Source: an uncultured Candidatus Saccharibacteria bacterium (GTDB taxonomy: Bacteria > Patescibacteriota > Minisyncoccia > Phycocordibacterales > UBA9973). Taken from it: a stretch of 64,000 nucleotides of DNA. Shown here in pieces: positions 1 to 64,000 of the stretch. The DNA is taken from contig CAZHJZ010000001.1 of assembly GCA_964532495.1 (NCBI GenBank), forward strand, positions 44,644-108,643. Reading direction: 5' to 3'. Position 1 is the first letter of the stretch. Every line of letters begins with the position of its first letter. The position numbers and the translations under genes were made by a program. A model generated the notes under the pieces. That model did not search any database. It worked only from the letters and a program-made list of their open reading frames with translations, and had not been told where the DNA came from.

Positions 1-708
1 TTTCATCCACTACTGGACATGCGTTTCGTGGCAATCCGAAATGCTGCGTGGCAATCCAAACTTGGCGGCCCTGATATGTTCCTTTACGCACGCCAATACC
101 GATCTCAGAGTATCGGTCGTTAAGAATGTTTGCTCTATGGCCCGGACTGTTCATCCATGCGTCTACGATGGCTTTAGAGTTGGCAAATGTACCAAGTGCC
201 AAGTTCTCTCCTATCATAATGTATTCATAGCCTGCAGCATCAGCCTGTGTCGCAACAGTTACGCCTGTTGGCGATGTGTGTTCAAAGTAGCTTTTCGCAA
301 ATAAATCGTCAGTCTTGGCTGTTGCTGTAGTATCCAGAGTCTTATTTTCTCGCAACGCAGGCAAATTGCCGTTTGCAGATCGTGCTTGGTTTGTCCAATA
401 GATAATATCTGCTCGAGTGATCCCTGCCGCCTGAGTCGGATTTTCTGTCGGCGCAGGAGTCTTTACTTCAAGCGGCCCTGGTGCTGAGATTTCATTTTCC
501 GGAGTTGCTGTAATATCAAGGATCGGTTTTTTTGAAGTATCCTTATGCTCAATAGTAGAAATTACATTTTCAGCAAAAGTTCCAACTTTTTGTACTACTG
601 GTTTTAATGTATCTCTGAGGCTGTACACAGAGATAAACATACAAATGATCAATAATATATTGCCCAATGTTCGTATCATGGTCAAAGTATACCATTTCCT
701 TGATTGCA
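1..708 (-). CDS. CAP/SCP (PR-1/YkwD-like) domain protein with N-terminal signal anchor; 3' end runs off the window start (partial)
   Basis: Manual minus-strand translation, not in the ORF track because it has no in-window stop. It gives MQSRKWYTLTMIRTLGNILLIICMFISVY..., a TM anchor, then ...SYFEHTSPTGVT...GENLALGTF...AWMNSPGHRANILNDRYSEIGIGV...WIATQHFG, which is the classic CAP-domain signature. The start is ATG at 708 or 678. Confidence 0.7.
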
Positions 709-948
709 TACGACTGATTTGCTATTCCCTGTCCATATATTGACGTATGGTATATTTTTGTGTTCTGGTAAGACTGAAATCCTGCCCAGAGCAAAAGACC
801 CCAAAATACCTAGTATTACAAGGGTTATTAGCACTATTTTCTCCCCTGCCCCGCTGCCCTTGATTTTTTGTCCGATTTCATGTATATTCATCACATCTCG
901 ATTATACGAGGGTTGTATAAAGGAATTTTAAAAACTTACTAAAACGCT

Positions 949-1221
949 ATGGCACATCGAAAAGCGGGCGGAACCGCCCATAACCTCAAGGATTCAAATC
1001 CAAAGTACCTCGGAACCAAGCTCTATGCTGGTGAGAAAGCGCAAGCTGGATCAATCATCATTAGACAGCGCGGAACCAAGATCCTTGCAGGCAAAAACGT
1101 AGGTACTGGTCGTGACTATACTCTCTACGCTCTCAAGCCTGGAACAGTAAAGTTCACAGACAAACGAAAGACGCACTTTGACGGAACTACTTCAGTCAAA
1201 AAAGCTGTACACGTTATCTAA
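949..1221 (+). CDS. rpmA: 50S ribosomal protein L27
   Basis: [24 protein letters not shown]...IIRQRGTK matches the L27 family. 90 aa. Confidence 0.9.
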
Positions 1222-1224
1222 CTA

Positions 1225-1259
1225 AAAAACTCCCTCAGTTTTACTGGCGGAGTTTTTTA
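1225..1259 (+). terminator. rho-independent terminator after rpmA
   Basis: AACTCC-(CAGT ttt ACTG)-GGAGTT nested hairpin followed by TTTTTT, immediately 3' of the rpmA stop. Confidence 0.5.
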
Positions 1260-1334
1260 GTTTGCCGCATAATTGACTATTATTTTTAGCATGGTATGGT
1301 ACTAACAAATCGTTTAACCCTTTAAAACCTTGCT

Positions 1335-2204
1335 ATGAAAAAAGAAGATTACTTGATTTTTATCCGGAGAAAAATATTTTGGCGCAATCTATTGATTGGC
1401 TTATTACTCTATTTCTTGGCAATACCTGTGGGATCACGGTTGCTGCACTTGTACCCTATTAAACCCTTCGCAGGGCTGCTCGTGCTCCTATTTCATCCTT
1501 TTGCAGCCATCTTGGTAACAATGTTTGAGATATGGAAAGGAGTTGACCAGAAAGAAGCCGAGATAATTGTTGCTAAAACAGAAAAGCTTTCGAGCGAGAT
1601 ACAAACAATTGAAAACAATTTGCGTACCCTTAAGAGTACGCCAGTATCTTTTGCTTTTGTTCCTGGCCGCCCATACATATTTCAACTCACTCTGGCTGTT
1701 CCCGCAACATCAAAAGAAGTTCCGAGTGTAACAGTCAATCACCAGCTTGTTACCACTTCGCATACTCCAACCGGCGAACTTCTATGTTATGGCAAACAAG
1801 CTATAAAGATTGATGCGGAAAAACTGGAAATAGTATGCCACAGTGAAAAAAATAACGTCACTGTTCCAAATCCTTACCATATGCATATTACTACAGAGAA
1901 TATCCGCTGGCAGTGCGAAGGACATACACGCGAAAAGAGAATCTATATTGATGGTTCCTGCCTGCTAAGTGCAAAAGATCCTGATGTTCATTATGAGTTT
2001 CAATTGCTTGTAAATGGGACAACAAACGGCATATTCGGCGGCACCTATGACGCTGAGAAAGATAAGCTTATCATCAGCATAGGAACGGTAGACAAACAGG
2101 ACGTAGTAAAAAAAGAATGCTTTATACGCCCATCTTTTGATAAGAAATACAGCATTAAGTTGCCTGAGCCTGAAGTGCTTTCAGTTAACTTTACAAACAT
2201 ATAG
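1335..2204 (+). CDS. hypothetical membrane-anchored protein
   Basis: 289-aa ORF with two N-terminal hydrophobic helices and a Cys-containing extracytoplasmic domain. No recognisable family. Confidence 0.5.
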   Translation: MKKEDYLIFIRRKIFWRNLLIGLLLYFLAIPVGSRLLHLYPIKPFAGLLVLLFHPFAAILVTMFEIWKGVDQKEAEIIVAKTEKLSSEIQTIENNLRTLKSTPVSFAFVPGRPYIFQLTLAVPATSKEVPSVTVNHQLVTTSHTPTGELLCYGKQAIKIDAEKLEIVCHSEKNNVTVPNPYHMHITTENIRWQCEGHTREKRIYIDGSCLLSAKDPDVHYEFQLLVNGTTNGIFGGTYDAEKDKLIISIGTVDKQDVVKKECFIRPSFDKKYSIKLPEPEVLSVNFTNI

Positions 2205-2223
2205 TACGAAATAAATTTTTTGT

Positions 2224-2257
2224 AAAACCGTAAGAGGAATTTCTCTTGCGGTTTTTT
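2224..2257. terminator. bidirectional hairpin terminator between convergent genes
   Basis: AAAACCGtAAGAG-gaatttc-CTCTTgCGGTTTTTT has an A-tract 5' and a T-tract 3'. It lies between the 1335..2204 (+) stop and the 2259..2978 (-) stop. Confidence 0.55.
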
Positions 2258-2258
2258 A

Positions 2259-2978
2259 TTACAAGTTGGCAAGAATATAAATCCCAATAAGCAATATTAA
2301 AATTGCTACTACTTGCTTAAAACGTTTTTCTGGAATTTTTTCCAAAAGACTTCCGCCGATCAATGTACCAGCAAGGACGCCTACCGATCCGATCAAGATC
2401 AGCGGCCAAATAGCCAATAATTCTTTTAACTGAGTGGCAAGATAGACCGGCATGCGGACAATATCTACTAGAAGTGCGATACCTGTTGCGGTTGCGATAA
2501 ATGCCTTTCGGTCGAGCTTGAATCCGAACATCGCAGCCGATCTGATACCACCCTGGTTTCCAACCAATCCTCCGAAAAATCCTGAGATTCCACCCGCGAT
2601 CCACGCAAATACTCCTTTGAAGTGAAGCTTGTCTGACAATCCAGAAAGAATTGAAGCTCCGCTAAACACCAACAGGCAGCCAAAAATAATTGTTAGAATC
2701 TGATTGAAAAGTATATTGTGCAATAATGCTCCGACCAGTCCGCCCGCTGCGCTCATTAGGCCAAAACTAATCAATACTTTCCAATTGACTTCCCTGCGCC
2801 ACAAAACAAAACGAAGCAGCGTGCCAAAGAAATGAATAATGGAAACAGCCGCAACTGCAATTCCGGTTCCTGCGGTGAATGCAAGTACTGGAGTAATAAA
2901 ACTGCCAATACCAAATCCCGCAACACCGGCAACCAGTCCGGCAAGAATTGAAACTACAACAAAAATAAAATCAAACAT
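2259..2978 (-). CDS. TauE/SafE (DUF81) family anion exporter membrane protein
   Basis: 239 aa, polytopic, Gly-rich helices (GLVAGVAGFGIGSF..., GGLVGNQGG...), typical of sulfite-exporter TauE/SafE proteins. Confidence 0.75.
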   Translation of the reverse strand: MFDFIFVVVSILAGLVAGVAGFGIGSFITPVLAFTAGTGIAVAAVSIIHFFGTLLRFVLWRREVNWKVLISFGLMSAAGGLVGALLHNILFNQILTIIFGCLLVFSGASILSGLSDKLHFKGVFAWIAGGISGFFGGLVGNQGGIRSAAMFGFKLDRKAFIATATGIALLVDIVRMPVYLATQLKELLAIWPLILIGSVGVLAGTLIGGSLLEKIPEKRFKQVVAILILLIGIYILANL

Positions 2979-3084
2979 TTAAATATTTAGCTTACTTCTC
3001 TTTGAAAACATCCTCTGCAATATATGATCTGATGCAGCTTTGGCACGAATGAGATTGCATATTGTTAGTCTACTCTATTATGAC

Positions 3085-3468
3085 CTACCTGCAAGTCCCA
3101 AACCATGTATCCGTGCCAGTATAATAGGAAGCGAAATCAATACCATTAGCAGGAAAGCTCAGGTCAAAGTTCTCACGATCTTCTGTTGGCATGTATACGA
3201 AAAATTTATTTTTGTAATTGAATGTCCCTGCCGGATCATAGTTCTTAGTTACGCCAGGAATCTGTTCAACCAGCTGTTCAATAGAAGATGGATACTGTCC
3301 GTTTTTTTCTTTCAACAATTTAATTTTCCCAATAATTTCATTGCCGACGGTTTGCTGCTTATTTATCTTCATGCAACGAATCCCCGTAGGAGTACCAAAG
3401 AAGATGGCGATTATCAGAATAACAACCAGAACAAACAGTCCGAGTATTTTCAAGACCTGTATGATCAT
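3085..3468 (-). CDS. hypothetical small membrane-anchored protein
   Basis: 127-aa ORF with an N-terminal TM helix. Its start lies 6 nt downstream of the rplI stop on the same strand, consistent with an operon. Confidence 0.45.
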   Translation of the reverse strand: MIIQVLKILGLFVLVVILIIAIFFGTPTGIRCMKINKQQTVGNEIIGKIKLLKEKNGQYPSSIEQLVEQIPGVTKNYDPAGTFNYKNKFFVYMPTEDRENFDLSFPANGIDFASYYTGTDTWFGTCR

Positions 3469-3474
3469 AATTTC

Positions 3475-3927
3475 TTACTGTCCGATCACTTTTACCGTCA
3501 ATTCAAATTCCTTCCCGATTTTCTGCTTGTCGCCGATCTTTGCGGTAAATGTTCCTGTTGTATGAACATCGCTCGGAATTTTTATGTATTCCAATCCGAC
3601 AGAAATATTGTGAGTGGTCTGTAATGCCTCACGGATATCAGACTCGTGAATGCCTCCAAAGAGCGCACCCGCAGAGTTTACTTTACGATGAAGCTCGATC
3701 TCTTTGCCGGAAACTCCAGAAAAAGTCTTCAAAAGAAGATCAGTATGGACCTGTTGCTTGTCGATCTTTGCCTGAGCGTCAGTCTTTATCTTATTGATCT
3801 TTTGAGCGGTCGCGACTTCGGCTAATTTCTTGGGAAACAGGAAATTCTGGGCGTAGCCGTCATTGACGTTCTTTACCTCCCCTATCTTGCCGATGCCTTT
3901 GACGTTTTGTAGAAATAGTACTTGCAT
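3475..3927 (-). CDS. rplI: 50S ribosomal protein L9
   Basis: [36 protein letters not shown] matches the conserved L9 N-terminal domain. 150 aa. Confidence 0.85.
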
Positions 3928-3970
3928 ACTGTGGAATATAGCACATTTACCGAGAGAACAAAAAGGCTCT

Positions 3971-5191
3971 TTATTTGCCTGAGGTTACGTAGAGAACTGC
4001 TCGATCGAGCTGCGCATCATTCTCGCCAAGCTTGTCTCCCTTTGCCGGCTTGATAGCGATATCAGGAGTCAAACCTTTTTCCGAGATAGAAACATTGTTT
4101 GGTGTAAGCCATTTTGCAATGGTGATTTTGACATACGTGTCATCGGTAACAGGAACCAATTCCTGCACTGAACCCTTGCCGAATGTCTGAGCTCCGATAA
4201 GTTTTGCAATGTGGTGTTCTGAAAGCGCACCAGCGAAGATCTCCGACGCCGATGCCGAACCGCCATCAACAAGGATAGCCATTTTCAAATTCGAATCAAA
4301 ACTATTGTAGCCGCGGCTCTTCAAAATGTCTTGTGATTTTTTTGCACCATAGTCTTCTTTTACGATCACTGAACCAGTTGGCAAGAACCAGCTTGCCATA
4401 TCTACCGCAGAATCAAGATAGCCGCCTGGGTTGCCTCGCAAATCGACGATTAATTTTGTATCCCCGCTTGCTTTGAACTTCTGAATCTCATTTCTAAAGA
4501 GCGTTGTCGAGCTAGCATCAAAGCTATATAGGCTGATGACATGAACGCCGCCGGCAAGGATTTTGTGATCAATAGTTGGGATTGAAATAATATCACGGAC
4601 GATCGTCAGTTCTTTTGCAGCTTCATCGCCCTCATGGAGGATAGTGATGCGTACAGTACTGCCTTTTTCTGTTCCTCGCATCATTTCAATAGCTTTATCA
4701 AGCGGAAGGTCGGTTGTTAGCGTATCGTCAATCTTGAGGATCTTGTCTCCTGATTTGATGCCTGCACGTTCTGCTGGAGTATTCTTTATAGGCGCAATAA
4801 CAGTCAGAATCTTATCTTTAATGCCTACTTCCATGCCCACACCAGTGAATTCGCCTTTAATTTGCTCATTAAAGCTCTTTGCGTCCTTTGGTGGGAAGAA
4901 TACCGTATAAGGGTCGTTAAGAGACGCTACGAGGCCCTTGGTAGCCTCCCAGACTCGATCTTGGTCAGTTGCAACGCTAGGATCCAAGGCTTTTTGGTTG
5001 ATGATATTCCAGACTTTCCAGAATGGAGAAAAATCCGCTGTCGTAACGACTTGCGGTTCTTTGTTGGTAACGGCCATTACTCTGTCGATCCACGGACGGC
5101 GCGAGTAACCCGCGTAAGCTCCAATGAAAAAGACGACCGCAAGCACAAGCGTGGTGCTTGCATAAAATGTAAGTTTTTTATTGGATTCCAT
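3971..5191 (-). CDS. ctpA: carboxyl-terminal processing protease (S41 family) with PDZ domain
   Basis: N-terminal TM anchor, a PDZ-like segment, and S41 motifs [21 protein letters not shown] and [14 protein letters not shown]. Confidence 0.85.
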
Positions 5192-5298
5192 ATGTCAGCG
5201 TCCATTATCCCAGATATTAGCGATGGGGTCAATCAAATAGAGCTCTATTCTTTTGTGAACGCAGCAGATAATGGCAGGTAGGATACTGCGTCCGTCTA

Positions 5299-5556
5299 TT
5301 ACGAGTGATCTACGACTGATGCGTGTGTGGCGTCGGCCATGCTTTCAGTGTATGTTTTTGTTCGTTCTTCGCGAGCAAGGCGGTGGCGTTCGGCTATGCG
5401 GTATTCTTTATATCCAAGGTAGAGCAAAACTATTCCAGCAATGACACAAATGGTCATTTTCCACGAGGTTGGCAAGCCGACGAATGGCAAAAGGACTAAA
5501 GCAAGTCCGGTAACAGCGGTGGTGCGTGCGTATATCATGAGACAATTATAGCACAA
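5299..5556 (-). CDS. hypothetical small membrane protein
   Basis: 85-aa ORF with two predicted TM helices. No known family. Confidence 0.35.
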   Translation of the reverse strand: MCYNCLMIYARTTAVTGLALVLLPFVGLPTSWKMTICVIAGIVLLYLGYKEYRIAERHRLAREERTKTYTESMADATHASVVDHS

Positions 5557-5571
5557 TTATACTCCCCGCAA

Positions 5572-6327
5572 CTAGGCAGCTGGAGCCACAATAAGCACAA
5601 ACTCTCCTTTTTGCTTAACTGGGGTCTTGGTCAATATATCTATGAGTTCTGAAGCCGTTCCTTCTAACATTTCTTCATGCATTTTTGTCATTTCCCTGCC
5701 GATACAAATTTTGTGCGCAGCAGGCAAAACCTTGGCGAGTGAAGCAAGCGCTTTTAAAATACGATGGGAGGATTCATACGCAACATGAGCAAACGCTGGC
5801 GCTTCTGAAATTTCTCTAAAAAGAGTCTCTCTGCCTTTCTTGTGAGGTATAAATCCATGAAAAATAAAAGCTGCAGCAGAAATACCGCTTATTGAAAGCG
5901 CAGCGGTGATAGCCGACGCCCCAGGAACTGAGACGATCTTGGCGTCTGATCCAAACGTGTCACGAACTTGGCGAACGAGCAGCGTACCCGGATCTGAAAT
6001 TCCTGGTGTTCCCGCATCAGAAATAAGTGCTACATTTTTGCCTTCGCGCAGCGCATCTAGAATGAAGTCAGATTTTCCTGCAGTACTGTGCGCGTTATAG
6101 CTTGCGAATTTTTTCGCCTTAATGCCATGATGAGCAAATAATTTGCCTGAAGTGCGAGTATCCTCGCACAGAACAATATCAGCTTCTGCAAGCACGCGAA
6201 GTGCGCGGAGCGTAATATCTTCCATATTGCCGATAGGCGTGGCGACGATTGACAGTGTTCCCATATGGGACGCACTATAACAAAAAAACCAGAATCCGTC
6301 ATTATACGGTTCCGGTTTTAAATTCAT
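5572..6327 (-). CDS. rsmI: 16S rRNA (cytidine1402-2'-O)-methyltransferase RsmI
   Basis: GTLSIVATPIGNMEDITLRALRVLAEADIVLCEDTR matches the tetrapyrrole-methylase-fold RsmI signature. The true start may be the internal Met at 6264 (MGTLSIV...). Confidence 0.8.
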   Translation of the reverse strand: MNLKPEPYNDGFWFFCYSASHMGTLSIVATPIGNMEDITLRALRVLAEADIVLCEDTRTSGKLFAHHGIKAKKFASYNAHSTAGKSDFILDALREGKNVALISDAGTPGISDPGTLLVRQVRDTFGSDAKIVSVPGASAITAALSISGISAAAFIFHGFIPHKKGRETLFREISEAPAFAHVAYESSHRILKALASLAKVLPAAHKICIGREMTKMHEEMLEGTASELIDILTKTPVKQKGEFVLIVAPAA

Positions 6328-6341
6328 AAAAAATGCATACT

Positions 6342-7163
6342 CTATTCATATGCCTTAGTGCCATATACGTCGAAAATAAATTTATCAATATATCCTTTAA
6401 CGGAACCGAAGGTGGCTTGGATCCAATACGTATTATCATAGAATATCTGATTATAATCGTACGGTTTTTTCTGTTGCTCTTCGACTTTCAATTGATACAG
6501 TTTCTTATTTTCAGGCGATAGCTGCGCTTTGAGCACATCAGTCTGAAGTCTCCACGATTCATACTCATCATCCCTGGCAATTGTCGCATCAGCAATCCGA
6601 TGGATCACGTGCACAAGTTCATGGATGAATGCTGAACCGAGATAGATACTATCGGCGGTAAATAATTTTTCCTGATTAACGGTAATGAGGTATATTTTTC
6701 TACCACTGGAAGTTATAAGTGGGCCAGTAGTATACATAAATATATTTTCCCCCGCGGCAGGTCCTTTTACACGAGCGATAATATCCTTTTGCACGACACA
6801 GAACATGAGGTATGTTTTCTTGGAACTGCCCAGCAGTTGTGGAGTCCCCATGTTGCTATCAGTGCGTCCAGGTACTAATTTCCAATAACTTACATTTGCC
6901 ATCAACTCATGTATCTCTTTTTTTCGCGGACAGTCCGAAGCGAGGAGGAATTTTTCAAACATTCGCTCCGCTGTTTCAGTAACTACCTGCATCCTTTGCA
7001 ATAACTGCGCGCTATCTGCTTGAGACGGTATAAATACAGAATTGATAGGTATGGCCTGAGCCGTATCAATGACCGACCCTCTTGATTGTGGTGCAGGGTC
7101 ATTATGAGAACATGAAATTCCAATCAGCGCGATTAAGGCGCAAACAAGCACTATTTTTTTCAT
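6342..7163 (-). CDS. putative lipoprotein with HExxH motif (possible zinc metallopeptidase)
   Basis: Signal peptide plus lipobox-like MKKIVLVCALIALIGISCS, and an internal HELVHVIH motif. 273 aa. Confidence 0.5.
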   Translation of the reverse strand: MKKIVLVCALIALIGISCSHNDPAPQSRGSVIDTAQAIPINSVFIPSQADSAQLLQRMQVVTETAERMFEKFLLASDCPRKKEIHELMANVSYWKLVPGRTDSNMGTPQLLGSSKKTYLMFCVVQKDIIARVKGPAAGENIFMYTTGPLITSSGRKIYLITVNQEKLFTADSIYLGSAFIHELVHVIHRIADATIARDDEYESWRLQTDVLKAQLSPENKKLYQLKVEEQQKKPYDYNQIFYDNTYWIQATFGSVKGYIDKFIFDVYGTKAYE

Positions 7164-7238
7164 ATTTACGTTTTAATGTGTATGAATACACAATAAAACA
7201 AAACAATATTTATGTCAAACTTTGATTGTGTCAGTGTT

Positions 7239-8297
7239 CTAGAGCTGGATCACCTCTTCCCAGGGCAGCCCTGTCTTCCCAAAATGGCCATATGCTGCTG
7301 TCTGTTCAAATACGGGCTGATCCAATCGGAGACGCTCGATGATCGCTCGCGGTCGGAAATCAAAATGCTTTACTACTAGTTCTGAAATATCCTGCCCTTC
7401 TTCATTGAATGCCAAAATCTGAACCGGCTCTACTCGTCCAATAGCGTAGGAAACTGCAACGAGAGCTTTTTTTGCTAGGCCGTTTGCAACAATATTTTTT
7501 GCAGCAAAACGTGCCATGTATGCGGCTGAACGATCTACCTTTGTTGCGTCCTTTCCAGAAAAAGCGCCTCCGCCATGAGGAGCAAGCCCGCCATACGTAT
7601 CCACCATAATTTTTCGCCCCGTAAGACCTGCATCTGCGTCGAAACCTCCGCTCGTGAATGAGCCGGATGGATTGATGATAAGCTCAACGCCAACAATACT
7701 TCCGAGAACGGGAGTGATTATTCTATCTGTTACTTCGCGCACAATTTCTTCATGAGAAATACCCGAAGCGTGCTGGGTGCTTACAACGACAGTTTTTACT
7801 TTTCCATCTTGGATTGTCACTTGGGTTTTACCATCGGGCATGAGCCACGGAATTATTTTTTCAGTACGTGCTTGTTCAAGCCTGCGAGAAAGAGCATGCG
7901 CGAGAACAACTCCAGTAGGAAGATACTCCGGTGTTTCGTCTGTAGCAAATCCATACATGATTCCCTGATCCCCCGCTCCGCCCACATTTACTTCTTGGGC
8001 AATCTCTGGAGACTGGGTAACCACGCGAGTAGTAATCTCAAGCGGATTCGTGTAACCAATTTTTTTGTAGACATCTTCAGCAATCTTTTTATAATCTACT
8101 TGCGCTGTTGTAGTAACTTCCCCGCCAATGACCAGCAATCCGTGGCAGCCAAAAGCCTCAACCGCAACGCGGCTTTTTGGATCTTCGCGCAACAGTGCGT
8201 CAAGGATTGCATCGGAAATTTGATCGCATACTTTATCAGGATGGCCTGCAGTAACGCTTTCGACGGTATAGGTTTGTAGAAGTGAATCGTTGAACAT
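7239..8297 (-). CDS. metK: S-adenosylmethionine synthetase
   Basis: VESVTAGHPDKVCDQISDAILDA and GGGAFSGKDATKVDRSAAYMAR are the MetK signature motifs. 352 aa. Confidence 0.85.
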   Translation of the reverse strand: MFNDSLLQTYTVESVTAGHPDKVCDQISDAILDALLREDPKSRVAVEAFGCHGLLVIGGEVTTTAQVDYKKIAEDVYKKIGYTNPLEITTRVVTQSPEIAQEVNVGGAGDQGIMYGFATDETPEYLPTGVVLAHALSRRLEQARTEKIIPWLMPDGKTQVTIQDGKVKTVVVSTQHASGISHEEIVREVTDRIITPVLGSIVGVELIINPSGSFTSGGFDADAGLTGRKIMVDTYGGLAPHGGGAFSGKDATKVDRSAAYMARFAAKNIVANGLAKKALVAVSYAIGRVEPVQILAFNEEGQDISELVVKHFDFRPRAIIERLRLDQPVFEQTAAYGHFGKTGLPWEEVIQL

Positions 8298-8302
8298 GAT
8301 AG

Positions 8303-8455
8303 TGGCATTAAAAAAATAAAAACTCTTCCACTAAGAAGAGTTACTTTCGTTATCTTCCCAATGAAGGGCTGGATGGAGCACCTCGCGCGATATTGCTATC
8401 GGCCGGTTGCTGGTGGATCGGTGAGCCAGTGCTCTCCCCACACTCGTGATAATTG
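8303..8455 (-). promoter_or_regulatory. SAM-I (S-box) riboswitch with terminator expression platform in the metK leader
   Basis: Minus-strand RNA reads UUAUC-ACGAGUGUGGGGAGAGCACUGGCUCACCGAUCCACCAGCAACCGG...GGUGCUCCAUCCAGC...GAUAA, which matches the SAM-I core (GAGGGA, UGGCCC, GAUGA, GCAACC, GGUGCUAAUUCC, P1 UUAUC/GAUAA). It is followed by AACUCUUC-uuagug-GAAGAGUU and a U-tract 10 nt before the ATG. Confidence 0.75.
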
Positions 8456-8485
8456 ACCTTATTTAACTAAAAAGAATATACCAAG

Positions 8486-8520
8486 AAAAAAGCATCTTCG
8501 CAAGGAAGACGCTTTTGGTA
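8486..8520 (-). terminator. rho-independent terminator of the 8537..9196 gene
   Basis: Minus strand AGCGTCTTC-cttgc-GAAGATGCT followed by TTTTTT. Confidence 0.55.
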
Positions 8521-8536
8521 TGTTTAGCTCGGGTAT

Positions 8537-9196
8537 TTAGATAACCGACTCAAACGGTATCATTATTCTGAATATAAGTTTGGAAACACTTCCTGAAAAG
8601 ATAACGATATGGTAATCATCATTCTTATTTTCCTCTGAAATTTCGGGAGTATCCATCAAATATACTTCCTGATCTGTTTGGCGATAATGTGTATACGCAT
8701 CTTCACGTATAAGCGTCAGCACAAAATCCCAGCGACCGTCACGTTCTGGCGGCGTAAAATTCCACCCCGTAACGACGGAGGTGTGCGTACTGATTTTCCG
8801 CAGGTTCAGTTCTCCGAAATCATCCTGAGAAGCATTAGGAGCATAGCGAATATCCATATACTCAAATTCTTCCAGGCAGTACTTATCTTCATCAGGTATA
8901 GCGCTTACTATGTGATGCAGAAAAGCCGGGTTTATTTTTTGTATGAGGTGAGCATTGAAACCAGAATCTTCAAATAGAGGCTTGGGTACATCAATGCAAT
9001 ACTGAGGCCCGAGAACCATAATCTTACCCTGAGAATCTTTAATGCCTTTCGTGTGCTTTCGTCCTGTAAGTATCTTTGATACCCCGAAACCCAACGCCGG
9101 ATACTGCAATTTAAATTTTTCAACCACTGCAGCAAGCGCCGCATACACCGGATCTAGCTTTAAAAATTCAAGAGTATTTGAATTGGGGTTTGTCAT
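8537..9196 (-). CDS. hypothetical protein
   Basis: 219-aa ORF with no overlaps, its own terminator, and no recognisable family. Confidence 0.5.
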   Translation of the reverse strand: MTNPNSNTLEFLKLDPVYAALAAVVEKFKLQYPALGFGVSKILTGRKHTKGIKDSQGKIMVLGPQYCIDVPKPLFEDSGFNAHLIQKINPAFLHHIVSAIPDEDKYCLEEFEYMDIRYAPNASQDDFGELNLRKISTHTSVVTGWNFTPPERDGRWDFVLTLIREDAYTHYRQTDQEVYLMDTPEISEENKNDDYHIVIFSGSVSKLIFRIMIPFESVI

Positions 9197-9243
9197 GTAA
9201 GGTAATTTTCTTCAACGTACCTTTTTGGAGCGATACTGTCAAA

Positions 9244-9603
9244 CTATTTATTTTCTACAATTTCAGCATCTCGAACATGAGCCTGGGTATCCTGCATTTC
9301 ATGAAGTTTTTTTGAACGCTTAATAGCGCTCCTAATGGTGCTGTAAATGAGGTAGATAACCGAGCCCGCCGTTCCATAGACAATAACGAACAGCCAGAAG
9401 AAAAAGCGCGCAAGCCCAGATGGTTCTCCGAGCACATGCGTGTACGAAAGGATAAAAAGAAAGGCAATAAACAGAGCAAGAATAATAACGGGAACAATAA
9501 GTGCTCCTATCACCGCTTCTTTTACCTGGCCCTTAGCAAAACCTTTTGGATCGGCAATGCCTTCTTTTGCCATTTTATGCAGTTGGAATATTTTGAATAC
9601 CAT
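9244..9603 (-). CDS. hypothetical small membrane protein (2 TM)
   Basis: 119-aa ORF with two hydrophobic helices. Confidence 0.4.
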   Translation of the reverse strand: MVFKIFQLHKMAKEGIADPKGFAKGQVKEAVIGALIVPVIILALFIAFLFILSYTHVLGEPSGLARFFFWLFVIVYGTAGSVIYLIYSTIRSAIKRSKKLHEMQDTQAHVRDAEIVENK

Positions 9604-9626
9604 TCGCTGTAGCTACCGTTAACTAA

Positions 9627-10034
9627 TTAATATCCGATCGCCTTAGCAATAAAGAATACGATTGTTGCGACTGCACCGCTCAAGATTGTTCCCCATATGA
9701 TATCAACTGGCACAATCTGCCATGCGAAGTTTTTGAGAATTGCCCAGTTTGTCAGATCATATGTCATATATGCCATAAAACCGATAGCCGCGCCGTTACC
9801 CAAGGCAAGCATCCATGAGTTTGATTGGAGGGCTGGGAATATCGCAAAGTACAAAAGGCCTGCGGCGTAAAAAAGATAAAAGAGAATAACAGCAGGAAAA
9901 ACGACTGTGCTTCTCATAATTGGACCAAGATAGGCCGCATAAAACTTTTTTGAAATCACGCCCAGCCAGAATAAATCCAAGACGAGTAAAATTGGTGCTG
10001 TAATAATGTATGTTATAAAAATTTTCATACGCAT
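9627..10034 (-). CDS. small polytopic membrane protein (DUF2177-like)
   Basis: 135 aa with four hydrophobic segments. The size and topology resemble the DUF2177 family; this assignment is from memory. Confidence 0.45.
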   Translation of the reverse strand: MRMKIFITYIITAPILLVLDLFWLGVISKKFYAAYLGPIMRSTVVFPAVILFYLFYAAGLLYFAIFPALQSNSWMLALGNGAAIGFMAYMTYDLTNWAILKNFAWQIVPVDIIWGTILSGAVATIVFFIAKAIGY

Positions 10035-10043
10035 ATTATACCA

Positions 10044-10072
10044 TAAAAAAGAGCGCGCCTATGCTGGCGCGC
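10044..10072 (-). terminator. GC-rich hairpin terminator downstream of the 10100..11065 gene
   Basis: GAGCGCGCC-tatgct-GGCGCGCTC, with a T-tract following on the minus strand. Confidence 0.6.
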
Positions 10073-10099
10073 TCCGCGGTAACTCAATATCTGTATTCT

Positions 10100-11065
10100 T
10101 TATTCAGTAGCAACTTCTGCAGGTGCGCCGTACATTTTCAGCAACAATGCTTTTATTTCATCCCTCTCAGTTAGGTCAGAAAGCTTATCTACTTCTCTGT
10201 TATAGTATCCATGCGCCCATTGCTGAATTTCAAATGCCAGCATGGCGTAATCTGTTTCCAGGGCGGCATTGGTAAGCATATGTGCAATGGTAAGCACGGC
10301 ATCAAATTGATCGGGGTTTTCTCTAAGCTCGTCAAAATCATTTTTAATTGACTGGCGTATATCTTTTTTTGCCAATGTGTCTACAAGTAGAATGAATTTG
10401 TGCAATTCAGGGTAGTCTTCATTAAACGATTCTTCGTATACATGAATGAACAATGTCGAAACTTCTACATAATTTGCAAAAGATGTAGAGATCCCAAATT
10501 CGTCAAACAAAAATTCAAGCTTGTCATACATCATTTTTGCAAGCTCTGCATCTATGCCGCTATCGGCAGAAAGTACATTCGAATACTCGTTTTGGGCATT
10601 TGTAAGTATGCTGGCAGAATCGCCGGAATATAAAACCCTACGAAGTCCGACGAGGCATGATGCCCACTCCAACATAAATGATACTTGTAGATTATCATCC
10701 TCAGCGCTCAAGCCAGCAAGCTTCTCCTTCAAAAAATCAGCTGCTTGGTTCAATAATGCTTTTCTTTGTTCGCCGTCGGCTTCTTCAGCTTGGTATTGCA
10801 ATAGCCAAAACTCGGCAAATGCCTCTGAACTAGACTGCTCCGGGTTTTCAACTGTATTTTCTTCTTCCTCCGTATTTAGCTGATCTGGCTTGCGTAACCA
10901 GAAATAAACACAGAAAGCAATAGAGATTAGTGTTGTAATATAGCTTCCATATAGCAACTTGCTATTGTGGCGATGCAAGCCTGCGACAATTCCGCAGATA
11001 GATACAAGCAGTGCAATATTTGAAATAAGTGTTCCAGTAGTAACGGTAGTAATTCTTTTTTTCAT
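10100..11065 (-). CDS. hypothetical membrane-anchored protein, tandem paralog A
   Basis: 321 aa with N-terminal TM helices. Its C-terminal half aligns with the 11184..12119 product (…SIKNDFDELRENPD…LAFEIQQWAHGYY… versus …SISNDFQVLKEHVADPG…LTFEIETWANAYF…). Confidence 0.6.
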   Translation of the reverse strand: MKKRITTVTTGTLISNIALLVSICGIVAGLHRHNSKLLYGSYITTLISIAFCVYFWLRKPDQLNTEEEENTVENPEQSSSEAFAEFWLLQYQAEEADGEQRKALLNQAADFLKEKLAGLSAEDDNLQVSFMLEWASCLVGLRRVLYSGDSASILTNAQNEYSNVLSADSGIDAELAKMMYDKLEFLFDEFGISTSFANYVEVSTLFIHVYEESFNEDYPELHKFILLVDTLAKKDIRQSIKNDFDELRENPDQFDAVLTIAHMLTNAALETDYAMLAFEIQQWAHGYYNREVDKLSDLTERDEIKALLLKMYGAPAEVATE

Positions 11066-11112
11066 GTTTTAATTTTTCTTCAAAGTACTACATTAGTCCC
11101 CTAATGTCAAAG
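11066..11112 (-). promoter_or_regulatory. putative sigma70-type promoter and leader of paralog A
   Basis: Minus strand reads TTGACA-(N16-17)-TACTTT then GAAGAAAAATTAAAAC-ATG. The leader block is almost identical to that of paralog B. Confidence 0.4.
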
Positions 11113-11183
11113 CCGAGGTAAGCTAAAAAAATAACGCACCTTGGTGGTGCGCTATAGTATTTCAACTACTCAGTATATTTATT

Positions 11184-12119
11184 TTATGCAGGGATTTCAG
11201 TTTCTGTATAACCAAAAAGAAAAACAAACAAGCTATCTAATTCTTTTACATCATTCTTGTCTGCCATGGCTTGCACTTTTTCTGCGAAATATGCGTTAGC
11301 CCATGTCTCGATCTCAAAGGTCAGTAGCGGGAAACCAAACTCCATAGCGGCCATAGAAAGCGACCGGCAATCATGATATACGCCAGGATCAGCGACATGT
11401 TCCTTAAGTACCTGAAAATCATTACTTATTGATTCATTCACATTTAGTAGCGCTATGTCGTCTACCAAATCCATGAATGTATCAACCTCCGGGTACTGGT
11501 CGCCAATTTCTTCCGTAAAATACGAATCCAGGGCGTCTTTTGCCTTAGTGTAAGTTATAAAGGAAGTACTAATCTTGTATTTTTTAAATAAAATAGTTAA
11601 TTCTTCCCGCAATAGCCCCACAATTATAGCGTCAGGCTGCGTACTTTCAGGCTGAAGATCATAGGTATTGAAAGCTTCCGGCAATGGAGACGTTGGGCTT
11701 TCAAATGCCTGCACGCGGCGGAAAACAATGAAGTTAATTACCCAGTAGCGGATAAATCCGGGGTCAAATTTTTCACCTGCTGAGAGCAAGGCGAGTTTAC
11801 TTTTCAATAGTTCTGCAAGCAGCGTCAGCATCTTTTCCTTTTCTTTTACTGAAGCGTATTCGAATTTCCGCGCTAAGCCCAAAAAGTTTTTCCAATTCTC
11901 ATTCTCATTTTCGCTAATAACGGCAGGATCTATTTCAGGCGCATTGCTTTCCTTGTCGTATGCCCATGATCCGAACACAAGACTCACCACCATGGTAGCT
12001 ATGCCTGTTAAAAATACAGGTTTAATCATTTTAAATAATCCAAAAAACATCAGAGAAGCGCCAATGCAGAAAATAATAGCAGCGGCAATCATTAAGCGGA
12101 AGTAGGTTTCTTTATTCAT
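11184..12119 (-). CDS. hypothetical membrane-anchored protein, tandem paralog B
   Basis: 311 aa, paralogous to the 10100..11065 product. Confidence 0.6.
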   Translation of the reverse strand: MNKETYFRLMIAAAIIFCIGASLMFFGLFKMIKPVFLTGIATMVVSLVFGSWAYDKESNAPEIDPAVISENENENWKNFLGLARKFEYASVKEKEKMLTLLAELLKSKLALLSAGEKFDPGFIRYWVINFIVFRRVQAFESPTSPLPEAFNTYDLQPESTQPDAIIVGLLREELTILFKKYKISTSFITYTKAKDALDSYFTEEIGDQYPEVDTFMDLVDDIALLNVNESISNDFQVLKEHVADPGVYHDCRSLSMAAMEFGFPLLTFEIETWANAYFAEKVQAMADKNDVKELDSLFVFLFGYTETEIPA

Positions 12120-12165
12120 TTTGTTTTAATTTTTCTTCAAAATACTACAATATACCCAAAATGTC
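12120..12165 (-). promoter_or_regulatory. putative sigma70-type promoter and leader of paralog B
   Basis: Minus strand reads TTGACA-N17-TATTTT then GAAGAAAAATTAAAACAAA-ATG. The 27-nt leader is duplicated together with the gene. Confidence 0.4.
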
Positions 12166-12195
12166 AAAACAAAAACCACACCGAGTGGTGTGGTT
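12165..12195. terminator. bidirectional hairpin terminator
   Basis: AAAAACCACACC-gagt-GGTGTGGTTTTT sits downstream of the DoxX-like gene stop at 12216 on the minus strand. Confidence 0.6.
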
Positions 12196-12215
12196 TTTCA
12201 AAAGTTGAATGCAGG

Positions 12216-12605
12216 TTAGAACATCAAGCTATATGCCCATGGAAACGGAATTGCGTACAACATAAGAAGTGCGCCGATGAGAGCAAGGTTTTTTGCGAAC
12301 TGAACTCGTTCAGCCATTCGGTGAGCAGAGTCGGTTGCCTTCCAGAAGTCATGCATCTGAACAAGCGTACCGATGAGGAATATAATAAGCACGATGATAC
12401 CAGGCTGCACCAATACGCCGAGCAAGATCGCCAAGCCTCCGAACAAAAGCATGAGGCCAGTTACGATAACTGAAGTCTTTGGCATTGGAACGCCTTTTGA
12501 TCCAGCATATCCAGCGAGAGCATCAGGAGTCGTAAGGTGCCCAATAGAGCTATAAATAAAGTATCCGCCGAGGATAATGCGTCCGAGAAGAAAGATGGTT
12601 AACAT
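12216..12605 (-). CDS. DoxX family membrane protein
   Basis: 129 aa with four TM segments; RIILGGYFIYSSIGHL is a DoxX-like N-terminal motif. Confidence 0.65.
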   Translation of the reverse strand: MLTIFLLGRIILGGYFIYSSIGHLTTPDALAGYAGSKGVPMPKTSVIVTGLMLLFGGLAILLGVLVQPGIIVLIIFLIGTLVQMHDFWKATDSAHRMAERVQFAKNLALIGALLMLYAIPFPWAYSLMF

Positions 12606-12687
12606 AATGTGATAAATGATTTATAAACTAATAATAGAGATAGTATACCACGCAGGCTATTTGACAATAGAAAGAAAATGAATCGTA

Positions 12688-13314
12688 CTATTTCCACTCT
12701 GTGAGCTTCCCTGCCTGGCGTTCTACAGGATCGGCTTTGCGCAAAGTTTTTACAGCTTCTTTTGAAATAAGGTCGTAGTGTCTTGCCTTGTCCAGTGCTT
12801 GATCAATGCCCCACAAATCCCCCTCTTCAAACATCCAATTATCATCAAAGGCATTCAGATCAAGCGGTTCGGTATATCGGCGAAGAGTCTTCTCTCCGGT
12901 ATCCAAAAAGTATTCATGAAAATATGATGCGGCCAATTCGCGTATCGTTTTGTAGATCGGTTCTCGATACCGCAACACGCCGTGATTAGTTTTCGAGATC
13001 GCGCCCCAGCCTCCGTGCTGCTTGAATGGAGCAACCACATGATCAAAATCTTTTTTAGTGGACTGAAGATACATCACTAATGGCTTGCGGCCATGAAGTG
13101 ACAGAATATACGCAGCCAAGATCGCACCCTCGAAACAATGCGCATTGTTTTCACGCAGCACGCGAACGGGAGATTTAAGCGTATCTATTTTATTTTTCTC
13201 AAAATTAAACGGGATGGAATTTACAAAATCCTGCACTTTTGAAGGAGTGGAGAGTTTTTTTAGAAGGGCTTTTTCTCGGAAAGTAAGTGCGAGCATGTGT
13301 GTTGACTGTACCAT
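12688..13314 (-). CDS. hypothetical protein with papain-fold (C39-like) cysteine peptidase motifs
   Basis: NAHCFEGAILAAYILSLHG resembles the C39 catalytic Cys motif (C-G-x-A-x-L...L..YG), and DHVVA lies downstream as a possible His motif. Tentative. Confidence 0.45.
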   Translation of the reverse strand: MVQSTHMLALTFREKALLKKLSTPSKVQDFVNSIPFNFEKNKIDTLKSPVRVLRENNAHCFEGAILAAYILSLHGRKPLVMYLQSTKKDFDHVVAPFKQHGGWGAISKTNHGVLRYREPIYKTIRELAASYFHEYFLDTGEKTLRRYTEPLDLNAFDDNWMFEEGDLWGIDQALDKARHYDLISKEAVKTLRKADPVERQAGKLTEWK

Positions 13315-13333
13315 ACGGGCTATTCAAATCAAA

Positions 13334-13855
13334 TTATTTTGGCAGCGTCAGAACATAGCGCCATTTTTTATTTTTCCATTCTTCCCCTGCATAATTGATG
13401 CCGATTCTCGGAGTTGCAGTAATGATGCCTTTATTTTTTTTCTTATTCCACTCAATATAAAGTTCTGAACCTTTGCGGGAATGCATGCCGTAGAATGTTC
13501 GATCTACGTTGAGATATTTTGTTACTCGTCCTGGACCACTTATTACTACCCCCTCGCTTGTTACTCCGCCTCGTATCAGCAAGGCTGCTGGATATCCTTG
13601 TTCTCGAGTAACCAGGTTGAGCATATTGTGCATTCCGTAGCATAAATAAACATACCAATGTCCGGCCGGGCCGAACATTATTTTTGTGCGGGAGGTTTCT
13701 CCTTTTGAAGCATGCGAAGCTTTGTCTTCGAATCCGTCACAGACTTCCACCTCCGTAATCGTAAGGCAAACGGCCTCGCCTTGTATTACGCGGCAAATCT
13801 TGGATCCCAGAAGGTCTTTCGCAACGCTATGAGAATCAAGGGAGGAAATGTTCAT
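13334..13855 (-). CDS. mpg: DNA-3-methyladenine glycosylase (Mpg/AAG family)
   Basis: GPAGHWYVYLCYGMHNMLNLVT is the hallmark MPG-family motif. 173 aa. Confidence 0.85.
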   Translation of the reverse strand: MNISSLDSHSVAKDLLGSKICRVIQGEAVCLTITEVEVCDGFEDKASHASKGETSRTKIMFGPAGHWYVYLCYGMHNMLNLVTREQGYPAALLIRGGVTSEGVVISGPGRVTKYLNVDRTFYGMHSRKGSELYIEWNKKKNKGIITATPRIGINYAGEEWKNKKWRYVLTLPK

Positions 13856-13912
13856 AGGTATAAGTATAGCAAAAGAACTCAGACGTTCGCCTGAATTCTT
13901 TACAAGCCGATA

Positions 13913-15025
13913 TTAGATCTTGAACTCAATCACATCGCCGTCCTTCACGATATATTCCTTTCCTTCAGTACGAACTTTCCCTTTCGAGCGGGCTTCTCCG
14001 TATGACCCTGCTTCAAGCAGATCTTTCCAGAACACCACTTCAGCGCGGATAAATTTGTCTTTGAAATCTGTGTGGATAGCCATTCCAGCGACAGGCGCGG
14101 TACTTCCCTTCTGGATGGTCCATGCGCGTGTCTCGTCTTCTCCTGTGGTGAAATACATCTCAAGTCCAAGGAGTTTGTAGCCTTCAGTAATAAGGTCATT
14201 GATACCGTCATGCTCGCCTCCCATTTCTTTTCGGAACATGCTTTTTTCTTCGCCTTCGAAGTCTTTGAGCTCATCTTCGATCTTTGCATCAAGCACGACA
14301 TATCGCGCGCCGGTAGAAAGTATATAGTCAGTAAGCTCTTTAAACAGTTCTGGATTTGTTTCGTCCAAGTTTTTTACTCCTGCACGCTTGTTCAGTCCAT
14401 AAAGGATTGGCTTGATAGTAAGCAAATTGATCTGCTTCACCTTGATGAATTCATTTTCATTTAGTTCGACAGTATTTGCCATGCGTTCTCCTTCGAGAGC
14501 TTCGAGCACGCGAACAAGCGCATCATTCTCAAGAACGAATTCTTTATCGCCGCGCTTCACATCTTTTTGAATATTAGAAATACGCTTTGCTACTGTTTCC
14601 ATATCCGCAATGATGAGCTCCATATTGATGACCTTGATATCTCGCAATGGATCAATGTCTCCATAGACATGCATGATCTCTTTGCCCGTTTCAGCAGCAA
14701 GAGGAAAAATGCGCACCATTTCAAAAATGGCATCAGTCTCGCGAATATTGGCCAAGAATTTATTTCCCAGACCTTCGCCCTTAGATGCGCCAGCAACCAA
14801 TCCGGCGATATCGACGAACTCAATCGCTCCAGGAATAGTCTTTTGAGATTTTGAAAATTCTGAAAGTTTCCACAACCGTTCATCAGGCACGGCAACAATG
14901 CCCACCGACGGATCGATAGTGCAGAACGGATAGTTTTCAGCTGGAACGCCTTTCTTGGTGAGCGCGTTAAAAAGCGTGGATTTGCCCACGTTTGGAAGCC
15001 CGACGATGCCGATACTTAATGACAT
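13913..15025 (-). CDS. ychF: ribosome-binding ATPase YchF (Obg-like GTPase family)
   Basis: [24 protein letters not shown]1 motif and a C-terminal TGS-like domain. 370 aa. Confidence 0.9.
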
Positions 15026-15027
15026 GA

Positions 15028-15369
15028 TTAATTTGCTTCGTTCTTATCCAATGCTGCCTTCTTGCTTGCGAATTCCTCTAGAGATTTTACATCGGAATAT
15101 TTCAAATAATACTCAATTTCAAATGTATCAATTGCTTTTTGATCAAGATCTACTGCAACTAATCCCCCCTGTGTGTTGTACATTTCGCTAAATTTTGCAA
15201 AATCAAAAGCCTCTTTATCTGTTGCATTACTTTTAGCAACTGCTGCTGCTTCTTTGTTTTTTTGAAATTCTAATTCCTTGTCCTTGATAGCTTCATTCAA
15301 AAAACTATCTCCTGACTTAGGAGTACTAGTTTTTCCACTCATATTGTTATTGTTTAGTTCCATACTCAT
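15028..15369 (-). CDS. hypothetical protein (Asn-rich N-terminus)
   Basis: 113-aa ORF lying 2 nt downstream of the 15373..16980 gene on the same strand. Confidence 0.4.
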   Translation of the reverse strand: MSMELNNNNMSGKTSTPKSGDSFLNEAIKDKELEFQKNKEAAAVAKSNATDKEAFDFAKFSEMYNTQGGLVAVDLDQKAIDTFEIEYYLKYSDVKSLEEFASKKAALDKNEAN

Positions 15370-15372
15370 ATT

Positions 15373-16980
15373 TTAATCCTCGTTTAATTTTAATGCATGT
15401 TCGTTTAACGCCTGCTGTAATGTCTTGCCAGTATATCTTTGCAGTGAAGTTTGAACTTTCTCTTTTTGACCATCTGGAGTCTTATCCATTATACCTTGAA
15501 TATAGGATTCGTCAATAACTGTCTTTCCAAGGGTTTCTATCTCAGTTTGAGGGTTTTCCTTGAGAATTTTCTTTAGATTCTCCATTTGCTCCTCAATAAC
15601 CATGAATGCCCCATTTGTCTTTTCAGCCATTTTTACCGAATCGCCGTTTTCATCCATACCATACAAAACATAATCTTTGATTTTAGGATTATCCCGAACT
15701 TGCTGAAGGAGTGACACTCGATTTGTACGAATTCCTTCAAAACCCTCAACTACTGCCCCAAACGGAACATTCGGATCAACTCCCCCGATTGCGCGACCCA
15801 ATACTCGTATCAAAGAAGTTTGAAGCGGAACATCAACATCGAGGATTCTGATTACTTTTCCTGTCTCTTGAGCCATTTTTACCAACTCAAGAATGTTTTT
15901 TTCCTTATTCATTCTTTTATCAATAACCATTGAAGCCTCAGAGTTCAAAACTTCTTGAGTAATTTTCCGAGCAATGGTCGAACCTTCTTCGTGGGCTTGA
16001 TCATGTCCAACGGTTTGGCGACCAGCATCAGCCTCGATTGCTTTGATTGCCGTCTTGTAAGTATCAGGATTGATCGCTCCCGTCGCCTGACCATTTTCAT
16101 CTAAAGATTTTTTAAACAATTCATTGCTTTTGATCGCAGTTGATTTACCAGAAGCGGTGTTGCCTCGCAAGGCATAAATAGTCGGCTCTGAGTCTTGCAA
16201 TCTTTTGGAGAGAGCAAAAGCTTTTTCGCATTCTCCAGAAATAATTCCTTTTTGAAAATCCAAGCGCTCAGGCAGCCAGTTATCAGGGTTATCCAAGTAA
16301 GCATCTAAATTGCCACCCTGGGGAATTTGATTAGCGTAGGTGTATGCCTCATAGGTCATGATAGTTCCCGCGCTCAATTTGAGGACTTCCTTTCTTAGTT
16401 TATAACTTGGACCTTTGATAGTTTCATCTTTGCTCTTTATTTCTTGGAGAACAGATTTTGCATTTTCTTTGCTAACTGAAAGTTGCTGGAGTTTTCCGGA
16501 TTCATTTACCATAACCAACTGACCGTTTTCAGATTTGAGCAGCTGAAATTCTTGGGTTTGCAAATCACCCTCTTGGTGTTCCGAGAGGAAGGCCTGCACT
16601 TGTTCAGGATTGAGTGTGACTAATTTTTGAGAAAGCTCCTCTGTCTTTGCTTTTGCTTGAGATTTTTTCTGTTCATTTTCTAAATTTGGATCTTCTGTTC
16701 CTTTGAGTTCGGCAATAACTTTTTCTGAATCTTGCTTTACCTCTTCAATTTCCGTAAATGCTTCCGTAGTCGCGGATTTAACGGCATTCACGTCTGGTTG
16801 TGTTGCTCCTGAATACTTTACGATTCTCTCTTCTGCCTCTTGATTGTCTTTAAGCACTTTTGATTCCTCCGCAACAACGAGTGTTTCAAGTTTCTCAAGT
16901 GCAGTATCTACAGTAAGAACTTCGGAATTAGTTCCGGGTTGTCGCACCTGCGTTTCGAATGTATTTAGTTCTTCCTTCAT
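15373..16980 (-). CDS. P-loop kinase-like protein (zeta-toxin / AAA_33-like C-terminal domain) with about 250-aa coiled-coil N-terminal extension
   Basis: Walker A LRGNTASGKST, followed by AINPDTY and ILDVDVPLQTSLIRVLGRA, which recall zeta/PezT-type kinase motifs. The N-terminal half is E/K/Q-rich and predicted coiled coil. Confidence 0.45.
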   Translation of the reverse strand: MKEELNTFETQVRQPGTNSEVLTVDTALEKLETLVVAEESKVLKDNQEAEERIVKYSGATQPDVNAVKSATTEAFTEIEEVKQDSEKVIAELKGTEDPNLENEQKKSQAKAKTEELSQKLVTLNPEQVQAFLSEHQEGDLQTQEFQLLKSENGQLVMVNESGKLQQLSVSKENAKSVLQEIKSKDETIKGPSYKLRKEVLKLSAGTIMTYEAYTYANQIPQGGNLDAYLDNPDNWLPERLDFQKGIISGECEKAFALSKRLQDSEPTIYALRGNTASGKSTAIKSNELFKKSLDENGQATGAINPDTYKTAIKAIEADAGRQTVGHDQAHEEGSTIARKITQEVLNSEASMVIDKRMNKEKNILELVKMAQETGKVIRILDVDVPLQTSLIRVLGRAIGGVDPNVPFGAVVEGFEGIRTNRVSLLQQVRDNPKIKDYVLYGMDENGDSVKMAEKTNGAFMVIEEQMENLKKILKENPQTEIETLGKTVIDESYIQGIMDKTPDGQKEKVQTSLQRYTGKTLQQALNEHALKLNED

Positions 16981-16983
16981 TTT

Positions 16984-17157
16984 TTATGAACTGCTTTTTA
17001 AGTCTGCCAAGATTTGATCAATTCTCTTTTGGTCAATACCCTTATGGATCATTTTGATTTTTTCGTTACGAATCTGTTCAATCTTGCGAACTTCGTCGAG
17101 GAATTCTTGCTGAACTTCCTGTATCTTCTTCATAACTTCTTCTTCGTTCATAATCAT
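16984..17157 (-). CDS. 57-aa hypothetical protein immediately upstream of the zeta-like gene (antitoxin-like position)
   Basis: Manual translation gives MIMNEEEVMKKIQEVQQEFLDEVRKIEQIRNEKIKMIHKGIDQKRIDQILADLKSSS. It falls below the ORF-track length cut-off. Its stop TAA is separated by 3 nt (AAA) from the ATG of 15373..16980. Confidence 0.35.
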   Translation of the reverse strand: MIMNEEEVMKKIQEVQQEFLDEVRKIEQIRNEKIKMIHKGIDQKRIDQILADLKSSS

Positions 17158-17205
17158 AAATATAGCATCATGTGATTAAAGTATAGACCACTATGCAAGA
17201 TGATC

Positions 17206-17514
17206 TTATTTCTGATTCTGCATAAGCATCATTAATGGTGCCAACTGGTCGCGGTATTTTGTAAGTTCATGCTTGTACTTCATCATGACTCCAGCAGAAG
17301 CCATCATGGTATCCATGCCGCTCTTTTGCTTTTCTTCAACTTCTTTTTGGATTTTTTCCATAAGAGCCTTGAGTTCTGGGTTGGATTCGATAGCTTTCAT
17401 CGCTTCCATGAGCTCTGGATTTGCCTCTATTTTCTCTGCCATTGCTTCGGCCTGATCTTTGGGTACGCCTTTCATGCGAAGGGCGCTTTTCATTAAGAAT
17501 GATTTGATTGACAT
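17206..17514 (-). CDS. hypothetical Met/Glu/Lys-rich helical protein
   Basis: 102-aa ORF, Met-rich (MKSALRM..., MMASAGVMMKYK..., LAPLMMLMQNQK). Confidence 0.4.
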   Translation of the reverse strand: MSIKSFLMKSALRMKGVPKDQAEAMAEKIEANPELMEAMKAIESNPELKALMEKIQKEVEEKQKSGMDTMMASAGVMMKYKHELTKYRDQLAPLMMLMQNQK

Positions 17515-17588
17515 ACGACAACTATAGCATGCAAAAAGGTGTTTTACAAAGTCTTAAATTCTGGTATAATGTTAGAAAATTTAAACGC

Positions 17589-18341
17589 ATGAAGCATCCA
17601 TTACTCTTGATTTTGGCCTTGGCACTTTACGTGTATCCCTGCTTTTCGCAGGAAAAAGAATTATTAAAAACAGAAAAAACTACTGAAGACGCCACGGAGC
17701 AAGAAACTGCTCCCGACGGCGAAATACGTACCGACCTCGCAATACGAACCAATACTACGACTGATATCAATCAGCCGAACATCGTTTGGAAAGTATATGG
17801 AGATTACATGATCCCTATCAAGCGCAACCGCTTATTCGTAAACGGACTGCTTGGGTATCATTGGCCGCTTACGTTTGATGCAGGCATTGCGTATCCCGCT
17901 GGCAAAAAAGATTGCTGGGTTGCACCGCGATTAGGCTTCCTTGTTGGAACACATTTTGGCATGAGCTTTGGATTAGTTTCAAAGATCGAAGTTAAGAAAT
18001 TCAAAATGTTTACACAAGTTGCTTTTGTTTCAGGTTTTACCAAACAGCGCGACCAAGCATTCTTGCTTATGGAACTCACCTATCGGCCAATCAAGCTGAT
18101 TGAAATCGGCATTGAGCCAGAAATCAGAGTACACTTCGAAAAAAATACCGCAGAGATGAGGTATGAAAAAGAAGTTGAAATTGATTTTGAACTCAGCGCC
18201 TTTATACGGTTCCATATTAACCAAGGATTTTTTGGTGTCGGATATGAATTCGAACCCATCGACATCCCGGGCGAAAAAATTGAAGATATTTCATTTTTGA
18301 AGTTAACACTTGGAGGTGAAATATTCCGCAAAGATAGATAA
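17589..18341 (+). CDS. hypothetical secreted protein
   Basis: The ORF track starts at 17508. The likely start is the Met at 17589, which gives a signal peptide MKHPLLLILALALYVYPCFSQ. The mature part is beta-rich. Confidence 0.5.
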   Translation: MKHPLLLILALALYVYPCFSQEKELLKTEKTTEDATEQETAPDGEIRTDLAIRTNTTTDINQPNIVWKVYGDYMIPIKRNRLFVNGLLGYHWPLTFDAGIAYPAGKKDCWVAPRLGFLVGTHFGMSFGLVSKIEVKKFKMFTQVAFVSGFTKQRDQAFLLMELTYRPIKLIEIGIEPEIRVHFEKNTAEMRYEKEVEIDFELSAFIRFHINQGFFGVGYEFEPIDIPGEKIEDISFLKLTLGGEIFRKDR

Positions 18342-18367
18342 AATTGAAACGTATGTTTTCTTATTAC

Positions 18368-18405
18368 AGACCCAAGCAAGCAATTGCTGTGGGGTCTTTT
18401 TTTTA
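18368..18405 (+). terminator. rho-independent terminator after 17589..18341
   Basis: AGACCC-a-AGCAA-gcaa-TTGCT-gtg-GGGTCT followed by TTTTTTTT. Confidence 0.6.
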
Positions 18406-18432
18406 TTAGCAAAACTTAGGTATACTGAGACT

Positions 18433-19017
18433 ATGACACGAGCCGAGAAATTACAGAAAATCCATGAGCGCTGGACTATCGACTGCACCTGCGAGCTCAA
18501 GAAAACCGCAACCCGGGCTGTCTTTGGCGACGGAAACTCCTCTGCCGAGGTCGTCTTTATAGGCGAAGCTCCTGGCAAGAACGAAGACTTAGGCGGCAAG
18601 CCGTTTATCGGAGCAGCAGGAAAATTCCTGGCGGAGATGCTTGAATCCATCAAGATGAATCGCGAGGATATTTACATAACCAACATCGTAAAGTACCGCC
18701 CACCGAACAACCGCGACCCTGAGTCGGAGGAAAAAGCTGCTTGCCGCGATTGGCTGTATGAAGAATTGAATTTCATCAAGCCACAACTGATTGTCTTTCT
18801 CGGCCGACATTCGATGAATGACTTTTTTCCGGAATTAAAAATCAGCGGAGCGCACGGGAAACTGATCCACAAAAAGTTTGAGCGCATTAATACAGAATAT
18901 TTCTTACCTCTCTATCACCCGGCATCAGCTTTATATAATGGCGGGATGCGGGAGACGTTGTTGAAAGATTTTAAGAAGATTATAGTGGCACTGAAGAAGA
19001 TCAAAGAATCAAAATAA
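18433..19017 (+). CDS. udg: uracil-DNA glycosylase, family 4
   Basis: VFIGEAPGKNEDLGGKPFIGAAGKFL is the family-4 UDG motif. The start was chosen at MTRAEKLQ; the ORF track starts earlier, at 18310. Confidence 0.8.
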   Translation: MTRAEKLQKIHERWTIDCTCELKKTATRAVFGDGNSSAEVVFIGEAPGKNEDLGGKPFIGAAGKFLAEMLESIKMNREDIYITNIVKYRPPNNRDPESEEKAACRDWLYEELNFIKPQLIVFLGRHSMNDFFPELKISGAHGKLIHKKFERINTEYFLPLYHPASALYNGGMRETLLKDFKKIIVALKKIKESK

Positions 19018-19070
19018 AAAGCACACGGTTTTGGCCGCATGCTTCTGGTTTTTATAACACAGTAAATATG

Positions 19071-19901
19071 TTATTTGCTTTTCATAATCTCCTCTACTAC
19101 CAGTAAAGCAAATTTCTTTTCGCTTATACGTGTAATAGTTTTGATTGTTGTTTTAATCGCTACTTTCTCGCTTATTGTCTCAAGCGATACGCCGAGGTCC
19201 TGCAATACCTTAATAGCGGCATCGGCACTCTTCTTTGCATCGCGCAGTTTACCCCAGCGAACTCTCTTGTTTGCCAAAGTAATCTGAGCTTTTGTTTGCT
19301 TTATTTCCTTTACACCTTTGGCTTTCGCTTTTTTTGCTACGGGCTTAGATGTTTTGGATGTTTTAGCAGCAAGAGCTTCTGCGGCTCTTTTTGCTGCTTT
19401 TGCTCCAGGCTTAGGACCTGGCCTGTTTTTTACTTTAACATCAGTAGGTGCACTTGTTGATGCGGCTGGTTTTGCAGTAGATGAATGCGAAGTTGGACCA
19501 TCTTGCTGCTGTTTCATAACCGGGCATTTTTTCTTCCCTGTTATAAAATCAACAAAATCCTGTTCCGTAAGCTTTTTAAAATACTCCTCATTAAAAATAA
19601 GGAATAAACCGTCTGCCACACCTTTTTCGCTGTCTATGTATTGGTACGGGATATCAGAAAACTTTGCATCTAAAAATTTCTTTATTTTAGCTTTGTTTTT
19701 TGAATCATGTATTAAATACATTTCAAACGGCCTGTTGGCGTTAAACTCTGAATCGTAGTAATAGTCTCTGATTCCTGGTTTAAAACCTGCCTTCATTCCC
19801 GCTTTAGCGAATTCACCATGTAACTCAATTAAACGTTTTTCCCGTGGGTGGCGTGTATCCGCTACTGTTAGTTTTCCTTTCTTTACTTTTCCTGTTGCCA
19901 T
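19071..19901 (-). CDS. hypothetical protein with histone H1-like Ala/Lys/Pro-rich basic region
   Basis: 276 aa. The central segment KPAASTSAPTDVKVKNRPGPKPGAKAAKRAAEALAAKTSKTSKPVAKKAKAKGVK is low-complexity and basic. Confidence 0.5.
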   Translation of the reverse strand: MATGKVKKGKLTVADTRHPREKRLIELHGEFAKAGMKAGFKPGIRDYYYDSEFNANRPFEMYLIHDSKNKAKIKKFLDAKFSDIPYQYIDSEKGVADGLFLIFNEEYFKKLTEQDFVDFITGKKKCPVMKQQQDGPTSHSSTAKPAASTSAPTDVKVKNRPGPKPGAKAAKRAAEALAAKTSKTSKPVAKKAKAKGVKEIKQTKAQITLANKRVRWGKLRDAKKSADAAIKVLQDLGVSLETISEKVAIKTTIKTITRISEKKFALLVVEEIMKSK

Positions 19902-20040
19902 TGTTCTACTTTTTACTTTGTTTTTGTTTACAATTTCTTTTTGGATGTTGCTGTGTTTGGTTTTTTCAAGGTGGTATCATGCGCTTTTGGGTTTTTAGTT
20001 TGTACGCATATTAACCTATTTTTATAAAATGTCAATAGAT

Positions 20041-20084
20041 GCCTTTGCTGCAAAATAAAATGCGCCAACCAATCGGTCGGCGCA
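20041..20084 (-). terminator. terminator of the 20106..20996 gene
   Basis: TGCGCC-aaccaatcggtc-GGCGCA hairpin, followed on the minus strand by TTTTATTTT. Confidence 0.5.
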
Positions 20085-20105
20085 TATAATAAAAACATTA
20101 TTCAG

Positions 20106-20996
20106 CTATGCAGCTGGTTCTATAACAACTATATCTGTTTCCTCATCTGTTTCCTCGGTTTCTTCATTTAGGTTGGTGGTATTTTTTACCACACTCCCAT
20201 TGTGTCCCCTAGGTACTTCCATTTTGTTTTCTGCGATTAACTTCAGAATGTCAGGGCTGAAAGTTGTGAAAACTTCGTGGTTAAAAATAAAAAATATTGC
20301 CTTATCTACTATTTTAAAGTGAAGCTCTGAAAAATATCTGGAAATTAATCTTCCAGCAAGTTTTGCAGTATCTTCGTTCTCAAAATAGTACACATCGCAA
20401 GGGTCTGGCTGTAAATTTGTAGGAAACCAATAGTTACAAAGATTTTCTACTATATCAGCTTCATTAAAGCCTGCTCTTAATTTAGCTTTATTTTTCAGCA
20501 TGCGACGCATTTCCCATAGTGTTTGTTCTGGTGTTTCTGTGACAACAACTACTCCTGAACTTGCTGGTTGATACTTTTTAGCGGGTTGTTGAGAAATAAT
20601 ATCTTTAAATACAATTTCTTTACGCACCTTTTTATGTGGATCAATATCGAAAGCGTTCATTGGAATTTTATCCAATAACAGAACCAACATATTAATCCAA
20701 TTAGTAAAACCAGTTCGGGGTCCAGCTTTTTTGAAAGCGTCGGGTAGCTCCAATTTTTCTATTAATGTTTTTTGAAGAAAACTCACTGCGGAATAATGTT
20801 TAAATTCAAAAAAGATAACAGTTGGATTAGAAGTAGCATGTATTTTAAATGTATAGGGCACCAGTTCGTTAACCTCTGGTATTGCAAACCAAGCTTCTTT
20901 TTTACTTAACGTATTGAGAAGGTAGATAATTTTTTGCACTTTGAGCGGAAGCTCCATGGTGCTTACAAGATTGGTTGTTAAGGTTATATCATCCAT
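20106..20996 (-). CDS. hypothetical protein
   Basis: ORF-track coordinates are 20106..21155. I prefer the internal start MDDITL at 20996, which avoids a 23-nt overlap with the upstream gene. No known family. Confidence 0.5.
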   Translation of the reverse strand: MDDITLTTNLVSTMELPLKVQKIIYLLNTLSKKEAWFAIPEVNELVPYTFKIHATSNPTVIFFEFKHYSAVSFLQKTLIEKLELPDAFKKAGPRTGFTNWINMLVLLLDKIPMNAFDIDPHKKVRKEIVFKDIISQQPAKKYQPASSGVVVVTETPEQTLWEMRRMLKNKAKLRAGFNEADIVENLCNYWFPTNLQPDPCDVYYFENEDTAKLAGRLISRYFSELHFKIVDKAIFFIFNHEVFTTFSPDILKLIAENKMEVPRGHNGSVVKNTTNLNEETEETDEETDIVVIEPAA

Positions 20997-21132
20997 GGGT
21001 GGTTTTTTCGATATATTACATTTCAAATAGCAGACTGTCAAATGCAATGATGGGATAAATAACGATGATTCTATAGCTAATAAAAAGCGCGCTGGTATAA
21101 AAAATACCAACGCGTTACTACAATTAAATACT

Positions 21133-22512
21133 CTATGACACCACTTCTCTGTCATACATTTTTTTCAGGTTCTTAAAAACATCATTTGCGGTTTCTCCTA
21201 CTTCAAAAATAATTCCGCCTCTCTCGCGTGATTTTTTTAGAACCGACTCCATCCTTTTGTTGTCATAATTTTGTTCATTCCACATAAAGCGAAGAACAGC
21301 TGAGGAAACGGTACTGGATTTAGGGAGGTGTGGCCGCAAAACCAGCATATTGTTAAGTATTTCGTCACTATTAAGTGAGAAATCCTCCTCAAAACTACCG
21401 TCCTGAAATAGCACTTTTGCTATTCCTCTATTTTTACCACTCAGCGCTTCGATAATTACGCTCGATGGTAGTTTTTTACTAATCCATTCAGCAATCTTGC
21501 GATATACCGGAACATTAAGTTCAGCCCATGCCTTAAGGTAATCACCAAACTTCCACAGTTTACGGCGGTTATTAAGCACAGCTGTTAAGCGTACTAATTC
21601 CTCAAGTGAATCAACATGTATCGTTATGTACTTTATTCGTAAACCACGTTTCATGCAGGCACTATAGGTGTGTTGTCCATCTACAATCCACATTTTCCAT
21701 TCGCCATCAACACAATCAGTATAAGCCACCTTAATTACATCTACTACGCCAAATTGATCCATAGATTTCGCAATCCACTCAATATGTTTTGGATCACGGT
21801 CGCGATTGAATGGAAGAAAATGGAACAGGCCATAATCCTTTGTTTCAACAACAAATGTGTCATCTTCATCTGCTTTCTTTAGAGATTCCCTCAGTAAAAT
21901 AATATTTTCCAGGTTTATTTTAAGAATATCTGAAGAAATAGTAGCATAGACCATTTTCCCTCTCTTTTTTGCACGTATTTTATTACCTTCAAAAAATTGA
22001 AGTGCCAATCTGGCGGTGTAGTGATTTTCGGCTTTTATACACACTTCTTCTTCGTAAATGCTTCGTACAATCTGTACGGGGTGATTGACAATGTGTGCAT
22101 CTAGTTTCTCGTGCTCAAAGTATTTATTTACCTGGCTGAACCATTTCTGGCAAATTTCTAAATCCTTTAAGATGTTTTTATGGTGCGGTATCGCCTCAAG
22201 TTGCATTGCATGTTTTGCAACAACAAGAAACTCACCTACCATTGAAACAGTTAACCCTTTTTTTTCAAGTAAGTAGAGAGCCTTACTCATATCCAAAGTA
22301 TCTGGAATAAAAACTTCGGCTATTTCTAAGTGGCCTCCGTACTTCCTTACAGTACTCTGTTTTTTTAACTCATTAGCATCAATAATGCTAGTCAACGAGT
22401 CTCTGATCTGGGTTAAAAATGTTTCCCTTTTTTGCGTTTCAGAGTTGGCATCATTTTCTGGCACTCCTACTTGAGTGTTCTGGTCGAGGTTGGGGTCTGA
22501 GTTGGGTTCCAT
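21133..22512 (-). CDS. ParB/Srx-fold (DUF262-like) domain protein
   Basis: 459 aa. The segment ...FLPFNRDRDPKHIEWIAKSMDQFGVV...IVDGQHTYSACMKRGL follows the ParB-like nuclease-domain pattern (DGxHR/DGQQR-type motif followed by A....G). Confidence 0.5.
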   Translation of the reverse strand: MEPNSDPNLDQNTQVGVPENDANSETQKRETFLTQIRDSLTSIIDANELKKQSTVRKYGGHLEIAEVFIPDTLDMSKALYLLEKKGLTVSMVGEFLVVAKHAMQLEAIPHHKNILKDLEICQKWFSQVNKYFEHEKLDAHIVNHPVQIVRSIYEEEVCIKAENHYTARLALQFFEGNKIRAKKRGKMVYATISSDILKINLENIILLRESLKKADEDDTFVVETKDYGLFHFLPFNRDRDPKHIEWIAKSMDQFGVVDVIKVAYTDCVDGEWKMWIVDGQHTYSACMKRGLRIKYITIHVDSLEELVRLTAVLNNRRKLWKFGDYLKAWAELNVPVYRKIAEWISKKLPSSVIIEALSGKNRGIAKVLFQDGSFEEDFSLNSDEILNNMLVLRPHLPKSSTVSSAVLRFMWNEQNYDNKRMESVLKKSRERGGIIFEVGETANDVFKNLKKMYDREVVS

Positions 22513-22562
22513 ATGTCAATGTTTTTTGTTTTGACTTATACTAACCTTTATGGCCTAAATGT

Positions 22563-22587
22563 CAAACGGCGCCGAAGGCGCCGTTTG
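22563..22587 (-). terminator. perfect hairpin downstream of uvrB
   Basis: AAACGGCGCC-gaa-GGCGCCGTTT lies 20 nt downstream of the uvrB stop on the minus strand. The U-tract is weak. Confidence 0.45.
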
Positions 22588-22607
22588 ATGTATTTGTATA
22601 TTATGAT

Positions 22608-24689
22608 TTAGTCTATCAATATCTCCCCCTTCTTCAACTTTCGTTTCGGTGGAGCTGGCATTTTTGCCTGGAGCGCCTTTATCTCATCTCGCAAAATAGC
22701 GGCAGTTTCAAAATCGAGCTCGCGCACTGCTTCAGCCATTTCTTCTTCCTTAAGTTTGATCAGTTTCTTTGGATCTTTTTTGAACACTTCGTTGTCGATG
22801 GCCAAATTAAACGCAACTGACTTCTCATGCTCACTTTCCATTTCCTGAGAAATATCTTTGATAGCTTTGATAATCGTTTTCGGAGTAATGCCATGCTTGG
22901 TATTGTATGCAATCTGCACTTCGCGGCGGCGATTTGTTTCGCCGATAGCGCGCTCCATTGAACCAGTCATGAGGTCGGCATACAAAATTACCTTTCCTTT
23001 AACATTACGCGCCGCGCGTCCAATCGTTTGAATAAGTGAGGTTTCTGAACGGAGAAAACCTTCTTTGTCAGCATCCAAAATTCCAATAAGTTCAACTTCC
23101 GGCAAGTCCAATCCTTCGCGGAGCAAGTTAACACCGACAAGACAATCGAATTCTCCTCGGCGGAAACTGGTAAGAATTTTAATACGATCAATTGTTTTAA
23201 TATCACTGTGAACATACTCAGACTTCATGCCTCGCTCTTTGAGATATGCAGCCAAATCCTCAGCCATTTTTTTGGTAAGAGTTGTTGCAAGTACGCGTCC
23301 GCCTCCTTTGATAGTTTTTTCAGCTTCAGCAATGAAGTCCTGGATCTGTCCGGTATACGCTCCTTTTTCGAGAATCGGACGAATAACTATTTCTGGATCG
23401 ATCAAACCGGTCGGACGAATAATCTGCTGAACAATCTGTTCGCTTTCTGTTCGTTCCAATTGGCTTGGAGTCGCAGACACATAGACAACTTGTCCAATGC
23501 GTTCTTCAAACTCTGGATATTTGAGCGGCCTGTTATCCTTTGCAGAAGGCAAACGGAAACCGAATTCCACCAGCGTATTTTTTCGTGATGCATCGCCGGC
23601 GAACATGCCGTGCAATTGCGGAAGTGTCACATGAGACTCATCTATAAACGTCAAAAACTCCGGCGTGCCGTCTTTTGCATGAGGAAAATACGAGAGCAAA
23701 GTTTCCGGTGGTTCGCCAGCTTGCTTGCCAGAAAGATGTCGGGAGTAGTTTTCAATTCCAGAACAGTATCCCATTTCGCGGATCATAGCTATATCGTATG
23801 TTGTTCGGCGCTTGATGCGCTCAGCTTCCAGTAGCTTCCCTTCCTTTTCAAATTTTTTAAGCTGATCTGCGAGTTCCATCTTGATCAATTTGAGCGCTGT
23901 CTCTTTTGTTTTCTCATCGGTAATAAAGTGCTTGGCTGGAAAGATAAAAACAGTCTGCTCTTCAGCCAAAACTTTTGATGAAACCGGATCGATTTTCAAA
24001 ATGCCGGAAATAGTGTCGCCAGAGATCTGGATCTGATATACGAACGTTTCTGATGTCGGCATGATATCTACCTTTGAACCGATTGAACGGAATGTACCTG
24101 AAGTAAGATCGGCGTTAGTTCTCTCAAATTGAACAGTAATCAAACGCTGCATGATTTCCATGCGAGAGATTTTATCGCCGACAGAAAGTTTCAAATTTTT
24201 TGCTTCATATTCTTTTGGAGACCCCAAACCGTAAATACAAGAAACTGAGGCGACAATAATAACATCTTTGCGAGTGAGCAACGCCTGAGTTGAAGCATGA
24301 CGAAGTCGGTCAATTTCTTCGTTGATCTGAGCATCTTTTTCGATAAAGGTATCGGTTGTCGGCAGGTAGGCTTCCGGCTGGTAGTAGTCGTAGTACGAAA
24401 CGAAATAGTGAACGGCATGACTCGGGAAGAATTCCCGGAACTCCTGAGCAAGCTGGGCAGCCAAGGTCTTGTTGTGAGCGATGATAAGTGTCGGTTTGCC
24501 CCATTCCTGGATGACATTGGCCATCGTAAAGGTCTTTCCCGTACCGGTAGCACCAAGAAGAGTCTGCTTGCGCAATCCCTTCTCCAAGCCCTTCATAAGG
24601 CCTTTAATAGCCTCTGGCTGGTCGCCGGCAGGCTTATATTCGCTTTCAAGCTTGAATGTACCTGATTTACCTTGGGAACCTTTAGACAT
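22608..24689 (-). CDS. uvrB: excinuclease ABC subunit B
   Basis: GATGTGKTFTMANVI Walker A, helicase motifs, and a C-terminal UVR domain (ETAAILRDEIKALQ). 693 aa. Confidence 0.9.
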   Translation of the reverse strand: MSKGSQGKSGTFKLESEYKPAGDQPEAIKGLMKGLEKGLRKQTLLGATGTGKTFTMANVIQEWGKPTLIIAHNKTLAAQLAQEFREFFPSHAVHYFVSYYDYYQPEAYLPTTDTFIEKDAQINEEIDRLRHASTQALLTRKDVIIVASVSCIYGLGSPKEYEAKNLKLSVGDKISRMEIMQRLITVQFERTNADLTSGTFRSIGSKVDIMPTSETFVYQIQISGDTISGILKIDPVSSKVLAEEQTVFIFPAKHFITDEKTKETALKLIKMELADQLKKFEKEGKLLEAERIKRRTTYDIAMIREMGYCSGIENYSRHLSGKQAGEPPETLLSYFPHAKDGTPEFLTFIDESHVTLPQLHGMFAGDASRKNTLVEFGFRLPSAKDNRPLKYPEFEERIGQVVYVSATPSQLERTESEQIVQQIIRPTGLIDPEIVIRPILEKGAYTGQIQDFIAEAEKTIKGGGRVLATTLTKKMAEDLAAYLKERGMKSEYVHSDIKTIDRIKILTSFRRGEFDCLVGVNLLREGLDLPEVELIGILDADKEGFLRSETSLIQTIGRAARNVKGKVILYADLMTGSMERAIGETNRRREVQIAYNTKHGITPKTIIKAIKDISQEMESEHEKSVAFNLAIDNEVFKKDPKKLIKLKEEEMAEAVRELDFETAAILRDEIKALQAKMPAPPKRKLKKGEILID

Positions 24690-24754
24690 CTCTATAGTGT
24701 AGCATACCTGTCAAATGTGGTGAATTTCAAACACCCTAAAGCTTTATAGTTTAA

Positions 24755-24783
24755 TTGACAAATTCATAGTTTTATGCTATTAT
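24755..24783 (+). promoter_or_regulatory. sigma70-type promoter for the 24883..25359 gene
   Basis: TTGACA-N17-TATTAT, with TGc immediately upstream of the -10 (TGn-extended). Confidence 0.5.
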
Positions 24784-24882
24784 GCAGCTAACTGTTTTTT
24801 GACAAGTATATTGTGTCGTTAGTAGATTTTCTTTGCCTCTTTTGGAGATAAAGATAATCTACTAACCTTAAACAAAACCGAT

Positions 24883-25359
24883 ATGGCAACTACAATTGAA
24901 GAAAAACTAAAAGACAGATTTGGTAAAGATGATATTAAGATATCTATCGAAACCCAACCATTTCCACTAACCATGAAAAGAAAGGAATTCTTGCCAGGCA
25001 AGAAGGATGTTCAAATCTACGTTTGTGGGAATGACCTTGTACTTGAAAGCATCTCAGCATTCAGTAAAAATTCTGAATCAAATCTGCTAGAAATACTTTC
25101 GAACAGTTACTTTCACGGTGAACTATCAGCAACCCCAACTCATGTAATTTGTGTTTTGGGCGCCAGAAATACTACTGAGCGAAACGCTGATGGAACATTC
25201 AATGCTCAGATTTATGAGTTAACCAAAGAGCAGAGAGATAAAATTACCGAGGACAGCGATCTTCAAAAGGAAATATGGAACGAAGAAGACAACAACTTGG
25301 TTGAGGGTATCAAACAAGACCCTCATTCACCAGGAGACTATATTCAGTACGGTGATTAA
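24883..25359 (+). CDS. hypothetical protein
   Basis: 158-aa ORF divergent from uvrB, with its own promoter and terminator. Confidence 0.45.
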   Translation: MATTIEEKLKDRFGKDDIKISIETQPFPLTMKRKEFLPGKKDVQIYVCGNDLVLESISAFSKNSESNLLEILSNSYFHGELSATPTHVICVLGARNTTERNADGTFNAQIYELTKEQRDKITEDSDLQKEIWNEEDNNLVEGIKQDPHSPGDYIQYGD

Positions 25360-25372
25360 GAAAACAATTCAA

Positions 25373-25410
25373 AGTTTATTTAGACCCCCGTCTTCGAGAA
25401 ATCGAAGCGG
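25373..25410 (+). terminator. rho-independent terminator after 24883..25359
   Basis: CCCGtCTTCGA-gaaa-TCGAAGcGGG followed by TGTTTTTTATT. Confidence 0.55.
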
Positions 25411-25466
25411 GTGTTTTTTATTATTAAAAAGCCGCCTGAATTTTTTCAGTACGGCTCTTTTTTAAT

Positions 25467-25721
25467 TTAGAAATTATTACAATCTTCGCCAAGCGAACCA
25501 AGTCGATCGACTTTGTTGGGATGATATGGCGGCTTTACCTCCAAACTCACTTCCCAATACACTTCTGAATTGCGACGGATTGGGTGCTGCTCTCCACAAA
25601 TGCATTCTACCCTTATCACCGTATCTCCATGCGACCTGGTGTGCAGTTTAATAACTTCATGCCCTTTTTCTTTTGTCTTATTGATTGCTGCAATCAAAAG
25701 ATCTTTGTCTGCTTTTCTCAT
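25467..25721 (-). CDS. hypothetical small protein with Cys/His cluster
   Basis: 84 aa containing ECICGEQHPIRR. A convergent terminator, AGCCG-N-CGGCT followed by a T-tract, sits at 25412..25450 on the minus strand. Confidence 0.4.
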   Translation of the reverse strand: MRKADKDLLIAAINKTKEKGHEVIKLHTRSHGDTVIRVECICGEQHPIRRNSEVYWEVSLEVKPPYHPNKVDRLGSLGEDCNNF

Positions 25722-25944
25722 AAAAAATTGTTTTGTTAGTTAAAAAAATATAATCGATATTTCAAAGAACGAAAAAATCCTCCACCGAAAAGTGAAGGAC
25801 TTTTTACTGATTCCGCCGATTAGATTTTATCTAGATACAGAAAGCAGCCCTCCACCGATTGTGAAGGTAAAGAAGAAGCTGCTGTTTTTTGTGTATCTTG
25901 AATACATATACTATGTATAGCAAGTATATAAATTGTGTCAATAA

Positions 25945-26973
25945 TTATTTCTTTCCCAGATTCTCCTGCCACTTCCACGCAGACTCCATCATCTCTTTCA
26001 ATCCCAACTCCGGCTTCCACCCCAAAACTTTCTTTGCTTTTTTAGTATCTGAATACACCGCCTCGATATCTCCGGGTCGTTTTGGTCCAATTGTGTAATT
26101 TAATTTCTGCCCAGTCGCTTTTTCAAATGCCGTGATCATTTCTAGCACCGTGCTTCCCTTTCCGGTTCCGAGATTAATGACGTCGTACTTTGGGGTAGTT
26201 TTCTTTTCAAGGTGCTTGAGCGCGAGCACATGTGCTCGCGCGATATCTGAAACATGGACGTAATCCCTGACGGCGCTTCCATCACGAGTTTTGTAGTTGC
26301 CGCCAAATACTGTCATTGACGGACGTTTGCCAATAGCTGTTTCGGTGATGATAGGAACAAGATTGTCTGGCTTACCGCTTGGCAATTCGCCGATCAGGCC
26401 GCTTTCATGCGCGCCTACAGGATTGAAATATCGTAAAGCTACTATTTTCATTGTGTCATTTCCTTTTGCTATATCTTCGAGGACCATTTCCCCTATCTGT
26501 TTTGTCCGTGCGTATGGAGACTCAGCTACACCAAACGGTGTTGATTCTGAAACTGGCATTTTTTTCACCATTCCGTATACCGAGCAAGAAGAGGAAAAAA
26601 CCAGTGTCGGAATATGACACTTTTTCATACATGCCAGAATAACCATCAGCGAACCGAGATTATTTGCAAAATATTTGAGCGGCTCATTTACAGACTCACC
26701 CACCGACTTCAATGCGGCAAAATGAATAATGCCGTCAAAGTATTTTTCTTTTCTAAAAACAGCTTCTACTTTCTTCTCATCACAGAGATCAACATCGTAA
26801 TTCTTTACTGAAACGCCAGTAATTTTTTTGATTCTTGAAAATGTCTCCTTAGTACTATGGGAAAAATCATCTATCGAAACAACCTCATATCCAGCACCCA
26901 AAAGCTCAATAATAGTGTGAGAACCAATATAGCCCGCGCCACCAGTTACAAGAATTTTCCCTTTAGATTTCAT
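25945..26973 (-). CDS. galE: UDP-glucose 4-epimerase
   Basis: KILVTGGAGYIGSHTIIELLGAGYEVVSIDDFS Rossmann motif, and catalytic YARTK (YxxxK). 342 aa. Confidence 0.85.
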   Translation of the reverse strand: MKSKGKILVTGGAGYIGSHTIIELLGAGYEVVSIDDFSHSTKETFSRIKKITGVSVKNYDVDLCDEKKVEAVFRKEKYFDGIIHFAALKSVGESVNEPLKYFANNLGSLMVILACMKKCHIPTLVFSSSCSVYGMVKKMPVSESTPFGVAESPYARTKQIGEMVLEDIAKGNDTMKIVALRYFNPVGAHESGLIGELPSGKPDNLVPIITETAIGKRPSMTVFGGNYKTRDGSAVRDYVHVSDIARAHVLALKHLEKKTTPKYDVINLGTGKGSTVLEMITAFEKATGQKLNYTIGPKRPGDIEAVYSDTKKAKKVLGWKPELGLKEMMESAWKWQENLGKK

Positions 26974-27310
26974 AGAGATCTTCTTTATATTTTGTTAATA
27001 TCTTAATCACTTCGGGGTCAGTGACTCGAATAAACCGAGTAGTTTCTATTCCGTCTTTACTTACCTTTTGCAAGAACATCGAAAGGGGGCGTGTCCAAAA
27101 CAATTTGCCTGCTTTATACACAAGTGCATGATCATACAGCGGCCGATATATGACTACTTCATCTTTTTCAAAATCTTTGGGATCTGAACTATGCACGCTG
27201 CCGCCTGATTCGGTAGAAAAAGCCGTGCCTAGAACTTCATATGCAAACTCGTTAACTGCCGCATTCGGATCGCGCTTATAATGATAGTAGAATCCTTTTT
27301 CTGGCCGCAT
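26963..27310 (-). CDS. DUF1653 family protein
   Basis: GFYYHYKRDPNAAVNEFAYEVLGTAFSTESGGSVHSSDPKDF...VIYRPLY follows the DUF1653 pattern (YRHYKG...Y.V...A.H.E...VVY). Confidence 0.5.
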   Translation of the reverse strand: MRPEKGFYYHYKRDPNAAVNEFAYEVLGTAFSTESGGSVHSSDPKDFEKDEVVIYRPLYDHALVYKAGKLFWTRPLSMFLQKVSKDGIETTRFIRVTDPEVIKILTKYKEDLYEI

Positions 27311-27315
27311 ATATA

Positions 27316-28542
27316 CTACCCGTTATACTTTTCTAAAAACGACTTTTTAAATTCAAAAAATGTTCCATTTCCGATCGCTTCGCGCATTCGGTCTACGAGA
27401 TTGCAGAGGAAATACAGATTGTGAGTTGAAGCCAATGTTCCTGCCAGCATTTCTTTGCCGTGGAACAAATGTGCCACATATGCCCGAGTGTAGTTTTTGC
27501 AGGTATAGCACTCGCAGACTTCTTCGATTGGTGTAAAATCATCGCGGAACTTCGTATTCAAAATGCTGACTTTGCCCGTTGAAGTATAAATAGTTCCATT
27601 TCTTCCCTGACGAGTTGGCGCAACACAGTCAAAGAGGTCGATGCCATTTTCAACGCCCATAAACAAATCTTCTGGCTCACCGATGCCGAGGAGGTGTCGC
27701 GGTTTTTCCTCGGGAAGAACTTCATTCACCCATTTCACCGCAGTTCCCATATCTTCTTTTGCAAATGAGCCACCAATACCGAAACCATCGAAGCCTTCTC
27801 CGTCTACTGTCATTTCAGAAATAATTTTCGCCGATTCTTTCCGCAATCGTTCTTCGCGTCCGCCCTGAACAATTCCAAACAGCGCTTGGTAATTTGGCTG
27901 TGCAGCATTGAGTTTTAAATGTTCTTCCAAACAGCGCTTTGCCCATCTATGCGTGCGCCCGAGGGCTTCTTCTTGGTATCGCAGATCTTCTGCCGGCGAA
28001 GTGCATTCATCGAACGCAAAAATCATATCGGCACCGAGTGCATGTTGGATCTGGATTGATTTTTCCGGAGTGATGTAATGTATACTCCCATCGAGGTGGG
28101 ATTTGAACGAAACACCGTCATTGCCGATTTTCGCCAAGCTTGGCGCAGATGCATCGTCAAAACGTTCGGGGATCATAAGCGACGGATCGGTGATCTTCAC
28201 CACTTTCGAAATTTCTTTTCCGTATGCAGCGCCAAGTGAGAACACTTGGAATCCTCCTGAGTCAGTCATTGTGGGACCTGACCAGTTCATGAATTGGGCA
28301 AGACCGCCGGCTTTAGCAACAATTTCTTCTCCAGGCTGGAGATACAGATGATACGTGTTCGCCAAAACTACCTGAGCTCGAGCACCAGCGACTCCTTCTG
28401 GCGTCAATGATTTCACTGTTGCCTTAGTGCCTACCGTCACGAATGCAGGAGTAAGAATTTCTCCGTGAGGCGTCTTTAAAATACCGGTTCGCCCAAGCGA
28501 ACCTTCAATTTTATTGGTGATTGTAAACGTAAATGGTTTCAA
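27316..28542 (-). CDS. tgt: queuine tRNA-ribosyltransferase
   Basis: TPHGEILTPAFVTVGTKATVK, DCVAPTRQGRNG, and the zinc site CECYTCKNYTRAYVAHLF. 408 aa. Confidence 0.9.
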   Translation of the reverse strand: MKPFTFTITNKIEGSLGRTGILKTPHGEILTPAFVTVGTKATVKSLTPEGVAGARAQVVLANTYHLYLQPGEEIVAKAGGLAQFMNWSGPTMTDSGGFQVFSLGAAYGKEISKVVKITDPSLMIPERFDDASAPSLAKIGNDGVSFKSHLDGSIHYITPEKSIQIQHALGADMIFAFDECTSPAEDLRYQEEALGRTHRWAKRCLEEHLKLNAAQPNYQALFGIVQGGREERLRKESAKIISEMTVDGEGFDGFGIGGSFAKEDMGTAVKWVNEVLPEEKPRHLLGIGEPEDLFMGVENGIDLFDCVAPTRQGRNGTIYTSTGKVSILNTKFRDDFTPIEEVCECYTCKNYTRAYVAHLFHGKEMLAGTLASTHNLYFLCNLVDRMREAIGNGTFFEFKKSFLEKYNG

Positions 28543-28553
28543 AATATAAAAAA

Positions 28554-29342
28554 TTATTTAGCCACTTCAAGCCATGTCAGTTCGTTGATATTGACGGGCG
28601 ATGTTAAGAGAAACGTCTGCACTGGATCACGAGGATCGGTAATGCTTTTTGCCACCACGGCAACTATAGCTGAATGAATTCCAGGCAACAGAACATTCAT
28701 GTTAGGTTCAAGGCTTATGTCTCGTGGGATCTTCAATTCAAAATTCCCTCCCCCGCGACCCAGAAGCTCTACATCAATATTTTTTTCTTCGAGGCGGCCA
28801 TTTGTTTTTTGCCCGGACGTAGAAAAGAGCGTCACGGTTGAAGTAGTGGCGGTTACTGATGTTATCGTTCCTACTGGAACCGTCTGGAATGCATATACGA
28901 GAGCGCCATTCGCAACGCCAAGATTGCTGCCGGCATCAATAACAACAGTGTCATACAACGATCGTCCTGGCTTAACTAGAATCGAGGCGAGCACGTATGC
29001 GCTCGCTGGCTTTCGTCCATATAACTCTTTCAATGCATCATTTTCTAGCTGTAAAACCTTTCGTTCGGCTAATTGCGTTTCTTGCTCTAAAATCTTATTT
29101 TTCAAAGCAGTATTTTCTGCCTCAAGGGCGCGTTTGGATTTGAAATTAGCAAAAAAGTTTTTTGTATTTCCTCCGATATTATTTTCAAGATTCCAGAGTG
29201 GAGCAAAAACCTGGCGAAGCCCTCGGCCGAATGCCGGAAAGATCATCGGAGCTATGACAAGAAAAAGAACAAGCACTGCGATACTCGCAATGATCTTGGT
29301 CTTAGTATTTTTTCTTCTATTTTTATCTCGGAGAGATTGCAT
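28554..29342 (-). CDS. mreC: rod shape-determining protein MreC
   Basis: N-terminal TM helix, a coiled-coil segment (ENTALKNKILEQETQLAERKVLQLENDALKEL), then a beta-rich domain. It overlaps the mreB stop by 20 nt. Confidence 0.7.
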   Translation of the reverse strand: MQSLRDKNRRKNTKTKIIASIAVLVLFLVIAPMIFPAFGRGLRQVFAPLWNLENNIGGNTKNFFANFKSKRALEAENTALKNKILEQETQLAERKVLQLENDALKELYGRKPASAYVLASILVKPGRSLYDTVVIDAGSNLGVANGALVYAFQTVPVGTITSVTATTSTVTLFSTSGQKTNGRLEEKNIDVELLGRGGGNFELKIPRDISLEPNMNVLLPGIHSAIVAVVAKSITDPRDPVQTFLLTSPVNINELTWLEVAK

Positions 29343-30369
29343 CTTGGCTTTCGATTAGTACCTCTTTATAAAAATCGAGATCGTCGAGAACCACGCCGCA
29401 TCCGCGAGCGACCGCGGTCAAAGGATCTTCAGCAATATAGACAGGAATTTTCAACACATTCTGAAGGAGCACATCAAGGCCGTTCAAGAGCGCGCCGCCT
29501 CCAGACAAAATAATACCGCGGTGCATAACATCTCCCAAAATTTCCGGTGGCGTAGTTTCAAGCACTTCTTTTACTCCGTCGATAAGCTGATTGATAGACG
29601 CGCCGATAGCTTCACGAATATCGGAATCAGTAATGATGACTTCGCGCGGCAATCCAGAAACCATATCGCGTCCGCGAACCTGTGCCTCAAGATAGTTGCC
29701 TGGAAGTACTGATGCTACGGCCATTTTCACGCTTTCAGCCGTCTTTTCACCAATGAGAATTTTAAATTCGTCTTTCAAATATGTAATGATATCGCTGTTC
29801 AATTTGTCACCTGCAACCTTAAGATTCTTTGAACGGACAATTCCAGATAGAGAAATAACTGCGATGTCAGTCGTACCTCCGCCAATATCGATAATCATTG
29901 AGCCAACTGCTTCTTTGATGGGCATTCGAATACCAACAGCAGCAGCCATTGGTTCTTCGATCAAGTAAACTTCACGAGCACCTGCTGACTTTGCGGCATC
30001 ATACACTGCGCGAGATTCTACGTTAGTTACACCCGATGGAATACCCACAACAACGCGAGGTCGGAACATTTTTTTGGAAATCTTTTCTGTTTTGCCGATA
30101 AGGTATGCAAGCATTTCTTCGGTAACTTCAAAGTCTGAAATGACTCCATCGATCAGTGGGCGGATTGCTTTGATATGTCCCGGAGTTCGGCCAAGCATTT
30201 GCTTTGCCTCAGTACCAACAGCAACAATCTGTCCAGTCTTTTGGTTAACTGCAACAACGGACGGCTCATTAATAACGATGCCGTGCCCCTTGAGGTACAC
30301 CAAAGTATTGGCCGTTCCGAGGTCAATGCCGATATCATTTGAAAATAGTTGGTACAGCTTGTTAAACAT
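29323..30369 (-). CDS. mreB: rod shape-determining protein MreB (actin homolog)
   Basis: IGIDLGTANTLVYLKGHGIVINEPSVVAV...GMPTGITNVESRAV-like motifs. 348 aa. Confidence 0.9.
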   Translation of the reverse strand: MFNKLYQLFSNDIGIDLGTANTLVYLKGHGIVINEPSVVAVNQKTGQIVAVGTEAKQMLGRTPGHIKAIRPLIDGVISDFEVTEEMLAYLIGKTEKISKKMFRPRVVVGIPSGVTNVESRAVYDAAKSAGAREVYLIEEPMAAAVGIRMPIKEAVGSMIIDIGGGTTDIAVISLSGIVRSKNLKVAGDKLNSDIITYLKDEFKILIGEKTAESVKMAVASVLPGNYLEAQVRGRDMVSGLPREVIITDSDIREAIGASINQLIDGVKEVLETTPPEILGDVMHRGIILSGGGALLNGLDVLLQNVLKIPVYIAEDPLTAVARGCGVVLDDLDFYKEVLIESQDAISPR

Positions 30370-30372
30370 GAT

Positions 30373-31632
30373 TTATTTCAGAAAACTAACAATGGTTTCA
30401 AACGGAATAATTTCGCCTTTTTCAGCGGTTCGTTTCTTGAGCTCAAATCCGCCCTCTTTGAGACTTCGCTCGGAAACTACAATTCGATATGGCATGCCGA
30501 GCAAATCAGAGTCATTGAATTTTTCACCATTTGACACCCCAGCTCGATCGTCAAAGAGAACTTCAACACCAGTCTCGTTGAGTTCCATATACAATTTTTC
30601 TGCGCGCATTTTTACGACGTCAGAATCACCAAGAACGAGCAGGTGTACTTTGAATGGAGCAACAGATTCGGGCCAGACAATTCCTTTGTCATCAGAGAGG
30701 GCTTCAACAATCACGCCCATGAGGCGCGTAAGGCCAATACCGTAACAACCCATGATAGGCTGCTTTTCAGATCCGTCCGCAGTTTTGTACGTGAAATTAA
30801 AATCTTTTGAGTATTTCTGTCCGAGATCGAAAATGTTTCCAACCTCAGAAGCTTTTGCCGCAGACATTGTTCCCTTTCCGCATTTCTCACATGTGTCGCC
30901 TTCTTTCTGTTTTGAAACTTCGACGTTTGCGCAGTGAGTGCATTCGTTACAGTACAAAATATCGTCCTCACCTGCATCAGTAAGCACCATGAATTCATAT
31001 GAAAGTTTTGTAGTGAAGCTGCCGCCTGATGCTTCTGTTGCCTTCGCAACAAGACCCATGCGTGTGTAGAGCTTGAGGTATGCTTCTTTTGCGATCTGAT
31101 AGAAACGGTCAAAGTCTTCCTGAGAATCATGAAAGCTGTACATGTCTTTCATCAAGAATTCTCGTCCGCGCATGATACCGGATTTTGCACGAAGTTCGTC
31201 ACGATATTTTTGTCCGATCTGGTAGACAGCAACTGGAAGATCCTTGTATGAGTCTACATATTCCTGAACGATTGGCGTAACAATTTCTTCTTCGCTCTGT
31301 CCAAGCGCATATTCTTTTTCGGTGCGACTCTGGATCTTAAAAAGCACGTCTACGTTATCCCAGGCTCCTGTCTGCTTCCAAGGTTCGCTTGGATGCAAAG
31401 TAGCCATAGTAATTTCCTGTCCACCGATGGCGTTCATTTCTTCGCGGATAATTGCTTCGATTTTGCGGAGAACTCTCCAACCGAGCGGCAAATATGAATA
31501 CACCCCTGCCATCTCCTTGTGGACAAAGCCGGCACGTATTAAAAGCTTGGCATTCTTGGACATTTCGTCCTTTGGGTCCTCTCTTTTTGTCTTGGTGAAA
31601 AGTTGTGATTGTCTCATATATTGTATACGCAT
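30373..31632 (-). CDS. proS: prolyl-tRNA synthetase (short form without editing domain)
   Basis: MRQSQLFTKTKREDPKDEMSKNAKLLIRAGFVHKEMAGVYSYLPLGWRVLRKIE matches the ProRS N-terminus, and class II motifs are present. 419 aa. Confidence 0.8.
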   Translation of the reverse strand: MRIQYMRQSQLFTKTKREDPKDEMSKNAKLLIRAGFVHKEMAGVYSYLPLGWRVLRKIEAIIREEMNAIGGQEITMATLHPSEPWKQTGAWDNVDVLFKIQSRTEKEYALGQSEEEIVTPIVQEYVDSYKDLPVAVYQIGQKYRDELRAKSGIMRGREFLMKDMYSFHDSQEDFDRFYQIAKEAYLKLYTRMGLVAKATEASGGSFTTKLSYEFMVLTDAGEDDILYCNECTHCANVEVSKQKEGDTCEKCGKGTMSAAKASEVGNIFDLGQKYSKDFNFTYKTADGSEKQPIMGCYGIGLTRLMGVIVEALSDDKGIVWPESVAPFKVHLLVLGDSDVVKMRAEKLYMELNETGVEVLFDDRAGVSNGEKFNDSDLLGMPYRIVVSERSLKEGGFELKKRTAEKGEIIPFETIVSFLK

Positions 31633-31789
31633 ACTACCCTAAAAGAGGGGTTTTTACAAACCCTCTCCATTTGCAACAAAAGGTAACAAAATCACTATTG
31701 AATATTTAATACCTGTTGCCTGCGCCGACGAAAATTCCCTCGACGGAGCTCGGGAGATTTTGTCGGGCTCCGGCGTCCCGTATTTTATG

Positions 31790-32563
31790 TTATGAGGTCT
31801 TTTTTAATTCCAAGCACATAAACATCGGAAACTCCTTTCTCGCCTTATCCTCTGCTTTTTGTCTTGGTCCTGCCTGAGAAGCTTTGTGGGAAATCCATTC
31901 TTCTAGACGAGTCACGGCGAAACCATTCTTACTGAACAATTTGAAGTAAAACTGGAGCGGACGGTGGAATGAAATTGTTTTCTCGGTATCCTTTTTGCCT
32001 GGGTGCATTTCAATTGAAATAGTCTTCTCTGACATATATGAATCCATACGGCGATACTGCACGCCTTTCTTTTCATCAAATCCCCAATCGCTTGCTTGCG
32101 GGATTCGGAATGCAGGATGGTTCAAAACCAAAATAATTTTTCCGTTTTCTTTCAACACTCGTGAAAGTTCTTTCATTACCTCTGGAAGGTTTTCAATATT
32201 TTGAAATGCCAAAACACAGACCACAATATCAACTGATGTATTCTTCAAAAATCCGAGCTTGTGAGCTGGGCTCACATGATACTCAATGCCTCGTGCACCG
32301 CTTTTTTTGACTGCAAATGCAATCAGTTCTTTGGAAATATCTGCGCCGATCGTCTCTGCGCCAGCTTCGCGTATCATGCGAGTGAAATATCCTTGTCCAC
32401 AGGCAAGATCAAGTACTGTCGCCTTTTTTACTTCGCCGAGAAGTCGAAGCAAGTTTGGGCGGATTACTTTTGCCTGGTATGAATCATCAGAATCAAGCAG
32501 CTTGTCGTACCATTCCGCTGCTTCTCCCCATGATGTATTTTTTACTGAATTCTTTTTTTCCAT
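31790..32563 (-). CDS. class I SAM-dependent methyltransferase
   Basis: VLDLACGQGYFTRMI is the SAM-binding motif I. 257 aa. Confidence 0.7.
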   Translation of the reverse strand: MEKKNSVKNTSWGEAAEWYDKLLDSDDSYQAKVIRPNLLRLLGEVKKATVLDLACGQGYFTRMIREAGAETIGADISKELIAFAVKKSGARGIEYHVSPAHKLGFLKNTSVDIVVCVLAFQNIENLPEVMKELSRVLKENGKIILVLNHPAFRIPQASDWGFDEKKGVQYRRMDSYMSEKTISIEMHPGKKDTEKTISFHRPLQFYFKLFSKNGFAVTRLEEWISHKASQAGPRQKAEDKARKEFPMFMCLELKKTS

Positions 32564-32575
32564 AGTAGTACGTAA

Positions 32576-33784
32576 TTATTCAAGCGGAACAACTGAGCGG
32601 TAACGCCAACCTTCAAAGAAGAGACTGATGAGTTTCTTCGGAGATAGTATTCCGGCGAAATAAACAAAGTCGATTACATGACGAAGCATGTATCCAAACA
32701 TTCCATAAATCTTAATGCCATGCCAGACAAAGACCCCCCATCCTTCACCCACGGGAATTGAAAATGCCACCGGCTTCGGCACGTATTCTTTTAGATTTTT
32801 CTTTTGCAAGACAGCGCCGATTGCGCGCGCAACATACACTCCGTCATAAATAGCTGTCTGAGCCAAGCCGCTGTATTGGGTTCCGGCAGCATCCCCCGCC
32901 ACGAACACATAATCAAATCCGACGGCGCGCATGTATTCATCCACGAGTACTCGCTTCTTTGGTGAAAACGTCAGTCCTTCTATCTTTTCAAAAAGCGCGT
33001 TCAACTTTGTTCCTGCAGTCCAGATAAGCGTCTTTGCTTTCATACTCATATCTTTCAAATATACTTGCTCTACTTCTTCTGAAACAAGCTGACGGTTAAG
33101 AAATACATTTACACCGAGTTTGCGGAGCCGCGCCAAAATTTTTGCAGATACTTTTGGATCGACAGCTGGCACGAGACGATTATTAGATTCAATAAGATCG
33201 ATAGTTACGAGTGACGGATCAACAGTGTAATGATCGGCAAGTTTCTTCATATAGGCAGTCAGATCGCCTGCAACTTCTACTCCTGATGGACCGCCGCCGA
33301 CAATGACAATATGAAAATGGGAAACTAACTCCGAATTGTCTGGGTGCGCATGGTTTTCGAACAAGAGGTGCAAATGCTTTTTAAGGTTAACTGCTTCCTT
33401 CACGGACTTGAATCCGAGCGCGAGGTCGGTCAAACCTGGAAGATTGAAATATGTTGTTTCGCTTCCAAGCGCGAGGACAATATAATCAAATTGATAGACA
33501 CTGCCCGACAAGCCAGTAACAGATTTGCCTTTTAGGTCTATGGCTGTTGCGCTATCAAGCACAATTCCTACTGATTTCGGAAGCATATCTGAAAGGGGCA
33601 CGCAGACTTCAATTGGAGAAGCTCCAGTGACAACTCGATACAGGGCAGGATAATATTCAAAATAAGACTTATTCGACATAAGCGTTACTTGTACATCTTT
33701 AAGCCCTAAATGTGACAACTGTCGGGCTGCCTCTATGCCAGCGAAACCGCCGCCGACAATAAGGACCTTTTTGGTTGGATTCAT
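32576..33784 (-). CDS. ndh: type II NADH dehydrogenase (NDH-2) / FAD-dependent pyridine nucleotide-disulfide oxidoreductase
   Basis: KVLIVGGGFAGIEAARQL and a second Rossmann segment IVIVGGGPSGVEVAGDL. 402 aa. Confidence 0.75.
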   Translation of the reverse strand: MNPTKKVLIVGGGFAGIEAARQLSHLGLKDVQVTLMSNKSYFEYYPALYRVVTGASPIEVCVPLSDMLPKSVGIVLDSATAIDLKGKSVTGLSGSVYQFDYIVLALGSETTYFNLPGLTDLALGFKSVKEAVNLKKHLHLLFENHAHPDNSELVSHFHIVIVGGGPSGVEVAGDLTAYMKKLADHYTVDPSLVTIDLIESNNRLVPAVDPKVSAKILARLRKLGVNVFLNRQLVSEEVEQVYLKDMSMKAKTLIWTAGTKLNALFEKIEGLTFSPKKRVLVDEYMRAVGFDYVFVAGDAAGTQYSGLAQTAIYDGVYVARAIGAVLQKKNLKEYVPKPVAFSIPVGEGWGVFVWHGIKIYGMFGYMLRHVIDFVYFAGILSPKKLISLFFEGWRYRSVVPLE

Positions 33785-33952
33785 GCAAATAAGTATACTA
33801 TATCTCCCTTTATAAGCCTATAAATCAAGCATATTTTGACATTTGTAAGATTTGGTGTCTTGCTGCGTCTCTACCTATGAAGCCAGCACATTTCGCTGTT
33901 TCAGACCGAAACCAACAAAAAACAATTTTTAACTAAACCCCCAATTTTTACT

Positions 33953-34126
33953 ATGGAATTCCTGCACATCCTTTTCGCCCACTTAGAAACATTCCGTAAT
34001 GTCGTAATGGCTATTCCGGAAAGAAAATTACTTCCATTCGCATTCTTTGCCCCAATTGTATTCTTCGGAATCGCTCTGGCATGGACATGCATAAAACAAC
34101 GTAACTCGAACAATGAACCCGCGTAA
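33953..34126 (+). CDS. possible 57-aa single-TM protein (unlisted small ORF)
   Basis: Manual translation gives MEFLHILFAHLETFRNVVMAIPERKLLPFAFFAPIVFFGIALAWTCIKQRNSNNEPA. It is followed by the hairpin AAACCtGAATC-caa-GATTCgGGTTT plus TTTTT at about 34148..34180. Confidence 0.3.
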   Translation: MEFLHILFAHLETFRNVVMAIPERKLLPFAFFAPIVFFGIALAWTCIKQRNSNNEPA

Positions 34127-34242
34127 CCAACAGCAAAAAAGAAATTTTGAAAACCTGAATCCAAGATTCGGGTTTTTCCTCTTTATATTTTTGCCAGCAT
34201 ACGATACACTGTAAGAAGTGAAGTTCCCTTCCGTCTATATAT

Positions 34243-34764
34243 ATGAGCGCACCTGATTTACAAAAAACATTCATGCACGCATACGACACGTACAATGATG
34301 CCATTTTTAGGTATTGCTTGTTTGAGACATCTAACCGCGAGGTAGCGCTTGACCTGACCCAGGAAACATTTATAAAGGTCTGGCAGTATCTCGAGGATGG
34401 CAAAGAAATCGAACACACCAAAGCATTCCTCTACCGTGTCGCAGGCAACCTCGTTATCGACTACCGCCGCAAGAAAAAAAGCACGTCGCTCGATGACATG
34501 ATGGAAGAAGGTTTCGATGTCGAGCATGATGAGCGCGAACGATTGATGGACGGCTTTGACTCCAAGAAACTCATGGGTCTCCTCGAACAAGTCGGAGATA
34601 CCTATCGAGACATTATCATCATGAGATTCATCGACGACCTGACGATCAAAGAAATAGCCACTGTTACCGGGGAAAGCGAAAACAACATATCTGTGCGCAT
34701 CCACCGCGGCACTGAGAAACTCCGGCAACTCTATCTCGAAGCAGAACAAGGTTCAGGAAAATAG
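34243..34764 (+). CDS. ECF-type RNA polymerase sigma factor
   Basis: Sigma-70 region 2 (LTQETFIKVWQYL...YRVAGNLVIDYRR) and region 4 (DIIIMRFIDDLTIKEIATVTGESENNISVRIHRG). 173 aa. Confidence 0.8.
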   Translation: MSAPDLQKTFMHAYDTYNDAIFRYCLFETSNREVALDLTQETFIKVWQYLEDGKEIEHTKAFLYRVAGNLVIDYRRKKKSTSLDDMMEEGFDVEHDERERLMDGFDSKKLMGLLEQVGDTYRDIIIMRFIDDLTIKEIATVTGESENNISVRIHRGTEKLRQLYLEAEQGSGK

Positions 34765-34780
34765 AAACACAAAACATATT

Positions 34781-35734
34781 ATGGAAGACATATTTACACA
34801 ACTGAAAAAAGCCCAACGAATTCAGATGACTGCTCAAGAGCGGGATCGTATTCGACAGACACTGATACAAGTATCGGCCGGTTCTTCAGCTGCAAATAGT
34901 GTCCGCTCACCGCAAACTTCTCCATATATGACCCCTTCACCATTTACCCTCTTTGGCACACTTACTAAGGCTGCGGCTTTCCTTATCGTCGGCTTCATCG
35001 CAGGAGGAGCCTCACTTTCTTTTGCCTCCCTTAATTCACTGCCTGGAGATCGACTTTACTCCATCAAAACAGGAGTAACCGAAAAGATAACTACTGCATT
35101 CGCGTTTAGCACTGAGTCGAAGACTCGTTCGAAAGCGGATCATGTTGCTACCCGTGTCAGTGAAATTGCTGCAATAAAGCAAAGTGGTGCTATTAATGAC
35201 GCTCGGGTTGCAAGCGCAGCTCAGGCATCATTTACTGAAACGTTTCAAGACTACACAACGGCACTTACTGAGCTCAAACACGAAGGCCGCGTTGCTCGTT
35301 CCCAAGAAATTGCTCTAGCTACGCTCACGCAATTAAACACTGTTGCCCCAGCTCCAGTTGCTATTCCCGCAATGTCGATGACAAAAATTGCCGTTACTGC
35401 CACACCCATGAATGCTACGATCGCTGAACAAGCAGCAGACACAAGAGCAAACACCGCACTTGATACGGCACTCTTGCAAGCGGTCGGAGAGATACAGATA
35501 CTTGCTGAACCAGAGCAGCCTTCTATTCCTACTGATACTTTAATTCAGCTATCTCCAGACACTCTTACCCAGCCAGCTGAAACTACAACAAAACAAGAAA
35601 CAACTATTCCTTCCGTAAAACCAGCACCCGCAACTGAAACAAATGCTTCAGTAATTTCTGTGCCGGCAACAGAAACTGCTGCCCCTACAAAGCAGCCAGA
35701 ACAAACAAACGAACCTCTTACGAAAATTAGATAG
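34781..35734 (+). CDS. DUF5667-like membrane-anchored protein (putative anti-sigma partner)
   Basis: A TM helix followed by LPGDRLYSIKTGVTEKI, which matches the PGDxLYxIK motif of DUF5667. The C-terminus is T/P/A-rich and low-complexity. It sits immediately downstream of the ECF sigma gene. Confidence 0.55.
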   Translation: MEDIFTQLKKAQRIQMTAQERDRIRQTLIQVSAGSSAANSVRSPQTSPYMTPSPFTLFGTLTKAAAFLIVGFIAGGASLSFASLNSLPGDRLYSIKTGVTEKITTAFAFSTESKTRSKADHVATRVSEIAAIKQSGAINDARVASAAQASFTETFQDYTTALTELKHEGRVARSQEIALATLTQLNTVAPAPVAIPAMSMTKIAVTATPMNATIAEQAADTRANTALDTALLQAVGEIQILAEPEQPSIPTDTLIQLSPDTLTQPAETTTKQETTIPSVKPAPATETNASVISVPATETAAPTKQPEQTNEPLTKIR

Positions 35735-35744
35735 ATCCTTTATT

Positions 35745-37208
35745 TCAGGAGGAAGATTCCGCTCGTTCATTTTCAAGAAGAGCGGTTTTTCTATTTCCCG
35801 TTCTCAGGAATAATATAGAAAGCAGGATCGTAAATACCATAGCACCTAGGCCTATATATATTAGATATGCATTCCCCGAAGCCTGCTTTTTTGTTTCTTT
35901 TGCGTGCCCATCTGAGTTAGGAATACTACTGGTGACAGAAACTGTCTCTGTTACTGGTATTGATGTACGGGATGTCGGAGTGAGTGTTTTTATGGATGTA
36001 TTTTTTTTCTCAGCAATGATTGTTTTTGCTTTTTCCATAGATATACCAGAAGGATCGATAAGCAGCGTTTCAGTACTTGAATCTGAAAACTTAGATATCG
36101 ACGGAGGTATGATTATTTTTGCTTTTGGAAGAACAATCAGATGGGCTGGGAATACATAGGCTAATTCTTTTTGATCTAGCCTCCACCCCAGCAAGTCTAC
36201 TTCTTGATTGCCAGTATTTGAAATCTCAATAGAACCATCAGATGATACTGCAGTGATAAGCATGGAACTAGCCAATACTTTGATAATTTTGCGTGCAGTT
36301 GCTTCGGGCTTGGTTTGTCCTGGGTACCTATAATATTCAAGATAGAGTACATACTCGCCCGGATATGCATACGTGTACGAAAATTCATTTTTATCCTGAC
36401 GTATGATCGAGCCTCCGTCACCAAAGCTCCATAGAAAGTTGCCAGTAAATAATTCCTCCCCACTGTTTCCTGTTGCTTTAGAAGAAAAAAGCGCCGGAAC
36501 CCCAACAGTAAATTTGGAAGGCGTAATAATTTTTACTTCATATGGTACTGATTTAACCTTCACTACTCCTGATTTTGAAGCTGTTATCGGTGAACTCGGA
36601 GGGCCCGAAGCTTCGACACTAGAGTCCTGAGTATCAGCGGAACCCGAGTCATCGACTGGTTCAGCTGTATCGGATTCTGTGGATGTAAACTGATTTTGAT
36701 AACCTGGCGTCGGAATTGTCGGAACAAACAAATCATTATCATTTCTTGAAAGCGTGTTTCCATCTCCGCTAGCGCCCATTGAACTTGAATAAATCATAGT
36801 ATCAATAACTGTGCCGCTGCTGTTCACCATAGTCAAAGTTCCTGATGAATTGTTGAGCGACATGACAGTATCAATAACCGTACCCGTGTAGTTTGGATGA
36901 TCAGATAGGTATACTGATGCATTGCCGGTAAGAATGGCATACCCGCCGGGCTCTATTGAGAGTGTTCCCTGTCCGCCATTTCCAGGAGGGGTATTGAGCG
37001 TATGGCTTGAACTATCTGTAAATTTCCATCCAACGAGAGAGACCGATGTTGCCCCAGTATTATAAAGTTCTACCCATTCATGATCGGTGTCTGAGAGATC
37101 TTTTACGTCATAGAGGACTTCGTTGATGATGATAGAAGGTGCGGCGCGGGCGAAGCCCGCGCCGCACAAGCACACACATACAAAAATACCCAAGATTATT
37201 TTTTTCAT
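35745..37208 (-). CDS. lamin-tail-domain (LTD) protein, secreted with C-terminal TM anchor
   Basis: Signal peptide, two LTD motifs (IIINEVLYD...HEWVELYNTG and ITAVSSDGSIEISNTGNQEVDLLGWRL), an Asp/Ser-rich linker, and a C-terminal hydrophobic anchor with a basic tail. Confidence 0.65.
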   Translation of the reverse strand: MKKIILGIFVCVCLCGAGFARAAPSIIINEVLYDVKDLSDTDHEWVELYNTGATSVSLVGWKFTDSSSHTLNTPPGNGGQGTLSIEPGGYAILTGNASVYLSDHPNYTGTVIDTVMSLNNSSGTLTMVNSSGTVIDTMIYSSSMGASGDGNTLSRNDNDLFVPTIPTPGYQNQFTSTESDTAEPVDDSGSADTQDSSVEASGPPSSPITASKSGVVKVKSVPYEVKIITPSKFTVGVPALFSSKATGNSGEELFTGNFLWSFGDGGSIIRQDKNEFSYTYAYPGEYVLYLEYYRYPGQTKPEATARKIIKVLASSMLITAVSSDGSIEISNTGNQEVDLLGWRLDQKELAYVFPAHLIVLPKAKIIIPPSISKFSDSSTETLLIDPSGISMEKAKTIIAEKKNTSIKTLTPTSRTSIPVTETVSVTSSIPNSDGHAKETKKQASGNAYLIYIGLGAMVFTILLSILFLRTGNRKTALLENERAESSS

Positions 37209-37237
37209 AACCTCGAGTATAAATGCTGCGCCTGAAA

Positions 37238-40200
37238 TTATTCTAAAATCTGTTTCAATAAATCTTCAGGAACTTCTTTTGTTTTTTTACCTGCAGGTAT
37301 CTTGGTACCATGCTGAACATCTTCTTTTGTTGCTTCCAATATCTTTTCTTTTTCCAGCCGCTCCGCTTCTTCTTTTTGTTCTATTTCTTGTTCAGCCTTG
37401 ATTCGCGCCTCTTCTTCCCGTTTCTTCGCATTCAGAAGTTCTTGCGCTTCCACTTCCTTACGGCGCAGTTCTTCTTTCAATTCTTCTTCTTGCCGCTTTG
37501 CTTTCAAACGCTCTTCTTCCTGCTTTGCCTGAAGTTCTGCGAGTTCGCGCTTTCTGGCTTCGTCGATTTCCATAAGCCGTTTCTTCTCAGCTTCAACTTC
37601 AGCTAAAGCTTTGATACGGGCTTCTTCTTGTTCAGCCAATCTCTTTTTCTCTGCTTCTACTTCGCGCTCCATTTTTTCTTTCAGTTCCTGAAGCTTTCGC
37701 TCTTCTTCTTTTTGCTTCGCAATAAGAGCTTGCTTCATTTCTTCATCTTTCCGCTGTTTCTCTTCAAGCTCGCGCTTTTCTTGTTCTTGTTTTTGCTTTT
37801 CTTTTTCCAGCCGCTCCGCTTCTTCTTTTTCTTTTTCCGCCTGCAATCGAGCTTCAGATTCAAGTTTCTCTAGAGCGGCCTTTTTTGCGGCATCGGCGTC
37901 GGTGAGCGCATCCTGAGGAGGCAGTATAGTAGAGCCTGTATTCTGAGCTTGCGGCTGCGGTGGAATATTTATCGTGATATGCACATCTGGAGATGGTTGT
38001 GGTGTTTCCGGAGGCTTCGCTTCGCCCATGGCCAAAGAAATGGCATCTTTGAGCATATTTTGGCGTTCTGGCTGAGCTTCTTTAGTAGGAGTTATGAATT
38101 GCGAATTTGTTTTATTCTTAAGGCTATCGAGCGAAAGTCCTGCTTTCTGAGGTTCCGGAGCAGCATTATTTTCTTGAGCCTGTTCTTGTGAAGCAACAGG
38201 ACGTTGGGGCTGAGAACTTCTCATGACACCACCTAAAGCGTCTTTCAACAGACTCTGTAATGCTCCAGTATCAGGCATCTTGCGCTCTTTACGTGCAATA
38301 GGCGCTCGTACTGCCCTCGGTTGCGGCAAAGACACATCAGTTGACGAAGAACCTGTTGTGCGAGATGGTGCGCCAGCAGGCTGCGGTCGAGGAGCTTGCG
38401 GCGGCACATCTCGAATATCCGCTCTAATCATTCCTTGCGGAGGCATAGTCGGATCGGGTCTGCTATTTGAAACGCGCGGAGGCATTGTAGGCGCAGGACG
38501 AGGAGCTTGAGGTGCCATCGGTCGCGGTGATGGAGATGGTGAAGAAACAGCGGCTGGTGTAGACACTGGCTCAGTTGTAGCTCGAGGAGTTGCGGCAGGC
38601 TGAGTAGCTGGTGCTGGGCGAGGAGTGAATGATGAAGGCGTAGGCGTTCCAGGTCGCGGAGTATATGCAGGACGTGGCGTGTATGCGGGTCGATCATTTC
38701 GAGGCGGAGCTGCTGAGCGAGTTTCTTCCTTAAATTCAATACCCAGACTTGCGAGTGCGTTGTATGAAATATTATCCTTTCGTTCTTTTGGCGGACGGAA
38801 TCCAGCTCCCGCTTCTATTTCACCGTTTTTAATCTTGAAGAGACATTCTTTACAGTAAATTGGACGGCCTTCTTCGGGCTCAAAAGGAACATAAATGGAT
38901 TTGCCGCAGTTTGAACATGTCGCTTTGAATTTTCCTTCTGTTTCTTCTCCATCAGGTCGCGTCTGTCCAGGCACGGTAGAACTCCATTTCTGAATTTCAG
39001 CTTCAACTTCGCTTCGTCGGCGGGTAAAGTTATTTCGCGAAGTCTCAATAACACTATTACGAATATCATCAGATGTCTGCACATTTACTGGCGGAAGCGT
39101 TTTAGCGGAAAACGGACGCGAAGTAACACCGTCCACCATGAGCTTGTTATAGATATGATAGTTTGGCAGGTTGACGAAATCTTCAACAGTAAATTCTGGT
39201 TCAAATTCTTTTTCGAGAGCATCGGCATCATCGGCGCCGACACGGAAAATAATCATCGTACCAACGTTACCGAACACGGCGTCTTTCACTGTTTTTGAAT
39301 CAGCAGTTTCGAGCTGTGCGATGTATTGGTGAGCGATGATCAAGCACAAACGGTATTTACGCGCTTCAGAAAGAATTGAAGCAAACGAGTCAGTAACAAA
39401 GTTTTGGAATTCGTCCACATACAAGTAAAAGTCTTCACGCTGGTTTTCAGGAATACGAACACGCTCCATGGCAGAAAGCTGGAGCTTGGTGATCAACATA
39501 CCTCCAAGGAGCGCAGAGTTGTCTTCACCGATACGTCCCTTTGACACGTTCACCAAGAAGATCTTCTTGTTGTTCATGATATCAAAGATGTTGATCGTTG
39601 ATCGTGTTTGTCCAACCACGTTACGCACAATGTTTGACGACAAAAATTGTCCGACTTTGTTTTGAATCGGAGCGATAGCTTCGTTACGGAATTGGTCACG
39701 CCATGCTTCGTATTCGTGCACCCAAAAGGCTTTCACCACTGGGTCTTTCAAATTGTTGATGATGTACTGGCGGTAGTCTTTGTCCACCAACATACGAGGA
39801 ATACCCAACAGCGTTGTGTCGGGCGTATCGAGCAACGCCAAGATGGTGTTGTTCAAGATGTATTCCATTCGAGATGACCAGGCATTGGCCCAGATTTTGG
39901 TGAAGATTCCCATCAAACCGGATGCAACCAAGTGCTTGTATCTTGGATCGTCGAGCTGCAAAACGTTAAATCCGATGTTGTGATCAGTGTCAGCCGGGTT
40001 AAAGTAAATAACATCCCCTGCTCGTTCTGGCGGGATTGTCTCCAATATTTTCTCAACCAGTTCTCCGTGCGGGTCGACAACACAGACACCTTCACCTTGG
40101 TGAATGTTCTGGATGATCATGTTTTCAAGCATTACGGATTTACCGGTACCGGATTTACCGAGCACATACATGTGCTGGCGTCGGTCTTTTCGCTTGATGC

Positions 40201-40273
40201 CGAAAATTTGATCGGTACCTCGGAAGTTCGTCTTCGCGAAGTACGTTATATCTTTGTTGAATGGAAAATCCAT
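37238..40273 (-). CDS. VirD4/TraG/TraD-like (T4CP-like) P-loop ATPase fused to a zinc ribbon, a Pro-rich linker and a long E/K coiled-coil tail
   Basis: Walker A YVLGKSGTGKSV, Walker B FYLYVDEFQNF, and IIAHQYIAQL. A C4 ribbon CSNCGKSIYVPFEPEEGRPIYCKEC follows at about residue 470, then RPAYTPRPAYTPRPGTP... and an ERLEKEK-type coiled coil of about 330 aa. 1011 aa. Confidence 0.65.
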   Translation of the reverse strand: MDFPFNKDITYFAKTNFRGTDQIFGIKRKDRRQHMYVLGKSGTGKSVMLENMIIQNIHQGEGVCVVDPHGELVEKILETIPPERAGDVIYFNPADTDHNIGFNVLQLDDPRYKHLVASGLMGIFTKIWANAWSSRMEYILNNTILALLDTPDTTLLGIPRMLVDKDYRQYIINNLKDPVVKAFWVHEYEAWRDQFRNEAIAPIQNKVGQFLSSNIVRNVVGQTRSTINIFDIMNNKKIFLVNVSKGRIGEDNSALLGGMLITKLQLSAMERVRIPENQREDFYLYVDEFQNFVTDSFASILSEARKYRLCLIIAHQYIAQLETADSKTVKDAVFGNVGTMIIFRVGADDADALEKEFEPEFTVEDFVNLPNYHIYNKLMVDGVTSRPFSAKTLPPVNVQTSDDIRNSVIETSRNNFTRRRSEVEAEIQKWSSTVPGQTRPDGEETEGKFKATCSNCGKSIYVPFEPEEGRPIYCKECLFKIKNGEIEAGAGFRPPKERKDNISYNALASLGIEFKEETRSAAPPRNDRPAYTPRPAYTPRPGTPTPSSFTPRPAPATQPAATPRATTEPVSTPAAVSSPSPSPRPMAPQAPRPAPTMPPRVSNSRPDPTMPPQGMIRADIRDVPPQAPRPQPAGAPSRTTGSSSTDVSLPQPRAVRAPIARKERKMPDTGALQSLLKDALGGVMRSSQPQRPVASQEQAQENNAAPEPQKAGLSLDSLKNKTNSQFITPTKEAQPERQNMLKDAISLAMGEAKPPETPQPSPDVHITINIPPQPQAQNTGSTILPPQDALTDADAAKKAALEKLESEARLQAEKEKEEAERLEKEKQKQEQEKRELEEKQRKDEEMKQALIAKQKEEERKLQELKEKMEREVEAEKKRLAEQEEARIKALAEVEAEKKRLMEIDEARKRELAELQAKQEEERLKAKRQEEELKEELRRKEVEAQELLNAKKREEEARIKAEQEIEQKEEAERLEKEKILEATKEDVQHGTKIPAGKKTKEVPEDLLKQILE

Positions 40274-40415
40274 CTGGTTGGTATTTTAAGCAACAGCCCA
40301 ATAGCGGGCTAAGCTCCCACTAGTATATCAAGTAATAAAAAAATAAACAAAAAATGCTTTGTTTACAAGGTTTGACTAAATAGAACGGTCACGGTACATT
40401 GAAGAAAAACTACGC

Positions 40416-40757
40416 ATGGGACACCACGATAAGCCACTTCATTGGAAAATTCATATACCATACCTTTTATCAAACAGCCCTACGCCTCCGTACGATTCCT
40501 CCAAATTCCCCTTTAGCTACTTTGAGCGGCCAATTAACGCAACATATAAAAGCCTCGTACAAAAAATTGCCACTGTTTTTAGTGAATCTGTTATCCATGG
40601 AATGAAAAGCGGCTCATTTGCGCACTGCATCATTGATGACAAACACATCACGCTTGAAGCTCAAAGCACTGAGTTCATGCCTGTACAAATCGAAAACAAA
40701 GAAAACCTTATCAAAGAAATAGTAGCTCAGGCTAAAACCGCAATAAACATAAAGTAA
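40416..40757 (+). CDS. hypothetical small protein on the opposite strand, between the ATPase gene and the Cys-rich operon
   Basis: 113-aa ORF with a strong intrinsic terminator right after its stop and a TTGACT-N17-TACATT promoter at about 40366..40394. Confidence 0.4.
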   Translation: MGHHDKPLHWKIHIPYLLSNSPTPPYDSSKFPFSYFERPINATYKSLVQKIATVFSESVIHGMKSGSFAHCIIDDKHITLEAQSTEFMPVQIENKENLIKEIVAQAKTAINIK

Positions 40758-40759
40758 CC

Positions 40760-40791
40760 ATCCTCCGGAACCCACCCGGTGGATTTTTTTA
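40760..40791 (+). terminator. rho-independent terminator after 40416..40757 (also abuts the stop of the last Cys-rich gene)
   Basis: ATCCtCCGG-aacccac-CCGGTGGAT followed by TTTTTTT. Confidence 0.6.
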
Positions 40792-42444
40792 TACGAATGC
40801 TTGGTTGTAACAGGTGTCGCAATATAAAATTTCTGGACGGTCAGGAGAGTAAGATGTTTGAATGGGAGTTGAGCAATTGGAGCAGGTACGACTAAACAAC
40901 ATGTTTGGGCCGCGCGCCGCGAAGCGGCGCGCGTGCCTGCAATCAGGACAAAGATGCGGCAACGGGATTTCCAACCGCTTATAAAACGAAAACTCATTCG
41001 GAATGATGCGATAATTCTTGGTGCAAGATTCGCAAGCAAAAATTTCCTTTGCTAAATCACTGTCGGTTTCTCCGATAGCATCAGGCATTTCCGACCACTG
41101 CTTCGTTTCTTTTCCATAAGTACCGCGCGGCGTATCTTCCCACTTAAAACCTTGGGCAAGCGCTTCTTCTTTAGAAAGAGGAAACTGTTCCTGAGTCGCT
41201 GATTCGTTGTATCCAAAACACGAAATCTGAGCTGGGAAAAACTGGCCGTATTCCCCCGTCTCTTTCATTTGCGCAACGATCTCACCCCTCAATTGCTCAT
41301 ATGTTTCTTTATCATACTGCTTATTCAAAATACAATAATCTTTTTTACGTAAACCTGCACAACCAAAAATGTAGTTTGAATTGAAACAATTCATTGCGTA
41401 CTCGGCAAACGTGGAACTCCAAACCTGGGCGCAGCAAACATAGTTGGCAACGTCGATGCCAGCGTTAATTGAATTGTAGATCATGCTGGCATTTCGTCCG
41501 GCAGTAGAAACGTCCATGCAATCCTTGGCATTTCGCCACACATGTTCGGCATAGGAGCAATCCTCTGCATCATAACAGTGAAAACATTCCTTGCAGTTCT
41601 TTGCATGCTTCATGTAGTTGCCTGAAGAATTCATCGTATTTACAATCTCTGCATACTTTCTCGGCTGAGTCAGTAAAAATTCATTGAAAGCAGCACGAAA
41701 GGCCTCCAATCCAGAGGCGGTATCAAGGCGCATCTCCTGCACCTTTGCAAAATAATCTTCCTTCGAATACGCCTGATTAAAAATATAATATTGCTGCTGG
41801 CGTAAATTCACGCACCCCAAACAATCCGAGCAGCCCTTGCAGTCGATCAGAAAGGCGCTTTCGCGGCAATCATGGCAGCCTTTTGAATATTTCAATTTAT
41901 ATGAGTTGTAGCAATCGTCGCATTCGTAACAAAGCTCGCATTTGGAAGCGAACGATGTATCAATAACATCGCGGCATTCCTGGATCCAAAATGAATGAAT
42001 GGAATCTTCATTGTTCGAGCTTTCAATAATGAAGTAGCAATTTTTGTTGTCGGCGGAAATATTAATGTATTCGCTACCAGGACTGCGAACGTAAATCAAA
42101 GCAACCTTTGGTATCACTGTATACAATTCTTCAAACTGCTCCATAAATGGTCGTGAAGGGTCGTATTCCCGCGCATACTCTATGCCATCCCAATCATCAG
42201 CAAACCAACATTCGTAACACCAAACCGTATACGGCTTATTCGGTGAATACATGGAAACAACATCCTTTTTGCATTTGTCGCACGCGCGCTTGTAAAAAAC
42301 ACGCTCGTTGCGAAAACTGAGGCGCAACTGGGCACGGCAGATTGGACAGAGATTGGGAGGAATAACACCTATTTTTTCATAAAATGAAGTGTCATTCTCT
42401 GTCACTGTAAAGCTAGCGGTACATTTGTCGCAGGTTTTTTGCAT
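40789..42444 (-). CDS. cysteine-rich zinc-ribbon protein, array paralog 1 (last gene of the operon)
   Basis: 551 aa. N-terminal ribbon C-x2-C...FYEKIGVIPPNLCPICR, repeated C-x2-C clusters, the YYIFNQAYSKEDY motif, the C-terminal ribbon CESCTKNYRIIPNEFSFYKRLEIPLPHLCPDCRHARR, and the end ...YCDTCYNQAFV. Confidence 0.7.
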   Translation of the reverse strand: MQKTCDKCTASFTVTENDTSFYEKIGVIPPNLCPICRAQLRLSFRNERVFYKRACDKCKKDVVSMYSPNKPYTVWCYECWFADDWDGIEYAREYDPSRPFMEQFEELYTVIPKVALIYVRSPGSEYINISADNKNCYFIIESSNNEDSIHSFWIQECRDVIDTSFASKCELCYECDDCYNSYKLKYSKGCHDCRESAFLIDCKGCSDCLGCVNLRQQQYYIFNQAYSKEDYFAKVQEMRLDTASGLEAFRAAFNEFLLTQPRKYAEIVNTMNSSGNYMKHAKNCKECFHCYDAEDCSYAEHVWRNAKDCMDVSTAGRNASMIYNSINAGIDVANYVCCAQVWSSTFAEYAMNCFNSNYIFGCAGLRKKDYCILNKQYDKETYEQLRGEIVAQMKETGEYGQFFPAQISCFGYNESATQEQFPLSKEEALAQGFKWEDTPRGTYGKETKQWSEMPDAIGETDSDLAKEIFACESCTKNYRIIPNEFSFYKRLEIPLPHLCPDCRHARRFAARGPNMLFSRTCSNCSTPIQTSYSPDRPEILYCDTCYNQAFV

Positions 42445-42453
42445 GTATGAGTA

Positions 42454-44151
42454 TTATACTACTTCTTTTTGATAACAGTCTTCGCAATAAATCGGTCGCG
42501 GCTCCTTGTCGGTAAAGAACGTCTCAAAGGTATTTGCACACCGACTATCATGTCCGTGGGAATCTTGCCCACAATCACACTGACGAGAAACGAGATCATA
42601 CCCACCCCTCATATTTTGGCGCCTCATATGACGACAGAAGAAACATTCAGTTGGAATTGGGACTGCTAATCTTCGATAGAGCAAGAGCTCGTCAGGCAGA
42701 ATGCGGTAATTTCGCCCGCAGCTTTCGCAGGCCAAAATTTCTTTTAGAATTTCATCTGTAACATCATGTATAGAATTTGGAACTTGGTCTTGAGAAATAG
42801 TTTCCTTCCCTTTCGTCTGCTGAATTTCGTCTTGCCATCTATAACCTTGAGCCAATGCGTCTTCTCGATTGAACTGTAATTCCCAATTAGCTCGTGTTTC
42901 ATTTATGCCGAATGGCGAAAGAGAGGACGGGAAAAATTCTCCATACTCTCCACGAATTTTCATATCTTCAATTATTTTCTTTGAGAGTTCCTGATATTCC
43001 TCTTTTGAGTATCGCTTGTTCAAAATAACATACTCTCCTTTTTTTACACTTGTACAGCCAAGAATGTTATTGCATCCATGGCAGTCAAACGAATATGAAG
43101 CGAAGGTATTTTTCCAGCATTCAATTGTAGAGAGGCTTCTCGATGACTGATCTGGCGTAATGCACTCATATGCAAGCTCAGTTTCGCCGCCGACTTCGCA
43201 GTCATAACACATTTTGTATGTCACGCCATTATGTACATATTTTGAATCTTCTGAAAATGAGGCAAACGATGAAGACTTGGTATTTTTGCCGCGAATAATA
43301 TCTGAGCCAGTACACGCGACGCTGCTTTGCAGCTCAGCGAATTTCCGAGGATAGGGCGCAACCCATTCAGTAAATTCCTTTCGTGCTCGTTCATAGCCCG
43401 ATCGTGTATGGAGCTGATATGACTCTAAAATGTGCTGATATTCTTCTTTTGAATATTGCTGATTTTTGAAATAATATTTTTTGTTTCGCAGGCCGCTAGA
43501 CATAAAACAATCTTGCGAGCCGCGACAGTCATAGCAAAGAACACAATTGATGCATGATGTGCACCAATATACGCTTCTGCAGTTAGAAACTCCATTAGCG
43601 GCGACACCATCATACAGATATTGCGATTCCTCGGTAATAATCAATGTATCTGACATGTCTTTTCCCGCTGCGAGCGAAACTGAGTTAAATACATTTTCAA
43701 CTCTCCAAGCAATGAAAACCATAGCGCAGTTTTTTGCAAAAGCCACATCGTTCGTATAGAGACAGTTAATGCTTGCAATATCGTTGTCGTTTACGATTCC
43801 AAGTACTGGAGTCTTATGATTAAGCTCCACTACCTGTTCAATAAAAGAGCGCGTCGGATCATACTCAACGCCATAACTATACGGATCCCAATTATCGCTA
43901 TGAAAACATTTTGGACAAAGCACGGTAAAACCGCTATTCGGCGCATAGATGGAAATAAAATTCTTTTCGCAAAGCGAACACTGGCGCGAATAGAGGTTGA
44001 AATCATTTCTCCACGACAAACGCCGAATACGGCGGCACCGCGGACAAAGCGTCGGAGCTGGAACGTCAATCTTCTCATAAAAGCCTAAATCGTCAGCTTC
44101 GATTACGAAGGCAGTTGAGCAGTTTTTGCATTGTTTGGTTTCTGGGTTCAT
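42454..44151 (-). CDS. cysteine-rich zinc-ribbon protein, array paralog 2
   Basis: 565 aa with the same architecture. The C-terminus is ...YCEDCYQKEVV. There is a 9-nt gap to paralog 1. Confidence 0.7.
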   Translation of the reverse strand: MNPETKQCKNCSTAFVIEADDLGFYEKIDVPAPTLCPRCRRIRRLSWRNDFNLYSRQCSLCEKNFISIYAPNSGFTVLCPKCFHSDNWDPYSYGVEYDPTRSFIEQVVELNHKTPVLGIVNDNDIASINCLYTNDVAFAKNCAMVFIAWRVENVFNSVSLAAGKDMSDTLIITEESQYLYDGVAANGVSNCRSVYWCTSCINCVLCYDCRGSQDCFMSSGLRNKKYYFKNQQYSKEEYQHILESYQLHTRSGYERARKEFTEWVAPYPRKFAELQSSVACTGSDIIRGKNTKSSSFASFSEDSKYVHNGVTYKMCYDCEVGGETELAYECITPDQSSRSLSTIECWKNTFASYSFDCHGCNNILGCTSVKKGEYVILNKRYSKEEYQELSKKIIEDMKIRGEYGEFFPSSLSPFGINETRANWELQFNREDALAQGYRWQDEIQQTKGKETISQDQVPNSIHDVTDEILKEILACESCGRNYRILPDELLLYRRLAVPIPTECFFCRHMRRQNMRGGYDLVSRQCDCGQDSHGHDSRCANTFETFFTDKEPRPIYCEDCYQKEVV

Positions 44152-45906
44152 CTAGTTAGTTTCCTTTTGATAACAACTTTCACAATATACCATTTCTGGC
44201 CGTTCGGGAGCATACGAACTCTTGAACTGATTCGGGCAATCCCCAACATGGTCATGCAATCCTGCAAGATCGGGTCGCGCAGTGTCGGCTGAAGCGCGAC
44301 CCTTTTGACACATGCATTCACGCAGCCAAAGTTGCGGCGGATTAACAAACTTGAACCGATCAGTAAATCGACACATATGGCACTTTCTCGGGAGCGGCAA
44401 CTTCATGTTCTTATAAAATTGAAGCTCAAGTGGAATAATACGATATGCTTTACTACAATCAAGGCATTCAATAACTTCTTTCAATATTGAATCACCTACA
44501 TCTTTACTGTCATCTGGAAGGTCAGAAGCGGTGATTGTAGCCTTATACTCCGCTTGAACTGGCTCTCTCCATACAAAACCCAGCTCTTCTGCCTGGCTGG
44601 GCAGAAGAGGGTAAAAATCCTGAGCCATGCTTTCATTATAAGCATACGGTGAAAGTTCTGCAGGAAAAAATTCTCCGTATGTGTATGCTCTGCCAAGCTT
44701 ATCCATGTATGGCATTTCATTCATATGAGTAATTATCTTCTCGCGCAAAATTTCATATTCTTCCTTTGTATATTGCTTATTGAAAATACAGTATTGTTTT
44801 TTATAAAGGCCGACACAACCAAAACAATTAGTTACTCCATAAGAGAAAGCGCAGTACTCGACATCTCGCACGTCTCCCCAGCAGTTATAAGAAAACTTAA
44901 TATTGTAAGCGCCCAAACCGCATGTGACGCATTCATACATATTGTCGGCACGATCACCCCAAATTGTGTAATCGTATGCATTACTAGCTTTGTACTGCAT
45001 ATCCTGACAATAACGCAAATTCTCGCTTTGGCGGACTGAATACGAATCAGTAACATTCTTTGAGTCAAAGACGCGTTCGCCAGTAGAAGCTACAGTACGA
45101 AGCGTGTGATTATATTTTACTGGAAACTTCAGCCAGAAATCATGCGCTGTTTTTAACACGTCAGTTAGTACTGCATGAGAAGAAAGATTGTATTGTGCAA
45201 CCTTGCGATCATACTCTTCTTTGCTGTATGGCTCATTAAAAAAGTAGTTCGACTTCTTGGTTAAATTCACGCAGCCGAAGCAATTAGTGCAGCCGCGCAA
45301 GCCTTTTGAAAACCAGACATCAACACAGCTATCGCAATCGAGCGAATAGAAAGTGCGATAGCTTTTATCAGTCATGACAATTTCATAGCATAATTCATCT
45401 TCTGTTCCTTCATAGCTATCGAGCGTATCCTTCACATGATTCATCTTGCGCGCGTACGCGCAATTTTCCATATAATCACAGTTAAAACAAAGGTAGCAGT
45501 TTTTTGCTTCGCTTATTTCATTGCAGTACTCAGAATTCACCATGTTATATACAGAACGTGCAGCAAGGGGCGCTCGAGCAAGCAAGTCCTTGAATTGCTT
45601 AAAAAATGGTTTTGAGAAATCATAATCGACACCTGTGGCAAGCTTATCCCATTCATCGCCGTACCAAAATGCATTTTCATATGTGACAACAGAAGCTAGA
45701 GGAGAAAAGCCGGAAAAAATATCAGTTTGAGTATGCGAATCTTTGCGCCTAAAAAGTACTTTCTCGTTACGATATTGGAAGCGCCTAATCATTCGGCACT
45801 CAGGGCATAATGTTGGAGCAGGAACTTTCATTTTTTCATAAAAAGAAAAATCATCAGGCTCGATGTTGAAATCAGTTTTGCAGTTTTGGCAGTTTCTAGT
45901 TTCCAT
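44152..45906 (-). CDS. cysteine-rich zinc-ribbon protein, array paralog 3
   Basis: The ORF track extends to 45999, but the conserved start METRNCQNCKTDF lies at 45906, 5 nt after the paralog-4 stop. The stop of this gene abuts the paralog-2 ATG (TAGATG). Confidence 0.7.
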   Translation of the reverse strand: METRNCQNCKTDFNIEPDDFSFYEKMKVPAPTLCPECRMIRRFQYRNEKVLFRRKDSHTQTDIFSGFSPLASVVTYENAFWYGDEWDKLATGVDYDFSKPFFKQFKDLLARAPLAARSVYNMVNSEYCNEISEAKNCYLCFNCDYMENCAYARKMNHVKDTLDSYEGTEDELCYEIVMTDKSYRTFYSLDCDSCVDVWFSKGLRGCTNCFGCVNLTKKSNYFFNEPYSKEEYDRKVAQYNLSSHAVLTDVLKTAHDFWLKFPVKYNHTLRTVASTGERVFDSKNVTDSYSVRQSENLRYCQDMQYKASNAYDYTIWGDRADNMYECVTCGLGAYNIKFSYNCWGDVRDVEYCAFSYGVTNCFGCVGLYKKQYCIFNKQYTKEEYEILREKIITHMNEMPYMDKLGRAYTYGEFFPAELSPYAYNESMAQDFYPLLPSQAEELGFVWREPVQAEYKATITASDLPDDSKDVGDSILKEVIECLDCSKAYRIIPLELQFYKNMKLPLPRKCHMCRFTDRFKFVNPPQLWLRECMCQKGRASADTARPDLAGLHDHVGDCPNQFKSSYAPERPEMVYCESCYQKETN

Positions 45907-45911
45907 AATTA

Positions 45912-47669
45912 CTATAGTACTTCTTTCTGATAACATCCTTCGCAATAAATCTTCTCCACTCGCTCCGGTGCATAAGTTGTCTGAAACTCGTTCGCGCATG
46001 TGCCCGAGTGATCATGTGACTGAATGTCGCACATACAGGTACGCTGGTAGAGCTTCATCGGATTTCGCTGCTTGAGACGGTTATAGTGGCGACAGTTTGG
46101 ACAATAGACAGGCAATGGCACATTCATTTTATGATATAGATCAAATTCCTCAGACATGATTCGGAAAGCAGTTGTGCATTGTGAAATTTCACTTCCCTTG
46201 TTGCGGCATTCTATGATTTCTTTGGTAATTGAAGCGTCAGCTGTTTTGGAACCATCTGGAATCATTTCATTGGCAATCGAAATAGTGTAATTGCGTTCAT
46301 CCCGATCAAACCAAGTAAACCCTTGAGCCAGCGCGTCCTCTTTTGAAAGCGGAAAATATTCCTGTGCCACAGTTTCGTTATACGCAAACGGTGAAAGATT
46401 GTAAGGGAAAAATTCACCATACGTAAATGTTCTTCCTTTCGCATCGATATATGGCATTTCGTTCATATGAGCAATAATTTTCGGGATCAACGCCTCGTAT
46501 TCCTCTTTTGTATACTGCTTATTCAAAATACAATATTGCTTGCTTCGCAATCCGTGACAGCCAAAGAGATGGGATGAACCATGACAGTTGATCGAATACC
46601 GAACATCAAAACAATGATAGACTACGCCGGTAAAATACAGGTCTTGGGATTGAAGAGCAGAATCAAATGTATCGTACAATCGCTCGCCTTTTATACCTAC
46701 TCCTGGCCCTGAGTCATATGAATCCTTGATATCATATCCGCCCCATACCAAGTATTTGCCGTCTTCGCAGCCGATCGGCGTGCCGACGATATCAAACGAA
46801 TATTTTAGATTCTTCGAGTTCTCGATATTTTCGCCAGTACAATTGACCGACTTATACATATTTGCAAAACGATGAATCTGACTTTCATGGAACTTCTGTG
46901 CCTTTGCTTTGTATTCTTCTATAGTGGAATGAGAAGTGAGATCTATGGTACTTAAAAATTCCAGATACTGTTCGCGAGTATATTGTTCATTGAAAACACA
47001 ATAGCTTTTGCCGCGTAGGTTTGTACAGCCAAAGCAATTCTGACAGTTTACGCATGATTCCAGAAAATATGAATCAGCGCACTGTTTGCAGTTTTTGGAA
47101 TATTGAACTTTAAAATTATTATGCGAGTTTACAAGCTCGTAACAAAGTTCATTATGATTGGCAATGTACATTTCCGCAGATTGTTTGTTTTCCGTCACGC
47201 GGTTGCCGTACATAGTGTCTTCGTTACTATGAGAAGCAGAAAGCATGAAGCCGTTTTTATCCCCTTCGGCCACATTGCAGTACTCGCAGTTAACCATGTT
47301 AGTCACTGAAAGATTAATAAGCGGAATACGCTCATACAATTCTTTGAATTGCTGAAAAAAGGGTTTTGAGAAATCATAGTCCTTTCCATATTCAATCGGA
47401 TCCCATGAGTCGCCCCACCACGTGCGATCATCATAAACAGTATACGCAGTTCCCGGGCGATGAATAGAAACGATCTGTTCGCCCAATTTCCCTGGGGCAT
47501 TATTTTCGCGACTATAGAGCGTCCGCTCATTACGGAACATCATGCGTCGCTGAAATCGGCACATAGGGCAAAATGTCGGCGGCGGAACATTAATCTTGCC
47601 GTAAAAAGCAAAATCTTCCTCTACTATGAGAAATGATTTCTTGCAGTTTTGGCAGTTCCGGGTTTCCAT
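45912..47669 (-). CDS. cysteine-rich zinc-ribbon protein, array paralog 4
   Basis: The ORF track extends to 47795, but the conserved start METRNCQNCKKSF lies at 47669, 7 nt after the paralog-5 stop. Confidence 0.7.
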   Translation of the reverse strand: METRNCQNCKKSFLIVEEDFAFYGKINVPPPTFCPMCRFQRRMMFRNERTLYSRENNAPGKLGEQIVSIHRPGTAYTVYDDRTWWGDSWDPIEYGKDYDFSKPFFQQFKELYERIPLINLSVTNMVNCEYCNVAEGDKNGFMLSASHSNEDTMYGNRVTENKQSAEMYIANHNELCYELVNSHNNFKVQYSKNCKQCADSYFLESCVNCQNCFGCTNLRGKSYCVFNEQYTREQYLEFLSTIDLTSHSTIEEYKAKAQKFHESQIHRFANMYKSVNCTGENIENSKNLKYSFDIVGTPIGCEDGKYLVWGGYDIKDSYDSGPGVGIKGERLYDTFDSALQSQDLYFTGVVYHCFDVRYSINCHGSSHLFGCHGLRSKQYCILNKQYTKEEYEALIPKIIAHMNEMPYIDAKGRTFTYGEFFPYNLSPFAYNETVAQEYFPLSKEDALAQGFTWFDRDERNYTISIANEMIPDGSKTADASITKEIIECRNKGSEISQCTTAFRIMSEEFDLYHKMNVPLPVYCPNCRHYNRLKQRNPMKLYQRTCMCDIQSHDHSGTCANEFQTTYAPERVEKIYCEGCYQKEVL

Positions 47670-47676
47670 AGGGTTA

Positions 47677-49392
47677 CTATAGCACTTCTTTTTGATAACA
47701 ATCTTCGCAATACACTTTCTCGATACGAAGAGGAGAATACGTAGTTTCAAAGCGATTTTCGCACTCGCCTTCATGGTTATGCCCCGAGATAGCACAGTTA
47801 CACTTCCTATTGTACAGCTCTGGTAGATTTACCATACTAAATCTTCGTAAGTGACGGCAGTTGAAACAATTCCTTGGCAGCGCGATTCCAAACCGTCGAA
47901 GCATGCCTAATTCTTCAGGAACAATACGATACACTTTGCCGCACGAAGCGCAGGAAAGTATTTCTTTTACAATATCATCTGCAACGTCAGAGATTGAATC
48001 AGGCAAATCAACGGATTTAATCGTCGCCGTAAAATTACCAGGAATAACTTCTCTGTATTTCCAGCCTTGCTGCTTGGTTGCCTCCTCGCTTAACGGCTTA
48101 TAATCCTGGGCGATGGTTTCATTATAGGTATAGGGCGAAAGCTCGATTGGGAAAAATTCGCCATAGCCATATGATCTTCCAGCACTGTCTATGTATTTCA
48201 TCTCATTCATCTGTGCGCGAATCTTTGGAACAAGCTCTTCGTATTCTTCCTTAGAATATTGCTTATTGAAAATACAGTACTGCTTTTTGCGCAGGCCAAC
48301 ACAGCCGAATAAATTGCTTGAGTTATGGCAATTGATGCAATATTCCATATTGTACGAATTCCAAACGGCGATACAAAAGAGCAACACGGCTGCCGTGTCT
48401 CCGCAGTCTACTGATTCATATAACCGTTCGGCGTTAACTCCGATGCCATACCCGTCATACAGATCGTACGAATTTACTAATGTATTTATTATATATCTCG
48501 AATCTTTTACTCCATCAAAGACGCTGAATCCATATTTAACATTGAAGCAGCTTCGGAGATTGTTTCCCGTAGACTCTTCAGAATTTATAAGATTGGCGTA
48601 TCGATGAATAGCGGCATTTTTTATTTCTGAGAATCTTTTCATCGCTTTCACAATATTGGAGTATGCAGCGAGATTGTATTCTTTTATTTTCTCTGAATAC
48701 TCAGCTTTTGTATATTGAACATTCTCAAATACATATTGCTTATTTCGTAAGTTTGAAGATAAGAAGCAATTATCGCAATTTTTACAGTCAAAAAGAAAGG
48801 CACAATCCGTACAAGCAGTGACTTGATCTGAAAAAAATACTCTATTGGACTTGAGGAGAGATACTGATTCATAGCAGTATTCTGAATCAGTAATCGCATA
48901 GCAATCCATGAGATTTTTTACTTTATTGGCGAGAACAGAATACAGAATATCTTCGGCATCCCAGGATGCAGAAACGAGATAGCAATTCTTGGCCTCCCCA
49001 ACATGATTGCCATATTCTGTATTAATAGACTTACCAATAAAGACGGCTGCCATAGGGGTGGCATTTAACAGTTCCCTATATTGTATGAAAAACGGTCGAG
49101 AAAAATCATACTCTCGCGCAGAAATACTTGTATCGCATTCATCTCCCCACCAAAAATCTCTCTCCACAATATTCATCCCTTCCTCGGGAGAAAAACAAGA
49201 AATGATAGATTTGCCGCTGGCATTTGAAGTAACCCTATGCAAAGTTCGCTCATTTCTGTACGCGAACCTTCTGATCATGCGGCACTGAATGCAGAAAGTC
49301 GGAAAAGGTACCTGAACCTTAGCGTAAAAATCCTGATCGGTTTGATCAATACTGAATTCAGTTTTACAGTTTTGGCAGGTTCGGGTTTCCAT
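47677..49392 (-). CDS. cysteine-rich zinc-ribbon protein, array paralog 5
   Basis: Conserved start METRTCQNCKTEF at 49392, 2 nt after the paralog-6 stop. The ORF track extends to 49419 via a TTG start. Confidence 0.7.
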   Translation of the reverse strand: METRTCQNCKTEFSIDQTDQDFYAKVQVPFPTFCIQCRMIRRFAYRNERTLHRVTSNASGKSIISCFSPEEGMNIVERDFWWGDECDTSISAREYDFSRPFFIQYRELLNATPMAAVFIGKSINTEYGNHVGEAKNCYLVSASWDAEDILYSVLANKVKNLMDCYAITDSEYCYESVSLLKSNRVFFSDQVTACTDCAFLFDCKNCDNCFLSSNLRNKQYVFENVQYTKAEYSEKIKEYNLAAYSNIVKAMKRFSEIKNAAIHRYANLINSEESTGNNLRSCFNVKYGFSVFDGVKDSRYIINTLVNSYDLYDGYGIGVNAERLYESVDCGDTAAVLLFCIAVWNSYNMEYCINCHNSSNLFGCVGLRKKQYCIFNKQYSKEEYEELVPKIRAQMNEMKYIDSAGRSYGYGEFFPIELSPYTYNETIAQDYKPLSEEATKQQGWKYREVIPGNFTATIKSVDLPDSISDVADDIVKEILSCASCGKVYRIVPEELGMLRRFGIALPRNCFNCRHLRRFSMVNLPELYNRKCNCAISGHNHEGECENRFETTYSPLRIEKVYCEDCYQKEVL

Positions 49393-49394
49393 GA

Positions 49395-51137
49395 TTACAG
49401 TACCTCTTTTTGGTAACAACTCTCACAATACACTATTTCCGATCGATCAGGCGAATAGCTGCTTTCGAATATATTTGGGCAATGTGCCGCGTGCCCGTGA
49501 GACTCTTGCGCACACATGCATGCACGTGGCCAGACCTTGAGCGGATTGCGCTTTGCCAAGCGTTCATAGTGACGGCAATTAATACAGAGTCTTGGGAGCG
49601 GAATTCCCATTCGCTTGTACATTTGAAGCTCAGATGGAATAACGCGAAACGCATTTGTGCACTGATGATTGCACGTTCCCGCATGCAAGCATGAAATTAT
49701 TTCATTCGTAATAGTGTCTTCAATATCGTGTATCGAATCAGGAACCGTTAAAACATCCTTGGTAGGCATATATGATTTATCTTCAAGTTTTCTCCACACA
49801 AATCCCCTCTTTTCAATCTCCTCTTTTGTCATTGGAAAATATTCCTGGGCAATTGATTGATTGTATGGGAAAAATGACATTTCTTCTGGAAAAAACTCTC
49901 CATACGTATACGTACGGCCGCCTTTGTCGACATATGGCATTTCTGTCATATGCGCGATAATTTTCGGCAATAATTCAAAATATTCTTCTTTAGTGTACTG
50001 CTTGTTCAAGATGCAGTATTTTTTATTCTTGATACCCACACAGCCAAAACAATCCGAACAGTTTTTTATAAAATAATTATACTGACAAGAAAAGCTTTCC
50101 CAGATGTTTGCCGAGAAGCAAACATTTTGAACATTGCTGCCAGAGTCCATCAAGTCATAGCTGTTTTCAATATTCACTCCGATGGCATACGCATCATGGA
50201 CGCTCTTCATATTCGTTACGCCGTAGACACAATATTTCAGATCTTCCGCCGGTCCTTCGATATCGAAGCATTCCAGGCAGTTTTTGGCGCCATTCAAATA
50301 ATCACCAGTTGAAGCAACGGTATGGCGCGAATTGGAATATCGGCGCGGATATTTCGCCAGTAGTTCTTGATATTTTTTCTCAAATGCTTCACGGCCTGAA
50401 GCAGTATCGAGATGCAAACGTGTCACTTCTTTTGCATATTCTTCCTGAGTGTATTGAACATTCAAAATCTGGTTCTTGGCGTTTCGAAGGCCGGCGCAGC
50501 CAATGCAATCCTGGCAATTATGGCAGTCATAGCAAAATTTTGATTTGATACATGACTGACAGAGCTGCAACCCATCGCAGTCGTAGCACTGTTCACAATC
50601 CACCATGTTTTGGCATTTTTCATTCTTTCGAGAACCAAGCATGTCAAAACAGTCCCTGTTTTCAATCGAGTGGTAGAGATATGCCGTATCCTCGTTCATG
50701 TCGCTGGCGAAATTCAGATAGCAGTTTTTAGACTGGTACGTAAAATTGCAGTAGTCACTGTTTACATCCTGGAGATTGATGAGCGCCGGTGCCGGAACTG
50801 AATACAAAAGCTCCTTAAATTGCGAGAAGAACGGTTTTGAAAAATCATATTCTTTATGATGATCCATCGCATCCCATTCATCACTCCACCAATATTTCTG
50901 ATCATAGACTGGAAGTTTTAGTTCGGGCGGATACATCATAATGATCATCTCCTCGTGGCCAGGAGCATCGCATTTACGTTTATACAGACTTCGTTCGTTT
51001 CTCCAAGCCAAGCGGCGCTGCAATCGGCAATCCGGACAAAATGTCGGTGAAGGAACATTCAATTTTGTATAAAAATCAAAATCCTCAGATTTGATCTGAA
51101 ATGATTGTGCGCAGTTTTGGCAGTTCTTTGTTTCCAT
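49395..51137 (-). CDS. cysteine-rich zinc-ribbon protein, array paralog 6
   Basis: Conserved start METKNCQNCAQSF at 51137, 2 nt after the paralog-7 stop. The ORF track extends to 51173. Confidence 0.7.
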   Translation of the reverse strand: METKNCQNCAQSFQIKSEDFDFYTKLNVPSPTFCPDCRLQRRLAWRNERSLYKRKCDAPGHEEMIIMMYPPELKLPVYDQKYWWSDEWDAMDHHKEYDFSKPFFSQFKELLYSVPAPALINLQDVNSDYCNFTYQSKNCYLNFASDMNEDTAYLYHSIENRDCFDMLGSRKNEKCQNMVDCEQCYDCDGLQLCQSCIKSKFCYDCHNCQDCIGCAGLRNAKNQILNVQYTQEEYAKEVTRLHLDTASGREAFEKKYQELLAKYPRRYSNSRHTVASTGDYLNGAKNCLECFDIEGPAEDLKYCVYGVTNMKSVHDAYAIGVNIENSYDLMDSGSNVQNVCFSANIWESFSCQYNYFIKNCSDCFGCVGIKNKKYCILNKQYTKEEYFELLPKIIAHMTEMPYVDKGGRTYTYGEFFPEEMSFFPYNQSIAQEYFPMTKEEIEKRGFVWRKLEDKSYMPTKDVLTVPDSIHDIEDTITNEIISCLHAGTCNHQCTNAFRVIPSELQMYKRMGIPLPRLCINCRHYERLAKRNPLKVWPRACMCAQESHGHAAHCPNIFESSYSPDRSEIVYCESCYQKEVL

Positions 51138-51139
51138 AC

Positions 51140-52789
51140 TTATGCAATTTCTTTGAGGTAGCATTCTTCGCACGCTATACGCTTATATCCCCATGCTTTT
51201 GGATAGTAGGTATTAATATCTTTCGAGCAAAAATTACAGGTTGCGGGCACAATCTTGCTTGGGGCCAGTTTCTGCATGCGCTCCTTTGTTCGCACATCGA
51301 AATGCACTCGCGGAATAGCAATATGCATCCGTCTCAAAAATGCTAATTCCTCAGCAGAAATATTGTAGCGCCATCCAGTTACTGGACAAATAAGAGGTTG
51401 TTTGGAAAAACTTTCATCTACATCGTCGATTGAATCAGGAATATCAGCAGTAGGCATTCCCTCAGAAATATTTTCTGCACCTTCATCCCAATATCCACCG
51501 TGCTCTAAAACATATTCCTTTGTAACTTCCGGAAAATAAATTGACGCAGTTGTGAGGTTATACGGAACAAGACCCAAAGAATACGACGGAAAGACGCCAT
51601 ACTCCCCTCGTGCTTTCATATCTTCAATGATTTTTGCTTTTAGCGACTCGTATTCTTCTTTTGAATACTGCTTGTTCAAAATACAATATTTTTTCTTGCG
51701 CAAGCCGACACAACCAAAACAGTATTCGCATTCGAGACAAATATCGCAATATTCCGAGTATCGAGTGCCATCACACCAAATTGAATATTTCAAATCATAT
51801 GCATTGGTACAACAACTATTATTTCCCGATAGCTGAACATCCCAACATCCAGTCTGGTCTATACAATCTTTGTCGTTGCGACCGCGCATGCAGTTTGTGC
51901 AATTTTCAGAATCCTCAATGCTAAAAATATTTACACAGTCATTACAATTGGCCATATAGTTGCCGATTGAATTTTGAGTTTTGAGGCTGAAGTTTTCTCG
52001 GTGAACTACGTTTTCTCTAAGTATCTCAAGGTACCGAGCTTTGCACTTTTCAAGGCCAGCATGTGAACCTAAATCATACTCCTTTAATTTTTCAAAATAA
52101 GCCTCTTTGGTATATTGTTCATTCTCAATGCAGTATGACTTGCCGCGTAGATTCCAGGACATGAAGCAGTTTGTTGAATTACGGCAATCAAAAAGAAAGG
52201 CACTGTCGATGCAGTCCTTGCAGTTGATAGAGAATAATAACTTGCTGCAGTTGAAACAATAGGTGCAGTTATAGCATTGATCGAGATTGAAGACGTGAGA
52301 AATATCTATGGAGTCTTTGCTATCAAATGCACGATAACCATACATGAGATTTTCTCCGCGAACCATCGAGCGACTCAGGTAAGAATTTTTACATTCCCAG
52401 AGATCATCTCCCCAATCTGAATCAACATTCTGCGCTCCAGTCTGATGTGGCCGTGGAACTTTTTCCTGAAGTTCTTTGAGTTGATCGAAAAACGGTCGGT
52501 TAGGATCGTAGTCTTGTCCAAAATCCATTGGATCCCAGGCATCGCTCCACCATTCTTTGGAAGTATAAATCGGATACCGAGCATGTTCAGGTAATATAGT
52601 AATTAATTTTTCTCCAGAAAGATTGGACTTGCGTACTCTAAATTTTCCGAAAGGCCAAAAAGCGAAATGTTGCTTCCATCGGCAATTACGGCAAATGTTC
52701 GGCACTTCCAGGCCGATTTTCTCATACATTCCCATTTCCCTCTCTGTAGTCTGAAACGAAGTGTTGCAGGAAGCGCAGGTCTTACTCAT
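51140..52789 (-). CDS. cysteine-rich protein, divergent array paralog 7 (first gene of the operon)
   Basis: 549 aa. It shares the N-terminal ribbon (CASCNTSF...MYEKIGLEVPNICRNCR), the central Cys clusters and the KKYCILNKQYSKEEYE motif. It lacks the C-terminal ribbon and ends ...ACEECYLKEIA. Confidence 0.7.
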   Translation of the reverse strand: MSKTCASCNTSFQTTEREMGMYEKIGLEVPNICRNCRWKQHFAFWPFGKFRVRKSNLSGEKLITILPEHARYPIYTSKEWWSDAWDPMDFGQDYDPNRPFFDQLKELQEKVPRPHQTGAQNVDSDWGDDLWECKNSYLSRSMVRGENLMYGYRAFDSKDSIDISHVFNLDQCYNCTYCFNCSKLLFSINCKDCIDSAFLFDCRNSTNCFMSWNLRGKSYCIENEQYTKEAYFEKLKEYDLGSHAGLEKCKARYLEILRENVVHRENFSLKTQNSIGNYMANCNDCVNIFSIEDSENCTNCMRGRNDKDCIDQTGCWDVQLSGNNSCCTNAYDLKYSIWCDGTRYSEYCDICLECEYCFGCVGLRKKKYCILNKQYSKEEYESLKAKIIEDMKARGEYGVFPSYSLGLVPYNLTTASIYFPEVTKEYVLEHGGYWDEGAENISEGMPTADIPDSIDDVDESFSKQPLICPVTGWRYNISAEELAFLRRMHIAIPRVHFDVRTKERMQKLAPSKIVPATCNFCSKDINTYYPKAWGYKRIACEECYLKEIA

Positions 52790-52823
52790 AAGGAAAGTAT
52801 AGCTTTTTAAGCTTACATATCAA
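52787..52823 (-). promoter_or_regulatory. putative promoter of the Cys-rich operon (near-leaderless)
   Basis: Minus strand reads TTGATA-N16-TATACT, with only 6 nt between the -10 and the ATG of 51140..52789. The transcript is predicted to be leaderless. Confidence 0.4.
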
Positions 52824-52845
52824 GCAAAAGTATGGAAAATTCTAT

Positions 52846-52874
52846 TTGACTAAAAGTAACAAATATGCTATAAT
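52846..52874 (+). promoter_or_regulatory. consensus sigma70 promoter for 52953..53369, divergent from the operon promoter
   Basis: TTGACT-N17-TATAAT with TGc upstream of the -10 (TGn-extended). Confidence 0.6.
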
Positions 52875-52893
52875 ATATAAGTACATTTACAGT

Positions 52894-52941
52894 TTTAAGA
52901 GTTATTATAGCCGGGTACAGTCGCTTGTAATAACTCTTAAA
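52894..52941. repeat. perfect 14-bp inverted repeat (TTTAAGAGTTATTA / TAATAACTCTTAAA) separated by 20 nt
   Basis: Read directly from the sequence. It lies in the 5' leader of 52953..53369, 12 nt before its ATG, and about 100 nt upstream of the operon start on the other strand. Confidence 0.8.
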
Positions 52942-52952
52942 TCCATACCTCC

Positions 52953-53369
52953 ATGAAATCTACCAGCACCGTAATCATTCTCTCGTTTTTTCTTTTATTA
53001 ATTTGTTGCAAAAAAACACCCTCAAATTTAGCCAAAGAGACCACTACGGTTTCCCAAACCAAAGTTACTGAGCAACAAACTGCATCCCGTTTTACTGAAA
53101 CTGAAAAAACAACTGATTTTGATTCAACAACTATTTCTTGTGTAATTACACTTTTTAAACAAAAAGGCACCTTACATAATGGAATATATGAATACAAAAT
53201 CAATAAAGACTGTAGTGCGTACACCGACCGCAGCAGCACAAATACTTTCATTGTTAACTTATTTGGCCATAATTTCCTTGTGAAAAAAGGAAAAATCTAT
53301 GCGCCAATTAAGGTCAACAACCGCGAACTAATATACATCAAACAAGTAATTCGGGAATTACTTCCTTAG
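52953..53369 (+). CDS. hypothetical secreted/lipoprotein-like protein
   Basis: 138 aa starting MKSTSTVIILSFFLLLICCKK (signal peptide with Cys). The ORF is flanked by a consensus promoter and a hairpin terminator. Confidence 0.5.
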   Translation: MKSTSTVIILSFFLLLICCKKTPSNLAKETTTVSQTKVTEQQTASRFTETEKTTDFDSTTISCVITLFKQKGTLHNGIYEYKINKDCSAYTDRSSTNTFIVNLFGHNFLVKKGKIYAPIKVNNRELIYIKQVIRELLP

Positions 53370-53381
53370 CAAAAAAACATT

Positions 53382-53415
53382 AGTGATCCTTCTGCCAAAA
53401 GCGGAGGGATTTTTT
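53382..53415. terminator. hairpin terminator between convergent genes
   Basis: ATCCTTCTGC-caaaa-GCGGAGGGAT (two G-U wobble pairs) followed by TTTTTTAT. Confidence 0.5.
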
Positions 53416-53423
53416 ATATTCAA

Positions 53424-54893
53424 CTAGATCAAAGGCTCAGCGGCCTTTTCTTGTTGCGGCGCTGCTGCCTGGGCATCGGAAGATCCGCGGCCAGTGTGGC
53501 TGATAGCTGCTTTTTCTTGGGCACTTCGAATGATAGTGGATTCTTCTTCGGCGATAAGCTTTTTGGCCATATCGGCTGGAATTGAGAATTTGCGTCGTGA
53601 CGCTTCGATAACTTCTTTGCGGTATGAAGGATGCGTTGGCGGCAGCACTTTCAGTGTTTCAGCAGAGAATGGGTCGTATGATTCGCCGTCGATGGTCATT
53701 TTGATATAGAACTCCCCCACACCGAGGTTGATCAAATCTTTGGTATCGAAAATTGGCGCAAATTCAGCTTTGAGCTTGATTGCATCATCACCTCCCAAAC
53801 GGAATGAAATAATTGATCCGACGTTACCGAGCACGGCCTGTTGGACTTTCGGCAAAAGCTGACCGACGTATTGGTGAGCAACTGTCAGGTTGAGTCCGTA
53901 CTTACGAGCTTCTGAAAGAATGTTTTCGAATGTATCAGTAACGACGTTCTGGAACTCATCCACGTACAAGTAGAAATCATAACGCTTTGAATGATCAAGT
54001 TTTGCACGAGCCATTCCTGCTTGCTTGATCTTGGTCAAGAACATAGCTCCGAAGAATGACGAGTTTTCTTCACCGATCTTACCTTTTGAAAGGTTAATCA
54101 TAAGAATTTTTTTCTCGTTCATCACTTTTTCAATGTCGATGCGGTTTTCTTTTTGTCCGAAAATGTTGCGCAACATTGGATCTGACAAGAACTGTCCGAG
54201 CTTGTTAACGAGCGGGATGATAGCGTCGGTATCGAACTTTTCAGACCAGTCCGCGAATTCGATCGCCCAGAAGCGCTTTACCATGTCGTCTTCGATATAT
54301 TCAACCACTTTTTGACGGTAGTTACGGTCGGTCAGCATTGAAATCATTCCACGCATCGTTGCGTATGGGTAGTCCAAAAGCGCGAGTGTGGTAAATCGAA
54401 AGACGTGCTCAAGACGCGGAGTCCAGTTGGAACCGAATTGCTTTTCCAACACTTCAATCAAGCCTTGGGTCAATTGGTGCTTGAAAGTTGGGTCAACGTT
54501 TGCGAGCGGGTTAAACGAAGCTGGATATTCAATGTCGCCCGGATCAATAATACAGACATCTTCAACGCGTTCCTTTGGGATAAAGTCCAAAATGTCATCA
54601 ATAAATTCTCCGTGCGGGTCAATGACGCACACACCATGACCCTGAGCGATGTCCTGGCGCACCATAAGTTCCTGAAGTTTGGATTTACCGACTCCGGACT
54701 TTCCGATGATGTAGAGGTGACGGCGGCGGTCAACGCGCTTGATACCAAAAACATAGCGCTTTTCTTCCAAAGCGGCTACATAGTTGGTTCGTCCAATAAA
54801 CGACACGTCTTCGGTCGTAACCTTGCCAAACTCAGGAAGTTCAGGAGGCGGCGGAGCGTATTTGATTAATTGGATTTTATTAAGCCGTGCCAT
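53424..54893 (-). CDS. VirD4/TraG/TraD-like (T4CP-like) P-loop ATPase, short paralog of 37238..40273
   Basis: Walker A YIIGKSGVGKSK, Walker B FYLYVDEFQNV, and LTVAHQYVGQL. It is collinear with the N-terminal 420 aa of the 1011-aa protein. 489 aa, with no fused tail. Confidence 0.7.
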   Translation of the reverse strand: MARLNKIQLIKYAPPPPELPEFGKVTTEDVSFIGRTNYVAALEEKRYVFGIKRVDRRRHLYIIGKSGVGKSKLQELMVRQDIAQGHGVCVIDPHGEFIDDILDFIPKERVEDVCIIDPGDIEYPASFNPLANVDPTFKHQLTQGLIEVLEKQFGSNWTPRLEHVFRFTTLALLDYPYATMRGMISMLTDRNYRQKVVEYIEDDMVKRFWAIEFADWSEKFDTDAIIPLVNKLGQFLSDPMLRNIFGQKENRIDIEKVMNEKKILMINLSKGKIGEENSSFFGAMFLTKIKQAGMARAKLDHSKRYDFYLYVDEFQNVVTDTFENILSEARKYGLNLTVAHQYVGQLLPKVQQAVLGNVGSIISFRLGGDDAIKLKAEFAPIFDTKDLINLGVGEFYIKMTIDGESYDPFSAETLKVLPPTHPSYRKEVIEASRRKFSIPADMAKKLIAEEESTIIRSAQEKAAISHTGRGSSDAQAAAPQQEKAAEPLI

Positions 54894-54914
54894 TTCTATG
54901 TGAAATTATAGCAT
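54894..54914 (-). promoter_or_regulatory. TGn-extended -10 promoter of the 53424..54893 ATPase (very short leader)
   Basis: Minus strand reads TGCTATAAT, 12 nt upstream of the ATG, so the leader is predicted to be 5 nt or shorter. Confidence 0.45.
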
Positions 54915-54962
54915 ACCTTTTACTACAAATGACTAATCTCTCTATACTTTCAGTGCCTAAAA

Positions 54963-54990
54963 TTGACTAATCATGACTTTATTGTAATAT
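54963..54990 (+). promoter_or_regulatory. sigma70-type promoter for 55023..55541
   Basis: TTGACT-N16-TAATAT. Confidence 0.5.
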
Positions 54991-55022
54991 GAGGGAAATT
55001 TGTCCATTGTAAAAATTAGAAT

Positions 55023-55541
55023 ATGAAAGATTCAAAGCGAGATATTGTGTATGTACTAAATACCGATTCAAATGATGCAGCCGCCACTTCCCTTTCCCTT
55101 ACCTGGGGTGAAGGCGAACAATATTTTTTGAAAGCACTTGATACAGTAGTAGAAAAAGTTTTAGAATTTTACAGCAAAGAACAAAAACGCCCGGCCGTAA
55201 TCATTTATAGAGACCGGACAGCGTACGATATTGCGAGCGAATACCAAGCTCGTTTCAAGGGCATGCTTCAAGAAAAGCTTACCGCAAAAGGAATCCCTGG
55301 CTGCAATGTAATTTCAGCATCAGTCTGCGGTTCTGCCGCCAATGTTGTAACTATTGTACAGTTCGAATATCTTGATTATTCGGAAAAAGAATTTTTAGAA
55401 AACATTCAAGCGTTCGATAGTGCTTCCACTACACCACCAAAAGAAATTGAACATAATTACATTATCTATAGAATAGAAGGAACCACCTCCGTAAGTATTC
55501 CCGAAGACCAGAAAACAAAAACACAAGAGCCGCCTGAATAG
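55023..55541 (+). CDS. hypothetical protein
   Basis: 172-aa ORF with no family assignment. Confidence 0.5.
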   Translation: MKDSKRDIVYVLNTDSNDAAATSLSLTWGEGEQYFLKALDTVVEKVLEFYSKEQKRPAVIIYRDRTAYDIASEYQARFKGMLQEKLTAKGIPGCNVISASVCGSAANVVTIVQFEYLDYSEKEFLENIQAFDSASTTPPKEIEHNYIIYRIEGTTSVSIPEDQKTKTQEPPE

Positions 55542-55576
55542 GTTGGCTTTTTTTATTTTAATTGAGAAATCTGTTG

Positions 55577-55649
55577 TGCTTGGGACCAGGGTCGAACTGG
55601 TGACCTATCCCTCTTCAGGGGAGCGCTCTACCAACTGAGCTACCCAAGC
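55577..55649 (-). tRNA. tRNA-Phe (anticodon GAA)
   Basis: Minus strand reads GCTTGGGTAGCTCAGTTGGTAGAGCGCTCCCCTGAAGAGGGATAGGTCACCAGTTCGACCCTGGTCCCAAGCA. It folds as a cloverleaf with a 7-bp acceptor stem, anticodon loop CTGAAGA, and T-loop TTCGACC. No CCA is encoded. Confidence 0.85.
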
Positions 55650-55655
55650 ATTTTC

Positions 55656-55946
55656 TTATTTATTTTGGCTCTGATCAAAGAAACCTTTGAGGTCGCTGTT
55701 CTGCCACGCTGAACTGAACGACTTGAACTGAGCCATATATGGCTGGAGGAAATAAAAAGCTCCTGCCGCCACACCGATCAACACCAGCCAATATACTACC
55801 TTGAAAGCTGAAGTCCATCGCTGGAGCCTGCGCATGCTGCGAAGCATCATATTGTTCTCCTTGGTTAATTCAAGAAGCTCAGTGACCTTTTGCTGCATTT
55901 CAGGTTCCATAAATGGCATCGTAGCATAAATGCCGTTATATTTCAA
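55656..55946 (-). CDS. hypothetical small membrane protein
   Basis: 96-aa ORF with one TM helix (VVYWLVLIGVAAGAFYFL). Confidence 0.4.
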   Translation of the reverse strand: MKYNGIYATMPFMEPEMQQKVTELLELTKENNMMLRSMRRLQRWTSAFKVVYWLVLIGVAAGAFYFLQPYMAQFKSFSSAWQNSDLKGFFDQSQNK

Positions 55947-56097
55947 TGCTGTCTACTCGGCAGGAATCTTCCTCTACGAAACACTACAGAGAGGCCAGTT
56001 AAACTGTACAAAGCCTAGCGTACAAGAGTTAAATTGATAAAGATATCTAACTCATACCACTCTTAGGCACAAGGATACACACATTACGATTAAACTG

Positions 56098-56169
56098 TGT
56101 CCCCACCAGGAATCGAACCTGGATCAGCTCGTTAGGAGTGAGCCGTTCTATCCATTAAACTACAGGGAC
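56098..56169 (-). tRNA. tRNA-Arg (anticodon CCT)
   Basis: Minus strand reads GTCCCTGTAGTTTAATGGATAGAACGGCTCACTCCTAACGAGCTGATCCAGGTTCGATTCCTGGTGGGGACA. The anticodon loop is CTCCTAA. The sequence closely resembles canonical bacterial tRNA-Arg(CCU). Confidence 0.85.
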
Positions 56170-56226
56170 AAAGCAAAAAGCACCAGTACGGTGCCTTTGC
56201 ATTCTAAACTATTTTGGCTTTTTTCT

Positions 56227-56466
56227 CTAGGCCGCGATTCCGAGAAGTTCGGCAATCTTTGGCTTGTTGAAGCCGATGATAACATCGTCTTCGATGCGGA
56301 TCACTGGAACGCCCATTTGGCCTGTCATGTCGATCATTTCAGCACGTGCTTCTTGGTTTGATGCAACATCGATGTCTTCAAATGCTACACCCTTTTCAGT
56401 GAAAAATTCCTTTGCCATATGGCAGAAATGGCAGGTTGGCGTTGAATAGATAGTTACTTTCTTCAT
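56227..56466 (-). CDS. glutaredoxin-like protein (thioredoxin fold, CxxC)
   Basis: MKKVTIYSTPTCHFCHMAKEFF with the CHFC active site. 79 aa. Confidence 0.75.
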   Translation of the reverse strand: MKKVTIYSTPTCHFCHMAKEFFTEKGVAFEDIDVASNQEARAEMIDMTGQMGVPVIRIEDDVIIGFNKPKIAELLGIAA

Positions 56467-56539
56467 AAGAATCGTCTCGCTTAATTACTAACTCTTATAG
56501 TATACCATTGCTGTCAATTTTATAAAAAGAAGCCGGTTT

Positions 56540-56932
56540 TTACTGCTTTTTGAACATTGAGGTAAAGGTCTGCCACCATGATTTCTTTTGGGCTACAGGC
56601 GTGGCAGGCGCTACAGACGCTGTGCGGCTGTTGTCTGTAATAACCACCAGACCCTCTCCAGGCTTGGCTGCACGGTATTTGTTTCGAATGGCCTCTTCTA
56701 CGCCAGCATCGGTATTTAACCTATCTATTTCGGCCTGAGTCTTTAATTCACTTTCTCGCAGCGTCAAAACCTCATATTGTGCGGTATTTGCGTTTGTTCT
56801 TGCTTCTTCCCTTTTCTGAAATACTGAAAATACAGAGAATCCGAGAAAGATCACAATAACACCAAGAACAAGCACGCCGAGCGGGCTGAACAAAAAATGC
56901 TTGAATTTTTTCCTCTTTTCAAAAGTAGCCAT
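56540..56932 (-). CDS. septum formation initiator (FtsB/DivIC-like) protein
   Basis: N-terminal TM helix, a coiled coil, and a C-terminal PGEGLVVI motif. 130 aa. Confidence 0.55.
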   Translation of the reverse strand: MATFEKRKKFKHFLFSPLGVLVLGVIVIFLGFSVFSVFQKREEARTNANTAQYEVLTLRESELKTQAEIDRLNTDAGVEEAIRNKYRAAKPGEGLVVITDNSRTASVAPATPVAQKKSWWQTFTSMFKKQ

Positions 56933-57276
56933 ATTGTGTATAGTGCTGTAGTCCTCACCGAGGCTATCAGCTTAACTATCATACGTTGTTACGTATGCTT
57001 TCGCAATTATGTTATTCAATCCAAAACACAAAAAGAAGATTCAGATCGTTTGGAGCATCGTCGTCGTACTCGTGATCGCTAGTATGATCCTTTTGTACCT
57101 TCCAAGTATCTTTAGATAACAGCACAAATAAAAAGCCGTCCGTAAGGGCGGTTTTTTATTTAATATATTCGGAGCAATTAACGTTCAGTGGAATTTTATT
57201 TCTAAGTGGCTGCACGACCCTGGTCGCAGAATTTTAGAAGTACCACGCCGGTCGCGACAGCCTGCCTATCGGCAGG

Positions 57277-59088
57277 TTATTCTTCCCCGTTTCGCATCAT
57301 TTTGAGAAACACTTCATGTGGTATAGACAATTTAGCTGTCTCCCGCATCTTCTTCTTACCTCGCTTCTGCTTTTCCAAGAGTTTTTTCTTTCGTGAGATG
57401 TCTCCTCCTCCGACAACTTTTGAACCGTGCATCAGCACGTCTTTACGGAATGCTTTAATAGTCTGGGATGACATAATACGGCCAAGTGCGACCGCCTGTA
57501 CTTTCATTTCAAATTGCTGACGAGGGAAAATGGCGTGGAGTTTTTCTACGGCTTGCTGAGCTTCAGTTTCAGCGCGCTTGCGAGAGATGACGCGTACAAA
57601 CGCAGGAACTACTTCGTTCGCAATAATGATATCCATTCGAGTAACATCAGCATCACGAAGCTCTCCGATTTCGTATGAGATAGAAGCATACCCCGAAGTG
57701 GCGCTTTTTAGCTCGTCAAAGAAATTGCGCATCATTTCTCGAAGCGGCATTTTGAGATTGAGAGCTGAACGGTTATCACCGAAGTTTTCGGTGTCGCCGA
57801 TCTCAGCTTCATGGTCGTAAAGCAAGGGCATCAGACCGGTAAGGTAATTTGCCGGCGTAATAATCTTGATCGAAACCCATGGCTCGCGAACTTTGGCAAT
57901 CACGCCATCATCGGGAAACATGTGGGGAGAATAGATAACATCTTTCTTGCCGTTTCGATATTCAACATAGTATGTGATAGACGGAGTGGTAATGACGAGT
58001 TCAAGATTGAATTCTCGCTTCAAGCGCTCAGTAATGATTTCCAAATGCAGCATACCCAGGAATCCGCAGCGAAAACCGCGGCCGAGAGATCCGGACGATT
58101 CTTCTTCATATGAAAATGCAGAGTCAGAAAGTTTCAATCGGCTGAGCGCGAGCTTGAGTCCCGGAAAATCATCCTGGCTTTCTGGATACACAGAAGCCCA
58201 CACAACTGGGCGTGGCTGCATGTACCCTGGAAGTTCAGGAAGCGGTCGCTTTGATGAAATGATCGTATCACCGACTGAGGCAATACCCGGCTTTTTAATA
58301 CCAGTAACAATATAGCCAATCTCGCCTACCATGAGTTTGTCTTTTGGAGATTCTGCCGGAGCAAAAATACCGACTTCGAGCGCTTGGAATTCTTCATTCG
58401 AAACAGCAAACTTCAGATAGTCGCCTCGTTTAACAGCGCCGTCAAAAAGACGCGTGTACACGATAACTCCGCGGTGATCATCATATTTGAAGTCAAAGAC
58501 AAGTGAACGAAGTGCGTCAGTATGCTCAGCTTCTGCTGGCGGCGGAATGCGAGTGATCACTGCTTTTAAGAGTTCGTCTACACCCTGCCCCGTCTTTCCA
58601 GAAACTTCCAATACTTCGTCAGGATCAATATTCAACAGAGCGGCGATTTCAAGCTTAGTTTCGTCGATGCGCGCAAGCGGTGAATCCACTTTCGAAAGGA
58701 CTGGGATAATCACAAGGCCCGTCTCGCGAGCCATACCGAGCGTGGTAAGCGTTTGCGCCTGAACTCCTTGAGTAGAGTCAACCAGGAGAATAGAGCCTTC
58801 CACAGCCTTGAGAGCGCGCGAAACTTCATATGAAAAGTCGATGTGTCCTGGCGTATCAATGAGGTTGAGAACATAATTTTCTCCGCCGCTTGCGTACTGC
58901 ATGCGCACGGGCTGCATCTTGATCGTGATGCCGCGCTCGCGTTCAAGTTCCATGTTATCCAAAACCTGGTTCATCATTTTTCGTTTTTCGATTGTTCCCG
59001 TGATCTCAAGCATGCGGTCAGCCAGTGTGGACTTGCCGTGGTCGATATGGGCGATGATTGAGAAATTGCGGATGTGAGTTACCTCCAT
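57277..59088 (-). CDS. lepA: elongation factor 4 (LepA)
   Basis: IRNFSIIAHIDHGKSTLADRML, DTPGHIDFSYEV, and a LepA-specific C-terminal domain. 603 aa. Confidence 0.9.
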   Translation of the reverse strand: MEVTHIRNFSIIAHIDHGKSTLADRMLEITGTIEKRKMMNQVLDNMELERERGITIKMQPVRMQYASGGENYVLNLIDTPGHIDFSYEVSRALKAVEGSILLVDSTQGVQAQTLTTLGMARETGLVIIPVLSKVDSPLARIDETKLEIAALLNIDPDEVLEVSGKTGQGVDELLKAVITRIPPPAEAEHTDALRSLVFDFKYDDHRGVIVYTRLFDGAVKRGDYLKFAVSNEEFQALEVGIFAPAESPKDKLMVGEIGYIVTGIKKPGIASVGDTIISSKRPLPELPGYMQPRPVVWASVYPESQDDFPGLKLALSRLKLSDSAFSYEEESSGSLGRGFRCGFLGMLHLEIITERLKREFNLELVITTPSITYYVEYRNGKKDVIYSPHMFPDDGVIAKVREPWVSIKIITPANYLTGLMPLLYDHEAEIGDTENFGDNRSALNLKMPLREMMRNFFDELKSATSGYASISYEIGELRDADVTRMDIIIANEVVPAFVRVISRKRAETEAQQAVEKLHAIFPRQQFEMKVQAVALGRIMSSQTIKAFRKDVLMHGSKVVGGGDISRKKKLLEKQKRGKKKMRETAKLSIPHEVFLKMMRNGEE

Positions 59089-59191
59089 GTGGTCTACTAT
59101 AGCAAAAAACGTTGAAAAAGCTAGGTATTTGGTAAAAAAATAAACCGGGGACGCAAAGGTCCTCGGTTTTTCAAGTTTATAAATTAAATTA

Positions 59192-59797
59192 TTATTCTAC
59201 AGCTGCAAAGCCTGTAGGCTGATGGTGGCTATGGCGGTCCAACGGCGAATAATGAAAATCAATTTCATAGTGATCGCCATGTTCCAGTTCATACTCCATA
59301 TAAATGCAATAAATCCTGCCGTTATCCAAAACCCAACCAAGTATAATGCGCACTTCCTTTTCACCTTCGGGAATCTGCAGCAGTTTTCTTCCTTCTTCAG
59401 TTGTGGCTAAAAACTGTATGTTCGCCCTAATTTCTGCAGCAGTGGAAGTACGAACAACCGGCAACCTTTTTATAAGCATGCGGTCATACAAAGTCACGGC
59501 CTTACGTTCTGGTTTTGGATCTTCCTTAATCTGAAAGTACATGTAGTTCTTTTCAGTATTAAAAAAATTTTCACCAAGCGTATCCATGAGCGCCTGAAAT
59601 CTGGCATCAATGTTTCTGTGTTCTGGTTTAATTTCGGGAAACAAATGAGACAAGTCGGTTTTACCATTTTGTGCAGGGCGACTCAGCATTGCGAGCGATC
59701 CCGGTATATAGGTTGTTCCTTCGTTATTTGTTTCATTTTCGAATTGTTGCAATATATCAGTTTTCATACAAAATAAGGGTTTAGTTATGTAATGCAA
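59192..59797 (-). CDS. hypothetical protein
   Basis: 201-aa ORF. The start is possibly the internal MKTDIL. No family assigned. Confidence 0.45.
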   Translation of the reverse strand: MHYITKPLFCMKTDILQQFENETNNEGTTYIPGSLAMLSRPAQNGKTDLSHLFPEIKPEHRNIDARFQALMDTLGENFFNTEKNYMYFQIKEDPKPERKAVTLYDRMLIKRLPVVRTSTAAEIRANIQFLATTEEGRKLLQIPEGEKEVRIILGWVLDNGRIYCIYMEYELEHGDHYEIDFHYSPLDRHSHHQPTGFAAVE

Positions 59798-59862
59798 AAC
59801 CCGCGAAACTTTCCCGGACTTAGCATTACATAACTTTTTTTAAAGAAAAATACTCACGCACA

Positions 59863-59892
59863 TTAGCATGAGTATCTAGACTTGTCAAACAA
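59863..59892 (-). terminator. rho-independent terminator of the ABC exporter gene
   Basis: Minus strand reads ATACTCA-tgctaatgtgcg-TGAGTAT followed by TTTTTCTTT. Confidence 0.55.
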
Positions 59893-59895
59893 AGC

Positions 59896-61653
59896 TTATT
59901 CAATAAATCCCCCACTCTGATGCTCCCATAAATCCGCATAAATTCCCTTTTTTCTAAGCAATTGCTTATGAGTTCCTTCTTCAGCCACTGCCCCGCTATC
60001 AAGCACGATAATGCGATCCATCTTTTGAATGGTGCTTAGTCGGTGCGCAATAACAATTGTCGTTTTCCCTTTCATGAGTTCGTCGAACGCTTGCTGGATA
60101 TATGATTCGCTTACGCTATCAAGCGAACTTGTAGCTTCGTCGAGAACAAGGATCGGCGCATTCTTGAGCATTGCTCGGGCAATTGCGACTCGCTGGCGTT
60201 CGCCTCCTGAGAGTTTGACGCCGCGCTCGCCCACCATAGTGTCATATCCTTTTGGTAGCGAAGAAATAAATTCATGAGCGTGAGCTTTTTGCGCCGCTGA
60301 AATAATTTCTTCATCAGTCGCGTTTGGCTTTCCATAGGCGATATTTTCTTTGATCGAACGGTGGAACAATATTGATTCTTGAGGCACATAGGAAATAACG
60401 CCGCGCAGATCATCCTGAGTCACGTTTCGAATGTCCTGTCCGTCTACCGTAATGCTGCCTCCTGATACGTCTGCGAACCGGAGGAGCAGTTTTGTAATGG
60501 TTGATTTGCCCGCGCCTGAATGTCCGACAAGGCCGATGCGTTCGCCCGGTTTTACGTCAAGATTGAAATTCGTAAAGACATCAGCGTTACCCTCGTAGTT
60601 AAACGATACTGCGTTGAAAGAAAGCTTGCCGTCATTCATCTGTAACTCTTCTGGCTTCTGGGGATCTAAGATATCCGGCACTGTATCAAAAATATCAACG
60701 ATCTCCTGCATTTCAGTGAGAGCCTTCATTAAGCGAGTGAGCGACTTGCCCAAGTTCCAGAGCTGGTCAAAGACGCTATCCATATAGAGCTGAACAAGCA
60801 CGATCAACCCAACTGTAACTTTTCCTTTTGACCACAGATACACAGACAAGAAAGTAACAGAACTGTACAAGAACACGGTCATAAAGCCTTGAAAAAGATT
60901 TTGCCAGTTTGCGAATCCCCATGCGCGGTCACGTTTCGCCTTTTCGTGCTCGGTTACCTCGGCAAACATTTTCATCTCGCGATGTTTAGCTGAAAATAGT
61001 TTGACATTCATTATGTTTACGAACGCATCAGCATAGCTTCCTGTTACCGTTGAATCTGCTTCCGCTTCAAGGATATCAAACTTAATTTTTCTGCGGATAA
61101 ACGCGATCGTAATGCAAACATAGAGGAAGATCCAGCAAAATAGAAAAAGTGCGATCGGCGGCGCCTGCCAGAATAAAATGACAAAAATACCGACAAGCTC
61201 GACTGAAGCAAACCAGATGTTGTAGACGAACAGATCATGAGCATTTTCAAATGAGCGGCTAAAACGCTTTGCCTTGGCAACCAATCCTCCGGTGAAATTA
61301 TTGCTGAAGAAATGATATGAGTGGTCGAGGAGCGTAGCAAATGAAAAACGATGGAGCTCGCGTATGGTATTGCTCTGGAAATACGTCATGGCAAAATCAG
61401 CCGTTCGATAAAAGAAGTTGTAGATAAAACGAACGCCAATCGCAATAAAGACGAGGGTAAAAATAGACTTGAGCGTCACCTGCCCGCTCGGAAAAGCCGA
61501 GATGGAATCAATGATCTGCTTGTAGATAAGCGGATTGAGGATATTTGATAAAATAATGCCCATTGCATATCCTCCAAAGACAAGCAGAAAAGACCACTTG
61601 AACTTTTTTATCTGCGGCCAAAGGTATTTCCAGATTTTGCTGAAAGAAAACAT
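59896..61653 (-). CDS. ABC transporter, fused permease/ATP-binding (MsbA-like exporter)
   Basis: Six-TM N-terminal domain. Walker A GHSGAGKSTI, signature LSGGERQRVAIARAM, and Walker B ILVLDEATSSLD. 585 aa. Confidence 0.85.
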   Translation of the reverse strand: MFSFSKIWKYLWPQIKKFKWSFLLVFGGYAMGIILSNILNPLIYKQIIDSISAFPSGQVTLKSIFTLVFIAIGVRFIYNFFYRTADFAMTYFQSNTIRELHRFSFATLLDHSYHFFSNNFTGGLVAKAKRFSRSFENAHDLFVYNIWFASVELVGIFVILFWQAPPIALFLFCWIFLYVCITIAFIRRKIKFDILEAEADSTVTGSYADAFVNIMNVKLFSAKHREMKMFAEVTEHEKAKRDRAWGFANWQNLFQGFMTVFLYSSVTFLSVYLWSKGKVTVGLIVLVQLYMDSVFDQLWNLGKSLTRLMKALTEMQEIVDIFDTVPDILDPQKPEELQMNDGKLSFNAVSFNYEGNADVFTNFNLDVKPGERIGLVGHSGAGKSTITKLLLRFADVSGGSITVDGQDIRNVTQDDLRGVISYVPQESILFHRSIKENIAYGKPNATDEEIISAAQKAHAHEFISSLPKGYDTMVGERGVKLSGGERQRVAIARAMLKNAPILVLDEATSSLDSVSESYIQQAFDELMKGKTTIVIAHRLSTIQKMDRIIVLDSGAVAEEGTHKQLLRKKGIYADLWEHQSGGFIE

Positions 61654-61688
61654 GATGGAAGTCTAGCAAGAAACCTTGCAAATTCAAA

Positions 61689-63371
61689 TTATTCGAAACT
61701 TTCCTGACCAGGGATGATGACGTCGGATTTCCAGAATCGAGAGTGGATTGCTTTTGAGAACGTAGCCAATTCCTCGCTGCCCATAAGATATAGTACTGAT
61801 ACCGCACAAGCGAATCCCACCACTCCTGCCACTACTACTTGTATAAATACGCCGATAAATGTATTTGTTACCATCGGATCGCCTAGAACAAACAAAGTGG
61901 CATACGAAGCAATGCCGAGGACGATAGCGCCGATAAGCGATGTCCACACTGTCTTCCAGAGCGTGCGAAGAATGTGCGCACCGAAATCAATGCGGAAGAA
62001 AAACCAGAATAAGAATAAGCTTACAAACTGTCCGACGCTGTATGCAATGCCGAGCCCAATAACTGAGATATTCATGACGCCGACGAGACGGAGTGCTGTT
62101 CGGGTAACCGTTGCCGTGTCAGTGTTGCTACCGGTATGAGTAAGGAAATACGCGAGCGCGCAGGTCACGACACCGCCAACGAGCGTAAGCACGAATGGTT
62201 TCGCCGTTTTTCCTGATGCATAGTAGGCGCGTACAAAGACAAGCGACAAGCTCTGGGCAACGATACCGAGCGCAAGGACTGCGAAGAGTGCCGCCGTAAC
62301 ACGAGTATCGTTCCACGTGAGCGCTTGAGTTCCATACACGATGCGTACGATATGCGCGCGCATTACAATGAAGAACGCTGTAATCGGCAATGACCAGAAG
62401 ATAATCTGCTGCGACGCAGAGCGTATCAGTCCCAAAAATTCTTCCGTCTTCCCTGCTGTAAATTTTTCAACAAGACTTGGAAACGCTGCGATCGCATATG
62501 ACACGCTAATCATTTGAATAGGAACTGTCTGGAGATTGAGTGCGAAGGTAAGGATGGAAATGCTGCCCGAAGAAAGACCAGACGCGATCGCAGTAAGCAC
62601 CAGCGTGATAATCGTACTCATGGCAAGCGTGAGCGTGCGAGGAAGCGCGATCTCGATAATAGTCCAAAGCTCTCTCCAGTTTATTTCTGTCGTAAGGCGC
62701 GGCAAGAATTTTAACTGCGCTACTGTCGGCAGCTGAATTCCTAAGTGCAAGATCGCTCCAATAACAACACCGTATGCCAATCCGTACAAGCCAAAGATCG
62801 GATACAGTACGAATACTCCGAAGACAATACCCAAATTGTACATGACAGGAGCGAGTGCATACACAAAGAATTTTTTATGCATTTGGACTACGCTACCAAG
62901 CAGATTCTGCAAGCCGAGTATGATTGGAGACAGGAGCATTATGCGGCTCATCGTTACGAGCATGGATATTCCCTCAGGAGGAAATCCCGGAGCGACGATA
63001 TGCGCAATCCAAGGCATGGCAAGAGCCAATACCAAACACACCGCGCACATAGCAAAAAGAAATGCGGTAAACACGCGATTCATAAACGCCTGCGCTATTT
63101 CATGTCCGCCTTTTTGATCTTTTTCAGCCAAGAATGGAATGATAGCAGTAACCGCAACAAGAGAAGCTAGTACCGTATACACAACATCTGGAACGCGAAA
63201 TGCCGCGTAATAAACATCGAGAGAAAGCGACGGACCTAAATGGGACACCAGTGCGCGATCACGAACCAAGCCAAGCAACTGCGATGTCAGTGAAAAAATA
63301 CCAAGCAAAAGAGCAGCTTCGTGAATATTGCTGTATTGCTTGCGTATTAAATCAAAGAGCCGTCGAACCAT
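61689..63371 (-). CDS. murJ: lipid II flippase MurJ/MviN
   Basis: MurJ-like N-terminus (LLLGIFSLTSQLLGLVRDRALVSHLG...) with about 14 TM segments. 560 aa. Confidence 0.85.
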   Translation of the reverse strand: MVRRLFDLIRKQYSNIHEAALLLGIFSLTSQLLGLVRDRALVSHLGPSLSLDVYYAAFRVPDVVYTVLASLVAVTAIIPFLAEKDQKGGHEIAQAFMNRVFTAFLFAMCAVCLVLALAMPWIAHIVAPGFPPEGISMLVTMSRIMLLSPIILGLQNLLGSVVQMHKKFFVYALAPVMYNLGIVFGVFVLYPIFGLYGLAYGVVIGAILHLGIQLPTVAQLKFLPRLTTEINWRELWTIIEIALPRTLTLAMSTIITLVLTAIASGLSSGSISILTFALNLQTVPIQMISVSYAIAAFPSLVEKFTAGKTEEFLGLIRSASQQIIFWSLPITAFFIVMRAHIVRIVYGTQALTWNDTRVTAALFAVLALGIVAQSLSLVFVRAYYASGKTAKPFVLTLVGGVVTCALAYFLTHTGSNTDTATVTRTALRLVGVMNISVIGLGIAYSVGQFVSLFLFWFFFRIDFGAHILRTLWKTVWTSLIGAIVLGIASYATLFVLGDPMVTNTFIGVFIQVVVAGVVGFACAVSVLYLMGSEELATFSKAIHSRFWKSDVIIPGQESFE

Positions 63372-63374
63372 GGC

Positions 63375-64000
63375 TTATTTTGTTTTAGGCTTCTGAGTTG
63401 TTATTTCGCCCGCTTTTTTGGGAGCATCTTTCGAAGCAGGAGTTTCTTCTGGGATTGGAGAAATATCTGTCTGCATTCCATCAAGTGGAGCCCTGCCTGC
63501 ATTTAAGTTAGCGACAATTTTAGCAATTGTTTCATTTTCTGGAAGCGCTTTTTGAATTGAATTGAAAATATTTTTCGCGCTTTCCACGTTGCCAACTTTA
63601 AAGTACGCCAAGCCGAGGACATAATAGGTATTCAATACTGTTCTATCAAGGGTAACTGAGCGCTCGAGCGCGGAAACTGCTCCAGCGTAATCTCCTGCAT
63701 CATACTTGAAAACGCCTAGTTTAAAGAAAACCACAGCATTGCGAGAATCTGAACTTGCGAGTTGTTCAAGCTGCGCGATAGCGGTTGCGCTATCCCCCGC
63801 TGCTGCCTCGATCTCTGCAAGGAGAAAGATTCCATCAAGGAAATTAGGCTTCTTAACAAGTGCGGCTTGAATTATTTCTTTTGCTCCGCTGTTATTCTTG
63901 TTAGCAATTTCGAGCTTTGCTTTTAATAGCTCGATATCAGGATTGAACGGAGCAAGATCGGATGCTTTTTTCAAAGCAACCTTGGCATTATCATATGCGC
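63375..64000 (-). CDS. TPR-repeat protein, 5' part beyond the window end (partial)
   Basis: TPR-like repeats (AIAQLEQLASSD..., AVSALERSVTLD...). The reading frame stays open to position 64000. Confidence 0.55.
   Translation of the reverse strand, partial: AYDNAKVALKKASDLAPFNPDIELLKAKLEIANKNNSGAKEIIQAALVKKPNFLDGIFLLAEIEAAAGDSATAIAQLEQLASSDSRNAVVFFKLGVFKYDAGDYAGAVSALERSVTLDRTVLNTYYVLGLAYFKVGNVESAKNIFNSIQKALPENETIAKIVANLNAGRAPLDGMQTDISPIPEETPASKDAPKKAGEITTQKPKTK

Follow-up and report, generated by a model that had tools for sequence, protein, structure and literature searches.

The conserved tail of the seven paralogous proteins encoded in the window, by which we mean the whole 64-kb stretch of DNA analysed here, is the end of a zinc finger. 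Its sequence, [VI]-Y-C-E-x-C-Y-[QN]-x-E-[VI]-hydrophobic-COOH, makes up the second zinc knuckle of the C-terminal finger together with the short helix that caps it. For the most part it restates the generic finger consensus VYC-x-x-CYQK, but where such fingers usually end in basic H-K-K-F, the tail ends in acidic and hydrophobic residues. With moderate confidence, we lean towards an overall explanation in which the tail is a zinc knuckle, the proteins are cytoplasmic, and their partners are the VirD4/TraD-like ATPases encoded on either side of the array (Table 1).

Table 1. Features of the paralog array and its surroundings, in window coordinates
Feature	Position	Strand	Description
Orphan relic	2990..3064	-	QYAISFVPKLHQIIYCRGCFQREVS with stop; 25 codons; resembles the family's extreme C-terminus
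Lamin-tail-domain (LTD) protein	35745..37208	-	487 aa; signal-like N-terminal segment; two matched LTD stretches
ATPase 1	37238..40273	-	1011 aa; soluble VirD4/TraD-like P-loop ATPase core
ATPase 1 finger, CxxC-x17-CxxC	38843-38917	-	after the core; then about 530 aa of low-complexity tail
Paralog 1	40789..42444	-	551 aa; last gene of the array; orthologs 56-76% identity
Paralog 1 canonical CxxC-x17-CxxC fingers	42208-42282 (N-terminal module); 40810-40884 (C-terminal module)	-	
Paralog 2	42454..44151	-	565 aa; N-terminal module with intact second finger CSLC-x17-CPKC
Paralog 3	44152..45906	-	584 aa; stop codon abuts the paralog 2 start
Paralog 4	45912..47669	-	585 aa
Paralog 5	47677..49392	-	571 aa; reference for the structure model; AF2 pLDDT 84.5, pTM 0.86
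Paralog 5 tail	47677..47715	-	VYCEDCYQKEVL; last 12 codons and stop; example tail
Equivalent tails of the other paralogs	40789-40827, 42454-42492, 44152-44190, 45912-45950, 49395-49433, 51140-51178	-	
Paralog 6	49395..51137	-	580 aa; start trimmed to METKNCQNC; nearest ortholog 85% identity
Paralog 7	51140..52789	-	549 aa; first gene of the array; distinct conserved subfamily
Candidate promoters upstream of paralog 7	52823-52796 and 52931-52904	-	two; consensus matches only
ATPase 2	53424..54893	-	489 aa; soluble VirD4/TraD-like; without finger

The array of seven paralogs put forward in the original prediction is real. The genes are co-directional on the minus strand at 40789-52789, with gaps of only 0-9 nt. 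Within the window the array forms its own transcription unit, and small opposite-strand ORFs separate it from each ATPase gene. Pairwise identity among the seven proteins is 28-44%, compared with 50-86% between each paralog and its orthologs elsewhere. Paralogs 1-6 are mutually 32-44% identical, whereas paralog 7 shares 28-32% with them. The orphan relic, on the same strand, matches positions 558-579 of the 580 in the family HMM with 15.5-18.9 bits.

All seven proteins end in C-x-x-C-Y, five further residues and the stop. A stricter end, YCE-x-CYQKEV[LV], had been ascribed to six of them and is found in four (paralogs 2, 4, 5 and 6); paralogs 3 and 7 deviate with YCESCYQKETN and ACEECYLKEIA, and paralog 1 ends in YCDTCYNQAFV, as had been described. 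The ribbon preceding the tail was said to end in CRH-x-RR, which is strictly true of three copies only, although CxxCR[HF] occurs in six.

Profile-profile comparison of the family tails with PF23477-type fingers by hhalign gave a probability of 96.2% and an E-value of 2.2e-9, with 27 columns in register. Paralog 1 has the canonical x17 spacing (CSNC-x17-CDTC). In paralogs 2-6, a C-x-C-x4-H-x-H insertion interrupts the first knuckle, and 17 residues separate the cysteine ahead of x-N-x-F from the last CxxC, while the terminal finger of paralog 7 is spaced by x18 (CNFC-x18-CEEC). Against the curated models the tails score below the cut-offs (14.4-15.9 bits versus 27 for PF23477, 16.1 versus 36 for TIGR04272), and the Pfam/TIGRFAM profile search returned neither model for the tails of paralogs 3, 4, 6 and 7; the sub-threshold finger matches sit exactly at the C-terminus. 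An HMM built from stand-alone fingers, which read CSDCGKETEVPFKPKEGRPVYCRDC[YF]QKHKKF, recovered the tails of paralogs 1-6 with 8.5-20.6 bits and did not detect that of paralog 7. AF2 predicts a folded tail of strand, zinc knuckle and helix with pLDDT values of 81-93; in the paralog 5 model, a helix (563-570) directly follows the last CxxC. For two CxxC-x17-CxxC proteins of M. mazei, zinc binding has been demonstrated with ICP-MS (PMC12704099). That the fingers of the paralogs also bind zinc is suggested by their four cysteines, which are 98-100% conserved among 125 homologs.

Since the tail is part of a divergent CxxC-x17-CxxC finger, its conservation has a simpler cause than a free linear signal. 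It would be conserved mainly for zinc ligation and for closing the fold. The putative ligand role accounts for the cysteines and the tyrosine, and probably for the hydrophobic position -2. It gives no obvious reason for position -3, where E (or N) is about 89% conserved. The chain ends exactly six residues past the last CxxC cysteine in 381 of 389 homologs (262/269 general and 119/120 paralog 7-type), and this fixed stop is likewise without an obvious explanation from zinc ligation.

The family search returned 5601 matches, or 5321 representatives at 50% identity. All are annotated as hypothetical, and the named matches come from Patescibacteria lineages except for one labelled Bacteroidia; the family is very large and apparently restricted to Patescibacteria, the ultra-small CPR bacteria. 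As the original prediction would have it, the tail is kept in other genomes. This bears on whether the tail similarity could be a by-product at the DNA level, left by gene conversion or by a ribosome-binding site for the next gene within the QKE codons. The Q-K-E codons (CAA AAA GAA/GAG G) do place a purine-rich run 10-15 nt ahead of the following start codon, and the tails of paralogs 2, 4 and 5 are identical at 30-32 of 36 nt. However, third codon positions differ widely in most pairs (2-10 of 12 identical, paralog versus paralog), so that the similarity stems from protein-level selection and not from gene conversion. The stand-alone finger consensus has the same residues, and the tail is equally conserved in hundreds of genomes, including in solitary and last-in-array genes. 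This cross-genome conservation largely refutes a DNA-level origin, which we regard as highly improbable.

The paralogs are soluble, acidic and Cys-rich proteins of about 550-585 aa with net charges of -10 to -15, and a hydropathy scan detected no TM segments in them or in the two ATPases. Both ends carry one two-finger zinc module, in which a zf_Tbcl-like finger is followed by a CxxC-x17-CxxC finger. An HMM of the C-terminal module matches the N-terminal 85 aa with 27-64 bits, and the reciprocal search also matches; in paralogs 1 and 2 the N-terminal match extends through the second finger, and in these two copies the CxxC-x17-CxxC module recurs internally at residues about 55-83. The N-terminal and C-terminal zf_Tbcl-like copies are clearly homologous to one another, and each contains a conserved C-R-x-x-R-R-x3-R-N stretch. 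Paralogs 1, 2 and 5 match zf_Tbcl (PF13451) with 16.4-19.9 bits (cut-off 24) and the others do not match; two database homologs carry a precomputed PF13451 match. The N-terminal ribbon cysteines C5, C8, C33 and C36 are invariant in all seven proteins. A METxxCQNC start is limited to paralogs 3-6, the remaining three having other starts with the same CxxC...CxxC ribbon.

The core between the modules is a β-solenoid in two halves that repeat every 12 residues, and an N-x-Q-Y-[ST]-K-E-E-Y helix caps each half. Solenoid cysteines interchange with serine across homologs, while the finger cysteines are kept. The core has no solved relative: Foldseek gave no significant match (best E-values 0.49 for paralog 5 and 0.029 for paralog 7, TM ≤0.24). 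It fits no Pfam model, and the Pfam hexapeptide repeats do not match the paralogs.

Paralog 7 is, as anticipated, both promoter-proximal and the most divergent copy. It does lack METxxCQNC, but so do paralogs 1 and 2, and its N-terminal ribbon is retained. The loss of its C-terminal ribbon, which had also been proposed, does not hold, as the terminal CNFC-x18-CEEC is present and only the penultimate finger (ICPVTGW...RVHFDVR) has gone, with three of four Cys ligands lost. The N-terminal and terminal fingers are intact, and in the AF2 model (pLDDT 86.3) the degenerate finger region is still confidently folded. Orthologs in many genomes are 54-85% identical over the full length (548-556 aa), showing that paralog 7 is divergent yet not decaying. 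In the arrays of other genomes, the paralog 7-type gene is not consistently the first. Paralog 7 stands for an ancient lineage of its own, whose first C-terminal finger is predicted to retain its shape despite the loss of its zinc ligands.

Both flanking ATPases exceed the Pfam cut-offs for TrwB_AAD_bind (58.6 bits for ATPase 1 and 30.6 for ATPase 2; cut-off 20.5) and TraG-D_C (32.0 and 22.2; cut-off 22), and ATPase 2 also exceeds that for T4SS-DNA_transf (25.7; cut-off 20.1). Walker A (GKSGxGKS) and Walker B (YVDEF) motifs are visible as well. The finger of ATPase 1 scores 46.6 bits with zf_Tbcl_2 (PF23477) and 48.5 bits with TIGR04272, and such a finger is present in 12 of 31 neighbouring ATPases. 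The LTD protein also matches PKD_4 below threshold and ends in a TM segment with a 15-residue tail; an LTD gene also follows the finger-bearing ATPase in loci L004, L005, L027, L080 and L113.

The presumed association with T4CP-like ATPases is borne out by linkage in both directions. Among 84 family-anchored loci, 26 contain 35 ATPase genes, where about 2.6 would be expected, and no second large ATPase cluster recurs; about 70% of these loci have no ATPase within 10 kb. Conversely, a family member is found in 40 of 80 ATPase-anchored loci, and in 23 of 38 among those of at least 12 kb. The median ATPase-to-family gap is 83 nt. VirB4, VirB6 and relaxase were not found among the 30 other larger ORFs scanned in the 64-kb window, all of which are housekeeping genes or have no Pfam match.

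This linkage, like the conservation of the tail, upholds part of the original hypothesis of a type IV recognition signal. In the full model, the flanking T4CP-like ATPases would read the tail, and the paralogs would be effector substrates of a T4SS channel encoded elsewhere. The fixed chain length fits such a signal, and multi-copy arrays of variable copy number look like effector repertoires. The XVIPCD of Xanthomonas, a conserved folded C-terminal domain acting as a VirD4-binding signal, provides a precedent. The C-terminal signals of VirB/D4 and Dot/Icm systems, however, are unstructured stretches that as a rule carry positive charge or a Glu-rich block. The tail does not fit this type, as it is modelled as a folded knuckle and the last 20 residues have a net charge of -1 to -2 in six of the seven copies. 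Moreover, the same module is also present at the N-terminus, and sequence conservation is high for effectors. Both ATPases score far below all curated T4CP models (45-59 bits versus cut-offs of 250-650; at best 44.6 and 58.8 versus 366 for SXT_TraD and 51.1 versus 250 for CD1115), and their sole PDB relative, TrwB, matches over 48 residues around Walker A only (E-value 1e-5). TrwB- and TcpA-type T4CPs have an N-terminal membrane domain that is missing from both ATPases, which show no TM-like window and a maximum 19-residue hydropathy of 1.0; in those T4CPs, this domain had to be removed for crystallography (PMC12857230). T4SS protein substrates are thought to pass unfolded or partly unfolded (PMC12857230), and proteins that combine a solenoid with three or four zinc fingers would withstand such unfolding. 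T4SSs occur widely among Patescibacteria and in one cultured species are essential, and T4CP genes lie mostly distant from virB4 (PMC12102498, PMC12857230), which would suit a channel encoded elsewhere, but the T4CP homolog of Southlakia is non-essential whereas its T4SS is essential (PMC12102498). With ATPases that lack a membrane domain, no channel genes found among the scanned window ORFs and a folded, acidic tail, a secretion signal becomes less likely, and we consider this reading doubtful.

A somewhat less improbable alternative, though still an unlikely one, is that the family proteins are nucleic-acid-binding partners of FtsK/TraD-type DNA motors and form, with the extracellular LTD protein, an envelope-associated device for DNA uptake or handling. 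The fingers and Arg-rich helices would then contact DNA or RNA. The ATPases fall within the DNA-pumping group of TraD/VirD4 and CedD-like proteins, and Patescibacteria rely on imported DNA for nucleotides (PMC12857230). The C-R-x-x-R-R-x3-R-N stretches and the basic tails on stand-alone PF23477 fingers point the same way, as does the repeated succession of finger-bearing ATPase and LTD membrane protein, but that linkage is confined to a handful of loci. Furthermore, the proteins have an overall acidic character, the basic tail seen in stand-alone fingers has been lost specifically from the terminal finger, and domain searches detected no known nucleic-acid-binding or nuclease domain.

In the explanation we favour, the paralogs probably remain in the cytoplasm and would act as functional partners of the two paralogous, TM-less VirD4/TraD-like ATPases. 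The genes would form a recurrent co-directional cassette of a finger-ATPase, one to seven or more family genes and an ATPase, often followed by a membrane-anchored LTD protein. As one ATPase class bears the same finger just after its motor, the finger most likely serves both kinds of protein in docking or ligand binding, and not as an export tag. Its common partner would be nucleic acid, or the finger proteins would bind one another. How many family genes lie between the ATPases, and in which order, differs among loci, and each paralog has its own orthologs, which suggests a repertoire of specialised variants instead of fixed subunits of a complex.

The narrow claim about the tail is deflated, as the tail is a known zinc-finger consensus and not a new signal. 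The shared finger offers a candidate contact point for ATPases and family proteins. The locus supplies orphan VirD4-like ATPases with a concrete, recurrent genetic partner, an uncharacterised family that occupies about 12 kb of the contig in the array alone. It is a long shot that this solenoid family, bookended by zinc fingers, is the missing client of thousands of orphan anchor-less VirD4-like ATPases and constitutes, together with the ATPases and the membrane-anchored LTD protein, a lineage-specific envelope-associated translocation machine. In its boldest form, if true, the family proteins would be cargo that is recognised via the terminal finger and handed over to the host cell on which these epibionts live.

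When comparing the paralog finger with the PF23477/TIGR04272 system of stand-alone 45-75-aa proteins from DPANN archaea, Methanosarcina and CPR bacteria, we find the same ligand pattern, x17 spacing, and F/Y-x-P and R-P-x-x-Y-C-x-x-C-[YF]-Q-K motifs. The chain also often stops a few residues after the last cysteine (5-9 residues in 91 of 117 stand-alone finger matches). However, the paralog finger forms the final domain of proteins that are 550-585 aa long, paralogs 2-6 carry the insertion in the first knuckle, and the H-K-K-F end has become E-[VI]-hydrophobic. The core resembles its sole Foldseek neighbours, the β-solenoids of LpxD, LpxA, GlmU and gamma-carbonic anhydrases, in being a short-period parallel β-coil. 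Whereas left-handed β-helix acyltransferases have an 18-residue hexapeptide coil, the core has a period of 12, inward-facing Cys/Ser and no acyltransferase motifs.

The ATPases share with the T4CPs VirD4, TrwB and TraD a P-loop motor with TrwB_AAD_bind above threshold. They are likewise linked to a multi-copy protein family with a conserved C-terminal domain, for which XVIPCD may be the nearest analogy. Unlike T4CPs, they are devoid of an N-terminal membrane domain, no VirB4/relaxase neighbourhood was found among the scanned window ORFs, and they score far below the curated equivalogs. The putative client also differs from T4CP substrates, as it is conserved from end to end and carries the module at the N-terminus as well. 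A further comparison is with the orphan VirD4-like genes surveyed by Quinonero-Coronel et al. 2025. That survey counts 5,713 VirD4-like genes in 2,918 Patescibacteria genomes, about two per genome, with only 148 near virB4 and hardly any beside a secretion system, and raises exaptation as a possibility (PMC12102498). The ATPases described here are likewise Patescibacteria VirD4-like proteins encoded away from virB4. Whereas the searched passages of the survey name no partner, here they have a recurrent neighbour, a zinc-finger solenoid family sometimes joined by an LTD protein.

The seven paralogs, numbered par1 to par7 from the last gene of the array to the first, form a head-to-tail run on the minus strand (52789 to 40789) with gaps of 0–9 nt. 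All are acidic (net charge −10 to −15), contain 5–7% cysteine and lack any hydrophobic segment. Pairwise identity among the seven is only 28–44%. Each is closer to its orthologs in other genomes, with 50–86% identity for par1–par6 and 54–85% for the full-length par7 orthologs (548–556 aa, many genomes), which indicates that the duplications are ancient and that every lineage was retained. Cleanly traceable lineages across genomes are limited to the par1 and par7 types. Because copy number (1 to >10) and gene order vary between genomes, the idea that the paralogs build a fixed hetero-heptamer, one subunit each, was rejected. The array has promoter-like sites of its own, and between it and each ATPase lie small ORFs on the opposite strand; a near-identical protein to the 113-aa ORF (same 90%-identity cluster) is present in a JGI metagenome, and a terminator-like hairpin follows the 138-aa ORF. 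The Q-K-E tail codons (CAA AAA GAA/GAG G) form a purine-rich, Shine-Dalgarno-like stretch 10–15 nt before the ATG of the next paralog, with no comparable stretch before the first array gene or the ATPases.

Positions of the array genes and other features in the window (paralogs trimmed to the start common to homologs)
Feature	Position	Strand	Details
par7	51140-52789	-	
par6	49395-51137	-	
par5	47677-49392	-	
par4	45912-47669	-	
par3	44152-45906	-	
par2	42454-44151	-	
par1	40789-42444	-	
Shine-Dalgarno-like tail stretches	42445-42492, 45907-45950, 47670-47715, 49393-49433	-	
par5 Cys cluster, end of first solenoid half	about 48757-48813	-	residues 194-212; C-x8-C-x2-C-x2-C-x2-C
par5 Cys cluster, end of second solenoid half	about 48274-48330	-	residues 355-373; C-x8-C-x8-C
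113-aa ORF	40416-40757	+	between array and an ATPase
138-aa ORF	52953-53369	+	between array and an ATPase; lipoprotein-like N-terminus
Terminator-like hairpin	53385-53411		
ATPase 1	37238-40273		finger-bearing
ATPase 1, low-complexity stretch	37238-38842	-	residues about 480-1011
ATPase 2	53424-54893		
LTD (lamin-tail-domain) protein	35745-37208	-	
Three consecutive ORFs	19071-22512	-	276, 349, 459 aa
Kinase-like protein	15373-16980	-	535 aa; Zeta-toxin/AAA_33 kinase-like domain in C-terminal half
Tail-like piece	2990-3064	-	25 codons, stop to stop

The conserved tail of the original prediction is real and far beyond chance, though several of its counts were wrong. All seven proteins end in C-x-x-C-Y, five residues and a stop. 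The longer motif YCE-x-CYQKEV[LV] before the stop, ascribed to six copies, is found in four (par2, par4, par5 and par6); the others read YCESCYQKETN (par3), ACEECYLKEIA (par7) and YCDTCYNQAFV (par1). The preceding CRH-x-RR ribbon occurs in its strict form in just three copies and as a looser CxxCR[HF] in six. Par7 is, as stated, the most divergent copy in the window. Its METxxCQNC start, reported missing, is confined to par3–par6; the first ribbon (C5, C8, C33, C36) does not vary among the seven. Nor has par7 lost its C-terminal ribbon: the terminal one is kept (CNFC-x18-CEEC), and it is the penultimate one that has lost three of four cysteines (C-P-V-T ... H-F-D-V). This degenerate finger (ICPxTGWRFNI...RVHFDVR) is shared by all par7-type orthologs and was still folded confidently by AlphaFold2; the type also has a tail variant, [AS]-C-E-x-C-Y-x-x-[EN]-I-[ANS]. 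Par7 is not a decaying copy. Its type occurs at most once per locus and is not consistently first in arrays elsewhere.

Tail conservation extends to other genomes, where 381 of 389 homologs end exactly six residues past the last CxxC, with the consensus [VI]-Y-C-E-x-C-Y-[QN]-x-E-[VI]-hydrophobic. By conservation, the final 12 residues come 31st among 560 sliding windows, the most conserved single stretch being the internal motif YCI[LF]NKQY[ST]KEE. Gene conversion as the source of the likeness was rejected, since synonymous sites differ between paralogs and the tail is conserved across genomes.

Weak matches to the zf_Tbcl_2 finger (CxxC-x17-CxxC; PF23477, TIGR04272) in Pfam and TIGRFAM sit exactly at the paralog C-termini, and a strong copy of this domain lies at residues 449–480 of the 1011-aa ATPase 1 (46.6 and 48.5 bits). 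The canonical spacing is seen in par1 (CSNC-x17-CDTC). In stand-alone members of the finger family the consensus reads CSDCGKETEVPFKPKEGRPVYCRDC[YF]QKHKKF, and 91 of 117 finger matches stop 5–9 residues past the last Cys. A profile of 36 family tails aligned in register with one of stand-alone and ATPase fingers (96.2% probability, E 2.2e-9). In the AlphaFold2 models of par5 and par7, a short terminal helix starts at the last CxxC (residues 563–570 and 541–548). From finger consensus, profile match, par1 spacing and model helix, VYC-x-x-CYQK is the ordinary signature of the finger. Considered as a domain, the tail belongs to this known family as a divergent member; specific to the paralogs and their homologs are E/N-[VI]-hydrophobic in place of the basic end and the fixed length. 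A protein search with the ATPase finger, aimed at fusion partners, returned stand-alone fingers only; its query alignment was slightly artificial because 10 of 11 rows were padded with the window's flanking GK/AG residues to reach the 40-residue minimum. Separately, the tail-like piece (QYAISFVPKLHQIIYCRGCFQREVS, then stop) matches the extreme end of the family profile (15.5–18.9 bits). It is 38 kb away from the array, flanked by a TauE gene and a small membrane ORF, and looks like what remains of a lost copy or a small finger gene.

The module is not restricted to the tail. An HMM of the last 96 residues matches the first 85 residues of family members (27–64 bits), and the reverse search also gives a match. 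In par1 and par2 the alignment spans the second finger (...VLCPKCFHS versus ...VYCEKCYQK), whose cysteines are gone from the N-terminal module of par3–par7. The overall architecture places a two-finger module at either end and, between them, two solenoid halves, the first followed by a helix and the second by a helix with conserved loops; the solenoid halves have a period of 12 residues. Foldseek found no significant PDB neighbour for either model (best E 0.49 and 0.029, generic beta-helices), and a profile search for PDB sequence relatives gave chance antibody matches only. Finger cysteines are 98–100% conserved. Most solenoid cysteines interchange with Ser, so that a metal-ligand role for all of them was rejected; the exceptions in par5 numbering, C194, C203, C206, C209 and C212 (87–98% Cys) and C355, C364 and C373 (82–98%), form two clusters that may be extra metal sites.

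The family is very large, with 5601 matches in 90% clusters and, at 50% identity, 5321 representatives. Named matches all belong to Patescibacteria lineages, bar one labelled Bacteroidia, and all are annotated as hypothetical; no description of the family was found in the full-text literature searched. Its near-absence from 2.9 million viral contigs (one marginal fragment) led us to reject an origin in a phage or mobile element, in keeping with a GC content that is even along the window. Among PADLOC defence models none matched the paralogs, and the ATPases drew only generic HerA/mad8 P-loop matches. Other window ORFs scanned are housekeeping (UvrB, YchF, TGT, MreB/C, an aminoacyl-tRNA synthetase, MurJ, DivIC and, by cluster name, LepA) or lack a Pfam match. 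Among the latter, three consecutive ORFs fall where the GC content of the window is lowest (0.358 at 20–22 kb). The kinase-like protein (table) has an N-terminal half with no assignment.

Both flanking ATPases have Walker motifs and match TrwB_AAD_bind above the Pfam threshold; the likeness to TrwB is limited to the surroundings of Walker A, both score far below every curated type IV coupling protein model, and neither has a transmembrane segment. Their association with the family, also predicted, is real. Family similarity was used to fetch 84 loci (1.32 Mb in total); 26 of them hold 35 ATPase genes, compared with about 2.6 expected from two such genes per roughly 1-Mb genome (PMC12102498). 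Conversely, a family gene is found in 40 of 80 metagenome loci fetched by ATPase similarity, and in 23 of the 38 that reach 12 kb or more; it runs in the same direction as the ATPase in all but two loci. In the recurrent cassette, one to seven or more family genes lie between a finger-ATPase and a second ATPase. The median gap is 83 nt between ATPase and family gene and 51 nt from one family gene to the next; the finger is present in 12 of 31 neighbouring ATPases. Past the finger, ATPase 1 continues for ~530 low-complexity residues, first proline-rich, then Glu/Lys-rich and coiled-coil-like, a stretch of highly variable length among orthologs (total 602–956 aa). The LTD protein ends in a membrane anchor followed by a 15-residue cytoplasmic tail. 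It follows the finger-bearing ATPase in loci L004, L005, L027, L080 and L113, with the window's layout seen again in L027 and L080, and could supply the membrane tether that the anchor-less ATPase lacks.

Other neighbours recur. A ~250-aa helix-turn-helix-like gene, TrmB-like by eye, lies divergently upstream of arrays, sometimes inside, in 16 of 84 loci (listed as L013–L017, L021, L025, L029, L030, L032, L035, L044, L047, L049, L059, L065, L082), mostly labelled Peregrinibacteria or Peribacteria. A DnaK-like ORF cluster, named by eye, is found near family genes in 11 of 84 loci (L002, L010, L024, L041, L055, L067, L070, L075, L077–L079), directly upstream of the finger-bearing ATPase in four, and a DnaJ-like cluster in six. 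Pfam annotates the L002 member as MreB. The DnaK-like neighbourhood may reflect clade synteny or a meaningful link.

Because homologs elsewhere keep the tail and the family accompanies VirD4/TraD-like ATPases, some functional tie between the two is well supported. The proposal that the tail is a coupling-protein signal draws on the same linkage and conservation, and is the weaker idea because predicted zinc ligation and fold closure account for that conservation. The same module is also present internally, and the ATPases have no membrane anchor and no channel neighbours among the window ORFs scanned. Furthermore, the tail is acidic and predicted to be folded, whereas substrates of a T4SS are considered to pass in an unfolded or partly unfolded state (PMC12857230). 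These points lead us to favour a cytoplasmic partnership with the ATPases, in which the common finger would serve for docking or ligand binding. The fold does not obviously call for the fixed end point or for the conserved E/N at −3, so the free C-terminus may have a role of its own. Neither the family nor its linkage to orphan VirD4-like ATPases appears to have been described in the literature searched, and the cassette bears on the question, raised in PMC12102498, of what the VirD4-like ATPases of Patescibacteria do.
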